Shown here one piece after another: positions 1-61,214 of a DNA stretch of 61,214 nt. Origin of the DNA: Anaerolineae bacterium (GTDB taxonomy: Bacteria; Chloroflexota; Anaerolineae; B4-G1); assembly GCA_034430655.1 (NCBI GenBank), contig DAOUEC010000177.1, positions 1-61,214 on the forward strand, in the 5' to 3' direction. The notes beneath the pieces were generated by a model that was not told the origin of the DNA, did not search any database, and saw nothing but the letters and a program-made list of their open reading frames with translations. Every line of letters begins with the position of its first letter. Positions within the stretch are counted from its first letter, which is position 1. A program made the translations under genes and the position numbers.

Positions 1-218
1 CGTCGCTGTTATGGGATTCTCAACGTGACTCACTTCTTCCAACGCCTGTACTTGGATTTGGAGGGATATCGGCTATTTGCCTGAGTACCCCCAGATATGG
101 CCTACACCACGGGAATTCCCAAAGAACCAAAATCAATTAAACAAGGTAGATCCACTTTGGCCCTTGTACGATCGCCAGCAGCTTTTGAGAATGGATGTAC
201 CTTTGCAATTGGTCGATA

Positions 219-1211
219 TCATTCGACCGCCAACTCCATAGAAATCTGCGCGGGGATTGAGGGCGATAATGCTTCTATAGGCTCTGCGTTCCAATGCTCA
301 AGCGAAATCTCAAGCGCTGCTAAGGCTGGGATCACTTGCTGACCAGCCTCAAAGTAATCGGCGTAACGCTCAACGCCAATGGCGAACAGCCCCACTGCCT
401 CGGCTGCGGCTAGTGTTGAACCAGAGCCCATAAACGGATCCAGTATAATTCCCTCACCTAATGGCAAGGCGGCATACACTAGCTGTCTCATTAAAGACTG
501 TGGCTTTAGACTAGGGTGATCGGAAATCTCACGTTCAGCCTTGGGAGTCCGCTCGCTCGGGATTACGTCGCCAAAGGGTATGCCGTCAGGGAATCGACGC
601 AGCCCGCCTGTCTGATATTGTCGCAAGCAATCTGCAACCGTCCCATGAAATGGCTTGCGAAAAACTCCCCAGGGCTCATAGCAGCCACGCGCCATTGAAG
701 AAACATCGCAGAATTCGTTTTCGGCATTCTTCGGGCGATTGCCGCCACGAAGCGTTCGTACTAGTCGGATGATTTGACCTCGAAATTCAAGGCCGGCATC
801 TGCAACAGCCGTAAAGACCAGTTGTGAGAGATATGCATTGGAAGCCAGAAAGATGTGTCCCCCTGGGCGCAAGACACGCAAAGCCAATGCAGCCCACTCG
901 TAGAAGAATTGCTGTATTCGTCTTCTGTCCTTTCCATTCAGTGCTGTAAATCGGGGCAAAGGGGAACGAATATGACCATCGAATGAGGGAGGAATGCGCC
1001 AAATGCCGCCATTTCCATTTTCGCGCTTTTCCAGTTGATCAAAATCGTACTCTTTGACCCCGTATGGCGGGTCAGTTACAATAGCATGGATGCTTGACGC
1101 GGGGATGCGTCCCATCCACTCAAAGCAATCAGCGTGAACGACCAAGGCTTTATCAAACTGATGGTATTGATAATCCAGAACATATGTAGCAATCACGTCA
1201 TAGATGTCCAT
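219..1211 (-). CDS. Site-specific DNA methyltransferase, N6/N4 family (beta-class motif order)
   Basis: ORF 219..1229. It has 'VTDPPYG' (motif IV) near the N-terminus and 'ILDPFMGSGST' (AdoMet motif) near the C-terminus. Start set to ATG 1211 (MDIYDV), with AGGAG 7 nt upstream. G+C is visibly lower than the bulk of the window. Confidence 0.85.
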   Translation of the reverse strand: MDIYDVIATYVLDYQYHQFDKALVVHADCFEWMGRIPASSIHAIVTDPPYGVKEYDFDQLEKRENGNGGIWRIPPSFDGHIRSPLPRFTALNGKDRRRIQQFFYEWAALALRVLRPGGHIFLASNAYLSQLVFTAVADAGLEFRGQIIRLVRTLRGGNRPKNAENEFCDVSSMARGCYEPWGVFRKPFHGTVADCLRQYQTGGLRRFPDGIPFGDVIPSERTPKAEREISDHPSLKPQSLMRQLVYAALPLGEGIILDPFMGSGSTLAAAEAVGLFAIGVERYADYFEAGQQVIPALAALEISLEHWNAEPIEALSPSIPAQISMELAVE

Positions 1212-1215
1212 ACTG

Positions 1216-1458
1216 TCACTCCTGCACAATCGTCTCGCCCAGGCTGTACTCTGGTCGCAACTCGCGAATCACCTTTCCCACCTTATCCCGTTCTAGCGCG
1301 TTAGCGAGCAGTTGTTCAAAGTCGGGCAGACTCAAGATGATAACCTGAGGGATATTCCGACGCTTAATGACATATCGTGTGTTGTTCTGGATAACATCGT
1401 CGAGAATCTGGCCGAAATGGTTCTGGACTTTTGTTGACGCAATCATTCTCGTGGCCAT
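1216..1458 (-). CDS. Phd/YefM-family type II antitoxin
   Basis: 80 aa. 'IASTKVQNHFGQILDDVIQNNTRYVIKRRNIPQVIILSLPDFEQLL' matches the Phd/YefM N-terminal fold pattern. Its stop lies 4 nt before the methyltransferase ATG. Confidence 0.8.
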   Translation of the reverse strand: MATRMIASTKVQNHFGQILDDVIQNNTRYVIKRRNIPQVIILSLPDFEQLLANALERDKVGKVIRELRPEYSLGETIVQE

Positions 1459-1506
1459 CTAACTCTCCATATTGGGCATACTATTTAATTTGGACGATAT
1501 ATACAT

Positions 1507-1535
1507 ATTATACAACAGGATAGTCACTCTGTCAA
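1507..1535 (-). promoter_or_regulatory. Sigma-70-type promoter (TTGACA-17 nt-TATAAT) for the phd-methyltransferase operon
   Basis: On the minus strand, TTGACA is at 1535..1530 and TATAAT at 1512..1507 with a 17-nt spacer. It sits about 50 nt upstream of ATG 1458 in an AT-rich gap. Confidence 0.6.
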
Positions 1536-1554
1536 GTAGTTAAGAAAACGTTCC

Positions 1555-2454
1555 TTATCCAGTGTCGTGTCCTGTGCAGCTTCGGCTTTTCCGCTGGCCC
1601 AGCACCTCGTCCACGCCGGGCAAGGGCGTGTTCAGGAGCGCTCGAGCGCGGGAGCAATCGAGCGTACAGTCGAGCGGGCGGCAGAGGCGGGGGAACCCCG
1701 CCCCTACCTCCCGACTGCGGGCAGGGATGATCGGGCCGGCGTCCAGGCCGTGGAAGCGCAGCAGTCGCACGCCGAACTCGTAGCGTGAAAGCGCCTGGGC
1801 GCCGGCTACGTGCAGCACGCCTGCGTAGTCCGTCCCGGCCAGTTCGACCACCGCTGCCGCCAGGCTCTCCACCCATACGGGGCAGCGCAATTCGTCGGTG
1901 AAGAGGCGCACCGGTCGCCCATCTTGCAGGCCGTCCACGATCCGGCGCGTGTGCCGGTCCATCTCTGGCCGCCACCCGTAGATGAGCGAGGTGCGCACGA
2001 TCACCGCCTCGGCTCCGGAGACGCGCACTTCCTCCTCGGCCAACGCCTTGCTGCGCCCGTAGGGGATGATGGGCCTGGGCATATCCTTCTCGACATAGTT
2101 CCCTTTCTCGCCGTCGAACAGAACGTCGGTGGAGATGTGGATCAGGCGCACGTCGCAGGCCGCAGCGGCACGGGCGACGTGGCGGGTGCCGGCCACGTTA
2201 GTCGCCTCGAAGTCGGCGTCGTCGCCGGAGTTGATCGCCGCCGTGTGCACGATGACCGCGGGGCACACCTGGGCCACCAATGCCCCAACCGCTGCCCCGT
2301 CCCGCAGATCCAGCCTTCGCCAGGCCGCTCCAGGCTCGTCAACGGGGTGAGTCAGGTAGGTCGCGGTCACATCCCAGCCGGTACGGGCCAGTCGCACGAC
2401 CCATCCGCCCAGGTAGCCACTGCCGCCAGTCACGAGCATCCGGGGTTTCGTCAT
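1555..2454 (-). CDS. NAD(P)-dependent sugar-nucleotide reductase/epimerase, RmlD-like short-chain dehydrogenase/reductase (SDR)
   Basis: 'MLVTGGSGYLGG' Rossmann motif, 'YGRSK' catalytic YxxxK and 'STDVLFDG'. Start set to ATG 2454 (MTKPRMLVTGG), with GAGGGA upstream. Confidence 0.75.
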   Translation of the reverse strand: MTKPRMLVTGGSGYLGGWVVRLARTGWDVTATYLTHPVDEPGAAWRRLDLRDGAAVGALVAQVCPAVIVHTAAINSGDDADFEATNVAGTRHVARAAAACDVRLIHISTDVLFDGEKGNYVEKDMPRPIIPYGRSKALAEEEVRVSGAEAVIVRTSLIYGWRPEMDRHTRRIVDGLQDGRPVRLFTDELRCPVWVESLAAAVVELAGTDYAGVLHVAGAQALSRYEFGVRLLRFHGLDAGPIIPARSREVGAGFPRLCRPLDCTLDCSRARALLNTPLPGVDEVLGQRKSRSCTGHDTG

Positions 2455-2508
2455 CGTCGTCCCTCGATTGGACAAAAGTGGCCTTCGGGGTATCATGTTC
2501 CCCAGGCT

Positions 2509-2536
2509 CACGTTTCACGTTTTACGTTTCATGTCC
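2509..2536. repeat. Heptanucleotide tandem repeat (CACGTTT x about 4; GTGAAAC family)
   Basis: The sequence reads cacgttt cacgttt tacgttt catgtcc. It lies in the divergent intergenic region between the RmlD-like gene and the acetyl-CoA synthetase gene. Confidence 0.8.
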
Positions 2537-2591
2537 TCGCAGGCTTCAAGTGCGCCTGGTATAGTATATCACAGATCCAAGGAGCCAAACA

Positions 2592-4679
2592 TTGATGGAT
2601 CCGCTGTATATTTTTTTCCATCCTCGCGGCATAGCAGTCATCGGCGCGAGTGGCAACCCTGCCAAACTGAGTTACGGCGTCCTGCACAACCTGACGAGCC
2701 ACGGCTACCCCGGCCCTATCTACCCGGTCAACCCCAAGGGTGGGGAGATGATGGGGCTGAAGGTATATTCCACCGTAACGGCGGTACCTGATCCGGTCGA
2801 ACTGGCAGTGATCGTGCTCTCCGCCGACCGGGCGGTGCGGGCGCTGGAGGAATGTGGTCAGCGCGGCATCCGCGCCGCCGTCATCATCGCCTCCGGCTTC
2901 GGCGAACTGGGCGCAGGGGGACGGGAGCGGGAGGCCCAACTGCGGGCGGTCGCCCGCCGTTATGGGATACGCTTTATCGGCCCCAACTGCGTCGGCGTGA
3001 TTGATACCTACGCGCCGGTTGATACGACCTTTGTGCGCACGATGCCAAAACGGGGGGCCATCGGCTTCGTCTCCCACTCCGGCGCGGTCTGCGGCGGCAC
3101 CATGGACTGGGCCAGTGCGGTGGGCGTCGGCTTCTCACGCATCATCAGCCTGGGCAACCAGGCCGATGTGGGCATGGCCGACGCGCTGGAGTCGCTGGCG
3201 GCCGACCCGCACACACGGGTCGTGGCTGCCTACGTCGAGGGATTGCCCGACGGCCGCCGGTTCGTGGAGGAGGCAGCCCGTTTGACCCCGCACAAGCCGC
3301 TGGTGGTGCTCAAAGCGGGACGAACGGCCAGCGGCGTGCGGGCGGTAGCCTCCCACACGGGGGCGCTGGCGGGGGCGGAGCGGGCCTTCCAGGCTGCCTG
3401 CCGCAGGGCCGGGGCGATCCCGGTGGATACACTGGAGGAACTGGTGGACGCGGCCATCGGTCTGGCCTACCGGCAGCCCCCGATGGGGCCACGGGTGGCG
3501 ATCCTGACCAACGCGGGTGGCCCGGCGGCGGTGGGCGCCGACGCGCTGGACCGGCAGGGACTGCGGTTGGCCGATCTCTCGGAGAAGACACAGGCCCGGC
3601 TGCGGGAGGTCTGCCCGCCGGGGACGATGACCGGAAACCCGGTGGACATGCTCGGCGGCCCGCAGCCGGATCAGTACATGGCGGCCATGGGCATCCTGCT
3701 CGACGCGCCAGAGGTGGACGGCGTGATGGTGGTTTTCGTGCCCCAGGCGATTATGCCCCCTTACGACGTGGCGGTGGCAGCAGGGAGGTCCGCCAAAGAG
3801 GCTGAAAAGCCAGTGGTCTGCTGTATCTCCGGTGGGGGTGGCATCCGCGCCGCCGCCCGTGCCCTCCACGCGCACAGTGTCCCCCACTACCTGACCCCCG
3901 CCCGCGCCGCCCTCGGCCTGGGGGCACTGTGGCGGTACGGACAGATCCGGACGCAGCCTGTGCCGGACCCGGAACCGGTGGCAGGTGTGGATCAAGAACG
4001 GGCGCTGGCGCTGGTGCGGGCGGCCCGGGCCGCCGGGGAGCACGTTCTGGACCCGCAGGCGGGGGCGGAGGTGGCGGCAGCCTACGGCCTGCCGGTGCCT
4101 CCCTCCAGCCTGGTGACGACGGCCGAGGATGCGGTGGCGCTGGCGGAGCGTATCGGCTACCCGGTGGCGCTCAAATTGGTCGCGCCGGGGGTGGTGCACA
4201 AGGCGGACGTGGGTGGAGTGGCGCTGGGCCTGGGGGATGCCGACGTGGTGCGGGCGGCGTTTGTGCGGACGGTTGGGTCAGGAAAGCGGGTCTTCGTCCA
4301 GCGAATGGCCCCGAAAGGGCTGGAGGTCATCGTGGGGGCGCAGCGGGACGTGCAGTTTGGCCCGTTGGTGATGTTCGGCCTGGGCGGGGCCTACGTGGAG
4401 GTACTGCGGGACGTGGCCTTCCGGCTGGCGCCGTTGGGGGAGGCGGATGCGCGGGGGATGGTGGCGGAGACGGCAGCGGGACGGCTGCTGGTGGGCATGC
4501 GCGGTCAGCCCGCGGGGGACGTGGAGGCAGTGGTGGAAGCACTGCGCCGGGTGGCCCAGTTGATGGCCGACCTGCCGGAGGTGGCGGAGGCGGACCTGAA
4601 TCCGCTGGTCGTGGGGCCAGCCGGAGAGGGGGCCTGGGCGGTGGACGTGCGCATCGTGCTGGGAGAGAGGCCCCGGTGA
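2592..4679 (+). CDS. Acetate--CoA ligase (ADP-forming), fused alpha/beta (CoA-binding plus ATP-grasp domains)
   Basis: 695 aa. 'PRGIAVIGASGNP' marks the CoA-binding N-terminus, followed by a succinyl-CoA-synthetase-like flavodoxin domain and a C-terminal ATP-grasp ('GYPVALKLVAPGVVHKADVGGV'). AAGGAG lies upstream. The start is TTG 2592 or ATG 2595. Confidence 0.85.
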   Translation: MMDPLYIFFHPRGIAVIGASGNPAKLSYGVLHNLTSHGYPGPIYPVNPKGGEMMGLKVYSTVTAVPDPVELAVIVLSADRAVRALEECGQRGIRAAVIIASGFGELGAGGREREAQLRAVARRYGIRFIGPNCVGVIDTYAPVDTTFVRTMPKRGAIGFVSHSGAVCGGTMDWASAVGVGFSRIISLGNQADVGMADALESLAADPHTRVVAAYVEGLPDGRRFVEEAARLTPHKPLVVLKAGRTASGVRAVASHTGALAGAERAFQAACRRAGAIPVDTLEELVDAAIGLAYRQPPMGPRVAILTNAGGPAAVGADALDRQGLRLADLSEKTQARLREVCPPGTMTGNPVDMLGGPQPDQYMAAMGILLDAPEVDGVMVVFVPQAIMPPYDVAVAAGRSAKEAEKPVVCCISGGGGIRAAARALHAHSVPHYLTPARAALGLGALWRYGQIRTQPVPDPEPVAGVDQERALALVRAARAAGEHVLDPQAGAEVAAAYGLPVPPSSLVTTAEDAVALAERIGYPVALKLVAPGVVHKADVGGVALGLGDADVVRAAFVRTVGSGKRVFVQRMAPKGLEVIVGAQRDVQFGPLVMFGLGGAYVEVLRDVAFRLAPLGEADARGMVAETAAGRLLVGMRGQPAGDVEAVVEALRRVAQLMADLPEVAEADLNPLVVGPAGEGAWAVDVRIVLGERPR

Positions 4680-4744
4680 CATAGGGCGCGCACGCCCAGG
4701 TAAGACTGCTGGTGGGGCCACTCCCACTCCGGGAGCGGCGGCCA

Positions 4745-5266
4745 TCATCCTTCCGGTGGATGACGTTGCTCGAAGGGGATCCGCGCGCCTAGCGTGACCT
4801 CCAGCTCCAATTCCTCGCCGTCCCGCTGCACGCGTAACTTGACCTCATCCCAGGGCTCGTGCTCCAGGATGCGAGCGGACAGGTCGGGGTGTCCTTCGCC
4901 GACCGATTTCCTGTCCACGGCCAGGATCACGTCCCCCTCGCGCAGACCGGCCTGATCGGCAGGACTGTCCGGCTCCACCTCCACGATTCGCGCCCCCTCT
5001 TCGACCGTCTCGTAGCGCACCCCCAGGTAGGGATGTATCTCCATCTCCGGAGTCTCTTCAGGCAACCTGGGCCACTCCTCGCCGGGGGGCTGCGGCAGCG
5101 GCACCTCAATGGGGGGTGTGGTGTGGGCAGCCCGACCGCGCCCAATGACGTAGCCGGTCGCTCCGCCGAGCACCAGGCCTACCACGCCGCATGTCGCTGC
5201 GACGAGCAGCACCACCAGAACGACCCCAATCACCTGACATCCGCTCAATCCACTGCGTTGGTTCAT
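4745..5266 (-). CDS. PDZ domain-containing membrane protein
   Basis: N-terminal transmembrane (TM) helix ('VIGVVLVVLLVAATCGVVGLVLG'). The PDZ-like core is 'VEPDSPADQAGLREGDVILAVDRKSV'. Confidence 0.7.
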   Translation of the reverse strand: MNQRSGLSGCQVIGVVLVVLLVAATCGVVGLVLGGATGYVIGRGRAAHTTPPIEVPLPQPPGEEWPRLPEETPEMEIHPYLGVRYETVEEGARIVEVEPDSPADQAGLREGDVILAVDRKSVGEGHPDLSARILEHEPWDEVKLRVQRDGEELELEVTLGARIPFEQRHPPEG

Positions 5267-5342
5267 CCTGCACCTCCTTGTCCACGCTTGTTCATATCTC
5301 TGCTACGCAGACACCGCGCCAGGGTTGCAGTCCATCCTACTC

Positions 5343-6506
5343 TCAGTCCGCCGTTCTGGCCACCTCATACACCCGCCCGAACTCCGCCACGAACAGCGCC
5401 GCGACCTCGGGGTCGTGGATGATGAGCAGGTTCTCGTCGTTGTTATTCTCCGCGCTGCTGGTGAAGTTGTAGGAGCCCAGGATCACCGTCGCGTCGTCAA
5501 CGATGATCACTTTGTGGTGCATGATGTACGGGTTGCCGTCAGGAAGAACGTCGTGGACCGCCGCCCGCAGCCGTTCGTACTGGCTGTACTCCCGCCCGGC
5601 GTTGCGACTCTCCATCACCCCCTGCACCACCACACCCGCTCGCGCCCGCTCCAACAGCGCGTCGGCGATTTCGTCGCTGGTGAAGGTGAAGGCCAGGAAG
5701 CGGATGTGGCTTTGTGCCCCTTCGATCTCCGCGATGATCTGTGCCGCCACTTCGTCCTCGGGCGCGAAGTAGTTCTCCACCTCGACCTGCCGCTCCTGTC
5801 CCTCGCCGGTCTCGACGGTGATGATTACGCGGGGGTTGGGCGTATCGGCTGGCGAGGTGGGGCCGAACTGGCCCGCGAACATCTCCTCGAACTCGGCGCT
5901 GTAGTTCTCCGCCAGCGTGGTCGAACCGATCAAGACGGCGTCGTTGTTGTTGCGGTAGGTGCCGTTTTCGGTCAGGTTCCACGACCCCGTCCACACCCAC
6001 TGCCCGTCAATGACAGCAAACTTATCGTGCATCAGTCCGCTGCTGCGCCCATCCTCGACGATGGGGATACCGGCCCGCTGCAGGTCGGCCACAGCCTCCT
6101 CGTCGGCGTTGTCGCTTTCGACGACGATGCGCACCTGTACACCGTCGCGGTGGGCCGCGATCAGCGCGCCGGCCACGCTCTCCAGGTCGAAGTCGTAAGC
6201 GACCACGTCCACGCGGGTCTCAGCCTGTTCGATCACAGAGACCAGTTCCTCGTCCAGCCCACCATGATGGTAGGCATCGTCGTCTGGATAGCGGGGACGG
6301 GTGAAGTAGACGCGGACCCAGTCACCGCTCACCGTCTCCGTGACCGTGCGCGCCCCGTCCAGGAAATCCAGGTTCAGCCCGCCACACACCGCCTGGACGA
6401 GTGCCACGGCGATCACCGCCAGGACGAGCACACTGGAAAATGACCAATGACCAATGAACAATGGCCAATTGAACGAGACGGCCGGTGTTCGTGACCTACG
6501 CGCCAT
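5343..6506 (-). CDS. Phospholipase D-family protein (two HKD motifs), N-terminal TM anchor
   Basis: Two HKD motifs: 'MHDKFAVIDGQWVWTGSWNLTENG' and 'MHHKVIIVDDATVILGSYNFTSSAENNNDEN'. Start set to ATG 6506 (MARRSR), with GGAGG 7 nt upstream. It overlaps the stop of the upstream ORF by 11 nt. Confidence 0.8.
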   Translation of the reverse strand: MARRSRTPAVSFNWPLFIGHWSFSSVLVLAVIAVALVQAVCGGLNLDFLDGARTVTETVSGDWVRVYFTRPRYPDDDAYHHGGLDEELVSVIEQAETRVDVVAYDFDLESVAGALIAAHRDGVQVRIVVESDNADEEAVADLQRAGIPIVEDGRSSGLMHDKFAVIDGQWVWTGSWNLTENGTYRNNNDAVLIGSTTLAENYSAEFEEMFAGQFGPTSPADTPNPRVIITVETGEGQERQVEVENYFAPEDEVAAQIIAEIEGAQSHIRFLAFTFTSDEIADALLERARAGVVVQGVMESRNAGREYSQYERLRAAVHDVLPDGNPYIMHHKVIIVDDATVILGSYNFTSSAENNNDENLLIIHDPEVAALFVAEFGRVYEVARTAD

Positions 6507-6810
6507 GCTCTGCCTCCATGTTTTGCTCCATCTCGACCTCCGCCAGCAATGCCCGCACCCGTTCCACCTGGGCCTCGGGCATGGCCTCACCGGCCCGTCG
6601 CCCAACGCGCTTCATCGTGCGGCGCAGGGCTGCAAGGCGCGCGTCAAGTTCCCTCTGCGAGGCTCCCTCCGCCTGCTGTGCCGTCGCCTCCGCCCGCGCC
6701 AGTCCCCAGTCGAGCAGAAGCGCGGCAGCGCCGTCGGTCAGGTCGACGGTGAGGGCTTCGTCCTCCAGAATGCGCTCCGCAGCGCGGTGGCGATTCTCGA
6801 GACAAGTCAT
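6496..6810 (-). CDS. Hypothetical small helical protein
   Basis: ORF 6496..6861. Start set to ATG 6810 (MTCLENRH), with GGGGAG upstream. It is translationally coupled to the PLD gene. No recognisable family. Confidence 0.45.
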   Translation of the reverse strand: MTCLENRHRAAERILEDEALTVDLTDGAAALLLDWGLARAEATAQQAEGASQRELDARLAALRRTMKRVGRRAGEAMPEAQVERVRALLAEVEMEQNMEAEHGA

Positions 6811-6903
6811 CGCTCCCCTTTCGTTGATTTCCCCCACAAAGTATAACGCCATGCGGCGCATCGCACAAGCGGCGGACCGGTATCCAGCATTGCGAATAAA
6901 GAA

Positions 6904-6931
6904 GGCCCCTCACCAGGGTGAGGGGCCTTTT
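6904..6931 (-). terminator. Rho-independent terminator after groEL
   Basis: GGCCCCTCAC-loop-GTGAGGGGCC stem with T-rich tracts on both sides, 35 nt downstream of the groEL stop. Confidence 0.7.
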
Positions 6932-6965
6932 GCCTGCAGATTGCCTGCGAACTAACCGCGCCGGC

Positions 6966-8594
6966 CTAGTACTGCGGCATCGGCGGCGCCGCGGCCTTCT
7001 CTTCCTCTGGGATGTCGGCGATCAGTGCCTCTGTAGAGAGAATCATGGCCGCGATAGACGCGGCGTTGGAGAGCGCACCCTTGGTCACCTTGGCCGGGTC
7101 AGTGATACCCCGCTCCACCATGTCCACGAAATCGCCCTGAAGCACGTCATAGCCGATGGAGTTGTTGCCCTTCTCCTTCTGGATCCGCCGCACGGTGTCG
7201 AGAATCACCGCACCATCCTCTCCCGCGTTCTCGGAGATTTTGCGCATGGGCATCTCCAGTGCGGCGCGCAGGATATTGACGCCAGTCTGCTCGTCGGGGT
7301 AGTCCATCTTGACCTTGTCGAGCACGAAAATGGCGTTGATCAGCGTCACGCCGCCTCCAGGCACGATGCCCTCCTCGACCGCCGCGCGGGTGGCTGAAAG
7401 CGCATCCTCGACGCGGTGTTTCTTCTCCTTCAGTTCCGTCTCGGTGGCAGCACCGACGCGGATGATGGCAACACCGCCGGCCAACTTCGCCAGCCGCTCC
7501 TGCAGTTTCTCCCGATCGTAGTCGGAGGTGGACTTTTCGATCTCGACCTTGATCTGCTCCATGCGGCCCTTGATCTCCGACGCGTCGCCGCTACCACCGA
7601 CGATGGTGGTGTCATCTTTGGTGGAGATGACCTTGTCGGCCCGGCCCAGGTCCTCAATGGTGGTGCTATCCAGTTTGCGGCCCTCCTCCTCGGTGATCAC
7701 GTGGCCGCCGGTGAGTGCCGCGATGTCACGCAGCATAGCCTTGCGACGATCGCCGAACCCAGGTGCCTTCACCGCCAGGCAGTTGAGCAATCCTCGCAGT
7801 TTGTTGAGCACCAGCGTCGCCAGTGCCTCGCCGTCAATGTCCTCGGCGATGATGACCAGGTTGCGCGCACCCCTCTGCACCAGTTTCTCCAGGACAGGCA
7901 CCAGGTCATGCGCGGCCGAGACCTTCTTGTCGTGGATCAGGATGTAGGGCTCCTCAATGACCGATTCCATTACCTCGGGGTTGGTGATGAAGTAGGGGGA
8001 GATGTAGCCCCGATCAAACTGCATGCCCTCGACGTACTCGGTCTCGAACTCCAGTCCTTTGCTCTCCTCGACGGTGATGACGCCGTCCTTGCCCACCTTG
8101 TCCATCACCTCAGCGATCAGTTCGCCGATCTCCCTGTCCTGCGCGGAGATGGCCGCCACGTTGGCGATCTCCTCCTTGGTCGTCAGTTCAATCGCCTGAT
8201 CGGCGATGTGCTCAACCACGGCCTCAGCACCGGCCAGGATGCCGCGCTTGAGCAGCATCGAGTTAGCACCGGCGGCTACGTTCTTCATACCCTCAGTGAT
8301 GATGGTGTGGGCCAGCAAGGTAGCAGTAGTAGTGCCGTCGCCGGCGATGTCGTTCGTCTTAGTGGCCGCTTCTTTCAACAGTTGCGCCCCCATGTTCTCG
8401 AAAGGATCTGCCAATTCGATCTCCTTGGCCACTGTCACGCCGTCGTGAGTGATGGTAGGAGCGCCCCATTTCTTGTCGAGCGCGACGTTGCGCCCCTTGG
8501 GGCCCAGCGTGGTGACGACGGCGGTCGCCAGGGTGTCAATCCCGATCTTGAGAGAACGGCGGGCTTCATCGCTGAATACTAATTGCTTTGCCAT
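6966..8594 (-). CDS. groL: Chaperonin GroEL
   Basis: 542 aa. Contains '[12 protein letters not shown]' and is full-length GroEL-like throughout. Confidence 0.98.
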
Positions 8595-8636
8595 TTTCTT
8601 TTATTCCTCCCTATTGAAGATTAGGTTGTATTTATA

Positions 8637-8939
8637 CTACTCCAGGATAGCCAGGATATCGCTCTCTTTCAGGAAGAGGATCTCCTCGCCGCCCTCTGCC
8701 TTAAACGCCGTGCCAGCATACTTGGCGTACACGACTGTGTCCCCGACCTTGACCTCCATCGGGATACGCTTGCCGTCCTCGTCAAGGCGACCCGGCCCCA
8801 CGGCCAGCACCTTGCCCTGCTGGGGCTTCTCTTTGGCGGTGTCGGGCAGCACCAACTGGCCGCCAGCGAAGGTCTCCACTTCCTTCTCCAGCGGCTCAAT
8901 GACCACCCGGTCGGCCAATGGTTTGATGTTCAGTGTCAT
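8637..8939 (-). CDS. groES: Co-chaperonin GroES
   Basis: 100 aa. '[16 protein letters not shown]...GKVLAVGPG', located directly upstream of groEL. Confidence 0.97.
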
Positions 8940-8976
8940 CTCGCTACCTCCTGATTAGAATTGATTGTTCACCGTG

Positions 8977-9003
8977 CTAGCACTCGATCTGTGAGAGTGC
9001 TAA
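8977..9003 (-). promoter_or_regulatory. CIRCE operator (HrcA binding site)
   Basis: CTAGCACTC-N9-GAGTGCTAA matches the consensus TTAGCACTC-N9-GAGTGCTAA. It lies between the groES start and its promoter. Confidence 0.9.
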
Positions 9004-9013
9004 CACGGCCACA

Positions 9014-9041
9014 ATCATACCACAAATTTTGGAGATGTCAA
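9014..9041 (-). promoter_or_regulatory. Sigma-70-type promoter of groES-groEL (TTGACA-16 nt-TATGAT)
   Basis: On the minus strand, TTGACA is at 9041..9036 and TATGAT at 9019..9014, immediately upstream of CIRCE. Confidence 0.6.
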
Positions 9042-9077
9042 GGGTATTCAAACCGGTAATTGCCCACATCTGACAAC

Positions 9078-9105
9078 TTGACATTCCCACATTCCGTGGC
9101 ATACT
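9078..9105 (+). promoter_or_regulatory. Candidate promoter (TTGACA-16 nt-CATACT with TGn extension) for the zinc-ribbon/csoR genes
   Basis: TTGACA at 9078..9083 and TGgCATACT at 9097..9105. It is divergent from the groES promoter. Confidence 0.4.
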
Positions 9106-9149
9106 ATACCCAGGTACAGTATTTTTGCGTATGGAGGTGTGAAAGAGAG

Positions 9150-9350
9150 ATGCCCATTTATGAGTACCGTTGTGCCGAATGTGGCGAGAAATTTGAACTG
9201 TTCGTGCGTTCGGCCACGCAACAGACCACTCCCACCTGCCCCAGGTGCGGCAGCCCCAGGGTGCAGAAGGCTATCTCGCTGTTTGGAGTCGGTGGGACAG
9301 GCGGGAGCAGCAGGACGAGCGCCGCCTCTTGTGGCCCCGGCCCCGTCTGA
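9150..9350 (+). CDS. FmdB-family zinc-ribbon protein
   Basis: 'MPIYEYRCAECGEKFE...CPRCGS' is the signature N-terminus. Start ATG 9150, with GGAGG upstream. Confidence 0.85.
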   Translation: MPIYEYRCAECGEKFELFVRSATQQTTPTCPRCGSPRVQKAISLFGVGGTGGSSRTSAASCGPGPV

Positions 9351-9396
9351 GGGGTGGGTCACTAGGAGGCCGTGGGCCTCTGGCAAGGGGGAAGAG

Positions 9397-9660
9397 ATGC
9401 AGTTGACCGATTCATCCGGCAAAGCCGACCTGCTGAGGCGTGTGCGGCGCATTGAGGGCCAGGCGCGGGGCGTGGCGTGCATGATCGAAGAAGACCGCGA
9501 CTGCCACGAGATTCTGCAACAACTGGCCGCCATCCGCTCTGCCGCGCATCAGGCTACTGTCGCGCTGGTGCGGGTTTATGCCACCGAATGTATGGCATCG
9601 GATGGTTCACCTGAAGAGATCGCCGACGCGTTGGCAACGGCGCTGTCGAGGTTAGCGTAG
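9397..9660 (+). CDS. Metal-sensing transcriptional repressor, CsoR/RcnR/FrmR family (DUF156)
   Basis: 'LLRRVRRIEGQARGVACMIEEDRDCHEILQQLAAIRSAAHQA' carries the family C-H-C pattern. Start set to ATG 9397. Confidence 0.85.
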   Translation: MQLTDSSGKADLLRRVRRIEGQARGVACMIEEDRDCHEILQQLAAIRSAAHQATVALVRVYATECMASDGSPEEIADALATALSRLA

Positions 9661-9664
9661 GAAG

Positions 9665-9734
9665 CAGATTGCAAATTGCAGGTTGCGAATTGCAGGTTGC
9701 GAATTGCAGATTGCGAATTGCGAATTGCGAATTC
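9665..9734. repeat. Heptanucleotide tandem array, 10 units (CGAATTG / CAGGTTG / CAGATTG)
   Basis: The ten units read cagattg caaattg caggttg cgaattg caggttg cgaattg cagattg cgaattg cgaattg cgaattc. It is intergenic. Confidence 0.95.
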
Positions 9735-9766
9735 TAAATCAAAGGAGAAATCAAAAGAGATAAAAA

Positions 9767-10426
9767 ATGCCTTTACTGGATAAGGAAACCGCAGAGCATG
9801 TCAAGCAGGAACTAGCCGACCTGGCTGGCCCGGTGCGACTGGTGATGTTCACCCAGGAGTTCGAGTGCGACTACTGCGCCGAGACACGGCAACTGGTCGA
9901 GGAGGTCGCCGGACTCTCCGACCAACTGACGGCCGAGGTCTACAACTTCGTCACCGACAAGGAGAAGGCTGAGGGGTTGGGCGTGGATAAGATCCCGGCT
10001 ATCGCCGTCGTCGGCGCAGAGAATTACGGGGTGCGTTTCTACGGCATCCCCTCCGGATACGAGTTCACCTCCCTTCTGCATGCCACCCGCATGGTGGCGG
10101 CAGAGAAGCCGGAACTGAGCGAAGAAGGGATGCAGGCGCTGGCGGAGGTGACCGAACCGGTGCACATGCAGGTCTTCGTCACTCCCACCTGCCCCTACTG
10201 TCCCAGGTCCGTGGTACTGGCTCACCAGATGGCCGTAGCCAGCCCGATGGTGCGGGCGGACATGGTCGAGGCGACGGAGTTTCCCCACCTGGCAATAAAA
10301 TACCGGGTGATGGGCGTGCCGCGCACGGTGATCAACGAGGTGGTGCACATTGAGGGAGCAGCGCCAGAGCCGATGGTGTTGGAGAATCTCCAGGAGGCGC
10401 TGGACGGCGCGGGGAGGGAGGCATGA
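9767..10426 (+). CDS. Protein-disulfide oxidoreductase, glutaredoxin-like with two thioredoxin folds
   Basis: Two CxxC sites ('CDYC' and 'CPYC'). About 220 aa. Located directly upstream of trxB and overlapping it. Confidence 0.75.
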
Positions 10427-11412
10427 TGAAGATCAAACCCCTCATTGCAACCCTGAAGCCTGAGGGTGCAGGCGGGGATGAGAGACCGATTTACGACCTG
10501 ATCATCATCGGCGGGGGGCCGGCCGGCCTCACCGCCGCCATTTATGCCGGTCGCGCCGCTCTCAAGACACTGGCGCTGACCGGCCCTGACCCCGGTGGGC
10601 AGATCTCCATCACCAATATAGTGGAGAACTTCCCTGGCTTTCCTGAAGGCATCAGTGGCGTGGAACTGGCGCAGCGTATGCAGAGCCAGGCCGCGCGCTT
10701 CGGGGCCCAGATCGTGTCTGACACCGCAACCGAGGTTGATTTCTCTACCTCGCCTCTTGTCGTTCGGACGTACTCCGCGACGTATCGAGCCCGAACGGTG
10801 ATCACCGCCACCGGGGCCGTCCCCCGTCTCCTGGGTGTGCCCGGCGAGGCGGAGTTCCTCGGTCGCGGCGTCTCCACCTGCGCCACCTGCGATGGCTTCT
10901 TCTACCAGGGCAAAAAGGTCGTGGTGGTCGGCGGAGGCGACAGCGCTATTGACGAGGGGCTGTTTCTCACCAAATTCGCCAGTGAGGTCATCGTCGTTCA
11001 TCGCCGTGACCAACTGCGGGCGACGAAGATCTACCAGGAGCGGGCCTTCGCCAACCCGAAGATGCACTTCGTGTGGGATAGTGTGGTAGAGGAGATACTG
11101 GGCGAGCAGACTGTGACCGGCGTGCGGGTGCGTAACGTGAAGACCGGGGAGACCGCAGTTATTGAGGCCGATGGCGTGTTCATCTACGTAGGGATGAAGC
11201 CGGGCACGGAACTATTTGCCGGTCAGGTCGAATTAGACGAGGCCGGCTACGTACTCGCGGGCCAACGTCAACACACCAGCGTGCCGGGGGTTTTCGCCGC
11301 GGGGGACGTGCAGAACCCCGATTTTCGCCAGGTGGTGGTCGCGGCCGGCTCTGGAGCAGTAGCGGCGGTGGAGGCAGATCGGTTCCTGGCTGAGCAGGCC
11401 CACACCGCGTGA
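10423..11412 (+). CDS. trxB: Thioredoxin-disulfide reductase
   Basis: '[19 protein letters not shown]', redox-active 'CATCDG', 'VVGGGDSA' and 'GVFAAGD'. Confidence 0.93.
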
Positions 11413-11552
11413 GAAGACATAGATGAACCTATGGCCGCCTTGCCTGCGTGCCGGCCTGCCCGTTTGAAGCCATCGTGGCATAACCCGCGTTTGGCCACTT
11501 TCGCAGCAGCGTGTATAATCTAAGGATCAGGCCCGATGTCGGGGGGGGGCAG

Positions 11553-11864
11553 ATGGCAGACAACACAGAGTGGCAAGAGGAACAGTTAATCGAACAACTG
11601 GAGCATCTAGCCGCTGTCACCAAAGCATTGACTCAAGAGGTCGAGCAATTGCAGCAGTGGCATCCTTTGGCGGGCGGCCTGCGCCACCTTCTCTGGCGCA
11701 GTTTTCTCCAGGGGATAGCAAGCGGGCTGGGCCGGGCGGTGGGGGCGACGGTGGTGCTGGCATTGCTGGTGTGGCTGTTGGGGCAGCTGGAGGTGGTGCC
11801 GGTGCTGGGTGCGTGGATCGTGCGGCTGGCAGAGACGATACAGGAAGCCCAGCAGGGGTTTTGA
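11553..11864 (+). CDS. Small membrane protein, function unknown
   Basis: An acidic coiled N-terminus followed by hydrophobic stretches ('GATVVLALLVWLLGQL'). Start set to ATG 11553. Confidence 0.5.
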   Translation: MADNTEWQEEQLIEQLEHLAAVTKALTQEVEQLQQWHPLAGGLRHLLWRSFLQGIASGLGRAVGATVVLALLVWLLGQLEVVPVLGAWIVRLAETIQEAQQGF

Positions 11865-11903
11865 GGACCACTGGGATGCCGGGTCGAGAAATAGGAGGTA
11901 GGT

Positions 11904-12236
11904 ATGCTGAACAGAGACTATCGTGAGGTGCAGGCGGAGATCGCTGGGGAAGGGATCACCATCCGCTGGGTCATCGGGCAGCCGGAGGGCGCACCCAACT
12001 TCGCCATGCGGGTGATCGAGTTCCAGCCGGGGGCGATCTTCGCCCGCCACCAGCATCCCTACGAGCACGAGATCTTCGTGCTGGAGGGGGAAGGGGTGGC
12101 GGAAGGGCCGGAGGGAGAGATGCCTATGCGCCCCGGCACTGCTCTCTACGTCCCCCCCGACGAGCCCCACGGCTACCGGAACACGGGGGCAGGGGCACTG
12201 CGCTTCGTCTGTGTCATCCCACACCCGCAGGAGTGA
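11904..12236 (+). CDS. Cupin domain protein
   Basis: 'ARHQHPYEHEIFVLEGEG' and 'PPDEPHGYRN' form the two-motif cupin signature. Confidence 0.8.
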   Translation: MLNRDYREVQAEIAGEGITIRWVIGQPEGAPNFAMRVIEFQPGAIFARHQHPYEHEIFVLEGEGVAEGPEGEMPMRPGTALYVPPDEPHGYRNTGAGALRFVCVIPHPQE

Positions 12237-12386
12237 TGCGGCACACAATACGTAGCGCGTTGCGTGAGGACGTGGGGAGAGGAAGGCCCGCCTGTCCAAG
12301 CACTCAGTCCCTCCGGCGATGCCCATCGAACTGGAGGAACTGGAGGAGGAGTTGGAGCGGATACGGGCGGCGCAGGAGGACTCACA

Positions 12387-12917
12387 ATGACCATTGCATC
12401 TTTCGAGGGCAAGACCCCGCGCATCGGCACTGGCACCTACGTCCATCCCTCCGCTGACGTCTTCGGCGACGTGACCCTCGGCGAGGGCTGCTGGATCGGG
12501 CCGGGGGCGCGCATCCGGGGCGACTACGGCACCATCGTCCTCGGCGACCATTGCAGTGTTGAGGACAATTGCGTCATCCACGCCCGTCCAGGTGAGCAGA
12601 CGAGCATCGGTAACTGGGTCACCATCGGCCACGGCTCGGTCATCCACAACGTGCAGATGATCCACGACTACGCCATCATCGGCATGGGGGCAGTGGTCTC
12701 CGACTGGGCAGTCATCGGCGAGTGGGCGGTGGTGGGCGAGGGAGCGGTAGTGCGGGCCCGGCAGGAGATCCCGCCGGAGCACATCGCCGTGGGGGTGCCG
12801 GCCAAGGTGTTGGAGAAGACGGTGAGCGAGGAATACAAGGCCCAGTGGACCCGCTTCAAGCAGACCTACGTGGACCTGGCGCGGCGGTATCCGACCGGCT
12901 GGGTGCCGGAGAAGTGA
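12387..12917 (+). CDS. Gamma-carbonic-anhydrase-like / hexapeptide-repeat protein
   Basis: Left-handed beta-helix repeats ('VHPSADVFGDVTLGEGCWIGPGARIRGD...'). Start ATG 12387, with AGGAGG upstream. Confidence 0.8.
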   Translation: MTIASFEGKTPRIGTGTYVHPSADVFGDVTLGEGCWIGPGARIRGDYGTIVLGDHCSVEDNCVIHARPGEQTSIGNWVTIGHGSVIHNVQMIHDYAIIGMGAVVSDWAVIGEWAVVGEGAVVRARQEIPPEHIAVGVPAKVLEKTVSEEYKAQWTRFKQTYVDLARRYPTGWVPEK

Positions 12918-12919
12918 CG

Positions 12920-13765
12920 ATGCAACTGGGCGCTCACGAATCCATCGCCGGCGGGCTGCACAAAGCGTTCGACCGCGCCCGGTCGGTGGGCTGCGAGGCG
13001 GTGCAGATCTTCGTCAAGTCCAACCGCTCCTGGGCGGTGAAGCCGCTGACCGAAAAGGAGATTACCGTCTTCAAGGCGAAGGCCGAGGAGACCGGCATCC
13101 AGCCGGTGGTGGCCCACACCTCTTACCTGCTCAACCTGGGCACGCCCGACGACGCGCTGTGGGCGAAGTCCCGCGACACGCTCACCGTCGAACTGGAGCG
13201 GTGCGAGGCGCTGGGAGTGCCCTGGCTGGTGCTCCATCCGGGCTCGCACGTAGGCACGGGGGAGGAAGCGGGGTTGGCGCGGGTGGCGCAGGCGCTGGGG
13301 GAAGTTCACGCCGCCACCCCTGGCTTCTGCGCACAGATTATCCTGGAGACCACCGCCGGACAGGGCACCAACCTGGGCTACCGCTTTGAGCACCTGGCCT
13401 GGCTGCTGGAGCGCACGCCGCAGGGGGAGCGGCTGGGGATCTGTCTCGATACCTGCCACGTCTTCGCTGCTGGCTACGAACTGCGCACGCCGGAGGGGTA
13501 CGAAGCGACGATGGAGGAGTTCGATCACATCATCGGCCTGGAGCGACTCAAGGCACTGCACCTCAATGACAGCAAGCATGACCTGGGTAGCCGGAAAGAC
13601 CGGCACGAGCACATCGGGAAGGGACATATTGGCCTGGAGGGATTCCGCCACGTGCTGAACGACGCTCGCCTGGCGGGGCTGCCGGGCCTGCTGGAGACAT
13701 CCAAGAGCGACGACCTGCACGAGGATAGGGAGAACCTGGTTGTGTTGCGGTCGTTAGTCGTATGA
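12920..13765 (+). CDS. nfo: Deoxyribonuclease IV (endonuclease IV)
   Basis: 'MQLGAHESIAGGL...QIFVKSNRSW...LVLHPGSH...LETTAGQG...CLDTCH...HLNDS' is the AP-endonuclease family 2 signature. Confidence 0.92.
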   Translation: MQLGAHESIAGGLHKAFDRARSVGCEAVQIFVKSNRSWAVKPLTEKEITVFKAKAEETGIQPVVAHTSYLLNLGTPDDALWAKSRDTLTVELERCEALGVPWLVLHPGSHVGTGEEAGLARVAQALGEVHAATPGFCAQIILETTAGQGTNLGYRFEHLAWLLERTPQGERLGICLDTCHVFAAGYELRTPEGYEATMEEFDHIIGLERLKALHLNDSKHDLGSRKDRHEHIGKGHIGLEGFRHVLNDARLAGLPGLLETSKSDDLHEDRENLVVLRSLVV

Positions 13766-14412
13766 GCATCTTCGACGACGTCTCTTCCACATACGACTGG
13801 GGCATGCAGCCGCTGGAATGGCTGATCCTCCGGCGGCTGCGGCGGCGGACGTTCCCCCTACTCCGCGGTGATGTGCTTGAGTTGGGAATCGGCACGGGTG
13901 TCAACCTGCCACTCTATGAGCCGGAGGCCCGCGTGACCGGTTGCGATGCCAGCGGGGAGATGTTGGCGTGGGCGGCCCGCCGCCATCCGCAGGCTCCCGT
14001 GACGCTGGTTCAGGCTGACGCTCAGCGCTTACCCTTCACCGACGGCAGTTTCGACGTGGTGACGGCCTCGCTGGTGTTCTGCTCCGTCGCTGACCCGGCA
14101 CAAGGACTGGCCGAATCGCGGCGCGTGCTTCGGCCTGGCGGGCGACTGGTGTTGCTGGAGCACACTCGGGGCAATGGCCTGGGGGCCTGGCTGATGGACG
14201 CTTTTCACCCGCTGTGGCACGCCTGGAGCCGGGAGTGTCACCTGAACCGGGAGACGACGCGGGCTGTGGCAGAAGTAGGGTTCGAAGTACAGCGCGTGGA
14301 GCAGCATGTACTGGGAATCGTGCGAGTGATCGAGGCCACTCCAACACCTGAAGCCCGTGCCTCCTGGTCAAGCCCGTCGTGGACGGGCTCCAACGGGAGG
14401 AGTTGTGGCTGA
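13762..14412 (+). CDS. Class I SAM-dependent methyltransferase
   Basis: 'VLELGIGTGVN' motif I and 'LRPGGRLVLLEH'. ATGA overlap with the nfo stop. Confidence 0.8.
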   Translation: MSIFDDVSSTYDWGMQPLEWLILRRLRRRTFPLLRGDVLELGIGTGVNLPLYEPEARVTGCDASGEMLAWAARRHPQAPVTLVQADAQRLPFTDGSFDVVTASLVFCSVADPAQGLAESRRVLRPGGRLVLLEHTRGNGLGAWLMDAFHPLWHAWSRECHLNRETTRAVAEVGFEVQRVEQHVLGIVRVIEATPTPEARASWSSPSWTGSNGRSCG

Positions 14413-14476
14413 ACATGATGAATGTCGTGGGCGGAAAACTGGCGATACGTTACAGCGTGTAGGGCGTACCCCGCGC

Positions 14477-15457
14477 CTACGGCAGGTAGACGTGGGGGTC
14501 CACCGGGCGGCCCTGGTAGCGCAACTCGAAGTGCAGGTGCGGGCCGGTGGAGTAGCCGGTGCTGCCTGCGCCCCCCAGGAGTTCCCCCTGCCGCACCTCC
14601 TGCCCGACCTCGACTACGATCTCCGAAAGGTGGGCATAGTAGGAGCGCCAGTCGTTGCCGTGATCCACGATGACCAGGTTGCCGTAGCCGCCTCCCCACT
14701 CGGCGAAAACCACCACGCCGTCCGCCACCGTGACGATGGGATCCCACATCCGGGCAGCGATGTCGAGACCGATGTGGCTGGGCTTGCGTGGATCGCGGAA
14801 CGTCCAGCCGGAGATCTCGCGCCGCGTGGTGGGCCACTGGAACAGCCCTTGAGCGGCAGTGGCGACGTGGCTGCTGGGGGCTGCCACAGTCGGCTGTGGA
14901 GGCGGGGGCACCCCAGGCGTGACCGGCGCGGGTGCACCCGAGAGGGTGAGCAGAAGGGAGTAACGGCCCGGCGCGCCAGAGACCGGCACCACCTGGATGC
15001 GGTAGAGGCCGGTGATTGGCAGGTGTGGCTCGACCAAGTAGGGAAGCAGGAACGCCGAGCCCGCTTCGCTTGCCAGCACGCTCCCGTCGGGCCCGATCAG
15101 GTGGACGGCCAGTTCGGCCTCCACGCTGGAGCCGGAGCCGGGATGGAGCCACATTTCGATGGTGGCGGACTGTCCGGCGCGGCCCCGAAACTGCCATTCA
15201 TCCCCGGCCTCCGCGCCCAGCGTCCCGTCCACGGGCTCACCGGGCATGAGCCAGGCAGCGGCCTGCGCCGGGACCTGCGTTTCGCTGGGAAGCGCCAGGG
15301 GCGATTCTGTCCAGCCACGCGCCAGGGACGGCTCCATCCAGCGGCGCGACAGTCCTGCTCCGGTCAGGTAGGCCGCCGCCGCAAGCACGGCCGCCAGCGC
15401 CATCCACATCAATAGCGAAAGGGGGCCTCTACCGCCCCCAGTTGGCTTCGTCTCCAT
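14477..15457 (-). CDS. M23-family metallopeptidase (secreted or membrane-anchored)
   Basis: 'HIGLDIAA', 'DHGNDWRSYYAHL' and 'GYSTGPHLHFELR'. N-terminal hydrophobic anchor. Confidence 0.88.
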   Translation of the reverse strand: METKPTGGGRGPLSLLMWMALAAVLAAAAYLTGAGLSRRWMEPSLARGWTESPLALPSETQVPAQAAAWLMPGEPVDGTLGAEAGDEWQFRGRAGQSATIEMWLHPGSGSSVEAELAVHLIGPDGSVLASEAGSAFLLPYLVEPHLPITGLYRIQVVPVSGAPGRYSLLLTLSGAPAPVTPGVPPPPQPTVAAPSSHVATAAQGLFQWPTTRREISGWTFRDPRKPSHIGLDIAARMWDPIVTVADGVVVFAEWGGGYGNLVIVDHGNDWRSYYAHLSEIVVEVGQEVRQGELLGGAGSTGYSTGPHLHFELRYQGRPVDPHVYLP

Positions 15458-15460
15458 TCC

Positions 15461-16903
15461 TTACCGCTGCACCACCCGGCCTTGCATATCCGGCGGCACC
15501 GGTACCCCCAGCAGATCCAGCACCGTGGGAGCCACGTCCATCAGTTGCATCCTCTCCACGTACTGGCCGCCGTGGTCCCGGCGCGGATCCCAGAGAATAA
15601 GGACGCCGTCTTGATCGTGGTTGGCATCGTCTGGCCCGAGGTCGTTCTCGAAGGTGTAAAGATCGGGCAGGCCGAAGGAACCCAGCGACCGCCAGCGCAG
15701 GTTGCCGAAGTAGACCATCAGGTCGGGGGCGACGTTGCGCACCTCCCGGTACAGTTCCTCCGGCTTGAAGGCCACAGAGCCCATGGGCTTGCCTTCGTGA
15801 TCGGGCAGGGCCTCGATCATCTCCTTGATCTCGTCTCGCACCTTCTCGTAGTCGCGAGCGGGAATCTTGCCCTGGGGTTCGCGCCCCTCGACGTTCAGAA
15901 ACACACGGGCGTAGTAGCCGCCAGCCCCCCAGGCGGTGGTCTTCTCCCAGTCCACCTCCACCTTCTCGAAGGGGACCAGCCCCTCGTAGCGGGGTTCCTC
16001 CTTCAGCACCAGCAGCCCCTCCCGCCGGAGCCACTCGTTAATGGCGAAGCCCCCCTCCATCGCTTTGGCCCCGTGGTCAGAGACGACCAGCACGACAGTA
16101 TCGTCGTCCAGCATTCCCAGAATCTCACCGATCTCCCGATCCAGGTAACGGTAGTAATCCGGGATGGCGTTCTGGTAAGGATTGCCCGGCTCGTGCTTGG
16201 GATGGTCGGGGTCCCAAAACTTCCACATCCCGTGGTGGATGCGGTCCAGGCCGATCTCCACGAACATGAAGAAGTCCCACGGTTTCTCCCGCAGGAGGTA
16301 CTTGATGACGGCGAACCGCTTCTGGGTCATCTCTTGGATCTGCCGCAGGAGAAAGTCTTTGTCATCGGTGCGGAACTGGGGTACATCCACGTCGTAAGGG
16401 CGACCATCGAGCACCCGGTCAATCTCGTAGCGCAGTTCGTGGGGGTGCGTGTATTGCCGCTCGGTGCTGGGCGTTAGGAAACTGCTGATCAGGTGGCCAT
16501 TGAGCGGCTTGATGGGGTAGGTCTGCGGCACGCCGACGACGACGGAGGTTTTGCCGGTCTCGCTCAGGATGTCCCAGACCCGCTTTTCATGGATGGCGTT
16601 GGCGGTGGCGATGGTCATGCGGTCGTAAGAATGGTCAGCCCGGTTGCGGAAGCCGTAGAAGCCCAGCGTGCCAGGATCCTTGCTGGAGAGCATCGAGCAC
16701 CAGGCCGGGACAGTGATGCAGGGGATGGAACTGGAAAGCGGCCCGTACAGCCCCGCGTCAATGAGGCGGCTCAGGTTAGGCAGTTGGTCCTTCAGGCCGA
16801 GGCTGCCCTCATTGCTCTTGTGAAATAGCACCGCCGGCGGGGCGCAATCGAGCCCCACTACGAGAACCTTGCGGTGCTTGCGACGAGAGAAGAACCTAAG
16901 CAT
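15461..16903 (-). CDS. Alkaline-phosphatase superfamily protein (type I phosphodiesterase / nucleotide pyrophosphatase-like)
   Basis: 'VLVVGLDCAPP' and 'VVLVVSDHGA' fit the AP-superfamily metal and nucleophile regions. Confidence 0.7.
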   Translation of the reverse strand: MLRFFSRRKHRKVLVVGLDCAPPAVLFHKSNEGSLGLKDQLPNLSRLIDAGLYGPLSSSIPCITVPAWCSMLSSKDPGTLGFYGFRNRADHSYDRMTIATANAIHEKRVWDILSETGKTSVVVGVPQTYPIKPLNGHLISSFLTPSTERQYTHPHELRYEIDRVLDGRPYDVDVPQFRTDDKDFLLRQIQEMTQKRFAVIKYLLREKPWDFFMFVEIGLDRIHHGMWKFWDPDHPKHEPGNPYQNAIPDYYRYLDREIGEILGMLDDDTVVLVVSDHGAKAMEGGFAINEWLRREGLLVLKEEPRYEGLVPFEKVEVDWEKTTAWGAGGYYARVFLNVEGREPQGKIPARDYEKVRDEIKEMIEALPDHEGKPMGSVAFKPEELYREVRNVAPDLMVYFGNLRWRSLGSFGLPDLYTFENDLGPDDANHDQDGVLILWDPRRDHGGQYVERMQLMDVAPTVLDLLGVPVPPDMQGRVVQR

Positions 16904-16923
16904 GTGTTGTCCTTTCCAAGTCT

Positions 16924-16991
16924 AGGTTACAGGTTACAAGTTCCAGGTTTCAGGCTGATCAACTTGTAACTTGAAACCTGGAACCTGAACC
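16924..16991. repeat. Two heptamer arrays (AGGTTAC / AGGTTTC family) in inverted orientation, forming a hairpin
   Basis: The left arm reads aggttac aggttac aagttcc aggtttc. The right arm reads aacttgt aacttga aacctgg aacctga. The element fills the whole sat / AP-family intergenic gap and may act as the sat terminator. Confidence 0.85.
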
Positions 16992-16993
16992 AC

Positions 16994-18205
16994 TCACTTC
17001 CGACGCTTCACCCCCTCCAGCAGCACGCGGGCGACCTCGGGGCGGGTGAACTCCTCCGGAAGCATCTCGCCCCGCTCTAGCATTTCGCGCACCTGGGTGC
17101 CGCTGAGGAAAATGCGATCCTCCGGGCCGTGGGGGCAGGTCTTGGCGGAGACGATCCCGCCACACTTGCGGCAGTAGAAAGCGTGCTCGAACCTGAGCGG
17201 GATGATGCCGATGTCCTCAGGCGGGAACTGGTCGAAGATGTTCTGAGCGTCGTAGGTACCGTAGTACTTGCCCACACCGGCGTGGTCGCGCCCCACGATG
17301 AAGTGGGTGCAGCCGTAGTTCTTGCGGGCGATGGCGTGGAAGATGGCCTCGCGGGGGCCGGCGTAGCGCATGGCGGCGGGGAACACGCCCAGGATGACCC
17401 GCTCGGCGGGGTAGTAGTCCCGCAGGATGGTCCGGTAGGAGGCGATGCGCACGTCGGCGGGGATGTCGTCCTTCTTGGTCTCGCCGACTAAGGGATGGAG
17501 GAAAAGGCCATCCACGATCTCCAACGCCGTCTTCTGGATGTACTCGTGAGCGCGGTGAATGGGATTGCGGGTTTGGAAGCCCACGACGCTCCGCCAGCCC
17601 CGCCGGGCGAACATGCGCCGGGTCTCGGCCGGGGTGTGGCGCAGTTCGGGGAACTCGGTCTTGACGGCGCTGGGCCAGTCCACCAGCCAGACGTCGCCGC
17701 CCAGGAGAACACCTCCCTGCCGGTAGAGCCGGGCCACGCCGGGGTGGGCCTCGTCGGTGGTGCGGTAGACCTCGCGGGCCTCCCGTTCCTTGGCCTGCTG
17801 GTCGTAGGGGTACTTCTCCGCCACCTCCATCACGGCCAGAACCCGCTCTCCCCCTGGCCTGAGCGCTGTCGAAGGCTCGCAGAGGGCCACCTCCTGCCCT
17901 TCCCGGATACGGTCGCTCAGGTTCTTCTCCACGGCCAGGGTGACAGGGATGGACCAGAGCAGGCCGTTGGTCAGGCGCATCTCCTCGACGCAGCGGTCGT
18001 AGTCGGCCTTGCGCATGAAGCCAGTGAGGGGGCTGAGGGCGCCAGTGGCCAGAAGTTCCAGGTCGGAGAGGCCCATCTGGCCCAGCGGGACCTTGACCAG
18101 TTGTTCAGCCCGCTCCCGCACCGCCTCCCGCACCTCACCGCGCAGGACGCGGTCCACCAGCGTGCCGCCGTGGGGGCGAATGACGTCGTAGTAGGGCTCG
18201 CTCAA
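16994..18205 (-). CDS. sat: Sulfate adenylyltransferase (ATP sulfurylase)
   Basis: '[15 protein letters not shown]' and 'GRDHAGVG'. TTG start 18205, with AAGGAG upstream. Confidence 0.93.
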
Positions 18206-18253
18206 CTGTTTGCTCCTTTGCTCTGTGCAGTTTTCATAATAGAGGCCAGGGAG

Positions 18254-18281
18254 ATTGTACCACGCTGGCGGGGGGTGTCAA
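18254..18281 (-). promoter_or_regulatory. Sigma-70-type promoter of sat (TTGACA-16 nt-TGgTACAAT)
   Basis: On the minus strand, TTGACA is at 18281..18276 and the extended -10 TGGTACAAT at 18262..18254, about 50 nt upstream of the start. Confidence 0.55.
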
Positions 18282-18546
18282 GGAGATGGCGCAGGTGGGT
18301 CTGTTGATGCCTTCATTGGTACAATAGTTAAGGTAGTCTATGCCGCTGCTTCGACAGGGCAACGATGGTCATTATGCGCTCAGCAAAATGACTTCCTGCC
18401 TAGCCTGGAGTACCGAAGCTACTCCTGCGCCAAAGCACGCCGGCACAGATCTGCCGTCCGGCCAAGGAGTGCTTCCCGAACGACTACGTTCAGCCGAGTC
18501 GCCTGACTATCGTAGCACACTTCTGTTCACATAGCGTTAAAGGAAT

Positions 18547-18882
18547 GTGAAGCATTCGCTAGAATCCACTACCTCAGGCAGTCTGGTGCCGGAGGCGCTG
18601 CGCGTGCTGGAGCGAGGCGACACACTGGCGCTGGCTGGCGTCACGATGACCCCCATCCCCAAGTTGGATTACGACCGGCTGCTCTACTGGGAGCGGACGG
18701 TGCGCAGCGTGGCCAACTTCACCCGGCAGGACGCAGAGGAACTGCTGCAAGCGGCAGCCGAAATCCCCATCCACACCACGGTGCAGACCTTCCCGCTGGA
18801 AGCGGCTAACGAGGCGCTCCTGGCCCTCAAGCGGAGCGAGATTGACGGGACGGGGGTGTTGATGGTGGACTGCAAGGCGTGA
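18547..18882 (+). pseudogene. Truncated zinc-type alcohol dehydrogenase (C-terminal third only)
   Basis: Only the C-terminal region is present ('LERGDTLALAGV...VQTFPLEAANEALLALKRSEIDGTGVLM'). The roughly 230-aa catalytic and nucleotide-binding N-terminal part is absent, and the only start is a GTG. Confidence 0.7.
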
Positions 18883-19009
18883 GGCGGCCCGCTGCTGCCC
18901 GCTCAGACGGGCGATGGGGTCAGCAGATGCAGGGGAGCAACTTCCCCAAGGGCATGTCCACCACCCGCCAACCGCCGATGGCGGTGCGGGCCAGAGCCAT
19001 CCCCAGTGA

Positions 19010-19066
19010 GCAGTCTAGCGCCGGAGGCGCTGCGGTGCTGGGACGGGGCGGCACGCTGGCGCTGAG
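19010..19066 (+). pseudogene. Second, degenerate copy of the same alcohol dehydrogenase (ADH) fragment
   Basis: 19010..19066 (gcagtctagcgccggaggcgctgcggtgctgggacgg...) is a near-repeat of 18578..18636. It contains indels and has no intact frame. Confidence 0.55.
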
Positions 19067-19118
19067 GGAACGCGAAGCCCCCCCGCTGAGAGGGCACAAG
19101 GGCGCGACAATCGCGCTC

Positions 19119-19568
19119 CTACAGGGCTGAGAAAGCGCCGGGCCAGGCTTCGCACGCTGACTGCATCGTTTTCTGCAAGGGCGGCAGTGCGCGCAGCCCC
19201 TCTGTGAACTCCCGTACCGTCTCGGCAAAGAGTTCCCCCTCCGATGCGGAGATCCACTTCACCAGGAAGCGCTCCGGCTCGATGCCAGTGAACTCAAGAA
19301 GGGCTTTGAGGACCGGCATGCGGCGGGCGGTGCGGTGATTGCCAGTGCTGTAGTGACAATCGCCGATGTGACAGCCCAGCACCATCACGCCGTCCGCCCC
19401 TTCCCGGAATGTGCGGATCATCAGTTCAGGCGAAATGCGCCCGGAGCAAGGGACGCGGATAATCTTGAGATTGGGCGGGTACTTCAGCCGGCTCATTCCC
19501 GCCAGGTCCGCCCCAGCGTAACTGCACCAGTTGCACAGGAAACCGATGATCTTGGGTTCGTAGGCCAT
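19119..19568 (-). CDS. mvhD: MvhD-like hydrogenase iron-sulfur subunit (FlxD-like)
   Basis: 'KIIGFLCNWCSYAGADLAG...IRVPCSGR...GADGVMVLGCHIGDCHY'. Confidence 0.9.
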   Translation of the reverse strand: MAYEPKIIGFLCNWCSYAGADLAGMSRLKYPPNLKIIRVPCSGRISPELMIRTFREGADGVMVLGCHIGDCHYSTGNHRTARRMPVLKALLEFTGIEPERFLVKWISASEGELFAETVREFTEGLRALPPLQKTMQSACEAWPGAFSAL

Positions 19569-19587
19569 TGCTCCTCACTTTCCGAAT

Positions 19588-21555
19588 CTACGCCGCTACG
19601 ACTTCTTCCCACATCGCACTCATCGCCCCCACCATCTCGGCGATCAATTGCCGGTCAGTGAAGTGGCACAAGGTGATAGACTTGGAGGGACAGGCGGCGG
19701 CGCAGGTACCGCACCCCTTGCACAGCGCCTCGATGACGTGAGCGACGCCCCTATCCTCCAGGAACTCGATGGCCGAATACGGGCAGGTCTGGATGCACTG
19801 CTGGCACCCCACGCAGGTTGCTGCGTTCACTATCGCCGTCGCCGCCTCGACTTCCAGTTCGCCCCGCTCGATGATCGAGAGCACCCGTGCTGCCGCTGCC
19901 GCCCCCTGGGCCACCGTGTCGGGGATGTCCCGTGGGCCCTGGGCACAGCCGGCGATGAAGACGCCGTCGGTCATCGTCGCCACCGGGTCCAGTTTGGGAT
20001 GCTTTTCTTTGAACCAACCGTCTTTGTTACAACTTATGTTGAAGAGGCGGGCCACCTCCCGCGCGTCGTGCCTGGGCTCGATCGCCGCACTCAGCACCAC
20101 CAGGTCCGCCAGCACCCGTACCCGCCTCCCCAACGCCCTATCCTCCGCGTAGATGGCCAGCCTGCCCTCTTCAGGAACGATCTCGGCGGGCCGCCCATTG
20201 ATGAAGACCACGCCTTCCCGCTGCACCCGCTTGTAGAACTCCTCGTAATCCTTTCCACCGGTGCGCATATCAATGTAGAACTCGTAGATGCGGGCGTGCG
20301 TCTTCTCGTGGGCCAGGTGGGACAGTTTGAGGGAGTACATGCAGCAGATTTTAGAACAGTAGGGATGATAGTTCTCGTCCCGGCTCCCCACACAATGGAT
20401 GACGGCAATACTCTCCGGCTCTGTTTCCCCATCCTGCAGCACGATCCGTCCCCCGGTCGGCCCGGCCGCGTTCGACATGCGCTCGAACTCCAGGCTGGTG
20501 AAGATGTTGGGGTAGCGCCCATACCCATACTGGGAGATGCGGCGACAATCGAAGAGATCGTAGCCCGTGGCGACAATGACGTTCCCCACCCGGATCTCAA
20601 GTATCTGATCCTCCTGGCTAAAGTCTATCGCCCCGGTGGGACAAACCTCCTCACACAGTTTGCAGCGGCCTTTGGTGAAGAAGAGGCAGTGTTCGCGGTC
20701 AATCACGGGGTACTGGGGGACCGCCTGGGGAAAGGGCCGGTAGATCGCCTTGCGCTTCCCCAGCCCGACCTCGAAAACCTCGTCCACGACCCTCCTGGGG
20801 CACTTTTCCTCACACGTTCCACAACCGGTGCACTTCTCCTCATCCACCGACCGGGCCCGCTTGCGGATGCGCACGGTGAAGTTGCCCACATAGCCAGAGA
20901 CTTCCTCCACCTCGCTGTAGGTGAGCAGCGTGACGTTGGGATGGCTGCCGACCTCAAACATGCGCGGGGTGAGGATGCAGGCAGAGCAGTCGAGTGTGGG
21001 GAAGGTCTTGTCCAACTGGGCCATGTGGCCCCCAATGGAAGGCTCCCGTTCCACGAGATAGACCGGGAAGCCGGAGTTGGCGATCTCCAGCGTGGCCTGG
21101 ATGCCGGCTATGCCCCCGCCCACGATCAGTGTGGCCGGATTGATGGGCACCTTCCTGATGCTCAGCGGCTGGTGGTGCCGCACCCGCAGGACGGCCGCCT
21201 CGACCAGCGCCTTCGCCTTCGCTGTGGCCTCGTCCCGATCGTCGTGGACCCAGGAGCAGTGCTCCCGGATGTTGGCCATCTCGAAGAGGTAGGGGTTCAG
21301 ACCGGCGCGGGCACAGGCGTTGCGGAAGGTGGCCTCGTGCATCTGAGGGGAGCAGGAAGCCACCACCACCCGGTCGAGCCCCAGTTCCCGGATGTCGTCC
21401 TCGATCAATGCCTGGCCCGGAGTGGAACACATGAACTGGTAATCCCGCGCCACGGTGACGTCAGGCAGGGTGCCTGCCCACCGGGCCACCCCCTCGCAGT
21501 CCACCGTACCGGCAATGTTACTACCACAGTGACAGATATAGACGCCGATCTTCAT
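19588..21555 (-). CDS. hdrA: Heterodisulfide reductase subunit A-like flavoprotein (Cys form)
   Basis: 655 aa. '[13 protein letters not shown]', '[10 protein letters not shown]', 'DCSACIL', 'HCVGSRD', 'CSKICCMYS' and C-terminal 2x[4Fe-4S] motifs. Confidence 0.92.
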   Translation of the reverse strand: [655 protein letters not shown]

Positions 21556-21564
21556 CGCTGCCCC

Positions 21565-22410
21565 CTACAGGAAACTCTCCAGAAACCCCGCGACCTCGCT
21601 CTGCCAGAACACAGGTCCATCGGTGCAGACAAACTTCTCCCCCAGGTTGCACCGCCCGCACTTGCCGATGCCGCAGTGCATGCGCGCCTCCAGCGTGGTC
21701 AGCATCTGGTCCAGGGTGAAGCCCAGTTTCTTGAGGGTGAGGGTGACGAAGTGGATCATAATGGGCGGGCCGCAGGTGATGGTGACCGCGCTCTGGGGCA
21801 AGGGGCCTACCTTCTCCAGCAACTGGGTAATCAGGCCGACGTTGCCGCTCCACGTCTCGTCCCCCCGGTCCACCGTCAGGTGCAATTCGGTCTCGGAGGC
21901 GGAGCGCCAGTTGTCATACTCGTCGGTGAAGACGAGCAGGTCAGGGCTGCGGGCGGCCCACAGGATGGTCAGGTGGCCGTAGTCGGCCCGATGATCCAAG
22001 AGGGTGTGGATGACCGGGCGCAGCGGCGCGCCGCCGATGCCGCCGCCCAGGACGACGACGTTGCGCCCCTTGATCTCGTTCATCGGGAACCAGTTGCCCA
22101 GTGGCCCCCGCACCCCGACCGGGTCTCCCACGTCCAGTTGGTGGAGTGTGTTGGTGACGTGACCCACATTGTTGATGGCAAACTCCAGCGTTGGCCCCAG
22201 GGCGGGGGTGGATGTGATGCCGAAGGGGGCCTCCCCCGCGCCGAAGGCGGAGACGAAGGCGAACTGCCCCGGCTTGTAGTCGGCGAAGGCCGCCTGCCCC
22301 TCCGACTCCGTCAGTTCGATCTGGAACAACTTGATGCCGGTGGCCAAGTCTTTGACCCCGGCCAGGTGGCCCAGGTATGGACGCAACGGATTGATGCCGC
22401 TCGTGCTCAT
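21565..22410 (-). CDS. FAD/NAD(P)-binding oxidoreductase with C-terminal [2Fe-2S] (PyrK / HydG / AsrB / FlxA-like)
   Basis: Ferredoxin-reductase-type fold and C-terminal 'CGIGKCGRCNLG'. 4-nt overlap with the upstream gene. Confidence 0.8.
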   Translation of the reverse strand: MSTSGINPLRPYLGHLAGVKDLATGIKLFQIELTESEGQAAFADYKPGQFAFVSAFGAGEAPFGITSTPALGPTLEFAINNVGHVTNTLHQLDVGDPVGVRGPLGNWFPMNEIKGRNVVVLGGGIGGAPLRPVIHTLLDHRADYGHLTILWAARSPDLLVFTDEYDNWRSASETELHLTVDRGDETWSGNVGLITQLLEKVGPLPQSAVTITCGPPIMIHFVTLTLKKLGFTLDQMLTTLEARMHCGIGKCGRCNLGEKFVCTDGPVFWQSEVAGFLESFL

Positions 22411-23444
22411 TCGCCACTCCTTTCTGCCACGTCCCTCAGCACCTCCCTGATGTCAATGTTCACTGGGCAGGAGACGATGCACCGCCCGCACCCCACGCAT
22501 CCCAACGGCCCGAAGTCCTCCGGGTAGTAGCAGAACTTGCAGTAAAAGCGGTTGCGCAACCGCTCTGGCTTCGTGGGGCGGGGGTTGTGCCCACCGGCAA
22601 TGCGCCGGTAGTTGGTGCTGGTGCAGGCATCCCAGGCGCGGATGCGCTCGATACGGGTCAGGCCAGGCCGCACCTCCACCACCCGGTCGGTGACGTCGAA
22701 GCAGCGACAGGTGGGGCAGACGTAGGTGCAGATACGGCAACTCAGGCATCGCTCCCCGTGCCGCTGCCACAGCCCATCCTCGAACAGTGCCCGCCACTTC
22801 TCCGGCGGCGTCACCGGCACCGGCTTCGGGGCGCCCCCCCTCGGTCCCCCCCAACTTTGGGGGGGAAGAGATTGCGGTGGTGGCTCCCCCTCTCGCTCCT
22901 CCAGAGCCAGCCCCTCCAGCAGTGCCGCCCCCTTCTCGGTGACCACCTGTACGGCGTAGCCTCCATCCACGGCTGTCAGCAGCACGTCCAGATGGGTGGG
23001 ATCGTCGGGTGCGCCGCCCATCGAGGTGCAAAAGCAGCCCTCCCACATCTGCGGGCAGGCCAGCCCCACCAGCGTGGTCCGCTCCCGGTGATGGCGGTAG
23101 TAGACGTCGGGCGGCTCCTGCTGGAGGAAGAGGGCATCCAACACAGTCAGCCCCTGGGCGTCGCAGGGGCGGATGCCAAAGAGCACCTGTTTCCGGTCCG
23201 GCAGGACCTCCTCCAGTGTCACGTCGCCCCCACGTCGCTCGGTCCGCAGCAGAACTTCCGTAGCGGGCAGGAAGTAGTCCTTGGTGGAGAGTTCCGGGCG
23301 CTCGTAGTCAAAAAGGATCTCGCCACTGGAGGCAACCGGCCGGTAGAGAACGTGCCCGTCCACGTCGCGGGGGGCGATCAGGTCGTGCTCCTGGGCCAGG
23401 TGGTTGAGCCAGGCTCGCAGTTCGTCCAGCGTCGTGAATTTCAT
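22407..23444 (-). CDS. 4Fe-4S dicluster protein (sulfhydrogenase beta / AsrA / FlxB-like)
   Basis: 'CLSCRICTYVCPTCRC' and 'CVGCGRCIVSCP'. It carries an internal Pro/Gly insert encoded by the C7-N6-G7 element. Confidence 0.75.
   Translation of the reverse strand: MKFTTLDELRAWLNHLAQEHDLIAPRDVDGHVLYRPVASSGEILFDYERPELSTKDYFLPATEVLLRTERRGGDVTLEEVLPDRKQVLFGIRPCDAQGLTVLDALFLQQEPPDVYYRHHRERTTLVGLACPQMWEGCFCTSMGGAPDDPTHLDVLLTAVDGGYAVQVVTEKGAALLEGLALEEREGEPPPQSLPPQSWGGPRGGAPKPVPVTPPEKWRALFEDGLWQRHGERCLSCRICTYVCPTCRCFDVTDRVVEVRPGLTRIERIRAWDACTSTNYRRIAGGHNPRPTKPERLRNRFYCKFCYYPEDFGPLGCVGCGRCIVSCPVNIDIREVLRDVAERSGE
22846..22868. repeat. C7-AACTTT-G7-AAG hairpin element (copy 1, inside a CDS)
   Basis: cccccccaactttgggggggaag is identical to 57445..57467. 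Confidence 0.9.
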
Positions 23445-24325
23445 ATCGGGGAACCCTCCTCGCCGAGTTCAAAGAGGAGCGGGCTGAGAGCCACTTCCCG
23501 CCCGGCCCGGTAACCGAAGAGCGTCTCCACTTCTCTGGCCAGACGCCGGTTGAGGAGGCTGAGGGGCAACCCCATCGGGCAGACCCGCTCGCACTCGTTG
23601 CACTCCGCGCAGCGGCCGGCCAGGTGGAGCGCCCGGCCCAGGTGGAACATGTATTTCTGCGGCACTTCGATGCCGATGTCCACCCACAGCCCATCGTCTC
23701 GCTCGAACATGCAAGTGGTGCAGTAGCAGCCGGGGCAGACCTGGCGGCAGGCGTAGCAGCGGATGCAGCGGTCGAACTGGTGCAGCCAGAAGGCCAGCCG
23801 CTCGGCCGGGGGCATCTCCCCGATGCGGGCCAGGTCAGCGTAGTCGTCCTCGGCGGGAGGCACCTCCGGCGGCTCGCCCAGCAGGACGTCGTAGACGACC
23901 GGCACGCGGTCGCCGCAGCGGATGCAGCGGGCCGCCAGGTTGGGCGACCGCGAGGGATCGCCCCTACCCTGCACCCCCTCGCAGGCCACGCCGATGATGA
24001 AGACCCGCTCCCGCTCAATCTGCTGCTCGGCCAACAGAACGTTGATAGCGCGGCTGTCGCAGGGCTTGACGACGACGGCGACGTGCGGTGGCTCCTCACC
24101 CCGTTTGCGCGGCTTCTTGAAGTCGTGCAGGTAGACCGTCAGGTTATGCACACAATCCGGCCCCCAGATGAGCCGTTCCACATCGTCGGCATCGTGGACG
24201 AAGGCCGGCCGTGCCCGCCCACGGGAGCCCACCTCGTAGCCGATGATGCAACTGACCTGCCCGCTTTCGAGCAGTTCCCGCGCCTGGGCCCTGATCTCAC
24301 GAGTAATCTCTTCGCTGGTGCTCAA
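23441..24325 (-). CDS. Fe-S oxidoreductase, paralog of the 45627 and 46732 genes (FrhB/FlxC-like)
   Basis: 'VVKPCDSRAINVLL' N-domain shared with 45627..46739 and 46732..47883. Cys-rich 'CIRCYACRQVCPGCYC' and 'CAECNECERVCP'. TTG start, with AAGGAG upstream. Confidence 0.65.
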   Translation of the reverse strand: MSTSEEITREIRAQARELLESGQVSCIIGYEVGSRGRARPAFVHDADDVERLIWGPDCVHNLTVYLHDFKKPRKRGEEPPHVAVVVKPCDSRAINVLLAEQQIERERVFIIGVACEGVQGRGDPSRSPNLAARCIRCGDRVPVVYDVLLGEPPEVPPAEDDYADLARIGEMPPAERLAFWLHQFDRCIRCYACRQVCPGCYCTTCMFERDDGLWVDIGIEVPQKYMFHLGRALHLAGRCAECNECERVCPMGLPLSLLNRRLAREVETLFGYRAGREVALSPLLFELGEEGSPI

Positions 24326-24397
24326 TGGTCATTCTCCTTATCCGCGAATCTTAGCACGTCAATCAGAATACAACAAGCCACTACTGTGCCCCCCAAT

Positions 24398-24415
24398 CCC
24401 CCCCATAGGGGGAAG
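24398..24415. repeat. C7-ATA-G5-AAG hairpin element (related, intergenic)
   Basis: cccccccatagggggaag. Next to it is a second hairpin, ctctcccctcgtgggagag, at 24435..24453. Confidence 0.6.
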
Positions 24416-24512
24416 GTGGCGAGTGGGGCGCACTCTCTCCCCTCGTGGGAGAGGGCCTGGGTGGGAGCATGCGCGTGGAAGACCGGCCCATCTTTCGAAT
24501 AAGCACCTACGC

Positions 24513-25652
24513 TCATCGTCCCTCGTTGCAAGTGGGGAAGGTCATGGTGAACGTGCTGCCCTGCCCCACCGCGCTCTCCACCTCAATGCGCCCGCCGCAC
24601 CGCTCCACCAGGTCTTTGACGATGGCCAGTCCCAGCCCGGTGCCGATCGCGTCCAACGCTTTGGCGTTGGGGGCGCGGTAGAACTCCTCGAACAGGTGGG
24701 GAAGCGCCTCCTCCGGTATGCCGATGCCAGTGTCGGTCACCTTGACCTGTGCCTGCCCTTCCACCTGGCGCATCGAAACGGTGACGCTGCCGCCGGACGG
24801 GGTGTATTTCACCGCGTTACTCACCAGGTTGACGAAGATGCGGTCCAGGCCATCTTCTGTACCCCAGACGATCAGGCGGGCCCGACAGGGTTGCAGCCTC
24901 ACATCGAGGCCCTTCTCCTCGGCGCGGGGTTGCAATAGTAATATCGCCCGCCCGACAGAGGCGTTCAGCAGCACTGGCCCCTCCTCCTCCGCTAACTCCG
25001 GGGCCTTGCCTGCCGCCAGGTCCAGAAGGTCATTAATCAGGCTCTCCAGGAAATCGAGACGGCGGCTGATGCGACTTAACACATCGGCCTGTTTGTCGGT
25101 CAGTGCGCCAGCGTACCCTTTGAGCACGCTGCGCACCAGTGACTGAGCGACGGTGACCGGAGAGCGCAGTTCGTGGGTCGCCACGCGGATGAACTGGCCC
25201 TTGCTGGCTTCCAGGGCCTCCAACGCCACCAGTGCACGAGTGGCCGCTATAGCCGCCGTGCCCATGTCGGCCAAAGGCATCAACAGGGCAGCATCCTCCT
25301 CGTCGAAGCGCTGGGGCACGGCGGCGTAGACGTGGAGCGTGCCGACGAGACCGCCCTCGTGCGCCAGCGGAACGCACAGGACAGAACAATAGCCCTCTGG
25401 CACATCCCCGGCACGAAGGTCAGCACGAGCGTCAGCGATGATGGCTGGCTGACCGGAGAGCACCCTCTCGTCAAAAGGACTGCACTCCACCACAATCGGC
25501 TCTCGCTGCAGGAGCGCAGCGGGAAGACCAGAGACTGCCGCCACCGCCAAGTGCACGCCCCCTTCATCCAGCAGGCGGACTGCTGCCGCATCCGCCTGCA
25601 ATGCCTGTCTGGCCCCTTCGGCCAGGCGGGTCAGAACATGTTCCAGTTCCAC
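24513..25652 (-). CDS. GAF-domain sensor histidine kinase
   Basis: N-terminal GAF domain, HisKA 'ATHELRSPV' and HATPase 'DTGIGIP...GTGLGLAIV'. Confidence 0.9.
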   Translation of the reverse strand: MELEHVLTRLAEGARQALQADAAAVRLLDEGGVHLAVAAVSGLPAALLQREPIVVECSPFDERVLSGQPAIIADARADLRAGDVPEGYCSVLCVPLAHEGGLVGTLHVYAAVPQRFDEEDAALLMPLADMGTAAIAATRALVALEALEASKGQFIRVATHELRSPVTVAQSLVRSVLKGYAGALTDKQADVLSRISRRLDFLESLINDLLDLAAGKAPELAEEEGPVLLNASVGRAILLLQPRAEEKGLDVRLQPCRARLIVWGTEDGLDRIFVNLVSNAVKYTPSGGSVTVSMRQVEGQAQVKVTDTGIGIPEEALPHLFEEFYRAPNAKALDAIGTGLGLAIVKDLVERCGGRIEVESAVGQGSTFTMTFPTCNEGR

Positions 25653-25682
25653 CGTGCGCTCCGATTCACTAACTGCTAATCA

Positions 25683-25791
25683 GTGCGCGCACGTATCTTC
25701 TCAATAATCTGGGGTAGGGGCAGGTCTTGCACCTGCCCGTCAGGGCGACCGCAAGGGTTCGCCCCTACATTTTGAGAAGATACGCGCGCAC
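25683..25791. repeat. Nested inverted repeats spanning the receiver-gene stop and the RR-HK gap
   Basis: Outer arms are gtgcgcgcacgtatcttctcaa (25683..25704) and ttgagaagatacgcgcgcac (25772..25791). Inner stems are gggcaggt/acctgccc, gtaggggc/gcccctac and gggcgacc/ggttcgccc, and these share bases with one another. Confidence 0.7.
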
Positions 25792-26163
25792 TTTCTCCAG
25801 CAGCACGTCGGGGTCAACCGGCTTGTCCACAAAGTCGTCCGCTGGCAGATAGGCTTCGTCCGATCCAGAGCGCAACGAAGCCGCAGTGCAGGGGGCAGTC
25901 AGCACCAGGATCGGAATGTGCCGGTAGGCACTGTACCGCGAACCGGCTGCTGGACTGCGCAGCGTGAGCGAAACCTGGGGGCCGGGCCTCGCCTCCAGAG
26001 CAGCGTCCAGGATAATGAGAGCGGGGGTGGCCTTTTTGACTTTCTCCAGCCCCTCCTGACTGCTGCTGGCGTCCAGTACCTCGTAGCCGGCCGACTCCAA
26101 CGGCAAGCGGAGCGCGGCCACCATGTCGGAGTCATCGTGGACGACCAGGATGCACTTATTCAC
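25765..26163 (-). CDS. Response regulator, receiver domain only
   Basis: 'ILVVHDDSDM...ALIILD'. No output domain. Confidence 0.85.
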   Translation of the reverse strand: MNKCILVVHDDSDMVAALRLPLESAGYEVLDASSSQEGLEKVKKATPALIILDAALEARPGPQVSLTLRSPAAGSRYSAYRHIPILVLTAPCTAASLRSGSDEAYLPADDFVDKPVDPDVLLEKVRAYLLKM

Positions 26164-26543
26164 GACTTCAGCCGCTCCCGGATCTTGCTCACCAGTGCCT
26201 CCGGGTCTATAGGCTTGGAGATGAAATCCACGATCTCCAGGTACTGGTCGGTGGGGAAGGAGGCTACGTATTGCGTGCTGGTGATGGACGAGATCATCAG
26301 GATCAGCACGCTGCGGAGTTGAGGGTCGTCAGAGATCTCCTGCGTCGTGTAATAGCCATCCAGAGGGCCCGCCATCATCACGTCCATCAACACCAGGTCC
26401 GGCAGGCTGGCGCGCATCTTGGCCAGGCCCTCCGCCCCACTCGCCGCCTCTTCGACCAGATACCCCTCGCCCTCCAACACCAGGCGGACGGCTAGGACGA
26501 AATCGGGGTCGTCGTCTACAACGAGAATCTTCTTTTGGTCCAT
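26160..26543 (-). CDS. Response regulator, receiver domain only
   Basis: 'KILVVDDDPDF...DLVLMDVMM...SKP'. No output domain. Confidence 0.88.
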   Translation of the reverse strand: MDQKKILVVDDDPDFVLAVRLVLEGEGYLVEEAASGAEGLAKMRASLPDLVLMDVMMAGPLDGYYTTQEISDDPQLRSVLILMISSITSTQYVASFPTDQYLEIVDFISKPIDPEALVSKIRERLKS

Positions 26544-26556
26544 CGCTCCTCCCCCC

Positions 26557-29331
26557 TTATGCTGGCTCCACCTTCACCGCACAGACCTTGTACTCCGGTA
26601 TCTTTGCCACCGGGTCGAGCGCGGCGATGGTCAACACGTTGGCGTTCTGGTTGCCGGGAAAGTGGAAGTTGGCAAAGACAACGCCTGGCGGCACGCGGTC
26701 GGTGATGCGCGCCGTGGCCACGACCTGCCCCCGCCGCGAGGTGAGCCTGACCCTCTTGAAGCCGTCGAGGCCGATTCTCTGGGCATCGTCAGGGTTCACT
26801 TCGACCAGCGGCTCAGGGTAGATCTCCGCCAGCCCTTTCGCACGGCGGGTCATTTCGCCGCCGTGCCAGTGATAGAGCACGCGCCCGGTTGACAGAAGCA
26901 TCGGGTACTCGTCATCGGGCAACTCGGCCGGTGGGACGTGTTCGACCGCGTGGAACATGCCCAGGCCACGTGAGAACTTCCCCACGTGCAGGATCGGCGT
27001 GCCTGGATGTTCCGGCCCGCTGACCGGCCACTGCAGCCGCTCGCCCCGCTCCAGCCGCTCGTGGGAGATGCCTGCGTATATCGGAGTTAGCACAGCGACC
27101 TCGTCCATGATCTCCGCTGGGGACTCGTAGTCCCATCCAGCGTGTGGCGCGTTCCAGTCCGGCACGCGCGCGCCGCTCTCGCCGACGCGCTTCGCCAGTT
27201 CGCAGATAATCTGCCAATCAGGCCGTGCTTCGCCCAGGGGCTCGATGGCCTGGTGCACCATCTGGACGCGCCGCTCGGTGTTGGTGAATGTGCCGCTCTT
27301 CTCAGCGAAGGAGACACCCGGCAGGAGCATGTCGGCGTAGGCCGCCGTCTCCGACGGGAAGATCTCCTGCAACACCAGGAACTCGCATGCCTCCAGACAG
27401 TGACGCACGTGGTTGCTGTCTGGGTCGCTCAACACCGGGTTCTCGCCCAGGATGTACAGTGCCTTGACCTGTCCCTCGCCCGCAGCCGAGACCATCTCGA
27501 CGACGGTCAGCCCGATGTGGCCGGGCAATTCCGCACCCCACGCCGCCTCGAATTTGGCGCGGGCTGCGTCATCGGTCACCTTCTGATAGCCCGGGTAGAC
27601 GTTGGCCAGAGCGCCCACGTCGCACGCACCCTGGACGTTATTCTGCCCACGCAGCGGATTGACGCCGCCGCCAGGCACGCCCATATTGCCCAGCAGCATC
27701 TGTAGATTGGCGCAGGCCATCACGTTCTGCACGCCCACGATGTGCTGCGTGATGCCCATCGCCCAGACGACGGCCATAGGCTTGTTCGTCGCCAGGATTT
27801 CGGCCGCCTCGTATAACTGCTCTGTTGGCACGCCGGTGATCTCGCTGACCCGCTCCGGCGTGTAGGTCTCGACAACTTCCTTGAACTCCTCGAAACCCTC
27901 CGTGCGCTCCTCGATGAACTTCCTGTCCTCCCAGCCCTTCTCCAGGATGATGTGGGCCAGGCCGTTGAGCAGCGCCACGTCGGTGCCGGGCTTCTGGCGG
28001 ATGTGCAGCGTGGCGAACTCCGTGATGTCAATCTTGCGCGGGTCGGCGACGACGAGTTTGAGCCCGCGCTTGCGCACCGCGCAGCGGATCATCGTCCCAA
28101 AGACCGGGTGCTGTTCCGTGGTGTTGGAACCGATGATGAGCATCGCTGCCGATTTCCCGGCGACGTCATCCATCGAGTTGCTCATCGCACCAGAGCCAAA
28201 CGCGGCGGCCAGACCGGCCACCGTGGAGGAGTGTCAGAGGCGGGCACAGTGGTCTACGTTGTTCGTCCCGATTGTCTGCCGGGTGAACTTTTGCATCAAG
28301 TAGTTTTCCTCGTTGGTGCACTTGGCCGAGGACAGGACGGCGATGCTGTCCGGGCCGTACGTGTCGCGCGCCTCCTGCAGGCGGGTCGCCGCGATGTCCA
28401 GCGCGGTATCCCAGTCGGTCTCGACCCACTCACCGCGGCCGTCGGCCGGGCGCGGGGTGCCGTCCAGCAGATACCGGCGCACCATTGGTCTGGTCAGCCG
28501 GTCAGGGTGATGGATGAAGTCGTACCCGTAGCGCCCCTTCACGCACAACGCCATCCCGTTTACTGGCGCATCTGGGTTGGAGGTGACGCGGATGACACGG
28601 CCATCCTTCACGTTCAGGTCGAATTGGCAGCCGACGCCACAATAAGTACATGTAGTAGTGACTTTAGTCACTTGATGAGCGCGGCCCAGGCCGTGGGCCA
28701 TTTTGTCGCTCAGTGCGCCCGTCGGGCAATAGGCGGCGCACTGGCCGCACGATTCGCAGCGCGCGTCGAGCATGGTCGTGCCGGCTCCGGCGACGATCTC
28801 CTCATCGAAGCCACGGTAGGCCACGCCCCACACGTCACGGCACTGAATCTCCGCGCAGGCTTGCACGCAGCGCCGACAGAGGATGCACTTGTTGAAGTCC
28901 ACCCACACGAACGGGTTAGGATCGCTGTCCACAGCGTAGCGTGTGCCTTTGATCCCCCAAGCAGGCACGCTCACTTGGTACTCGTAGGCCAGGTCCTGCA
29001 GTTCGCACGACCCGCCCTGGTCGCAGGTCAGGCAGTCCTGGGGATGGTTGGCCAGCATCAGTTCCAGCGTCTTGCGGCGCGATTTCAGCACACGCTCGCT
29101 ATCGGTGTACACCACCATCCCATCTGACACCGGGGTCGTGCACGCGGTCTGGAGGAAACGCTGCCTCTCGACCTCGACCACGCACATGCGGCAACTGCCG
29201 GTGGGTGTGAGGTCGCGGTGGTAGCACAGCGTGGGAATACGGATGCCCGCCGCCCGCGCCGCTTCCAGGACCGTCTGGCCTTCCTCGGCCTGAATGGTTT
29301 TACCGTTGATGGTGAGGTTTATCGTTGCCAT
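26557..29331 (-). CDS. fdhA: Formate dehydrogenase alpha subunit, selenocysteine-containing, with NuoG-like N-terminal Fe-S domains
   Basis: ORFs 28234..29433 and 26557..28221 share one frame and are joined by TGA at 28234..28236. The read-through gives '[27 protein letters not shown]', the canonical Sec/Cys Mo-ligand context. The N-terminus is 'INGKTIQAEEGQTVLEAA...CYH' (2Fe-2S). Start ATG 29331, with GGGGAG upstream. Confidence 0.92.
28203..28223 (-). promoter_or_regulatory. Bacterial SECIS hairpin for fdhA
   Basis: The minus-strand RNA is CGGUGGCC-GGUCU-GGCCGCCG: an 8-bp stem (one G.U pair) and a GGUCU apical loop. It starts 10 nt after the UGA. The loop sequence resembles that of E. coli fdhF. 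Confidence 0.75.
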
Positions 29332-29398
29332 GTTTTCTCCCCTAGATGTGAGCCGCACCGCCGTGAACAGGCGGCGCTGGAAACCCAGTACCGGCTCT

Positions 29399-31168
29399 TC
29401 AGGCCGATGCGCACACTCCGGCTGGGCACTCACCTCGCGTGTGCGCTTCGAATTCCTCGCGGAACAATTGCAGGGCCGAAAGCACCGCCGTCGGCGCGGT
29501 CTGCCCCAGGCCGCAGAGGGAACTATCTACCATCAACTCGCCCCAGTAGACCAACTCGTCCAACTGCTCGGACGTCCCCCGCCCGTTCACCAGGTCGCTC
29601 AGGACTTGGTTATACCGCTCCGTGCCTATCCGGCAGGGCGTGCACTTGCCGCAGGATTCGGCGCGGAAGAAGGCCGTCACCGCGCGCAGGTAGTCCACGA
29701 TGCACGTGTCCGCGTCCAGCACCAGGACGTCGCCCGCGCCCAGCATAGCGCCTGCCGCCCGGCACGACCCAAAGTCCAGCGGCGTGTCCAGGAACTCCGG
29801 TCCGACGATGGCTCCGGCCGCACCGCCCAGGTGACAGGCCTTGAATGGCGCATTGCCTCGCATGCCACTGGCCGGCCCCTCGATCACCTGGCGCAGGGTC
29901 AGTTGGCCCAGCGGTGCTTCCAGGCAGCCCGCCCGTTTCACGTGCCCTGAGACCGGATATAGTTTCGTGCCGGGCGCTTTATCCGTGCCCATCTGGCGGT
30001 ACCAGGCCGCGCCGTGGGCGATGATGCCCGGCAAGTTCGCAAGCGTCTCGACGTTGTTGACGAGCGTGGCCTTGCCGAATAGCCCGCAGGTCGTGGGGTA
30101 GGGCGGGCGTAGCCTCGGCTCACCGCGCTTGCCCTCCAGGCTCTCGATCAGCGCGGTCTCCTCGCCGCAGATGTAGGCACCCGCCCCCAGATGGATGTGG
30201 ATGTGGAAGTCAAAGCCACTGCCCAGGATGTCGTGGCCCAGGTAGCCGGCCTCCTCAGCGTCATGGATGGCCTGCACTAGCCGCGCCGCCGGGCCAGCGT
30301 ACTCACCCCGGACGTAGATGTATGCCTCGTGCGCGCCGATGCCATACCCGGCGATCGCGATCCCTTCCAGCAGTTGGTGCGGGTCGCCCTCGATCAGGAG
30401 GCGGTCTTTGAAAGTGCCCGGCTCCGACTCGTCGGCGTTGCACACGACGTAGGCTGTGCCATCGCCCGACTTAGCGCCCGCGGCTGTGAAGCGCATCTTG
30501 AGGCCGGTCGGGAAGCCCGCGCCGCCGCGTCCCTGCACGCCCGCCGTGGCGATTTCCTCCACCACCTGCTCCGGCGTCATCGTCGTGAGCGCCTTGCGCA
30601 GCGCCTGGTATGCGCCCGCTGCCAGCGCTTCCCCCAGCGACTGCGGGTCAATCTGGCCGACGTTGCGCAGCAGCGCGTGAGTGCGGTCCTCAACCTCAAT
30701 ACCAATGATCTCGTCGGCAGGAGACAGGGGCCGGGGTTCCTCGCCGGCCAGGATGGAGTGGAGGCGGCTGGGAGTGACTTGGCGGTAAAGCAGGCTGTCG
30801 GTGGTCACCACCGGCCCGCGTCCGCACTGGCCGATGCAACTGGTGCGCTTGACCTCGACGCCCGCCTTCTCAAGTGCGCGGCGCAAGCCAGCAGCGCCTG
30901 CCGCGTGGCAGGGGCCATCGTCGCACAGGCACACGCCGGGTTCCGGCGGCTCGCCGACGTGCCACATCGAGTAGAACGTCGCCGCACCGTACACTTCACG
31001 GGCAGACAGACGGAAGTGTTGTGCGGCGGATTCGATGGTTGCCTGGGAAAGATAGCCCAGGCGGCTGTTCAGTTCGCCCAGCGCGGGCAGCAACTCGGCC
31101 CGATCTGGCGAAAAGCGCGACAGAATCCCACGCACACCACGTTCGGATGTTTGGTCAGATAGGCTCAT
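29399..31168 (-). CDS. NAD-dependent formate dehydrogenase beta subunit (fused NuoE-like and NuoF-like domains)
   Basis: A thioredoxin-like 2Fe-2S N-domain is followed by the NuoF core ('GRGGAGFPTGLK', 'ESCGKCTPCR'). Confidence 0.88.
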   Translation of the reverse strand: MSLSDQTSERGVRGILSRFSPDRAELLPALGELNSRLGYLSQATIESAAQHFRLSAREVYGAATFYSMWHVGEPPEPGVCLCDDGPCHAAGAAGLRRALEKAGVEVKRTSCIGQCGRGPVVTTDSLLYRQVTPSRLHSILAGEEPRPLSPADEIIGIEVEDRTHALLRNVGQIDPQSLGEALAAGAYQALRKALTTMTPEQVVEEIATAGVQGRGGAGFPTGLKMRFTAAGAKSGDGTAYVVCNADESEPGTFKDRLLIEGDPHQLLEGIAIAGYGIGAHEAYIYVRGEYAGPAARLVQAIHDAEEAGYLGHDILGSGFDFHIHIHLGAGAYICGEETALIESLEGKRGEPRLRPPYPTTCGLFGKATLVNNVETLANLPGIIAHGAAWYRQMGTDKAPGTKLYPVSGHVKRAGCLEAPLGQLTLRQVIEGPASGMRGNAPFKACHLGGAAGAIVGPEFLDTPLDFGSCRAAGAMLGAGDVLVLDADTCIVDYLRAVTAFFRAESCGKCTPCRIGTERYNQVLSDLVNGRGTSEQLDELVYWGELMVDSSLCGLGQTAPTAVLSALQLFREEFEAHTRGECPAGVCASA

Positions 31169-31195
31169 GCTTTTCCCTCTTTTGCTAAAGTCCGT

Positions 31196-31540
31196 TCAAT
31201 CTACGCCGGCCACCCCCAGTTTCGCCAGTTCGCTCACGATGGTGAAAGTGGCGTGGGGGGTGGTAAAGATGGGCACCCCTTTCTCGGTGGCCTTCTCCAC
31301 GGTGCCGGGGTCGAGTTCCCGCCCTTCGGTAACGACGATGCCGGCCAGTTCCAGCAGCGATGCCACGGCCACGATGTTGGGGTGGGCCTGCAATGTGATC
31401 CACAGGTTGCCTTTCTGGGCCTTGGCCAACACGCAACTCAAGAGGTCCGAGGCGTAGCCCCCCGTGACCTCCGTGTCCAGTTTGTCCGGCGCCGCCCGCA
31501 CCACAAGGTCGAGTGCAGCGGCAATCCCTCGGAGTTTCAT
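31196..31540 (-). CDS. DRTGG domain protein
   Basis: 114 aa. 'VTGGYASDLLS...NIVAVASLLELAGIVVTEG'. Confidence 0.75.
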   Translation of the reverse strand: MKLRGIAAALDLVVRAAPDKLDTEVTGGYASDLLSCVLAKAQKGNLWITLQAHPNIVAVASLLELAGIVVTEGRELDPGTVEKATEKGVPIFTTPHATFTIVSELAKLGVAGVD

Positions 31541-32469
31541 GCTCTCCCCCTTTCGTCAAGATAGATGATGATGTCCAGGTGGGTGCCGACGCCGACGTTG
31601 GAGTCCAGTTTCATGACGTCGGCGCAGGCTTGAATGTTGTTCAGCCCCATGCCCGCGCCGAAGCCCATCTCGCGCACCCACTCGGGCGCGGTGGAGAAGC
31701 CGGGCTGCATGGCCTGCTCGATGTCGGGGATGCCGGGGCCGCCGTCAATTGCTTCGATGCGGATCTGATCTGGCTGCACCTCGGCCACGATCTCTCCCCC
31801 ATCGGTGTAGATGACAATGTTGATCTCCGCCTCGTAGGTGGCGACGGCGACGCGGCGGATCACGGGAGGAGCGATGCCCAGGCGGCTGAGCGTTGTCTTG
31901 AGGCTGCTGGAAGCCTCCCCCGCCGCGCTGAAGTCCTTGCCCGCGACGTGGTAGCCGAATACCAGAGCCGTCTCGTCAGCGACGATGTCCTCGAAGATGT
32001 GGCTGGCCCGATAGCGGTGGATCTCCTCTTCCTGATAGTCAATCTCCAGTTCCCTGAGCAGGGCCCGCACAATGTCACCCTGGGTGATGATGCCCACCAG
32101 TTCTCTGTGCCGGTTAACGACGGGGAAACGGCCGAACCCAAAACGAGCGAACTGACCGACAACATGGACGAGGGGTTCATCGGTGTAGAGCGTCTTCACG
32201 CTGTGGGTCATCTTCTCGCCTACGGCGACGCCGATCTCCCCGTTCGCCAGCGCCTTGATGAGGTCCTCGATGCTGACGATGCCTGCCAACCGCCCGTCTT
32301 CGAGCACCGGCGTGCCAGAGATGCGGTGGGTGCGCAGAATCTCCCGGAACTCGGCCATCGTAGTCTGAGGGGTGACGGTGACCACTTCTCTGGTCATGGC
32401 ATCCTCGACCTTCAGTTCGTAGGTCAGTTCCTGGAGTTTAGTGACCTCTTTTCTTACATCCTTGTCCAC
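31537..32469 (-). CDS. CBS-pair plus anti-sigma-factor-type ATPase (HATPase_c-like) regulatory protein
   Basis: Two CBS motifs in the N-half. The C-half reads 'DGGPGIPDIEQAMQPGFST...GFGAGMGLNNI'. Confidence 0.75.
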   Translation of the reverse strand: MDKDVRKEVTKLQELTYELKVEDAMTREVVTVTPQTTMAEFREILRTHRISGTPVLEDGRLAGIVSIEDLIKALANGEIGVAVGEKMTHSVKTLYTDEPLVHVVGQFARFGFGRFPVVNRHRELVGIITQGDIVRALLRELEIDYQEEEIHRYRASHIFEDIVADETALVFGYHVAGKDFSAAGEASSSLKTTLSRLGIAPPVIRRVAVATYEAEINIVIYTDGGEIVAEVQPDQIRIEAIDGGPGIPDIEQAMQPGFSTAPEWVREMGFGAGMGLNNIQACADVMKLDSNVGVGTHLDIIIYLDERGRA

Positions 32470-32481
32470 CTGGTGGTTCTC

Positions 32482-32874
32482 CTACTTGTTTTCGAAGGCC
32501 TGGCGCCAGCGGCGCAGCGAGAGTTCGAAGAGGCCACAACTGGGGAGACCGGCCTTGTAAAGCCGGCCACAAGTTTCGAACATGGTGTACTTCGAGGCCA
32601 GCAAAGAGATGCCCTTCTCTCTGGCCAGGGCGATGGTCTCCGGCGGCGGCAACTTCCCCCGCACGAAGACGATGACCCTGATGCCGACCATCTCCGTCGT
32701 GCGCACCACCTGAGGATTGGTCAGCCCAGTCATCAGGAGCGCGTCCTCGTGGGTGAAGGCTAGAACGTCGCTCATCAGGTCTGCCCCGCAGCCCATCTGC
32801 ACTTCCCTGTTCAGATCCACCTCTTCGGAAATCACTTTTCCTTCTATGATAGACAACACCTCACGAAGTTTCAT
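32482..32874 (-). CDS. DRTGG domain protein
   Basis: 130 aa. 'GCGADLMSDVLAF...LLMTGLTNPQVVRTTEMVG'. Confidence 0.75.
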   Translation of the reverse strand: MKLREVLSIIEGKVISEEVDLNREVQMGCGADLMSDVLAFTHEDALLMTGLTNPQVVRTTEMVGIRVIVFVRGKLPPPETIALAREKGISLLASKYTMFETCGRLYKAGLPSCGLFELSLRRWRQAFENK

Positions 32875-32949
32875 CTCCTGGCCTCCTGCAATGGGCTTGG
32901 GTCATTATGCGTCTCTCATCTCGGGGGCGAATGATTAACACCAGACCGA

Positions 32950-32977
32950 ATTATAGTCAAACGGTTACACTTGTCAA
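32950..32977 (-). promoter_or_regulatory. Sigma-70-type promoter (TTGACA-16 nt-TATAAT) of the DRTGG-fdh operon
   Basis: On the minus strand, TTGACA is at 32977..32972 and TATAAT at 32955..32950, about 75 nt upstream of ATG 32874. Confidence 0.6.
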
Positions 32978-33018
32978 CAGTACCTACCGACCAAATTCTT
33001 GCTCGCCGTGCAAGAGAA

Positions 33019-33705
33019 TTAAACGGGGCTCCTGGCGGACGTGCTGTCCGTCAGCGCCGGACGACACGTCCGGCGTGAGCCATCTGGTTCCGGCTTGTCC
33101 GGGTTCAAGTCCACCAGCGCCCGCGCCCGTTCCCAGTCCTCGGGGGTGTTGACGTTGAAGAACGACAGCCCTTGGGGGTCGAAGCGGGCAATCTCAGCCT
33201 GCTCCACGTAGCGCACGCCGACCTCGTGGTAGAACGAGACGATGCGCCGCTCGCCACGGGCCAACGCCCTCTCGACCGGCCCCAGGCAGGTCGCCGGCCG
33301 GTAGACGGCGTGCAGCGGCTCCACGTCCGCCCAGCGAGGCACGACGACATCAGCCTCGTGCGCCAGCGAGATGAGGTAGCGCAGCAGGTCGAGATTGAGA
33401 AACGGCATATCACAGGCGACGACGATTGCCAGTTCCCCGCGCGCTGCCAGCAACCCAGCGTGCACCCCGGCCAGCACCCCGGCCCCCACGTACCGGTCGG
33501 CGACGACCCGTGCCGGCAGGGGAAGCAGTCGAGGAGCCAGGCTGGTGACGACGACGAGATCGTCTGTCAACCGGGCCAGCACGTCCAGCGTGCGGGCAAC
33601 CAGCGTCCGCCCCTCCAGTTCAAGAAGCGCCTTATCGCGCCCCAGGCGGGCGCTCCGGCCACCCGCGAGCACCACGCCGCTCAGGGTTGGTTCCGATCTA
33701 TCCAT
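33019..33705 (-). CDS. mobA: Molybdenum cofactor guanylyltransferase
   Basis: 'GVVLAGGRSARLGRDKALLELEGRTL' and 'ACDMPF'. Confidence 0.88.
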   Translation of the reverse strand: MDRSEPTLSGVVLAGGRSARLGRDKALLELEGRTLVARTLDVLARLTDDLVVVTSLAPRLLPLPARVVADRYVGAGVLAGVHAGLLAARGELAIVVACDMPFLNLDLLRYLISLAHEADVVVPRWADVEPLHAVYRPATCLGPVERALARGERRIVSFYHEVGVRYVEQAEIARFDPQGLSFFNVNTPEDWERARALVDLNPDKPEPDGSRRTCRPALTDSTSARSPV

Positions 33706-33715
33706 GTGGGAGTCC

Positions 33716-33771
33716 GTAGTAGCGACTTTAGTCGCTCACTCCTCGCACCGGACGACTAAAGTCGTCACTAC
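33716..33771. repeat. Paired palindromes AGCGAC-TTTA-GTCGCT and GACGAC-TAAA-GTCGTC inside a larger inverted repeat
   Basis: The flanks gtagtagcgactttagtcg and cgactaaagtcgtcactac are near reverse complements of each other. The element lies just upstream of the mobA start. Confidence 0.7.
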
Positions 33772-33904
33772 AACGTCACTACGAATAAACGGATAGGGCT
33801 GGGGGTCGACGGTTGGCCTCCAGCCCCATCTCGAACTCAGGCACAGCAGACGCCCGGTAGTCCGTTAGCAGCCGGACCACCCCAAGTACGCTTGATAACG
33901 CTGC

Positions 33905-34750
33905 TTACTCCTTCCCGCGCAGGTAGACGAACCAGTAGAGCGCGGCGACGAAGAAAGACCCACCGACGATGTTACCCAGCGTGACCGGGAGCAGGTTGCC
34001 CACCAAGAAGCTACCCCAGGTCAGGTTGGCATAATCGGCCGCCGTTTTCCCCACCATTGAGAGGAAGTCAGCGTTCCCCTTCAGGAAGATGCCCATCGGG
34101 ATGAAGTACATGTTCGCCACGCAGTGCTCGAAGCCACTGGCGACGAAGGCCATGATGGGGAACCAGATGCCCCAGACCTTGCCAACGACGGTCTTGGCCC
34201 CAATGGCCAGCCACACGGCCAGGCAGACCAACCAGTTGCAGCCGACGCCCCGGCAGAAGGCGGCCCAGAAAGTCAGGTTGCACTTGGCGTTGGCGATGCC
34301 GATCGCTTTCAGCCCGACCGCCCCGCCGTTCACCGTCCACAGTTGCGACCCGTACATGAACCAGACCAGGAGCAGACTGCCGGCAAAGTTGGCCAGGTAG
34401 ACCCAGAACCAGTTGCGCAACAGGCCGTTGAGCCAGTGGACTTTCCCACGCAGCACACCCGTCATAATCAGGTTGTTGCCGGTGAAGAGTTCAGAACCAC
34501 CGATGACGACGAGCATCAGGCCGACGGCGAAGACTGACCCGCCCAGGAACTTGGCGACACCGACGCCCAGAAAACTGGCCGTATCGTTGGTCACCATCGT
34601 TGCCAGTTCGGCTCCGAAGCCGATGTACACCCCGGCAAAGATGCCTAGGACAATCATCTTCAGAATAGAGAGTTTGGATTTCGCTTCCGCTATTCCGACG
34701 ACTTTCTCCGCGATCTCAGGCGGAGAGTAAAATCCTGCTTCTGCAACCAT
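33905..34750 (-). CDS. Formate/nitrite transporter (FNT) family channel
   Basis: Six-TM FNT pattern ('GGSELFTGN', 'FEHCVANMY'). Start ATG 34750, with AGGAGG upstream. The fdh neighbourhood suggests a formate channel. Confidence 0.85.
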   Translation of the reverse strand: MVAEAGFYSPPEIAEKVVGIAEAKSKLSILKMIVLGIFAGVYIGFGAELATMVTNDTASFLGVGVAKFLGGSVFAVGLMLVVIGGSELFTGNNLIMTGVLRGKVHWLNGLLRNWFWVYLANFAGSLLLVWFMYGSQLWTVNGGAVGLKAIGIANAKCNLTFWAAFCRGVGCNWLVCLAVWLAIGAKTVVGKVWGIWFPIMAFVASGFEHCVANMYFIPMGIFLKGNADFLSMVGKTAADYANLTWGSFLVGNLLPVTLGNIVGGSFFVAALYWFVYLRGKE

Positions 34751-34884
34751 GCATTTCCTCCTTTGTTTCGATAGATGAATTACTTCAGTGATTGAGGTTA
34801 CGGTATGTGGATTATGTTCTTGGGAAGCCGACTCACCTCCTTTATCTCTGTTTCTCGTACCTCTCCGAATTGGAACGGAAACCA

Positions 34885-34913
34885 ATTATAATGCACCTGG
34901 CACCCTGTGTCAA
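34885..34913 (-). promoter_or_regulatory. Sigma-70-type promoter (TTGACA-17 nt-TATAAT) with a roughly 130-nt leader before the FNT gene
   Basis: On the minus strand, TTGACA is at 34913..34908 and TATAAT at 34890..34885, immediately after the hypE stop. Confidence 0.6.
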
Positions 34914-34916
34914 CAA

Positions 34917-35969
34917 TCAGCAGATACGCGGCAGTTGTTCCCCCACGAGCATGTCGAGGATGCGGCGAGCGCCCAACGCTGTGCGCAGCACGACGCGGCC
35001 TGCATGCTCCTCCGTCACCCGCCCGATGATCGCCGCCTCCCGCCCGTACTCGTGGGCGCGCATGGCATCCAGCACCCCGTCGGCCACCTCAGGTGCGAGG
35101 AAGGCCACCAACTTCCCCTCGTTAGCCACGTACAGTGGGTCGAGGCCCAGCAACTCGCAGGCGGCGCGCACCGCGTCCCGCACGGGGACGGCATGCTCCT
35201 CAATCTCAATGCCCACGCCCGACTTGCCGGCCACTTCGTTCAGCGCGGTGGCCAGGCCCCCCCGCGTGGGGTCACGCAGGCAATGGATGGCTTGAGGCGC
35301 GATCTCCAGCATGGCAGCCACCAGACCGTTGAGCGGCGCGCAGTCGCTCACCAGCGGCGCATCAAAACGCAGCCCTTCCCGCTGGCTCATGATAGTCATA
35401 CCGTGATCGCCGACAGCACCGCTGAGGATGACCACATCGCCAGGCCGGGCCTGGTCGCCGCCTACCTCCACGCCAACGGGCACCACTCCGATGCCCGCCG
35501 TGTTGATGAACAGCCTGTCGGCTTTGCCGCGATCCACCACCTTCGTATCCCCGGTCACAATCTGCACGCCCACAGTCTGGGCGGTAGCGGCCATGGAAGC
35601 GACAACCCGCTCCAGGTCGGCCAGCGGCAGCCCCTCTTCAAGGATGAACCCTGCGCTGAGGTAGAGCGGCGTGGCCCCCCTCATCGCCAAGTCATTTATC
35701 GTGCCGCACACGGCCAACTTGCCGATGTCGCCGCCGGGGAAGAAGATGGGGCTCACCACGTAGGAGTCGGTCGTGAAGGCCAATTTTAGGTTCGAGGTCC
35801 CATTGAATGAACCCGGAACGTGAAACGTGAAACGTGAGACGTGAACTGTCGCTGCGTCATCCAGTTGCGCCAGGATGGGGTTATCGAAGTACTTCAGGAA
35901 CAGATGCTCCACCAGTTCGTGGCTCAGTTGGCCGCCGGAGCCGTGGGCGAGCAGGATTTTATCAGACAT
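34917..35969 (-). CDS. hypE: Hydrogenase maturation protein HypE
   Basis: 'ILLAHGSGGQLSHEL', 'LAFTTDSYVVSPIFFPGGDIGKLAVCGTINDL' and the C-terminal 'PRIC'. Start ATG 35969 overlaps the hypD stop. Confidence 0.95.
   Translation of the reverse strand: MSDKILLAHGSGGQLSHELVEHLFLKYFDNPILAQLDDAATVHVSRFTFHVPGSFNGTSNLKLAFTTDSYVVSPIFFPGGDIGKLAVCGTINDLAMRGATPLYLSAGFILEEGLPLADLERVVASMAATAQTVGVQIVTGDTKVVDRGKADRLFINTAGIGVVPVGVEVGGDQARPGDVVILSGAVGDHGMTIMSQREGLRFDAPLVSDCAPLNGLVAAMLEIAPQAIHCLRDPTRGGLATALNEVAGKSGVGIEIEEHAVPVRDAVRAACELLGLDPLYVANEGKLVAFLAPEVADGVLDAMRAHEYGREAAIIGRVTEEHAGRVVLRTALGARRILDMLVGEQLPRIC
35784..35848. repeat. Heptamer array inside hypE (AGGTTCG... GAAACGT x3)
   Basis: The sequence reads aggttcg aggtccc attgaat gaacccg gaacgtg aaacgtg aaacgtg agacgtg aactgtc. 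It encodes 'TVHVSRFTFHVPGSFNGTSNLK' between the conserved DDAA and LAFTTDS blocks. Confidence 0.85.
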
Positions 35970-37053
35970 CGGCCCCTCCGTACCGGTACCACGCGGCGCA
36001 GGCCCCCTCGGCGGAGACCATGCAGGGGCCAATAGGATGGGCCGGGGTGCAGACAGAGCGGAAGAGGGGGCAATCGGGTGGCTCCACGGTGCCCCGCAGC
36101 ACGTCGCCGCAGCGACAGCCCTTGTGTTCGCGGGTCGGGCCGGGGTCCACAGGGAAAGCAAGTGCGGCATCGAAACGGGCATACTCGGGACGTAACGCCA
36201 ACCCGCTGGCGGGCACGCGGCCCAGCCCCCGCCAGTCCGCCTCGCTCACCCCAAATACGCGCCGCATGATGCCCAGCGCCGCGCGATTCCCCTCCGGGCG
36301 GACGCTGCGGGAGTAGGCGTTGACTACCGCCGGCCGCCCGGCCTCGACCGTCTCCATCAGCGCGGCCACGGCCCGCAGGATGTCCAGTGGCTCGAAGCCG
36401 GCCACAGCGCAGGGGACAGAGTAGTCTCGCGGGAGGAACTCCCAGGCCTCGCTGCCGATGACGGTGGTCACGTGGCCGGGGCCGATGATGCCGGAAAGCC
36501 GCACCTCTCCCGCATCAAGGATGGCGCGGGTGGCCGGTGGGGTCAATTTGTGTAGTGAGAGGACGTAGAAGTTGTTCAGGCCCTCCGCTTCCGCCTGCAG
36601 GATGGATGCCGCCACGGTGGGCGCGGTGGTCTCGAAGCCGACGCCAAGGAAAATGACCGCCCGTTCGGGATTATCGCGGGCTATCTGCAGCGCATCCAGC
36701 GTGGAGTAGACGATCCGCACGTCGGCCCCTTCGGCTTTGGCCGCCTGCAGGGAGCCGCGGCTGCCCGGCACCTTGAGCATGTCGCCGAAGGTGACCAGGA
36801 TCACGTCAGGCAGTCTGGCCAGGGCGATGGCGCGGTCCAGGTCGGCATTGGCGGTGACGCAGACGGGGCAGCCGGGGCCGGAGCGCAGTTCCACCGTGGG
36901 CGGCAGCATCTGCCGCAGGCCATGGCGGAAGATGGCGTGTGTGTGCCCGCCGCAGAATTCCATGAAACGCACGGGCTGTGTCGAGCATGCCCGGATGTTC
37001 GCCAGTAGTTTTCGCGCCAGGTGCGGGTCGCGAAACTCGTCAATGTACTTCAT
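35962..37053 (-). CDS. hypD: Hydrogenase maturation protein HypD
   Basis: 'MKYIDEFRD', 'CGGHTH' and 'GPGCPVCV'. Start ATG 37053. Confidence 0.95.
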   Translation of the reverse strand: MKYIDEFRDPHLARKLLANIRACSTQPVRFMEFCGGHTHAIFRHGLRQMLPPTVELRSGPGCPVCVTANADLDRAIALARLPDVILVTFGDMLKVPGSRGSLQAAKAEGADVRIVYSTLDALQIARDNPERAVIFLGVGFETTAPTVAASILQAEAEGLNNFYVLSLHKLTPPATRAILDAGEVRLSGIIGPGHVTTVIGSEAWEFLPRDYSVPCAVAGFEPLDILRAVAALMETVEAGRPAVVNAYSRSVRPEGNRAALGIMRRVFGVSEADWRGLGRVPASGLALRPEYARFDAALAFPVDPGPTREHKGCRCGDVLRGTVEPPDCPLFRSVCTPAHPIGPCMVSAEGACAAWYRYGGADV

Positions 37054-37270
37054 CGTAGAACTCGGCCAGTTCCTCAAGTAGCCGCAGCGTCTCCTGCGCC
37101 TCTTCTTCGTCCACTATGCCGATGGCGAAGCCCGTGTGTATCAGTACGTAGTCGCCCACCTGCGCCTGAGGTGTGAGCGCCAGGCTGATGGTGCGCTCCA
37201 CCCCGCCGATCTCGGCCCGGGCGGAGGTTCCTTCAATGGATGTAATCAACGCTGGTATGGCTAGACACAT
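37040..37270 (-). CDS. hypC: Hydrogenase maturation chaperone HypC
   Basis: 'MCLAIP' N-terminus, 76 aa. Confidence 0.92.
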   Translation of the reverse strand: MCLAIPALITSIEGTSARAEIGGVERTISLALTPQAQVGDYVLIHTGFAIGIVDEEEAQETLRLLEELAEFYDEVH

Positions 37271-37322
37271 TGTTTTTCCAAATCCTCTGAACGTAGTGGA
37301 TTGGTACTCCAGCACGCCCACA

Positions 37323-37835
37323 TTATATCAGAATCTGCGTTCTTCTCAACTCCTGAAGTATTGGAACAAGACCTTTTACGTATCTTCGCTGCCAACCTTG
37401 CGCTGGGAACGGCAGAGAGTAAGTAGGGATTGGACCAATCTGTGCTGCGCTGATCGCATCTTGTACGTCCTTTGAGATCGCTAACATAACCACGATGACA
37501 GCACAGGGAGCAGTACTGCTAATGCGTTCGGCTAGCGAGGGAACGGCTGCAGCGCGCTTACGACGGCGGGTAGGTTTGTCCAAGTGATTGATGGGTTCAA
37601 GGCACAAATCGTCCAAATAGCATCCGATAGACTTGAAGAACTGAAGAAAGTTGGTACCCTGTCCACACTTCTCACCGTACACGCTGGCAAACGCTTCCCT
37701 GGTATAGCGAAACAAATTAGTGTTAGCCAAGTAGAAGAATCCGCCCCCGGCTGGCGGGGATTCACCGATGAACAAGATCTGAATTGTATCAGGGCGATAA
37801 CTCAAGCGAATCTCTTCAAGGGACAATTCTGACAC
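37323..37835 (-). CDS. Hypothetical protein inserted between hypF and hypC (distant uracil-DNA-glycosylase (UDG)-fold-like pattern, speculative)
   Basis: ORF 37323..37922. Best start is GTG 37835, with AGGAGAG 6 nt upstream. The gene is visibly lower in G+C than its hyp neighbours. 'ILFIGESPPAGGG' and 'LPFPAQG' loosely recall UDG motifs A and B. Confidence 0.5.
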   Translation of the reverse strand: MSELSLEEIRLSYRPDTIQILFIGESPPAGGGFFYLANTNLFRYTREAFASVYGEKCGQGTNFLQFFKSIGCYLDDLCLEPINHLDKPTRRRKRAAAVPSLAERISSTAPCAVIVVMLAISKDVQDAISAAQIGPIPTYSLPFPAQGWQRRYVKGLVPILQELRRTQILI

Positions 37836-37861
37836 CGTGGCCTCTCCTAAAGCTATATCGT

Positions 37862-40264
37862 TTACTTCACGGCAAAATGCGCGATCACCGCCTGCCCCAG
37901 CGAGATGCCGCCATCGTTGCACGGCACCTGCCGGTGTAAAAGGACGCGCAGGCCCACCTCCCGCAGTCGTGGTACGACCAGCGCCAGGAGCAGCCGGTTC
38001 TGGAAGCAGCCGCCGCTCAACGCCACGGTCCGCAGCCCCGTCTCCTGGGCAATCCGCTCACACGTCGCCGCCATCATCTCTGCCACGGTGACGTGGAAGC
38101 GACAGGCCATCTCCCCCACGGCCACCCCACCCCGCAGGTCATTGAGCAGCGCCTCGAACAACCCGCGCAGCCGGATCACCGTCCCATCCTCCCCCTTCTC
38201 GATGCCGAACGGATAACTTCGCAATTCGCAATTCGCAATTCGCAATTCTTTCACCGCCATTTCCAGTTCCACAGCCGCCTGCGCCTCGTAGGTGATGCGC
38301 TCCCGCACCCCCAGCAGCGCCGAAACTGCGTCGAACAGCCGGCCGCCGGCCGAAGTCTGCGGGCAATTGATCCCTCCGTCAACCTGCCGTTGGATGATGC
38401 GCAACTCCTCCTCGCCCACGGTGGTCTCGAAGGGAAAGGAGGACAACCGGCCAGTGAGCGCGTAAAGATAGCCGATGGTCAGGCGGTAGGGATTGCGGAT
38501 GGCCGCCTCGCCGCCGGGCATGGGCAGATACTCCAGATGCGCCGCCCGCCGGAAGCCGCGATAGTCGGCCACCAGGAACTCGCCGCCCCAGATATGCCCG
38601 TCGCTGCCATAGCCGGTACCGTCCCAGGCCACGCCGATGACCGGGCCGTCGTCCGGCGTCCAGCCGTTGTCGGCCAGGCAACTGGCGATGTGGGCGTGGT
38701 GGTGCTGAATAGCGAATTGCGAATTGCGAATTGCGAATTGTGATTTTGCGTATTTGGTGGAGAGGTATTCTGGATGCAAATCGTGGGCGATGATCTCCGG
38801 CTGGATGCGGAACAGCCGTTTGTAGAGTTCAATCGTGGTCTCGAAGTGCTCCAGCGTCTCCAGGTTCTCCATGTCGCCGATGTGCTGGCTGAGGAAGGCG
38901 TACTCGTCCCTGGTGACGCAGAAGGTGTTCTTCAGTTCCGCCCCGCAGGCCAGGATTTGCCTGACCCGGAACGGGAGTTTTATGGGAAAGGGGGCGTAGC
39001 CGCGTGAGCGACGGATGGGCTGGGGCAAGGCGGTTTCAGGTTGCAGAGTTTCAGGTTTGGAGTTAGACCGTGAAACGTGAAACGTGAAACGTGAAGCGCG
39101 AGGCACAAACCACACGCTATCGTCATAACGCGCATAGATGTCGCGGTCGTGCAGCAAGAAGTAGTCGGCCAGATGGGCCAAACGGCGCAGCGCCTCGTCG
39201 TTGTCGCGGGCGATGGGCTCCTCGGACAGATTGCCGCTGGTCATCACCAGTGGCCGCCCCACGTCCCGCAGGAGTACGTGGTGCAGCGGCGTGTAGGGGA
39301 GCATGACCCCCAGGTAGTTGTTGCGCGGAGCCACCAGCCGAGAGACGTTCGATGCGGGCTTCCAGGGGAGCAACACGATGGGGCACTGAGGCGAGGTCAA
39401 CAGCCGCTTCTCTTCATCCGAAACCCAACAGTGCTGTTTGATCTCCTCCAACGTGGCCATCATCACCGCTAACGGCTTGGCCGGGCGTCCCTTGCGCTCC
39501 CGTAGCCTGCGCACGGCCTCCCCGTCGGTAGCGTCGCAGGCCAGGTGGAAGCCACCCAGTCCCTTGATGGCAAGGATGGCCCCCCCTCGCAGCAGACGGG
39601 CAGCCTGGGCGATGACATCATGCGAATTGCGAATTGCGAATTGCGAATTGCGAATTGCGTCTGGAACCTGGAACCTGGGACTTGAAACCAACCAGACGTG
39701 CGGTCCGCATACCGGACAGGCATTCGGCTGGGCGTGAAACCGCCTATCCAACGGGTCGTCGTACTCCGCCTGGCACTGCGGGCACATGACGAAATCCCGC
39801 ATAGTGGTCAGCGGACGGTCGTAGGGGACGTCGGCGATGATGGTGAAGCGCGGGCCACAGTTGGTGCAGTTGGTGAAAGGGTACCGATAGCGGCGGTCGG
39901 TCGGATCCAGCAACTCCCGCAGGCAATCAGGGCAGGTGGCGATGTCGGGGGAGATGAGTTGGTAGCGCCCCTCCTCGGCCACGCTGTGGCGGATTTCGAA
40001 AGTCGTGTAGCCAGCCGGCGGCGCATCGGCAATTTCAATGCCTTCGATGTGCGCCAGCGGCGGAGCCTTCCCCTCCAGGTCGCGCACAAACGCTGCCAGC
40101 GTGTCCGCCGGCCCTTCGATCTCGATCTCCACCCCGCCGGAATGGTTGAGCACCCAGCCGGCCAGGCCATGCTCGTGCGCCAACCGGTAGACGAAGGGGC
40201 GGAAACCGACTCCTTGCACGACGCCGCGCACATTGATTGTCTTCCGTATCAACTCGCCCGGCAT
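37862..40264 (-). CDS. hypF: Carbamoyltransferase HypF
   Basis: 800 aa. N-terminal acylphosphatase domain ('VRGVVQGVGFRPFVYRLA'), two zinc fingers, a YrdC-like domain ('AIKGLGGFHLACDA') and a Kae1-like domain ('RRSRGYAP', 'HHHAHIASC'). Confidence 0.96.
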   Translation of the reverse strand: MPGELIRKTINVRGVVQGVGFRPFVYRLAHEHGLAGWVLNHSGGVEIEIEGPADTLAAFVRDLEGKAPPLAHIEGIEIADAPPAGYTTFEIRHSVAEEGRYQLISPDIATCPDCLRELLDPTDRRYRYPFTNCTNCGPRFTIIADVPYDRPLTTMRDFVMCPQCQAEYDDPLDRRFHAQPNACPVCGPHVWLVSSPRFQVPDAIRNSQFAIRNSHDVIAQAARLLRGGAILAIKGLGGFHLACDATDGEAVRRLRERKGRPAKPLAVMMATLEEIKQHCWVSDEEKRLLTSPQCPIVLLPWKPASNVSRLVAPRNNYLGVMLPYTPLHHVLLRDVGRPLVMTSGNLSEEPIARDNDEALRRLAHLADYFLLHDRDIYARYDDSVWFVPRASRFTFHVSRSNSKPETLQPETALPQPIRRSRGYAPFPIKLPFRVRQILACGAELKNTFCVTRDEYAFLSQHIGDMENLETLEHFETTIELYKRLFRIQPEIIAHDLHPEYLSTKYAKSQFAIRNSQFAIQHHHAHIASCLADNGWTPDDGPVIGVAWDGTGYGSDGHIWGGEFLVADYRGFRRAAHLEYLPMPGGEAAIRNPYRLTIGYLYALTGRLSSFPFETTVGEEELRIIQRQVDGGINCPQTSAGGRLFDAVSALLGVRERITYEAQAAVELEMAVKELRIANCELRSYPFGIEKGEDGTVIRLRGLFEALLNDLRGGVAVGEMACRFHVTVAEMMAATCERIAQETGLRTVALSGGCFQNRLLLALVVPRLREVGLRVLLHRQVPCNDGGISLGQAVIAHFAVK
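38215..38249. repeat. Heptamer array in hypF, site 1 (CAATTCG x about 5)
   Basis: The sequence reads aacttcg caattcg caattcg caattcg caattct. It encodes 'ELRIANCELRS'. Confidence 0.9.
38713..38740. repeat. Heptamer array in hypF, site 2 (CGAATTG x 4, opposite orientation to site 1)
   Basis: cgaattg x 4 encodes 'SQFAIRNSQFAI', just before the conserved HHHAH. Confidence 0.9.
39031..39100. repeat. Composite heptamer array in hypF, site 3 (GGTTTCA family plus GTGAAAC x 4)
   Basis: The sequence reads ggtttca ggttgca gagtttc aggtttg gagttag accgtga aacgtga aacgtga aacgtga agcgcga. It encodes 'ASRFTFHVSRSNSKPETLQPETA' in the YrdC-Kae1 linker. Confidence 0.9.
39621..39690. repeat. Composite heptamer array in hypF, site 4 (TGCGAAT x 5 plus GGAACCT family)
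   Basis: The sequence reads tgcgaat x 5, then tgcgtct ggaacct ggaacct gggactt gaaacca. It encodes 'SSPRFQVPDAIRNSQFAIRNSH' in the zinc-finger / YrdC linker. Confidence 0.9.
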
Positions 40265-40899
40265 CTCTCAACCAGCCAGTCAATCCATTCCTGCACTCCC
40301 TTTCCCGTCTTGCAGGATACGGGGAAGAAGGCGACATCGGGGTTAAGCGCCTCGACGCCACGGCGGAAGTAGTCCAGATCGAACTCTAACAGAGGCAACA
40401 AATCTACTTTGTTGAGCGCCAGCACATCCACGACGCTGAACATGCCCGGATACTTGTACGGCTTGTCGTCCCCTTCGGGCGTGCTGGCGATCATGACCTT
40501 GAGGTGCTCCCCCAAGGCGAAGCTGGTAGGGCAGATGAGGTTGCCCACGTTCTCGATGAGCAGCAAATCGGTCTCGTCCAGCGGCAGCCTGGGCAAGGCG
40601 ACGCGCACCATGTTAGCGTCCAGGTGGCAGGCCCCGCCGGTATTGATCTGCACCACCGGAACACCCAGGCGGGCGATGCGGTCGGCGTCAATCGTCGAGG
40701 CGACATCGCCCTCAATCACGCCAATGCGCAGCCGGTCTCGCAGCGCCTCAATCGTGCGCTCGATGAGGCTGGTCTTGCCCGCCCCGGGCGCGGCCATCAC
40801 GTTCAGAACGAAGACGCCCTTCTCATCGAACAGTCGCCGGTTTTCCTGTGCGATCTGCTCATTGGCGCTTAGAATATCTTTGACGATTTCTACTTTCAA
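40249..40899 (-). CDS. hypB: Hydrogenase nickel-incorporation GTPase HypB
   Basis: 'APGAGKTSL', 'ENVGNLICP' and 'LNKVDL'. The ORF extends to GTG 40956, but TTG 40899 has GGGAGA 6 nt upstream. There is no His-rich N-terminus. Confidence 0.9.
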   Translation of the reverse strand: MKVEIVKDILSANEQIAQENRRLFDEKGVFVLNVMAAPGAGKTSLIERTIEALRDRLRIGVIEGDVASTIDADRIARLGVPVVQINTGGACHLDANMVRVALPRLPLDETDLLLIENVGNLICPTSFALGEHLKVMIASTPEGDDKPYKYPGMFSVVDVLALNKVDLLPLLEFDLDYFRRGVEALNPDVAFFPVSCKTGKGVQEWIDWLVERCRAS

Positions 40900-40958
40900 A
40901 ATGTGTCTCCCTTGCGTGCCATTCGCGTGCCATCGCCTCAAGCCGTGAATCCCCACGG

Positions 40959-41024
40959 AATCATCCGATAATCATCCGCCAATCGTCCGATAATCCGGCA
41001 GGAATCCGGCAAGAATCCGGCAAC
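40959..41024. repeat. 11-nt tandem repeat x 6 (AATCATCCGAT to AATCCGGCAAG)
   Basis: The six units read aatcatccgat aatcatccgcc aatcgtccgat aatccggcagg aatccggcaag aatccggcaac. It lies in the hypA-hypB intergenic region and is followed by aacgtga gacgtgc. Confidence 0.9.
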
Positions 41025-41113
41025 ATCAACGTGAGACGTGCCAGTTCTTGTTCGGTCATGCCGGTACCCTCGCCTTATTGAGCGCCAACTCTTGCCTCTT
41101 GCCTCTTGTCCGG

Positions 41114-41455
41114 TCACTCCACCTCAATACTGTCCATATAAAACTCCCGCCCGGCGACGAACTCACCGCCCATCGCCTGGCAGACGGGACAGGCCCAGTT
41201 GCCGTCTTCCAGCGCGAACTCGTGGCTGCAGGCGCGGCAGCGGAAGCGGGCCGACTGCCACTCGAACGCCAGTTGCGCCCCCTCGGCCAGCGTGCCTTTG
41301 CTGACGAAGTCGAAGTAGAACTGGACGCAATCGTCCACGATGCCCGACACCTCGCCGACGACCAGGTTGATGCGCGTGATATGCCCCGCGCCAGCCCGCT
41401 CGGCGTATTCCAGCGCCAGGTTGAGCATGCTCTGGGTGACGGCCAGTTCGTGCAC
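41114..41455 (-). CDS. hypA: Hydrogenase nickel-insertion protein HypA
   Basis: 'MHELAVTQSML' and the zinc site 'CRAC...CPVC'. GTG start overlaps the protease TAG stop by 1 nt. Confidence 0.93.
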   Translation of the reverse strand: MHELAVTQSMLNLALEYAERAGAGHITRINLVVGEVSGIVDDCVQFYFDFVSKGTLAEGAQLAFEWQSARFRCRACSHEFALEDGNWACPVCQAMGGEFVAGREFYMDSIEVE

Positions 41456-41925
41456 TACTGCTCTCCCGTTTCCAACTCAGCCAACACGACCTCCACGGCG
41501 CGGGGGATGGCCGCCGCCACCGCAGGCGTGCACGCCTCGCCGAAGGTCAGCACGTCCTCGACCTCGATGGCGAGGATAGTGATGGCTTCATCTCCGGGCA
41601 ACGTCAGCCCCAAGCCACGTCCCAGGGCCAGCGCACCGGTCAGGGAAAGATCGTGCGTCGAGCCCGAATGCAACGAGGCCCGCAGATCGTTGGGGTGTAG
41701 GCGATGGATGTCACCCGCTCTGCCATCGCGGGTCTGGATCGCGTCCACCAGGACGACTCGTTCGTAACCGGCGATGACGTCCAGCAGCCGCAGCCCCCCG
41801 ACGCTCGCTTCGGCGAAAGTCACATCATCCCGTTGGCATTGCGCTGCCATTGCCCGCACGACGTGAATGCCCACCCCATCGTCGGTCAGGATGGGGTTGC
41901 CCAGGCCCAGCACTAGCGTCTTCAA
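41455..41925 (-). CDS. [NiFe] hydrogenase maturation endopeptidase (HybD/HoxW/FrhD family)
   Basis: 'LVLGLGNPILTDDGVG...VVLVDA...HSGSTHD'. The ORF runs to 42015, but its first 30 codons are heptamer-repeat sequence. TTG 41925 has GAGAGGG 8 nt upstream. Confidence 0.85.
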   Translation of the reverse strand: MKTLVLGLGNPILTDDGVGIHVVRAMAAQCQRDDVTFAEASVGGLRLLDVIAGYERVVLVDAIQTRDGRAGDIHRLHPNDLRASLHSGSTHDLSLTGALALGRGLGLTLPGDEAITILAIEVEDVLTFGEACTPAVAAAIPRAVEVVLAELETGEQ

Positions 41926-41945
41926 AGCAATGGCCCTCTCAAAAA

Positions 41946-42085
41946 GGTAGATTGGAGGTTGGTAAATTGGTAAATTGGGAAACTGGTAGATTGGTTTCTC
42001 CGACCAATTTGCCAACTACCAGCCTCGGGCTACCAGCCTACCAACCACCAATCTACCAATCTACCAGTTTACAACCGCCTGGTAG
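41946..42085. repeat. Two heptamer arrays (GGTAGAT / TGGTAAA family) in inverted orientation
   Basis: The left arm reads ggtagat tggaggt tggtaaa ttggtaa attggga aactggt agattgg. The right arm reads ...ctaccag cctacca accacca atctacc aatctac cagttta. It lies between the large-subunit stop and the protease start. Confidence 0.85.
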
Positions 42086-42099
42086 GGGCCAACCTATCC

Positions 42100-43566
42100 C
42101 TAGTCTATGTTCTGCCTCAGCACGTCCACAACGTTCCCCTCGGCATCGCGCACCAGCACCTCCAGCGGCATCTGGCCGGGCAGGGTGTGGGTGGCGCAGC
42201 CGAGGCAAGGATCGTAAGAGCGGAAGGCCATCTCTACCCTGTTCAGCAGCCCCTCGCTGACCTGGCCCTCCTTGATAAACGCCTGGGCCGCTTTCTTGAT
42301 GGAGATCGACATGGGCGCATAGTTGTTGGTCGTGCCGACGATGAGGTTGCACTTCTGGACTATACCTCTCTCGTCGGTGATGTAGTGATGGGTCAGCGTG
42401 CCACGCGGGGCCTCGACGATGCCCACCCCCTCGTCCGGCGTCTCGGTGGGGACGTTGCGCACGTGCGGGTCAGTGATCTCGGGGTCGGTCGCCAGTTCGA
42501 CGATGCGCTCGGCGGCGTAGAGCAACTCGATCAGGCGGGCCCAGTGGGTGGCCAGCGTGCCGTGCACCGGCTTGCCCCCCATCGTCTCGTAGAAATGCTC
42601 GTAGGCCTCCTGCGCCTGCGGCGTCGTCATGCCATCGGCGGCGTTGAGCCGCGAAAGGGGCGTGGCCTGGTAGATACCGCTGTCCATGCCGGTCACGAAT
42701 CCCTTCCAGCCCACACCCTTGAGGTAAGGGAACTTGAGATATGTCCAGGGCTCGACGCGCTCGGCGATCACGTCCAGGTACTCCTCCGGGGCATACTTGA
42801 CGAACTCGTTTCCCTCGGGGTCCACGACGCGCACCTTGCCGTCGTAAAAGTTGACCAAGTTACGCTCATCCACCAACCCCATGTAGTACATCGGTGCGGT
42901 GAAGGTGTCGGAGAGGATCATGTCCAGGTAGGCCTCGTTTGCCAGCACCACGTCGTGGAACAGTTGCAGGCCAAACTGTCCGAACTCGACCAATTCGTGT
43001 CCCCAGGCCTCGATCTGCGCCCGCTCCTCCTCGTTGATCGCCTTACTCACTCCACCGGGGAGGGCGCCGACCGGGTGCACCGTCTTGCCGCCCAGCATGC
43101 CCACGATGTCCATACCCATCCCCCGGCAACTGATGACCCGCCCGCCAATCTCCAGGCCGACCTTGTGGATTAGCCCCAGGATGTTGCGCTCAGCGGGTGG
43201 CGCGTCCGGTCCCAGGACAAAGTCGGGCGCGCCCAGGATGTAAAAGTGCACCGTGTGGTCGGCGACGAAGAAGGCGGAGTAGAGGATTTCGCGCAGTTTC
43301 CTGCCCGTCGGGGGCACCTCGACGTGGTAGACCGCGTCGCAGGCCTTGGCCGAGGCTATGTGGTGCGCCTCCGGGCAGACACCGCAGATACGCGGCGTGA
43401 TGCGCGGCATCTCCTCCACGGGCCGGCCTTCGGCGAACTTTTCGAACCCCCGCAGTTCTGGGATCACCAGGTAAGCGTTGGCGACGTTCCCCTCCCCGTC
43501 GAGGAAGATCTCGATCTTGCCGTGTCCCTCTAGGCGGGTGATGGGGTCAATGCTGATTTTTCTCAT
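42100..43566 (-). CDS. mvhA: [NiFe] hydrogenase large subunit, group 3 (Mvh/F420-non-reducing type)
   Basis: N-terminal 'RLEGHGKI' with 'RICGVCP'. C-terminal 'DPCLGCATH' plus a cleavable extension. Neighbours are mvhG and mvhD. Confidence 0.9.
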   Translation of the reverse strand: MRKISIDPITRLEGHGKIEIFLDGEGNVANAYLVIPELRGFEKFAEGRPVEEMPRITPRICGVCPEAHHIASAKACDAVYHVEVPPTGRKLREILYSAFFVADHTVHFYILGAPDFVLGPDAPPAERNILGLIHKVGLEIGGRVISCRGMGMDIVGMLGGKTVHPVGALPGGVSKAINEEERAQIEAWGHELVEFGQFGLQLFHDVVLANEAYLDMILSDTFTAPMYYMGLVDERNLVNFYDGKVRVVDPEGNEFVKYAPEEYLDVIAERVEPWTYLKFPYLKGVGWKGFVTGMDSGIYQATPLSRLNAADGMTTPQAQEAYEHFYETMGGKPVHGTLATHWARLIELLYAAERIVELATDPEITDPHVRNVPTETPDEGVGIVEAPRGTLTHHYITDERGIVQKCNLIVGTTNNYAPMSISIKKAAQAFIKEGQVSEGLLNRVEMAFRSYDPCLGCATHTLPGQMPLEVLVRDAEGNVVDVLRQNID

Positions 43567-44540
43567 GAGCCTTCCTCCAACTTCCTCCGGTGCAGCAGCG
43601 AAGCGGGCAAACCGAAGCGATAGAAGGTGCCCACCGGGTCCACGATCTCGCCCACGATGCGGGCCGCCTCCTCCTCGGTATCGGCGTCCACGACCGAAGC
43701 GACGGCTGAAAGGAGCGCCGCGCCCTGATCAATCACGTTCGGCGGCGGACCGTAGCAGCCCCGGCAGGGCATATTCACGCTGGGGCAGAGCGCGCCGCAG
43801 CCACCCCGCGTCGCCGGTCCCGCGCATAAGATGCCCTGGTCAAAGAGGCAACGCCCTGGCTCAGGGATGATCTCGTGGGGGCGGTAGAACTTCTTGATGT
43901 GCTTCTCCTCTCGATTGTGTTCACATTCATCACAAACCGTCTTTTCGTTGGCGCCGACCACGCTCCCTTTAGGCGGGAGTTGGCCGCCCAGGATGGCCTC
44001 GATCACGGTCCAGATCTGGGGGGCCTGCGGCGGGCAGCCGGGCACGAAGTAATCCACGTCCTCCACCTGCGCCAGTGTCTTGACCGTGTTGTAGAACTTG
44101 GGAATGATCACCTCTCCCTCGGGCAACTGGTAAGAGGTCTGTGGCAAGATGCCCTCGGGGTTATCTACGGAGGGTGCTTCCAGATAGACGCGCTCGAAGA
44201 TGGACCGGCGGTCGAAGAAGTTGCCCAGGCCCGGGATGCCTCCGAGGTGAGAACAGGAACCGAAGGCCACCAGCATCTTCGATTTCTGACGCAGGAGGTG
44301 GGCGATGTGTTCGTTCTCGCCGGTGCGGATAGCGCCGTTGAAGAGGCAGACGTCTATGTGACCGTCGGGCATGGCCTCGACGTCCTTGTATTTGAAGTCC
44401 ATCGCCACCGGCCAGAAGAGGATGTCGGCCGCCACATCCAGGTCCAGGATCTTTTCTCGCAACTCCAGGATAGCGATGTCGCAGCCACCGCAGGAGGCGG
44501 CCCAGTAGAGGCCCAGTTTGAGTTTTCCGTTGTCTGCCAT
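43563..44540 (-). CDS. mvhG: [NiFe] hydrogenase small subunit (Mvh type)
   Basis: 'LYWAASCGGCDIAILE', 'GSCSHLGGIPG' and distal Cys clusters. Confidence 0.9.
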   Translation of the reverse strand: MADNGKLKLGLYWAASCGGCDIAILELREKILDLDVAADILFWPVAMDFKYKDVEAMPDGHIDVCLFNGAIRTGENEHIAHLLRQKSKMLVAFGSCSHLGGIPGLGNFFDRRSIFERVYLEAPSVDNPEGILPQTSYQLPEGEVIIPKFYNTVKTLAQVEDVDYFVPGCPPQAPQIWTVIEAILGGQLPPKGSVVGANEKTVCDECEHNREEKHIKKFYRPHEIIPEPGRCLFDQGILCAGPATRGGCGALCPSVNMPCRGCYGPPPNVIDQGAALLSAVASVVDADTEEEAARIVGEIVDPVGTFYRFGLPASLLHRRKLEEGS

Positions 44541-44544
44541 CGGC

Positions 44545-44982
44545 CTATTCCTCCTTGCTTTCGAGTTCGCGCTTCCAGTTGAGCGGCCTCAGGGCACGCA
44601 CCTGCTCGGTGAAATCGCGCACCAGTTGGGCCCACTTGGGGGCCTCTGCGCCGGAGATCCAACCCCAGTGGAAGCGTTCCTTCTCGATGCCGTATTGCTC
44701 CAGCAGCGCCTCCACCAGCGGCATGCGGCGGAAGGTCTTGTAGTTGCCGCTATTGTAGTGACAGTCTCCAGGCGGGTGGCACCCGGAGACGATGACGCCA
44801 TCGGCTCCCTCGGCGAAGGCCTTGAGGATGAAGACCGGGTCTACGCGCCCCGAACACATCACGCGGATGATGTCCACGTTGGGTGGCTGCTCCATCCGGG
44901 AGATGCCAGCCGTGTCGGCCGCGGCGTAAGTGCACCAATTGCACAGGAAGCCAACGATTCGTGGTTCATAGTCAGCACTCAT
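44545..44982 (-). CDS. mvhD: MvhD-type hydrogenase iron-sulfur subunit
   Basis: 'RIVGFLCNWCTYAAADTAG...VMCSGR...GADGVIVSGCHPPGDCHY'. Start ATG 44982, with GGAGG upstream. Confidence 0.9.
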   Translation of the reverse strand: MSADYEPRIVGFLCNWCTYAAADTAGISRMEQPPNVDIIRVMCSGRVDPVFILKAFAEGADGVIVSGCHPPGDCHYNSGNYKTFRRMPLVEALLEQYGIEKERFHWGWISGAEAPKWAQLVRDFTEQVRALRPLNWKRELESKEE

Positions 44983-45093
44983 GACATCAAAACCTCCACT
45001 TTTGTTCCTCCTACCCACCTATCTCGGTGAACATCCTTTGCGGGTCGAGACGAATGATACCTTCGCCATGGTCGGGTGTGTTTCTTCCTCTGG

Positions 45094-45177
45094 AAAAACC
45101 CGCCATCTCACCTGAAGTGCCCAACAAGCCGCCCGATAAGGCCGCAGGGGTCCACAACTGACAGGCGAGGTGGCGGG
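45094..45177 (-). terminator. Long-stem terminator-like structure with a U5 tail, between the hdr/nuo cluster and the mvh genes
   Basis: The minus-strand RNA has arms CCCGCCACCUCGCCUG and CAGGUGAGAUGGCGGG (16 bp; one mismatch, one G.U pair) separated by 47 nt, followed by UUUUU. Confidence 0.55.
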
Positions 45178-45186
45178 AATTCGTGC

Positions 45187-45618
45187 TTACAGAAATACCT
45201 CGTCCCAGATAGGAGTGGGGCCCAATTGCTCCACCTCCTCCGTAAACTCCTTCGCCACCTCTGCGAACCGGGGAGCCTCGGATGCTGAGACCCACGAAAG
45301 CCTGAAGCGGTCCGCCATTTCCAGGCCCAGTGTCTCGAAGATGCTCTTGAGCATCGCGGCCCGGCGGCGCGCGTGAAGGTTTCCTTTCTGGTAGTGACAT
45401 TGGCCAGGCCAGCACCCAGCGACCAACACGCCATCGGCTCCCTTGAGAAAAGCGGAGAGCACAAACAGCGGGTCAACCCGACCGGAGCACATCACACGGA
45501 CGACCATGACCGAAGGGGGCATCTGGAGTCTGGACACGCCAGCCGTATCGGCGGCAGTGTACGCGCACCAGTTACAGAGAAATCCCACGATCTTAGGTGT
45601 AAACTCTTGCTCTTCCAT
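45187..45618 (-). CDS. MvhD-like iron-sulfur protein (paralog)
   Basis: 'KIVGFLCNWCAYTAADTAG...VMCSGR...GADGVLVAGCWPGQCHY'. Start ATG 45618, with GGGGGAG upstream. Confidence 0.88.
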   Translation of the reverse strand: MEEQEFTPKIVGFLCNWCAYTAADTAGVSRLQMPPSVMVVRVMCSGRVDPLFVLSAFLKGADGVLVAGCWPGQCHYQKGNLHARRRAAMLKSIFETLGLEMADRFRLSWVSASEAPRFAEVAKEFTEEVEQLGPTPIWDEVFL

Positions 45619-45626
45619 TTCTCCCC

Positions 45627-46739
45627 CTACGTTGCAACCTGAGTGAGTTCTTCTTCTTCGAAAGTCATCAGCGGGATCTCCTCGGTGACGTCCTTCCCCG
45701 GCCGATAGCCAAACAGCGCCTGAACCGATGTTCCCACTTTCGAGAAGATGGTCGAGACGGGGATATCGGCAGGACACACGTCTGTGCACATACCACATCC
45801 CACGCAGGAGACACTCACGTGGGCCAGCCGCCCGAGTTGGAAGAAGATCGTGTTGGGCGGCACCCGCAGCCCGCCCTTTCTCTCCAACTCGGTTTCATAG
45901 ATCTCTGGCAAATACTCGCAGTCCTGAGACTCGAAGTAGCACAGGCTGCAATAGCAGATTGGGCACACCGTTTTGCAGGCGTGGCAGCCGATGCAACGGC
46001 CAAAGGTGCGGATCAGTTCCTGCATGCCCACTTCTACCCCGGCAAAGAGTTCCTCCCGGTAGGCCGCACGCTGGCTGTGGGAGCGCTGGATCGGTTCGGT
46101 CTCCAGTTCGTCCGACAGAGGCGTTCCCTCCAACCCCTCCACAAACTTGGCCCCCTTCTCAGTGTTCAAGAAGAGCGCGCATTGCGTGTCGAGGTCCTCC
46201 TTTCCCACCAGGGCGACCGTGATGTCGGCGTTGTCGGGCACAAAGTGCACGCAGGCACGACAGGTCGGCCGGACGTCGTGATCCAACTCGCCGTGCTTCA
46301 CCGCCTCCCAGTACCCAGGCGGCCTTTCCTTCAGATCGCCATTGGCGCCCACGTCAAGGGGATAGACGCCACCACAGGTCGAACTGATGAGCAGGAGGTT
46401 GTCCAGGCTGCCCTGGCTGCGCTTCACCAGTTCAATGAAAGCCCGCAACTCGCATGGCTTGACCACAGCCGCGACTGGCCCGGCGAGTGGCTCCCTCAAC
46501 GTCAGGCGGGAGAGCAATCCGCCCGCATTGGCTGGCATGAACGGGAGAAGGGGAAGCGCGGTGCCATCCACCCTGAACGCATCTGGGTCTGTGAACAACG
46601 AATACGCCACGCCCCCGTTGCTTCCCCCGGTCCTTCCCAGCGCAAGCACACCATTCACCCGGCCGCTCTCCAGGAGAGAGCGAAGTAACTCTCGCACGGC
46701 CTCCTCTGCTCCTTTATTGATCTTCAGGCCCTCAGGCAT
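45627..46739 (-). CDS. Fe-S oxidoreductase (FrhB/FlxC-like N-domain plus Cys-rich 4Fe-4S C-domain)
   Basis: 'VVKPCELRAFIELV', 'CIGCHACKTVCPICYC' and 'CVGCGMCTDVCP'. Paralog of 46732..47883 and 23441..24325. Confidence 0.65.
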   Translation of the reverse strand: MPEGLKINKGAEEAVRELLRSLLESGRVNGVLALGRTGGSNGGVAYSLFTDPDAFRVDGTALPLLPFMPANAGGLLSRLTLREPLAGPVAAVVKPCELRAFIELVKRSQGSLDNLLLISSTCGGVYPLDVGANGDLKERPPGYWEAVKHGELDHDVRPTCRACVHFVPDNADITVALVGKEDLDTQCALFLNTEKGAKFVEGLEGTPLSDELETEPIQRSHSQRAAYREELFAGVEVGMQELIRTFGRCIGCHACKTVCPICYCSLCYFESQDCEYLPEIYETELERKGGLRVPPNTIFFQLGRLAHVSVSCVGCGMCTDVCPADIPVSTIFSKVGTSVQALFGYRPGKDVTEEIPLMTFEEEELTQVAT

Positions 46740-47883
46740 CCTGTACCTCCCGCTTGTGATAGATCTCTACGTAGGGCTGCTCCACCTGGTGGAGTTCGTC
46801 CATCTCATAGGTCGCCAGGGGCAGTGGGTCCTCCAGGCTTCTGCCCGCGACGTACCCCAGCGTCTCCTGGGCCCGATCCGCCAGCAGGCTGAAGACCTGA
46901 GCGACAGGGATGGACATGGGGCAGGCATCCTCACACGTTCCACACGACACACACGAGAGGATCATGTGCGACGCCCGCCCCAGGTGAAACAGGAGGGTGT
47001 CGGGCGGGAACCTCAGCGCCCCTTTCCGTTCTGAGCGCGCCAGGTAGTTCTCAGGGGGGAGTTTCAACGCTGCCGATTCAAAGTAGCACTGACGACAGTA
47101 GCATACAGGGCAGACCCGCTGGCAGTTGTGGCAGTTGATACAATCGCTGAACACGTCCAGCAGTCCGTCCGGCCCCGCGATTCCCTCTCTCAGGTCCGCG
47201 TGGGCCTGCTGGCGCCGCTCCATCTGGGCCTTCTCCATCTCCTTGACCTGCGCAGTCCAGTCATCCAACGCTGCCTCCAGAGGCATATCCATACTCTCCA
47301 GGACGCGCTCTCCCTTCGGGCTACCCGGGATGACGAAGACCGTCCCATCCGCACTGCCCAGCGTGCCAATGTGCAGATCGGAGGCCGGCATGCTGAAGCG
47401 GTGGCAGATCTGGCAGGCCGGCCGCATGGGTGCGCGGTCCCAACGCTGGGATGCCTCTGCGAAGCGAGCCGCGCCGGCGGCCGGATCCTCGAGATAATCT
47501 GACAGGGGCAACACTCCAGGGCAGTCTACGGTGATCAGCCACAGATTGTCCAGGTGCGCCTGCTCAAGTTTGGTCAACTCGATCGCCGCCCGCGCCTCAC
47601 AGGGGCGCACGACCGCCGCGATGCGCTTACTTCCATTCCCGCGCATCGTCAGGCGGCTGATCGCTTTGCCACCCTGAACGGGCATCACCGGGGGCAGCGG
47701 AGAGGCATTTTCGAGGAGAGCCGGGTTCTGCAGCAGCAGGTAGGCGAACGAATCCTCCGCCGGCACCTGCACGGGTATGAGGAGTGCGTCAAAGACCTTT
47801 TTGTTCAATGCCTCCTTTAGCCAGCCGACGACGGCGGCTTCAACGCCGTCCTCTGCTGGCAGGATTGCACCTTTGTCGTTCAC
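46732..47883 (-). CDS. Fe-S oxidoreductase (paralog of 45627..46739)
   Basis: 'VVRPCEARAAIELT', 'CINCHNCQRVCPVCYC' and 'CVSCGTCEDACP'. Confidence 0.65.
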   Translation of the reverse strand: MNDKGAILPAEDGVEAAVVGWLKEALNKKVFDALLIPVQVPAEDSFAYLLLQNPALLENASPLPPVMPVQGGKAISRLTMRGNGSKRIAAVVRPCEARAAIELTKLEQAHLDNLWLITVDCPGVLPLSDYLEDPAAGAARFAEASQRWDRAPMRPACQICHRFSMPASDLHIGTLGSADGTVFVIPGSPKGERVLESMDMPLEAALDDWTAQVKEMEKAQMERRQQAHADLREGIAGPDGLLDVFSDCINCHNCQRVCPVCYCRQCYFESAALKLPPENYLARSERKGALRFPPDTLLFHLGRASHMILSCVSCGTCEDACPMSIPVAQVFSLLADRAQETLGYVAGRSLEDPLPLATYEMDELHQVEQPYVEIYHKREVQDA

Positions 47884-48311
47884 GTGTCGCTCCTTGTCTT
47901 CAGCGGATTGGGCCCTAGTTTCTTAATGTGGTCGTTGAACTCGGTGGCCGTGTCCACAAACCGCTGGCCCTCGCCGTGCGCCACGTAGCGGAACCAGACC
48001 CGCTCCGGCTCCAGGCCAAGCGTATCCAGGATGCTTGTCACCAGCGCGACTCGCCTGCGGGCGCGGAAGTTGCCGTCGTTGTAGTGACAGTCACCCGGAT
48101 AGCAACCACTGATCGCCACGCCATCCGCCCCCTCGATCAGCGGGCGAATGATATGCACCGCCGGCAGCGCCCCGGTGCAATTGACGCGGGACGGCCTCAC
48201 GTTCTCAGGATAATGCAGATGGTGGGCGGCAGCGGTCTCACCGCCACCGGAGCCACACCAACTGCACAGGAAGTAGATGATCCTGGGTTCGAACTCTTGC
48301 TCGTCGCTCAT
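47880..48311 (-). CDS. MvhD-like iron-sulfur protein (divergent paralog)
   Basis: 'RIIYFLCSWCGSGGGETAA...VNCTG...GADGVAISGCYPGDCHY'. Confidence 0.85.
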   Translation of the reverse strand: MSDEQEFEPRIIYFLCSWCGSGGGETAAAHHLHYPENVRPSRVNCTGALPAVHIIRPLIEGADGVAISGCYPGDCHYNDGNFRARRRVALVTSILDTLGLEPERVWFRYVAHGEGQRFVDTATEFNDHIKKLGPNPLKTRSDT

Positions 48312-48319
48312 ATTTCACC

Positions 48320-51280
48320 TCACACCAGCAAGGCATCGAGCGCGGCTATGGACTGCTCGCCCATAAAGTCACGCAGGTAAGAAGCATCGTTGGGACATAT
48401 CGCCACACACGAGCCGCACGAATCGCACAGGAAAGGATGGGTCCTGGCTACCTTCTTGAACTCGTCAATGTACCGCGCGCCGTAAGGACAGACGTCCACA
48501 CAGAGGCCACATCCCATGCACAGAGATTCGTACACATCGGCAACGAACATCTTGTTGGGAGGGGGCATCTTCTTCTTGCCGATGACCACCAGCACGCGGC
48601 CAGCCGCGTCCTTCGCGGTCAGGATCGTCTCCTCGAACGAGCGAGGCGAATGAGCCAACCCCACCGGGAAGATGCCGTTACCGGCCAGTTCGAAGGGCTT
48701 GGTCAGTTTCTTGATCGCTTCCTCGAAAGGATAGTTGCTGATGTCGCTGGAAAAGAAGCCCTCGTAGTCCAGCGGATAGTTCAACAACCGCGAGAGGGCC
48801 TGGCTGTTCTCCGCGTCCGGTACGATGCCGGTGCTCAGCGCGACCCAATCCGCCTGAACTCGCTGTTCCCCATTGACAACCTCCAGCCCGTTTCCGTTGC
48901 TCCACACCTCGGGGTAGCGATCGTCGGGGAAGCGAACGAACCGCACCCCCGCCTCCCTGGCGAGCCGGTAGTAATCCACTTTGCCGTAGGTCGCGATGTC
49001 ACGGTGGAAAACGGCGACCTCAGTTCCCTTCTCGCGCAGCGCGATGGCGTTCTTCAGCGCCTGGTTGCAGCAGAGCCGGGAGCAGTACGGGACCCCCGGA
49101 GTCCTTGAGCCCACGCACTGGATCATCGTCACCCGGCTGGCGGTCTCACCGCCGCTCATCTTCGCCTGGAGTTCCGTCTGCGTCATCACCCGTGGATCCT
49201 GGCCGTAGAGAAAGCCCTCTGGCCGGTACTCCTGGGCCCCCGTCGCCACGATGATCACGCCGGTGTCCACCGGGACGTGCCCCGTTGGCGCATCCACCAC
49301 CACGTGGTTGTTGCCCGCGTACCCCTCCGCCTGGGCCAGGTGCGCCTGAGTGTAGCAGGTGATGTTGTCAGCGTTCTCCACGGCGGAGATGAGCCCCTCC
49401 ACGTACTTCCGTTGCTCCTCATCCAGATACTGCATCTGCCCGCCCAGTTTCTCCTCGCGCTCCACCAGCGCGACGGGGAACCCGTTGGCGGCGATCTCGG
49501 CAGCCGCGGTCAGTCCGGCCAGCCCTCCGCCGACGACCAGTGCCCGTGGGATGAACGTGTCCATAGGTGGGCCAGCCTGCATCCCGCGCTTGACCTTCTC
49601 CACCCCGCCCCGGATCAGCGCCAGGGACTTTTCCAGCATCTTATCCCGGTCCGTGTGCACCTGTATGACGTCTTCCCGGAAGCGCAGGTACTCGCACAGG
49701 AGAGGGTTGAGCCCGGCCATCATCACGGCCTTGTTGTACTTGCCCTTCTTCTGCAAGGGCGTGCAGACGGCCAGGACGACCCGGTTGACACCGGACTGCT
49801 TGATGCGCTCGGCCGTCGCCTTGATCGTGGGGCCGGTGCAGCAGCCCTCGATGATCTCGGCGTGAGCGACGCCGGGCAGCGCCCGCACCTGCTCCTCCAG
49901 TGTCGGCAGGTCTATCCGCTCGTCGAACAGGCCGAAGCAACTGCATAAGAACACGCCGACGCGGATAGGCTCACCCTCCACGTCCCGCAGCGGTGGGCCG
50001 GGGGCCGGCTTAAAGTTCTTCTCCCCCAGGTACTTCTGCACCTCGGTCAGAGTCGCGCAGCCTTCCCAGACGGTCTCCGGGTTGCCCTTTGGCCCCGTGA
50101 GTTCCCCGACGGCAAAGATGCCGTCCACATCCGTCTCGCAGCACGAGAAGGGCCGGATGTGACAGAACCCGTTCTCGTCCGCCTGCACGCCGGTCAGCCG
50201 CGACAGTTCGGCCATCTGCGACGGGGGGCTTTGCCCTGTGACCAGGATGGCCAACTCGACGGTGTGCGTGTGCGATTCGCCGTTACTTCGACTATGCTCA
50301 GTACAAGCCGCAGAGGTATAGTGGATGGTCACCTGCTCAGCGCCGTCCTCGGGGACGATCTTGAGCGTTTCCGCCCGCTCTACACGCACACCGGCGTCCA
50401 GGGCTTTCTGGTACCACCGATAGTGCCCCTTTCCCGTCCCCCGATAGTCGTGCAGGAAGACGGCTACATCGGCCTGCGGGAGAATCTCCTTGAGCCGGAC
50501 GGCGCGGTAGATGGCGCTCACGCTCAGGTTATAGTTCTCGTATTCGACGCCCGGCCGGTTGAAGTGGGGCGTGACGACGATGTCGAAGGTCTGCGGGATC
50601 TTGCCGGACGGCAGGCGCACGGAATCGCGCACAAAGTTGGTCAGAAGCGAGCGCCTGGCCACCGCGGAGTTTCGGATCACGCTGGGGCTTTGCCCCAGCG
50701 CGAAATCGCGCAGGTCCTCATCGCTGGGTTCCTCGAACGTATCGGCCAGGATAATCGCCCCCACGTCGGCCTCCAGCACCTCCTCCGGCCGCTCGACCTT
50801 GAGGGCGCCAGTGGGGCATACTTCCTCACACTTACCGCAGCGGATGCAGTGCTCGAAGTCAATCACGTAGCAGTTCTCCCACGCCGCCTCGGGGATGACT
50901 CGGATCGCCTTGTGGCCATCTACCTCGACCGGACAGACCTCGATGCACCGGTCACACTCGGTGCAGGCGAAGTTGTTGACCACCTTGTCTCGCTTCTTGA
51001 ACTTGACGTGGAAATGGCCTGCCTCGCCGGAAACCTCCAGCAGTTCGGCGTTGTAGCAGTCCTGCATCGCGCCGAGGGCCTTGAACAGGCGCTGGGGCAT
51101 GTGCCCGCAGATCCAGCAGAAGTCGAGCGGCAGTTGGGCCAGCGCCTGATACTTCATCTCATCCACGTAGGAGCCACGGTTGAGCAGGATGAACTTGTGA
51201 CCGCTCTTGCCCAGGGCATACGCGGCCCGATAGCCGCCCAGATTGGTCCCATAGATCAACACTGTGCTCTCATTGCTCAT
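48320..51280 (-). CDS. Double-length HdrA-like flavoprotein (degenerate HdrA-like N-half plus complete HdrA-like C-half)
   Basis: 986 aa. The N-half has a dinucleotide-binding start and ferredoxin motifs ('CTECDRCIEVCP', 'CIRCGKCEEVCP'). A mid region, 'VGVFLCSCFGLF', resembles an HdrA N-domain. The C-half has 'VVGGGLAGLTAA', 'QCVGSRT', 'CSRLCCNQA' and terminal 2x[4Fe-4S] motifs. Confidence 0.8.
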   Translation of the reverse strand: MSNESTVLIYGTNLGGYRAAYALGKSGHKFILLNRGSYVDEMKYQALAQLPLDFCWICGHMPQRLFKALGAMQDCYNAELLEVSGEAGHFHVKFKKRDKVVNNFACTECDRCIEVCPVEVDGHKAIRVIPEAAWENCYVIDFEHCIRCGKCEEVCPTGALKVERPEEVLEADVGAIILADTFEEPSDEDLRDFALGQSPSVIRNSAVARRSLLTNFVRDSVRLPSGKIPQTFDIVVTPHFNRPGVEYENYNLSVSAIYRAVRLKEILPQADVAVFLHDYRGTGKGHYRWYQKALDAGVRVERAETLKIVPEDGAEQVTIHYTSAACTEHSRSNGESHTHTVELAILVTGQSPPSQMAELSRLTGVQADENGFCHIRPFSCCETDVDGIFAVGELTGPKGNPETVWEGCATLTEVQKYLGEKNFKPAPGPPLRDVEGEPIRVGVFLCSCFGLFDERIDLPTLEEQVRALPGVAHAEIIEGCCTGPTIKATAERIKQSGVNRVVLAVCTPLQKKGKYNKAVMMAGLNPLLCEYLRFREDVIQVHTDRDKMLEKSLALIRGGVEKVKRGMQAGPPMDTFIPRALVVGGGLAGLTAAAEIAANGFPVALVEREEKLGGQMQYLDEEQRKYVEGLISAVENADNITCYTQAHLAQAEGYAGNNHVVVDAPTGHVPVDTGVIIVATGAQEYRPEGFLYGQDPRVMTQTELQAKMSGGETASRVTMIQCVGSRTPGVPYCSRLCCNQALKNAIALREKGTEVAVFHRDIATYGKVDYYRLAREAGVRFVRFPDDRYPEVWSNGNGLEVVNGEQRVQADWVALSTGIVPDAENSQALSRLLNYPLDYEGFFSSDISNYPFEEAIKKLTKPFELAGNGIFPVGLAHSPRSFEETILTAKDAAGRVLVVIGKKKMPPPNKMFVADVYESLCMGCGLCVDVCPYGARYIDEFKKVARTHPFLCDSCGSCVAICPNDASYLRDFMGEQSIAALDALLV

Positions 51281-53088
51281 CTGCCTACCTCCACTGTCTG
51301 GGGCTCGAGCACGCGGAACAGCCCCTCAATCTGAGCCATAATCTGCTGGTCGGTGAAGTGATGCGCCGTGATGGCGCCGGAGGGGCAGGCTGCCGCACAG
51401 GTACCGCAGCCCTTGCACAGCGCCTCGTTGACGCGGGCGACGTTCTTCTCCTCGATGAAACTGATGGCGGTGTAGGGGCAGAGCGCGATGCAGGTCTTGC
51501 AGCCCGAGCAGAGCACCTCGTCCACGACAGAGATCGTCGGTGAGATGGTCACCTCACCCTTGTCCAGCAGCGCCAGCGCCATGGAAGCCGCCGCGCCAGC
51601 GTGAGCCACCGTATCCGGCACGTCCCTGGGCCCCTGGGCAGTCCCGGCCAGGAAGACGCCGTCTGTGTTGGTCTCCACCGGCCGCATCTTGGGATGGGCC
51701 TCGGCGAAGAAGCCATCCTCCGTGCGACTCAGGCCAAAGAGCGCCGCCACCCTATCAGCGTCGTGCGGGGCCTCGATGGCCGTGCTGAGCACGACCATGT
51801 CCACGTCCACCTGCACCAGCCGGCCCAGGTTGGCATCTTCGCCCTTGACGCGCAGTTTGCTGTCCTCTCGCCCATTTTGTGGCTCCAGCACCTCGACCTC
51901 GGCGCCGCGACCGCGCACCATACAGACGCCCTCCTTCTGCACCCGCTCGTAGAACTCCTCGTAGGCCTTGCCGAAGGCGCGCATGTCCATGTAAAACTCG
52001 TACACCTCGGCCCCGGTCTTGTCGCGCACCAGGTGGGCTTGCTTGAGAGAGTACATGCAGCAGATGCGGGAGCAGTAGGGATGGGCGTTGTGGTCACGGC
52101 TGCCGACGCAGTGGATGATCGCCACGCGCTCGGGCTTGCGCCCATCGGCCAGCAATATCTCACCGCCGGTGATGCCGCCGGCGTTGGAGAGGTGTTCGAA
52201 CTCCATCCCGGTGATGATGTTGGGCGACTTGCCGTAGGAGTACTGGGAAAGTTGGGCCGGATCCCACATCTCGAAGCCGGTGGCGACGATGATGGTCCCC
52301 ACGTCCAGTTCCAGTATCTCGTCCTGCTGGTCGAAGTCCACCGCGCCGGCCTCGCATATCATCTGGCAGACCCCGCAGGCGTCCGCGATCTCGCCGTCGG
52401 TGCGGTCGTTCTGGCGGAAGCGGATGCAGGTGTCGGTGTCAATCACTGGCACGCGGGGCACCGCCTGCATCGAAGGTACCCAGATAGCCGAGGTCGGCCC
52501 CAGCGGCTTCTCCTTGTAGACCGCTTCTTTCTCCAACACGGTCTCGATGGCACCGGTAGGGCATACGATGGTGCAGGCCCCACAGCCGATGCACTGGCGG
52601 GTCTTCTCCAGGAAGGGCGGCCCCACCTTCCGCTCAACACCGGACTGGGAGAAGTTCAACACGTCGGCTTTCACCAGTTCGTGGCACGTGCGCACGCACA
52701 GGCCACAGAGGATACATTTCTCGTCCGGGTTGTCCGTCGGAAAGGGTGGCTCCGTGATGCCGTACTCCCGCGCCAGGTCCTGGATGACCGGTACGTTGGG
52801 GCAGCGCGAGAGCATTAGCCCCAGGACGACCTTGCGGGCCTCAATAACAGCCGGAGAGCGGGTCTTGACCTCCAGCCCGTCCCACGCAGGGTGCGTGCAG
52901 GAGGTCTCCAGCCTGGAGCGGCCGCGGCGGATCACCTCCACCACACAGAGGCGGCAAGCGCCGAAGGGCTCCAGGAGTGGGTGATAGCATAAAGTAGGAA
53001 TCTCGATCCCGGCCTGCCGGGCGACCTCAAGAATGGTCTGCCCTTCTTCGGCCTGGATCTCTTGTCCGTCAATGATAAGTGTGACCAT
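51277..53088 (-). CDS. Fusion of a NuoG-like N-terminal Fe-S domain and the C-terminal two-thirds of HdrA
   Basis: The first roughly 190 aa ('IIDGQEIQAEEGQTILEVA...CYH...CRLCVVEV', 'CILCGLCVRTC', 'CIGCGACTIVCP') are paralogous to the fdhA N-terminus. From 'AVPRVPVIDTDTC' onward it aligns colinearly with hdrA (19588..21555) from 'AVPQYPVIDREHC' to the end ('HCVGSRD', 'CSRICCMYS'). Confidence 0.85.
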   Translation of the reverse strand: MVTLIIDGQEIQAEEGQTILEVARQAGIEIPTLCYHPLLEPFGACRLCVVEVIRRGRSRLETSCTHPAWDGLEVKTRSPAVIEARKVVLGLMLSRCPNVPVIQDLAREYGITEPPFPTDNPDEKCILCGLCVRTCHELVKADVLNFSQSGVERKVGPPFLEKTRQCIGCGACTIVCPTGAIETVLEKEAVYKEKPLGPTSAIWVPSMQAVPRVPVIDTDTCIRFRQNDRTDGEIADACGVCQMICEAGAVDFDQQDEILELDVGTIIVATGFEMWDPAQLSQYSYGKSPNIITGMEFEHLSNAGGITGGEILLADGRKPERVAIIHCVGSRDHNAHPYCSRICCMYSLKQAHLVRDKTGAEVYEFYMDMRAFGKAYEEFYERVQKEGVCMVRGRGAEVEVLEPQNGREDSKLRVKGEDANLGRLVQVDVDMVVLSTAIEAPHDADRVAALFGLSRTEDGFFAEAHPKMRPVETNTDGVFLAGTAQGPRDVPDTVAHAGAAASMALALLDKGEVTISPTISVVDEVLCSGCKTCIALCPYTAISFIEEKNVARVNEALCKGCGTCAAACPSGAITAHHFTDQQIMAQIEGLFRVLEPQTVEVGR

Positions 53089-53103
53089 ATTGTGTCCCTC
53101 CCA

Positions 53104-54897
53104 TTATCTCACGCCCACCGCGTCGAACTTGCACACGTCGAAGCAGACGCCGCACTTGATGCACAGGCCTGCGTCAATGACGTGCAACTCTTTCTTCTCC
53201 CCGCTGATCGCCTCCTGCGGGCACTTGCGGCGACACAGGCCACAGCCGATGCACTTGTCCGCGATGATATAGTACTCGATCAGCTCCTTACAGACGCCGG
53301 CCGGGCACTTTTTGTCCACGATGTGGGCCACGTACTCGTCACGGAAGTAGCGCAGCGTGCTGAGCACCGGATTAGGCGCTGACTTGCCCAGGCCGCACAG
53401 CGAGACTGACTTTACCACTCGCCCCAGAGTCTCCAGCGTCTCCAGGTCGGCCATCTCTCCCTGGCCCTCGGTGATGCGGGTCAGAATCTCCAGCATACGC
53501 TTGATTCCCTCGCGGCAGGGTGTACACTTGCCGCACGATTCATCCTTGAGAAAGTCGAGAAAATAGCGGGCGACGTCCACCACGCAGGTGCGGTCGTCCC
53601 AGACGATCACCCCGCCGGTGCCCATCATTGAGCCTGCCTCGGCCAACGTCTCATAGTCCATAGGCATATCCAGCAGGCTGGCGGGGAGACAGCCCCCCGA
53701 AGGGCCGCCGATCTGCATTGCTTTGAATTCCCGTCCCTTGGGAACACCACCTCCCATATCAAAGACCAGTTCGCGGACGGTGATGCCCATCGGCACCTCG
53801 ACCAGTCCCACGTTGTTGACCTTGCCGGCCAGCGAAAAGACCTGCGTTCCTTTGCTCGTTTCGGTACCGATACTGGCGAACCACTCGGCGCCACGACTGA
53901 TGATCTCCGGCACGATGTTCAGGGTCTTGACGTTGTTCAGACAACTGGGCCTGTCCCACAACCCTTTCTCAGTGGTGTGGATATGCTTGGGGCGTGGCTC
54001 GCTGACCTTGCCCTCTATGGCGTGCATCAGCGCGGTAGACTCACCACCCACGAAGGAGTGGGCCCCCAGCCTGAGTTCCAGGTCGAAATCAAAGCCGGAG
54101 CCCAGAATGTCCTCGCCCAGCAATCCATACTCTCGCGCCTGTTCGATAGCGGTCCTTATACTCCTCACCGCCAGCGTATGCTCGTAGGGGATGTAGAAGA
54201 ATCCCTGGTGAGCACCGATGGCGTAGGCGCCAATGATCATACCTTCCAGGATACTATGCGGATCGGCCTCCATCAGGGCGCGATCCATAAAGCAGTTAGG
54301 GTCGCCCTCGTCACCGTTGACGAGGGCGTACTTGATCTCGCCCTCGGCCTTACGGCCAGCCTCCCACTTGCGGCCGGTGGAGAAGCCAGCCCCGCCGCGG
54401 CCCCGCAGCCCTGACTTTTTGACCTCTTCGATGATCTCCTCAGTGGTCATCGAGGTGAGTGCCTTTGCCAGCGCCTGGTAGCCACCGACGGCAATGTACT
54501 CTTCGATGGACTGGGGGTTGATTAAACCACAGTGGCGCAAGACGATGCGCATCTGCTTACCATGAAAAGGGATGTCCTTGTAGTAAGGAATGTGTCTGCG
54601 TGTCGTCGGTTCTCTGTAAGTCAGCCGTTCGACGACCCGGCCTTTGACCAGTGTCTCCTCCACCAGTTCGGGCACGTCGGCGGCTTGCACCTTGATGTAA
54701 AAGATGCCATCAGGCTGGATCAGGAGCACCGGCCCCATAGAGCAAAAGCCCCGACAGCCGGCATTGACCACTCTGACCTCTTCCTCCAGGCCACGCCGTT
54801 TCACCTCCGCTTCAAGTGCCGGCATCAGGTCCGGTGCGCGGTCGTGGAGACAACTGACCAGTACGTCAGCTCGATGTCTTCCATTATGTTCAGCCAT
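53104..54897 (-). CDS. NuoF-like NADH-binding FMN / Fe-S subunit (HydB/HoxF type)
   Basis: 'GRGGAGFSTGRKW', 'ESCGKCTPCREG' and C-terminal 2x[4Fe-4S] ('CIGCGLCRRKCP', 'CIKCGVCFDVC'). Start ATG 54897, with AGGAGG 6 nt upstream. Confidence 0.9.
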   Translation of the reverse strand: MAEHNGRHRADVLVSCLHDRAPDLMPALEAEVKRRGLEEEVRVVNAGCRGFCSMGPVLLIQPDGIFYIKVQAADVPELVEETLVKGRVVERLTYREPTTRRHIPYYKDIPFHGKQMRIVLRHCGLINPQSIEEYIAVGGYQALAKALTSMTTEEIIEEVKKSGLRGRGGAGFSTGRKWEAGRKAEGEIKYALVNGDEGDPNCFMDRALMEADPHSILEGMIIGAYAIGAHQGFFYIPYEHTLAVRSIRTAIEQAREYGLLGEDILGSGFDFDLELRLGAHSFVGGESTALMHAIEGKVSEPRPKHIHTTEKGLWDRPSCLNNVKTLNIVPEIISRGAEWFASIGTETSKGTQVFSLAGKVNNVGLVEVPMGITVRELVFDMGGGVPKGREFKAMQIGGPSGGCLPASLLDMPMDYETLAEAGSMMGTGGVIVWDDRTCVVDVARYFLDFLKDESCGKCTPCREGIKRMLEILTRITEGQGEMADLETLETLGRVVKSVSLCGLGKSAPNPVLSTLRYFRDEYVAHIVDKKCPAGVCKELIEYYIIADKCIGCGLCRRKCPQEAISGEKKELHVIDAGLCIKCGVCFDVCKFDAVGVR

Positions 54898-54907
54898 TCT
54901 CATCCTC

Positions 54908-55279
54908 CTACCCTGCCACCCGGCCGACAACCCACTCTTCCACCACGTTGCCCTGTACCACGTGTTCCTCGATGATACGCGGCACCATGGCGGGCATGAC
55001 GTTGCCGTAGGTGACGCGGGGTTCGTCGCCCTGCTGGATGTCCACCAGTGGCTCTTTCGAGCACATGCCGATGCAGCCAACTGTGGTCACGTGCGCGTCA
55101 ATGTTACGCGCTTCCAACTCGGTCAGAATGGCGTGCATCGTCTCCCGCGCGCCGGCCGAGATGCCACAGGTGCCCATACCTACCGTGATGGTCGTGCTTG
55201 TCTCGGTGCGGGCCTGGATGTCTCCTTGCAGTTGCTGGCGCAACTTTTGCAGTTCTTCTAAACTCTTAAGTTTGGGCAT
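54908..55279 (-). CDS. Thioredoxin-like [2Fe-2S] ferredoxin
   Basis: 123 aa. 'GMGTCGISAGA' and 'VGCIGMCSKEP'. Confidence 0.8.
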   Translation of the reverse strand: MPKLKSLEELQKLRQQLQGDIQARTETSTTITVGMGTCGISAGARETMHAILTELEARNIDAHVTTVGCIGMCSKEPLVDIQQGDEPRVTYGNVMPAMVPRIIEEHVVQGNVVEEWVVGRVAG

Positions 55280-55294
55280 TGTGTTATCCCCTCC

Positions 55295-55762
55295 CTATGC
55301 TGCCTCTAGAAGCGCGTAACTCTCTATTATTTCGCCGACACGATCGGTGGTCATCTTGGCATACGGTTCCTCGTTGACCATCACAAAAGGTGCCTGCGCA
55401 CAGGCTCCCAGACAGGAGGTCGCCTCCAGTGAGAACTTGGCGTCGGAAGTGCTCTCACCAACCTTGATCCCCAGTTCCCGCTCGAATGCTTCCAGGATAC
55501 GCGGGCCGCCGTGTATGTGGCAGGCGGTGCCCAGGCACACGCGGATGCAATACTCCCCCTTCGGTCTGAGGGTGAAACTGCGGTAGAAAGTGGCCAGGTG
55601 ATACACCTCGCCCAGAGACGCGTCCAGCCGCTCGGCCACCAGTTCCAGCGCCTCGCGCGGCAGGTAGTTGTACTCCCGCTGGATATCCTGAAGCACGGCC
55701 AGGCTGGCCGTCCGGTCAGCGCCGTAGCGATCAATGATCTCGTTGACTTTATCCAGGCTCAT
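55295..55762 (-). CDS. NuoE-like [2Fe-2S] subunit (HydC/HoxE type)
   Basis: 'LAVLQDIQREYNYLP', 'RVCLGTACH' and 'SCLGACAQAP'. Confidence 0.9.
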   Translation of the reverse strand: MSLDKVNEIIDRYGADRTASLAVLQDIQREYNYLPREALELVAERLDASLGEVYHLATFYRSFTLRPKGEYCIRVCLGTACHIHGGPRILEAFERELGIKVGESTSDAKFSLEATSCLGACAQAPFVMVNEEPYAKMTTDRVGEIIESYALLEAA

Positions 55763-56604
55763 CGCTCTCCGACTCTCCTCTCCCCAACGCTCATCTCACC
55801 CATCTTGATCAGTTTCAAGCGCGGGATGCGCCGCGTCAGGCACTCGGTCCAGCACAGGCCGCAGCCGGTGCACTTGTCCTCGTCCACGTAGCGGGCCTTC
55901 TTGCGCACCTTGACCTTGAAGTTGCCCACATAGCCCGAAACTTCCTCGACCACACTGTAACTCAGGAGCGTGATGTTGGGATGCCGACCGGCATCCATCA
56001 TCTTGGGGCCCAGAATTCAGGTACTACAGTCGAGGGTGGGGAAAGTCTTGTCCAGTTCGGCCATGTGCCCACCGATGGAGGGCTCCCGCTCGACCAGGTA
56101 GACCGGGTAGCCAGCGTCGGCCATCGTGAGCGCCGCCTGGATGCCGGCGATGCCCCCGCCGACGACGAGTGCCGCTTTGGTGACCGGCTCCACGCGCGGC
56201 TCCAATGCCTCCTGGTAGGCCACCCGATAGACGGCCGAACTGACCAGCCGCTTTGCCTTGGCGGTCGCCAGCCCCATGTCCTTGATGACCCAGGAGCAGT
56301 GCTCGCGGATGTTGGCCATGGCGAAGTAGTAGGGATTGAGGCCGGCCTCGGCGACGGCGGTCTGAAAGGTGGGCTCGTGCATGCGCGGGGTGCAGGAAGC
56401 GACCACCACGCGGGTGAGGCCCAACTCCCGGATGTCGTCCTTGATCATGTTCTGGCCGGGCTCGGAGCACATGTACCTGTACTGGCGGGCGACGGTCACG
56501 TTGGGCAGCCGGCTGGCAAAGGCGACCACTTCGGGCACATTGACCGTGGCGGCGATGTTGATACCGCACTCGCAGATGTACACGCCGATTTTAGGTTGCT
56601 CCAT
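55759..56604 (-). CDS. hdrA: N-terminal third of HdrA as a stand-alone ORF, with in-frame UGA (predicted selenocysteine)
   Basis: ORFs 56017..56727 and 55759..56001 share one frame and are joined by TGA at 56017..56019. The read-through '[27 protein letters not shown]' aligns with '[27 protein letters not shown]' of the Cys paralog. Start ATG 56604 (MEQPKIGVYICECG). Homology ends after 'CTGCGLCWTEC', and the ORF stops at 55759. Confidence 0.8.
55979..55996 (-). promoter_or_regulatory. Candidate SECIS hairpin for the hdrA N-fragment
   Basis: The minus-strand RNA is GGAUGCC-GGUC-GGCAUCC: a 7-bp stem and a GGUC loop. It starts 20 nt after the UGA. Confidence 0.6.
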
Positions 56605-56679
56605 ATTTACACCTCTCATCTGTGATAGCAAGATTCGTCCATCCATTGATAATGCTGCAATGTCATACACACCTCCTAA

Positions 56680-56749
56680 AATGAATGGCGAATGGCGAAT
56701 TGCGAATGGCGAATTTTCCCAGGTCATTCGCCATTCGTCATTCTACAGG
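56680..56749. repeat. Heptamer arrays (GAATGGC / GAATTGC) in inverted orientation
   Basis: The left arm reads aatgaat ggcgaat ggcgaat tgcgaat ggcgaat. The right arm reads ggtcatt cgccatt cgtcatt. It lies between the stop of the 56743 gene and the hdrA-N start. Confidence 0.85.
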
Positions 56750-57963
56750 TATTCAACCGACACCAACTTGCCCCGCGCCTTCATATCGCGTATCAGTTCC
56801 TCCACCACCAACTGCCGCAGCGGGACGGTGCCGGAATTTGTAATTTCGATTTTCGATTTTCGAATTTCCATGGCCTGGGCAGGATTGACCGCCAGGCCGA
56901 CGATGAAGTGGATTCTGTCGGCTGCCAGCAGCGCACGGGCCAGCCGCGTGGCGCCGTCTTCCCCTCCAGGCAGATCGCGTACTCGCTTCGCCTCCGCCAT
57001 GCGTTCCCGCGCTTTGCCCAGCGTCACCAACCCCTCCGTGACCAGGTCCACCCCCTCCAGGCGCGAGACGGGCGGCACCTCTGCCCAGCCATCTTCGGGG
57101 CGGGGCTCTAACTCCAACCTGGCCCCCAGCAGCCGGGCGGCGATCTGGGCGGTGGTATCGCCGCATAAGACCCGTGTGCCCGGCTCCACCATCAATTTCT
57201 CCAGCGTTGCCTCGTCCTGTGCCGGGTCGGCCGGCGGGCCGGTCCAGACGGTGGCGCGGCGCTCTGGGCGGACATGCATGGCTACGACAGTCACGTCCTG
57301 CCGGGGTGGTTCGGGGTTCAGGCGGCGGTAGGTGCGCAGCAGCGCGCCCAGCAGTTCGTCGGCGTCGCAGCGGGTGTCGGTCCAGCGCCGTACGGCGACA
57401 GCGATGTCGGTCCAGCCCCACCCCCCTCTCCGCCCCCCCCCGGCCCCCCCCAACTTTGGGGGGGAAGTCCCCCTATAGGGGGGATGGGAGGGTTGGGGGC
57501 ACAGGTAGCCCTGGCCGACCATCACCATGTAGTCGCCATCGCGCAGCCGGAAGCGACATTCGCGCAATAGCCGCCCGTGGACGACCTCCTCGCTTAGCGG
57601 CAGGAACTCCACCTCGCCGCCTCGGATCAGGCACAAAGGCAGGGTTTCGCACTCCACCAGGTGGGCCTGGTCTCCGTCCAACACCTGCAGGATGGAGAAG
57701 GTGACCTCCGAACGTGAAACGTGTGGCGCAGCGATGAGGGTCTCCGCCACGCGGTCAGGCGCGTCTCCCGCTTGCAGCATTCCCAGAGCGTGCTCCGCCG
57801 TCCGCCCGGCTTGCGCCGCTCCCTTCACCCCGCCCTGCGGGCTGCTGGCAAGGATGGCGCAAAAATACTCTTCGGTTCGAAAGGTTCTCACCGCTTCCCC
57901 GCACACCTCTTCACCGGCCCGGGCGAGGCTCTGATGCGTGGTCTCAATCCACAAACTCGACAT
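56743..57963 (-). CDS. Regulatory protein with a degenerate SpoIIE/PP2C-like N-domain (putative)
   Basis: 406 aa. The N-half loosely fits the SpoIIE-type phosphatase topology ('CGEAV...FCAILASS...'), but the acidic metal ligands are not obvious. Its position between an HATPase gene and a NuoE/F cluster matches regulator sets seen next to bifurcating hydrogenase and FDH operons. Confidence 0.45.
   Translation of the reverse strand: MSSLWIETTHQSLARAGEEVCGEAVRTFRTEEYFCAILASSPQGGVKGAAQAGRTAEHALGMLQAGDAPDRVAETLIAAPHVSRSEVTFSILQVLDGDQAHLVECETLPLCLIRGGEVEFLPLSEEVVHGRLLRECRFRLRDGDYMVMVGQGYLCPQPSHPPYRGTSPPKLGGAGGGRRGGWGWTDIAVAVRRWTDTRCDADELLGALLRTYRRLNPEPPRQDVTVVAMHVRPERRATVWTGPPADPAQDEATLEKLMVEPGTRVLCGDTTAQIAARLLGARLELEPRPEDGWAEVPPVSRLEGVDLVTEGLVTLGKARERMAEAKRVRDLPGGEDGATRLARALLAADRIHFIVGLAVNPAQAMEIRKSKIEITNSGTVPLRQLVVEELIRDMKARGKLVSVEYL
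56833..56867. repeat. Heptamer array inside the 56743..57963 CDS (CGATTTT / CGAATTT)
   Basis: The sequence reads ggaattt gtaattt cgatttt cgatttt cgaattt. It encodes 'EIRKSKIEITNS'. Confidence 0.85.
57444..57483. repeat. C7/8-AACTTT-G7-AAG hairpin element (copy 2) plus an adjacent C5-TATA-G6 palindrome, inside a CDS
   Basis: 57445..57467 is identical to 22846..22868 and is followed by ccccctatagggggg. It encodes 'PPYRGTSPPKLGGAGGG'. Confidence 0.9.
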
Positions 57964-57985
57964 CCGCCCTCAATTAATCTGCGTC

Positions 57986-58525
57986 CTACCTCAGTCCAGC
58001 CTCCCCTTCGGCGATGAACTCCCCCAGCCAGCGCCGCACGGCCGGGTGGGTGAGCGGCACGCCCCCCAACTCGGCCCGCAACTCGGCCGTGTCGAACTCG
58101 AAGATGCGCCCGTCCACGCGGTGGACGTAGTGAAGATCAACGGGCCGCTCGGCCATGAGAAACGCCAATAGCGTGCCTTTGACGTCGCCCAGTGGGGCGC
58201 GATCAATGTGACTATGCTGAAAAGTGACGACCACCCGCGTCCCCTGCCCGACCTGCGATTCGACGCGCAGCGCACCGTTGCATCGCTCAGCGGCGGCGGC
58301 GAGGAGCGGCAACCCCAACCCCACGTGGCGCGTCCGGCGCGTGGTGAAGAAGGGATCGAGCACGCGGGCCAGCGTCCCCTCGTCCATCCCTTTTCCGTTG
58401 TCAATGACCTCGATGGTCAGCCGGTCGGCCTCCAGGTCTTCCTCGATTCGTAACTCGACCCGCGTTGCATCCGCCTCAATAGTGTTCTCCAGCACATCCA
58501 GGATGTGTAGAGATAACTCTAGCAC
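57986..58525 (-). CDS. Histidine-kinase-like ATPase (HATPase_c only)
   Basis: 'LHILDVLENTIEADATRVEL', 'VIDNGKGMD' and 'GLGLPLLAAAAE'. GTG 58525 has GGGAG upstream and overlaps the PHP gene stop (GTGCTAG). Confidence 0.8.
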   Translation of the reverse strand: MLELSLHILDVLENTIEADATRVELRIEEDLEADRLTIEVIDNGKGMDEGTLARVLDPFFTTRRTRHVGLGLPLLAAAAERCNGALRVESQVGQGTRVVVTFQHSHIDRAPLGDVKGTLLAFLMAERPVDLHYVHRVDGRIFEFDTAELRAELGGVPLTHPAVRRWLGEFIAEGEAGLR

Positions 58526-59283
58526 GCCACCGCTCCCGACCGCAGCCCGTCCACCCATACCTCACGGCCCTCGGCGCCGGCCAGGGCCAGGGCGATCTCG
58601 GCGACTGTGGGCGCGGCCATTTTGAACGTCGTGCGCCTCACCATCTCCTTCAGCCGGTGGGCGTCACCGTTCGCCACCAGGCTATAATGCGCCAGTTGGG
58701 GGAAGCGTTCGCGGGCCTCGACCGGGCCGATGTTGGTTGAGATCTCAACCCCCACGACGTCCAACTCCGGCGGGATAAAGCCCAGGTTGGAGATGATGCT
58801 GTACATCGTCCGGTCCACGTGGGCCGGGACGCACAGCCCGTCCAGTTCACGCACACGCTGTACCACGTCTTCTACAGAAAAAAAGGTCGAGATCAGGAGC
58901 AGCCGGTCGAGGTAGCCCACTGGCTCCCCGACCGCGTCGAGCAGCAGTTGCTCTCCGAAGAATGCCTCGTCGTTCTTAAGTGGCGGCATGTTAGCGTAGA
59001 CCTGCTCCTGCCAGGAAGCCGCTTGCTCCAACGTATCGAACAGGGTGAGCAGGTGCACCTCCTCGCGGGTCTGAATCTCCATGCCCGGAAGCACCGTGAC
59101 GCCTGTGCCCTGTGCGGCGCTGACCACCGCTGCGGCGTTCTCGGCCGAGTTGTGGTCGGTGACGGCGATGATCTGTAGTCCCAGTTCCTGCGCCCGCTCC
59201 ACGATGAGATCCGGGAGCATCTCCAGTTCGGCGCAAGGCGAAAGACAGGTGTGAATGTGCAGGTCAGCCAGGAAAAAGTGCAT
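58519..59283 (-). CDS. PHP-domain metal-dependent phosphoesterase
   Basis: 'FLADLHIHTCLSPCA' and 'IIAVTDHNS'. Confidence 0.85.
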   Translation of the reverse strand: MHFFLADLHIHTCLSPCAELEMLPDLIVERAQELGLQIIAVTDHNSAENAAAVVSAAQGTGVTVLPGMEIQTREEVHLLTLFDTLEQAASWQEQVYANMPPLKNDEAFFGEQLLLDAVGEPVGYLDRLLLISTFFSVEDVVQRVRELDGLCVPAHVDRTMYSIISNLGFIPPELDVVGVEISTNIGPVEARERFPQLAHYSLVANGDAHRLKEMVRRTTFKMAAPTVAEIALALAGAEGREVWVDGLRSGAVAC

Positions 59284-59289
59284 GAGGCC

Positions 59290-59577
59290 TCATAACAGGC
59301 CAGCCTCTTCAACGAGTTCTTGTACCTCGATCAGGAACTCGACCATGGTTACTGGCCTTGCTCCTTCTGAGCTGAAGTCGTGGGCATCAGGGTCATCGTA
59401 GGGATGCCGATGCCAGACACCACCCACGCAATCACGAGCGTAAAGTCGTTGGCGTCCCAGGACAAGGACGCAGTTTTGTGTGCCTGTCACCACATTGACA
59501 TATACCTGGATGAAGAACTCCGGCCCCGCAGCAGTAACCTCCCGCTCCCAATCATCAACGGTTTCGGGCACTCCCAC
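59290..59577 (-). CDS. Hypothetical small protein
   Basis: 95-aa ORF with a GTG start that overlaps the upstream small ORF. No recognisable family. G+C is lower than the neighbours. Confidence 0.4.
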   Translation of the reverse strand: MGVPETVDDWEREVTAAGPEFFIQVYVNVVTGTQNCVLVLGRQRLYARDCVGGVWHRHPYDDPDAHDFSSEGARPVTMVEFLIEVQELVEEAGLL

Positions 59578-59875
59578 CGTCTCCCAGTCTGGCTAGTTGC
59601 TCCCTCAGCGCGGCAAGCCCCGTAACGGCCATCTCCCAGTCACAGTAGTCGGACTCTACCTCAAAACCGTATCCCTGCTTCTCGACCACACGCCGCTCCC
59701 GGAACTCTTCGAAGCTCATCTCGTACTTGTGGCGGAAGCGACGGTCCATCAGTTCGTAGCGATTCATCCGCCGTCGGATTTCGCTCGCCAGAATTTGCCG
59801 CACACTAACATCAGCGCTGATCGCTGGCGCAAGTTGACGTGCGACCTCTAATGTGTACGCTGCAATCTCCCCCAT
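59555..59875 (-). CDS. Hypothetical small protein (antitoxin-like helical pattern, speculative)
   Basis: 106 aa. 'RFRHKYEMSFEEFRERRVVEKQGYGFEVESDYCDWEMA' recalls small partner proteins of toxin-antitoxin-like pairs. There is no firm family assignment. Confidence 0.4.
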   Translation of the reverse strand: MGEIAAYTLEVARQLAPAISADVSVRQILASEIRRRMNRYELMDRRFRHKYEMSFEEFRERRVVEKQGYGFEVESDYCDWEMAVTGLAALREQLARLGDGGSARNR

Positions 59876-59929
59876 CTCTCAGCTAACTCCTGCTCTGCCA
59901 TCACGCAGAGAATATGGCTGCAGTTCACC

Positions 59930-60003
59930 CTCCCCCTCAGTGATGAACTCCTCCAACCGGCGCTGCACTTTCCTCAATGCAACTCGACCCGCGTTATGCC
60001 GGC
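59930..60003 (-). pseudogene. Internally deleted remnant of a paralog of the 57986..58525 ATPase gene
   Basis: 59930..59968 is about 80% identical (by eye) to the 3' end of the ATPase gene at 57990..58029. The 15-mer aactcgacccgcgtt at 59981..59995 equals 58452..58466. The roughly 420 nt between these two blocks in the intact gene are missing here. Confidence 0.6.
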
Positions 60004-60047
60004 CTCGCGTGGCAGGCCCACCGGGCGACACCCCAGTAGGGACAGGG

Positions 60048-61214
60048 TTACCCAGCCCCCACAGCGGCCTGCATGGACTTCCACACCAGTTCGGTGAGGT
60101 CCATCGCCCGCATGCGGATCTTGTTCTGGCGTGCGCCCTCCTGCAGTGTGCGCTTGCACTGCTGGCAGGCGGAGAGGACGTACTTCGCGCCAGTGGCCTG
60201 CGCCTGCGCCATGCGCTTCGCCGCGACGCCGGCGGTAACGGTGCGGTCGGCTACTTCGACGTCGCCGCCACCCCCGCAGCAAAGGGCGTTCTCGCGGCTG
60301 GCGGACATCTCGCGGAACTCCAGCCCCGGTATGCGGGCTATCACCTCACGTGGCGCGTCATAGACCCCGCTCTTGCGCCCCAGGTCACAGGGGTCGTGAT
60401 AGGTCATGACCGCCTCCACCGGCCCGAGGGCCAATTTGTCGCCGGCGAGCAGTTCGGCCAGAAACTCGCTGGCGTGCTGCAACTGGATGCCGGAGATGTC
60501 CACGACCTCGGGGTAGAGATGCGTCCAGGCGTAGTAGCAGGAGGGGCAAGTGAAGACGATCTTTTTGGCCCCCACGGCCCGTGCCTTCTGAACGTTGTGC
60601 TGGGCCAACTTAGCCATGCGATCACCCATTCCCGCGATGTGGAGGGGATAGCCACAACACCACTCATCCCTGCCCAGCGTGGTGAACTCCACATCGGCCC
60701 GCTCCATAATCTGCACGAACGCCTGGGGGATGCTGTAGACGCGGGGGTAGAAGGAACTGACGCAGCCGATGAAGTAAAGAACCTCGGCCTTCCTGCGGCG
60801 GGGCTTGACGCCACGCGGAGTATGGGCGAGGTTCTGGCTCCAAATCTGGCGGCTCTTGTTATCGTCGCCGGAGATGTTGTGGCTGCTGGCAATTGTCTCC
60901 CCGAACATCTTCATTCCCTCAGGGACATTGACGTCCACCCGCGTGGCGTACTCCTTGAGAGCGATCATCGTATCCGTGATCGGGATGCCTCGCGGGCAGC
61001 GCACCTGACACGACTTACAGGTGGTACAGAGCCAGAAGGTGCGGCTGGACAGAACGTCCTCTTTCATTCCCAGTCGCACCATTTGCCACAGTTGGCGGGG
61101 GGTATAGTCCATCGCGAAGGCGGTGGGACACGAGGCACTACAGGTGCCGCATTGGATGCAGGAGAGCAGTTGCTCCCACTCCGGCGTCACCTGTCTGGCC
61201 AGTGTACGATCGAG
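60048..61214 (-). CDS. HdrD/GlpC-like Fe-S protein with CCG domains (5' end possibly beyond the window)
   Basis: 'CIQCGTCSASCP', 'CTTCKSCQVRCP', and the CCG-type motifs 'CPSCY' and 'LCCGGGG'. The frame stays open to the window edge. GTG 61190 is a possible start. Confidence 0.8.
   Translation of the reverse strand, partial: LDRTLARQVTPEWEQLLSCIQCGTCSASCPTAFAMDYTPRQLWQMVRLGMKEDVLSSRTFWLCTTCKSCQVRCPRGIPITDTMIALKEYATRVDVNVPEGMKMFGETIASSHNISGDDNKSRQIWSQNLAHTPRGVKPRRRKAEVLYFIGCVSSFYPRVYSIPQAFVQIMERADVEFTTLGRDEWCCGYPLHIAGMGDRMAKLAQHNVQKARAVGAKKIVFTCPSCYYAWTHLYPEVVDISGIQLQHASEFLAELLAGDKLALGPVEAVMTYHDPCDLGRKSGVYDAPREVIARIPGLEFREMSASRENALCCGGGGDVEVADRTVTAGVAAKRMAQAQATGAKYVLSACQQCKRTLQEGARQNKIRMRAMDLTELVWKSMQAAVGAG

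Follow-up and report, generated by a model that had tools for sequence, protein, structure and literature searches.

Introduction

HdrA is among the best-known selenoprotein families, and the SECIS hairpins of Bacteria are textbook elements; those of E. coli fdhF and Moorella thermoacetica fdhA carry GGUC-containing loops and are bound by SelB. In Archaea, the SECIS is found in the 3′ UTR and works with a different set of factors. Reviews count HdrA among the selenoprotein families and give its motif as CxxU (PMC13188914, PMC9312934), and the residue concerned has been located in structures of the methanogen enzyme. Cys197 has been described as the residue with which one HdrA protomer ligates its partner's N-terminal [4Fe-4S] cluster (PMC9012536), and in the M. 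maripaludis Hdr-Vhu-Fwd assembly, solved by cryo-EM in 2026, the position is Sec197, which was seen joined to a cysteine in between cluster A3 and the FAD; the role of Sec197 was explicitly left open in that study (PMC13518236).

Bacterial Sec-HdrA has been described in Deltaproteobacteria and Clostridia (Syntrophobacter fumaroxidans, M. thermoacetica, and others), and in Deltaproteobacteria Sec and Cys paralogs can occur in one genome, together with genes arranged as hdrA_N-unknown-hdrA_C (PMC1794560). Bacterial SECIS elements place the apical loop 16–37 nt from the UGA (PMC10778597) and have an invariant G in that loop (PMC4607533). HdrA-type flavoprotein genes accompany NuoE, NuoF, NuoG-N-like, and MvhD genes in the Bam (class II benzoyl-CoA reductase) and other Bfu/HydABC-family complexes, in which a NuoEF-type module is joined to an HdrA module (PMC9304861), an arrangement to which we return below.

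Here we examine an hdrA N-fragment gene with an in-frame UGA in a 61,214-nucleotide stretch of DNA from an Anaerolineae bacterium (hereafter the window), and compare it with these systems. All genes and elements for which we give a strand lie on the minus strand of the window.

An in-frame UGA in an HdrA N-fragment gene

The hdrA N-fragment gene (hdrA-N, 55759..56604, minus strand) was identified by its translation, its match to a solved HdrA, FAD/NAD Pfam matches, and orthologs in 80 loci. Its ATG at 56604 is preceded by GAGAGGTG, and the ORF opens MEQPKIGVYICECG. An in-frame TGA at 56019..56017 forms codon 196, after which the same frame continues for 85 codons up to the TGA at 55761..55759; this stop codon overlaps the ATG of the next gene (ATGA). 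Counting the predicted Sec196, the gene has 281 codons. Its product matches HdrA of Methanothermococcus thermolithotrophicus (PDB 5ODC_A) over residues 1-255 (E=1.8e-103). It includes the N-terminal Fe-S domain and the first, FAD-binding stretch of the thioredoxin-reductase domain, and it ends just past the first Cys motif in the inserted ferredoxin domain. Together with a C-fragment encoded downstream, it makes up the HdrA fold, that is, an N-terminal Fe-S domain and an FAD-binding thioredoxin-reductase-like domain. Ordinary stops in the window are also most often TGA (28 of 58 ORFs), so the genetic code has not been reassigned.

In the alignment with 5ODC_A, U196 falls on Cys197 (C193-S-T-U196 against C194-S-I-C197), the residue that is Sec197 in M. 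maripaludis HdrA, and the C-S-T-U motif has the CxxU form of the family with Sec at the Cys197/Sec197 position. The comparison with known Sec-HdrA sequences that the initial annotation had proposed thus comes out in its favor, and the predicted Sec site of Chloroflexota hdrA-N is the canonical HdrA Sec site.

The window also encodes a full-length Cys-type HdrA paralog (19588..21555, minus strand; NCBIfam HdrA2, 855 bits) with TGC at 20979..20977. The hdrA-N read-through peptide is 64% identical to it over residues 5-277, an alignment that extends 81 codons beyond the UGA. Three claims of the initial annotation are borne out by these data: that the TGA at 56017..56019 interrupts an otherwise continuous conserved frame (it is codon 196 of 281 on the minus strand), that the read-through segment aligns with the Cys paralog, and that conservation continues for more than 60 codons past the stop. 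The Cys paralog belongs to a cluster with AsrA/AsrB-like FAD/NAD subunits and hdrA-N to one with NuoEF/Mvh genes; since the two lie in separate gene clusters, they are not interchangeable isoforms. The coexistence of Sec and Cys forms had been singled out as notable, but such coexistence has already been described in Deltaproteobacteria (PMC1794560), and Sec use in Anaerolineae has been reported as well (PMC4959059).

The Methanococcales enzymes (M. maripaludis HdrA with Sec197, and M. jannaschii HdrA) resemble the Chloroflexota protein in family, homologous residue, CxxU motif, and association with MvhD/Mvh-type hydrogenase genes. They differ in the placement of the element, which in Chloroflexota lies inside the ORF directly after the UGA and in Archaea in the 3′ UTR. 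Methanogen HdrA is moreover a single chain of ~650 aa that acts with HdrBC on CoM-S-S-CoB, whereas the chain encoded here is cut in two, with NuoE/NuoF-type genes in between; in the window no hdrB or hdrC is adjacent to hdrA-N, and the only related gene is one for an HdrD/GlpC-like CCG protein at 60048..61190, 3.4 kb upstream. The Sec-HdrA of Deltaproteobacteria and Clostridia shares the in-ORF SECIS, the coexisting Sec and Cys paralogs, and the split hdrA_N...hdrA_C arrangement (PMC1794560). What sets the present locus apart from those split genes is its phylum and the intervening genes: in place of a single unknown gene, there are those for NuoE, a small [2Fe-2S] protein, and NuoF.

Conservation of the codon and the downstream frame

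A locus scan covering one genome per prokaryotic species recovered 80 related loci from ~77 Chloroflexota genomes at 70-94% protein identity; all derive from Chloroflexota MAGs whose labels are Anaerolineae, Anaerolineales, Thermoflexales, Caldilineae, or Chloroflexia. The aligned codon is TGA in 80/80 of these loci, and an 81st motif match is a tandem second copy in one of them (L045), with TGC. At the protein level, we examined the best 120 homologs from a search space of about 5.8 billion proteins. Thirty-two of these are 195-aa products, 90-99% identical, that all end ...PTLDCS(T/P); the remaining 88 are longer, and every one (88/88) has Cys at the position after ...PTLDCST. The UGA therefore lies within a conserved ORF at a site where the aligned homologs, like the paralog in the window, have Cys.

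The codons that follow the UGA behave as coding sequence. Those at +1 to +5 (ILGPK) have zero amino-acid entropy in 80 distinct sequences, together with a synonymous-codon entropy of 0.66-1.64 bits and 32 nucleotide haplotypes. Fixation as protein alongside synonymous variation indicates that this segment is translated in the hdrA frame, and variation of this coding type persists to at least 60 codons past the UGA. Truncated orthologs with decayed downstream sequence had been named in the initial annotation as an outcome that would refute selenocysteine; instead, the downstream frame has been kept under selection in the 80 loci. With this 80-locus conservation, the alignment to Cys197/Sec197, and a Sec-type fdhA gene in the window (see below), the earlier prediction of Sec from a UGA aligned to a conserved Cys is strongly supported.

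A conserved hairpin downstream of the UGA

A perfect 7-bp stem lies exactly 20 nt past the UGA, as the initial annotation had stated in describing a GGAUGCC-GGUC-GGCAUCC hairpin. This predicted SECIS upper helix (55979..55996, minus strand) is formed by GGATGCC at 55996..55990 and GGCATCC at 55985..55979, which close a GGTC loop at 55989..55986, and the distance from the UGA to the first loop base is 27 nt. In the minimum-free-energy fold, the whole predicted SECIS spans 55973..56001 (minus strand) and includes a lower 3-bp helix (AUG, 56001..55999, with CAU, 55975..55973), parted from the upper one by an AU / CAA internal loop.

Conservation of this element exceeds what the encoded peptide needs. 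Over codons +8 to +14, which form the hairpin, mean synonymous-codon entropy is 0.10 bits, compared with 1.05 bits at 98 degenerate codons within 60 codons on each side of the UGA (Mann-Whitney P = 6.7e-6). Four of the seven hairpin codons (GAT GCC GGT CGG CAT CCC AAC) are absolutely invariant, with zero entropy at GAT, GCC, GGT, and CAT; the wobble C of AAC, which pairs with a G of the lower helix, is nearly invariant as well (synonymous entropy 0.10). The peptide MMDAGRHP over the hairpin is frozen in UGA-bearing genes, whereas Cys-type homologs vary freely there. In an alignment of 73 distinct sequences, 99.8% of the upper-helix cells are paired and six of the seven pairs show no variation; pairing in the lower helix is retained in 67-73 of the 73, and the GGUC loop is invariant (73/73). 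A hairpin that relatives with the UGA did not share had been raised as an argument against Sec, and the conservation found here speaks the other way.

At the one variable pair of the stem (29-36), 69 sequences have C-G, three (L024, L032, and L040) have U-A, and one (L062) has C.A. The change from C-G to U-A is compensatory; it occurs in three related sequences and may represent a single event. A formal covariation test on the 73 sequences did not exceed shuffle controls, and it is uninformative because the helix is almost invariant. The case for selection at the RNA level is one of synonymous-site invariance rather than of covariation, with the one compensatory pair in addition.

The distribution of the hairpin follows the UGA closely. 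It is absent downstream of the TGC in the Cys paralog of the window, in the Cys copy of L045, and in a Cys ortholog from KSB1. One further relative (L081, 78% identical) has TGC in place of TGA with the hairpin still intact, and this combination is the signature of a recent Sec-to-Cys replacement that left a fossil SECIS; replacements of this kind have been described for other families (PMC1794560).

Taken as a single sequence, the element is less distinctive. Its folding energy is not unusual against shuffled sequences (z = -1.45 and -0.51), and the predicted hairpin is convincing only through the comparative data. Both strands of the window (122 kb) contain 58 perfect 7-bp hairpins with loops of 3-6 nt, among which the GGTC loop is found in the hdrA hairpin only; the chance of such a hairpin 16-37 nt past a given TGA is ~1%, and ~0.02% with a GGTC loop. 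The sequence GCCGGTC(N)GGC occurs three times against 1.1 expected, a count that alone is not significant. A search of the whole window with Rfam gave no match at gathering thresholds, and none of its families matched the hdrA site even at E <= 10. We accordingly rejected membership of the hdrA element in SECIS_3 (RF01989), a family that is specific to fdhA. The 27-nt distance from UGA to loop falls within the bacterial range, the loop has its invariant G, and the identification of the element as a bacterial SECIS is strongly supported on those features that can be judged from sequence.

A second candidate selenoprotein gene and Sec decoding

We scanned the window for in-frame TGA codons with a coding signature on both sides, and a single site besides that in hdrA was found. 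This is the UGA at 28236..28234 in the gene for a formate dehydrogenase alpha subunit (fdhA, 26557..29331, start approximate, minus strand; TIGR01591, 837 bits against a cutoff of 666), in the motif HCARL-U-HSSTVAGL. The predicted fdhA SECIS (28181..28239, minus strand) has an 8-bp stem, CGGUGGCC/GGCCGCCG, and a GGUCU loop, with 18 nt between UGA and loop; besides its fold, it matches Rfam SECIS_3 (RF01989) over the full model length, scoring 40.7 bits (E=2.6e-8) where the gathering threshold is 63. The hdrA element resembles the fdhF/fdhA type of SECIS in that the UGA is followed directly on its 3′ side by a hairpin whose helix is GC-rich and whose GGUC loop is rich in G, and the cores of the two elements in the window are GCC-GGUCU-GGC (fdhA) and GCC-GGUC-GGC (hdrA). 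They differ in that the hdrA loop lies 27 rather than 18 nt from the UGA, its flanks code for another peptide, and it has no SECIS_3 match.

Two MvhD genes, MvhA, and a PDO_seleno_TRX-family gene (9767..10426) have no in-frame TGA and appear, from their reading frames, to be Cys forms.

The genes of the Sec machinery were sought in the window and in related loci. ARAGORN found no tRNA-Sec in the window, which has no tRNA gene of any kind, or in loci L001-L060; tblastn with E. coli SelA, SelB, and SelD gave no matches in the window and 83 Chloroflexota/metagenome loci (1.17 Mb in all); and NCBIfam identified no sel genes among ~30 ORFs of the window, which represents 61 kb of the genome. SelB and Sec-type FDH genes have, however, been reported in Anaerolineae (PMC4959059). 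Two independent genes that both need Sec, fdhA and hdrA, within one stretch of 61 kb are a strong argument for the presence of the machinery, the more so because fdhA represents the archetypal selenoprotein family of Bacteria; the literature on Anaerolineae likewise favors Sec decoding in the source genome.

Proposed decoding of the UGA and alternative explanations

We consider it highly probable (roughly 0.92) that the UGA at 56019..56017 is a Sec codon, with the hairpin at 56001..55973 as its SECIS, giving a 281-residue protein. In the proposed mechanism, the hairpin in the hdrA-N mRNA would act as a bacterial SECIS and would recruit SelB·GTP·Sec-tRNA(Sec) to a ribosome paused at the UGA. 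The chain would then run on to the real stop at 55759, yielding a 281-residue protein with Sec196 in C-S-T-U. Sec196 would have the bifurcating FAD on one side and the N-terminal [4Fe-4S] cluster on the other, as Cys197/Sec197 does in methanogen HdrA; that residue has been described as a cross-dimer cluster ligand or as one partner in a Cys-Sec redox pair, and either chemical role may apply here. The hdrA-N product presumably forms a complex with NuoE/NuoF-type subunits and with the C-fragment of HdrA, itself fused to a NuoG-like part.

Other explanations of the UGA must be weighed. A near-cognate tRNA (Cys or Trp), or some other form of suppression stimulated by the downstream structure, could allow read-through that is independent of selenium; downstream structures can have such an effect, and no Sec machinery turned up in the window or the related loci. 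This scenario leaves the bacterial SECIS spacing and G-containing loop of the hairpin unaccounted for, as well as the GCC-GGUC-GGC core that the hdrA and fdhA elements of the window have in common. It also places the read-through at a site known to be Sec or Cys in an established selenoprotein family (PMC13188914, PMC13518236), in a genome whose canonical Sec-fdhA implies working Sec decoding, and we regard it as very unlikely. A slimmer chance still attaches to the UGA being a real stop, with a 195-aa protein followed by a re-initiated 80-aa protein and the hairpin serving another purpose, e.g., the regulation of re-initiation. An AUG-AUG indeed stands 15 nt downstream and opens an 80-aa ORF (56001..55759), gene callers give 195-aa products, and the gene family is already split elsewhere. 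The five codons between UGA and AUG, however, are invariant as ILGPK yet synonymously variable, a pattern that indicates translation in this frame; the corresponding stretch of the solved HdrA (C197-ILAPKM) is continuous within the FAD domain; the UGA falls exactly at the known Sec site; and L081 shows a simple interchange of TGA and TGC with all else kept.

A nonsense mutation in a decaying gene, or an assembly error, has nothing in its favor beyond the stop codon itself. The TGA is found in 80 independent assemblies, within a conserved operon and with an intact downstream frame under selection, and these comparative data refute this explanation, to which we assign a negligible probability. 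Selenocysteine insertion at codon 196 remains the reading that we adopt for the gene context below.

Gene neighbourhood and the split of HdrA

Downstream of hdrA-N on the same strand are genes for a NuoE/HydC-like [2Fe-2S] subunit (55295..55762; PF01257, E=2.6e-50), which is translationally coupled to hdrA-N and follows it in 51 loci; a small thioredoxin-like [2Fe-2S] protein (54908..55279; weak PF01257 match), whose position is kept in 49 loci; a NuoF/HydB-type FMN/NADH subunit with C-terminal 2x[4Fe-4S] (53104..54903, start approximate; PF01512, PF10589, and Fer4), found in 47 loci; and a 603-aa protein in which a NuoG/HydA-N-terminal-like part ([2Fe-2S] + 2x[4Fe-4S]; Fer2_4 and Fer4 Pfam matches) is fused to the HdrA C-fragment (51277..53088). 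Residues 165-599 of this fusion align to residues 241-653 of the full-length paralog with 52% identity. The fusion gene is followed by genes for a 986-aa HdrA-like protein, two FrhB-like proteins, two MvhD, and then MvhG and MvhA. Around 50 of the 80 loci have the order split-HdrA / NuoE / Fd / NuoF / NuoG-N-HdrA-C / MvhD, with MvhG and MvhA next where the contig is long enough. The conserved operon is often preceded by PHP, HATPase, and 406-aa genes; PHP, HATPase, and phosphatase-like genes upstream are usual for HydABC operons.

Judged by Pfam domain order, NuoE-, NuoF-, and NuoG-N-like genes occur together in these ~50 loci as in a Bfu/HydABC-type NADH-ferredoxin module, including a NuoF-like protein with N-terminal [2Fe-2S] and C-terminal 2x[4Fe-4S]. 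The cluster thus resembles the Bam and Bfu/HydABC systems, from which it differs in having neither a tungsten BamB nor an [FeFe] H-cluster domain, in the MvhD-MvhG-MvhA [NiFe] hydrogenase genes of most relatives, and in an HdrA polypeptide that is itself cut at the inserted ferredoxin domain.

The split is not general among the UGA-bearing genes. In ~28 loci, HdrA is either an unsplit protein of 650-660 aa or, in a few (L060, L062, and L079), a ~1139-aa form with a GltD/NfnB-like insertion at the point where HdrA is cut in the split genes, and all of these have the UGA196 and the hairpin just as the split form does. The initial annotation had found it notable that the Sec form was the split one; in view of these ~28 loci, Sec instead goes with this Chloroflexota HdrA clade, whether or not the gene is split. 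Since a GltD/NfnB-like insertion occupies the point at which other HdrAs are cut, this point may serve generally as a site where electron-input modules are plugged in. Genes resembling hdrC and hdrB stand ahead of the operon in the Cys-type relatives L081 and L082.

One possible interpretation, which we offer tentatively and consider rather doubtful, is that the split HdrA has been rewired to a NuoE/NuoF/NuoG-N (Bfu/HydBC-type) NADH-ferredoxin module and an MvhADG [NiFe] hydrogenase. Such an enzyme would bring two different bifurcation devices into a single complex, and a selenolate at the junction of the FAD and the N-terminal cluster would tune the hand-over between them.

Implications

Chloroflexota Sec-HdrA joins a known selenoprotein family; it implies nothing mechanistically new and is no surprise to a specialist. 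Neither an explicit report of Sec-HdrA in Chloroflexi/Chloroflexota nor a description of a split HdrA-NuoEF-Mvh complex was found in the literature searched, whose incomplete coverage makes this weak evidence of novelty. The practical consequence is one of annotation: dozens of public Chloroflexota genomes (Anaerolineae, Thermoflexales, and relatives) carry hdrA as a 195-aa "hypothetical" or truncated protein, and these entries, e.g., the 32 among the best 120 homolog clusters, merit re-annotation as selenoproteins of 281 or ~650 aa. The clade also offers natural comparisons of Sec and Cys in the fossil SECIS of L081 and the tandem Sec and Cys pair of L045, for a residue whose role has been called unresolved (PMC13518236).

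For the organisms themselves, these results predict a selenium dependence of hydrogen, NADH, and ferredoxin metabolism in the abundant Anaerolineae of sediments and digesters. The enzyme may prove more interesting than the codon: if true, HdrA cut at its inserted ferredoxin domain would provide the route to a possible Mvh-HdrA-NuoEF supercomplex.

A conserved operon surrounding the split hdrA

The gene for the Sec-containing N-fragment of HdrA (hdrA-N; 55759..56604, minus strand) belongs to an operon (42100..59283, minus strand) that is conserved in the window and in approximately 50 related loci from Chloroflexota and metagenomes (designated L001, L002, and so on). Its order is PHP, HATPase-like, a 406-aa protein with no family match, split HdrA-N(Sec), NuoE, a small [2Fe-2S] protein, NuoF/HydB-like, NuoG-N::HdrA-C, MvhD, MvhG, and MvhA. 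The window and L003 carry an extra 986-aa HdrA-like protein, and two FrhB-like proteins are a further addition in the window. A literature search found no description of this PHP/HATPase/split HdrA/NuoEF/MvhDGA combination.

Upstream of the operon, an HdrD/GlpC/TfrB-like protein with 4Fe-4S and two CCG domains is encoded at 60048..61190 (minus strand); in L081 and L082, two relatives of the Cys type, the corresponding upstream position is taken by hdrC- and hdrB-like genes. This is a hint that the HdrA complex may include a disulfide-reducing subunit.

A 16-codon leader ORF (MTLQHYQWMDESCYHR; 56666..56616, minus strand) with a strong AGGAGG ribosome-binding site ends just ahead of the hdrA-N ribosome-binding site. 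L002, L003, and L008 have homologs of 19 codons, and L018 has a similar ORF; these relatives read CGA at the site of the window copy's TGA. Just upstream of hdrA-N are heptamer tandem repeats (56683..56743 and 56844..56868), GAATGGC (4.6 copies) and inverted CATTCGC (2.7 copies), which jointly form an inverted repeat of 18 nt (94%). Within the 406-aa ORF is a third array (TTTCGAT, 3.6 copies), which encodes an AT-rich KSKIEI stretch. Related TACGAAT-type or CACG-type arrays precede hdrA-N in L002, L003, L004, L007, L010, L011, L013, and L026. Such arrays might serve as operators or represent a mobile repeat.

Selenocysteine and cysteine forms

In L081 (8586-8645; ENA ERZ4756917 NODE_599), a 78% identical ortholog has TGC and retains the complete hairpin (ATGATGGATGCCGGTCGGCATCC), a putative fossil SECIS that points to a recent Sec-to-Cys conversion. 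Thermoflexales bacterium H21_290 (L045:7400-9100) encodes two hdrA-N genes in tandem, a Sec copy (TGA at 7985) with the hairpin and, 864 nt further on, a Cys copy (TGC at 8849) without it, an arrangement similar to the paired Sec and Cys isoforms in Methanococcus. Two Sec copies are present in L056.

The window's second predicted selenoprotein gene encodes formate dehydrogenase alpha (26557..29331, minus strand), with an in-frame TGA (28236..28234) in the motif HCARL-U-HSSTVAGL and a GGUCU-loop hairpin (28203..28223, minus strand) that matches Rfam SECIS_3 at a sub-threshold level (E=2.6e-8). A gene caller would be expected to return two ORFs, of 399 and 554 aa. A NuoE-NuoF fusion gene (29399..31168) follows. 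Elsewhere (9767..11412, plus strand), a Cys-form protein disulfide oxidoreductase gene of TIGR02187 (PDO_seleno_TRX) overlaps the start of a thioredoxin reductase gene; this family includes selenoprotein members.

Domain insertion at the HdrA cut point

Three relatives (L060:10001-13420, L062, and L079) encode an HdrA of ~1139 aa that has both the predicted selenocysteine (U196) and the SECIS, together with an inserted GltD/NfnB-like NAD(P)H/FAD domain. The insertion lies in the inserted ferredoxin domain, exactly where the window gene is split and where NuoE/NuoF genes are placed. This suggests a site at which modules for electron input have been plugged into HdrA repeatedly.
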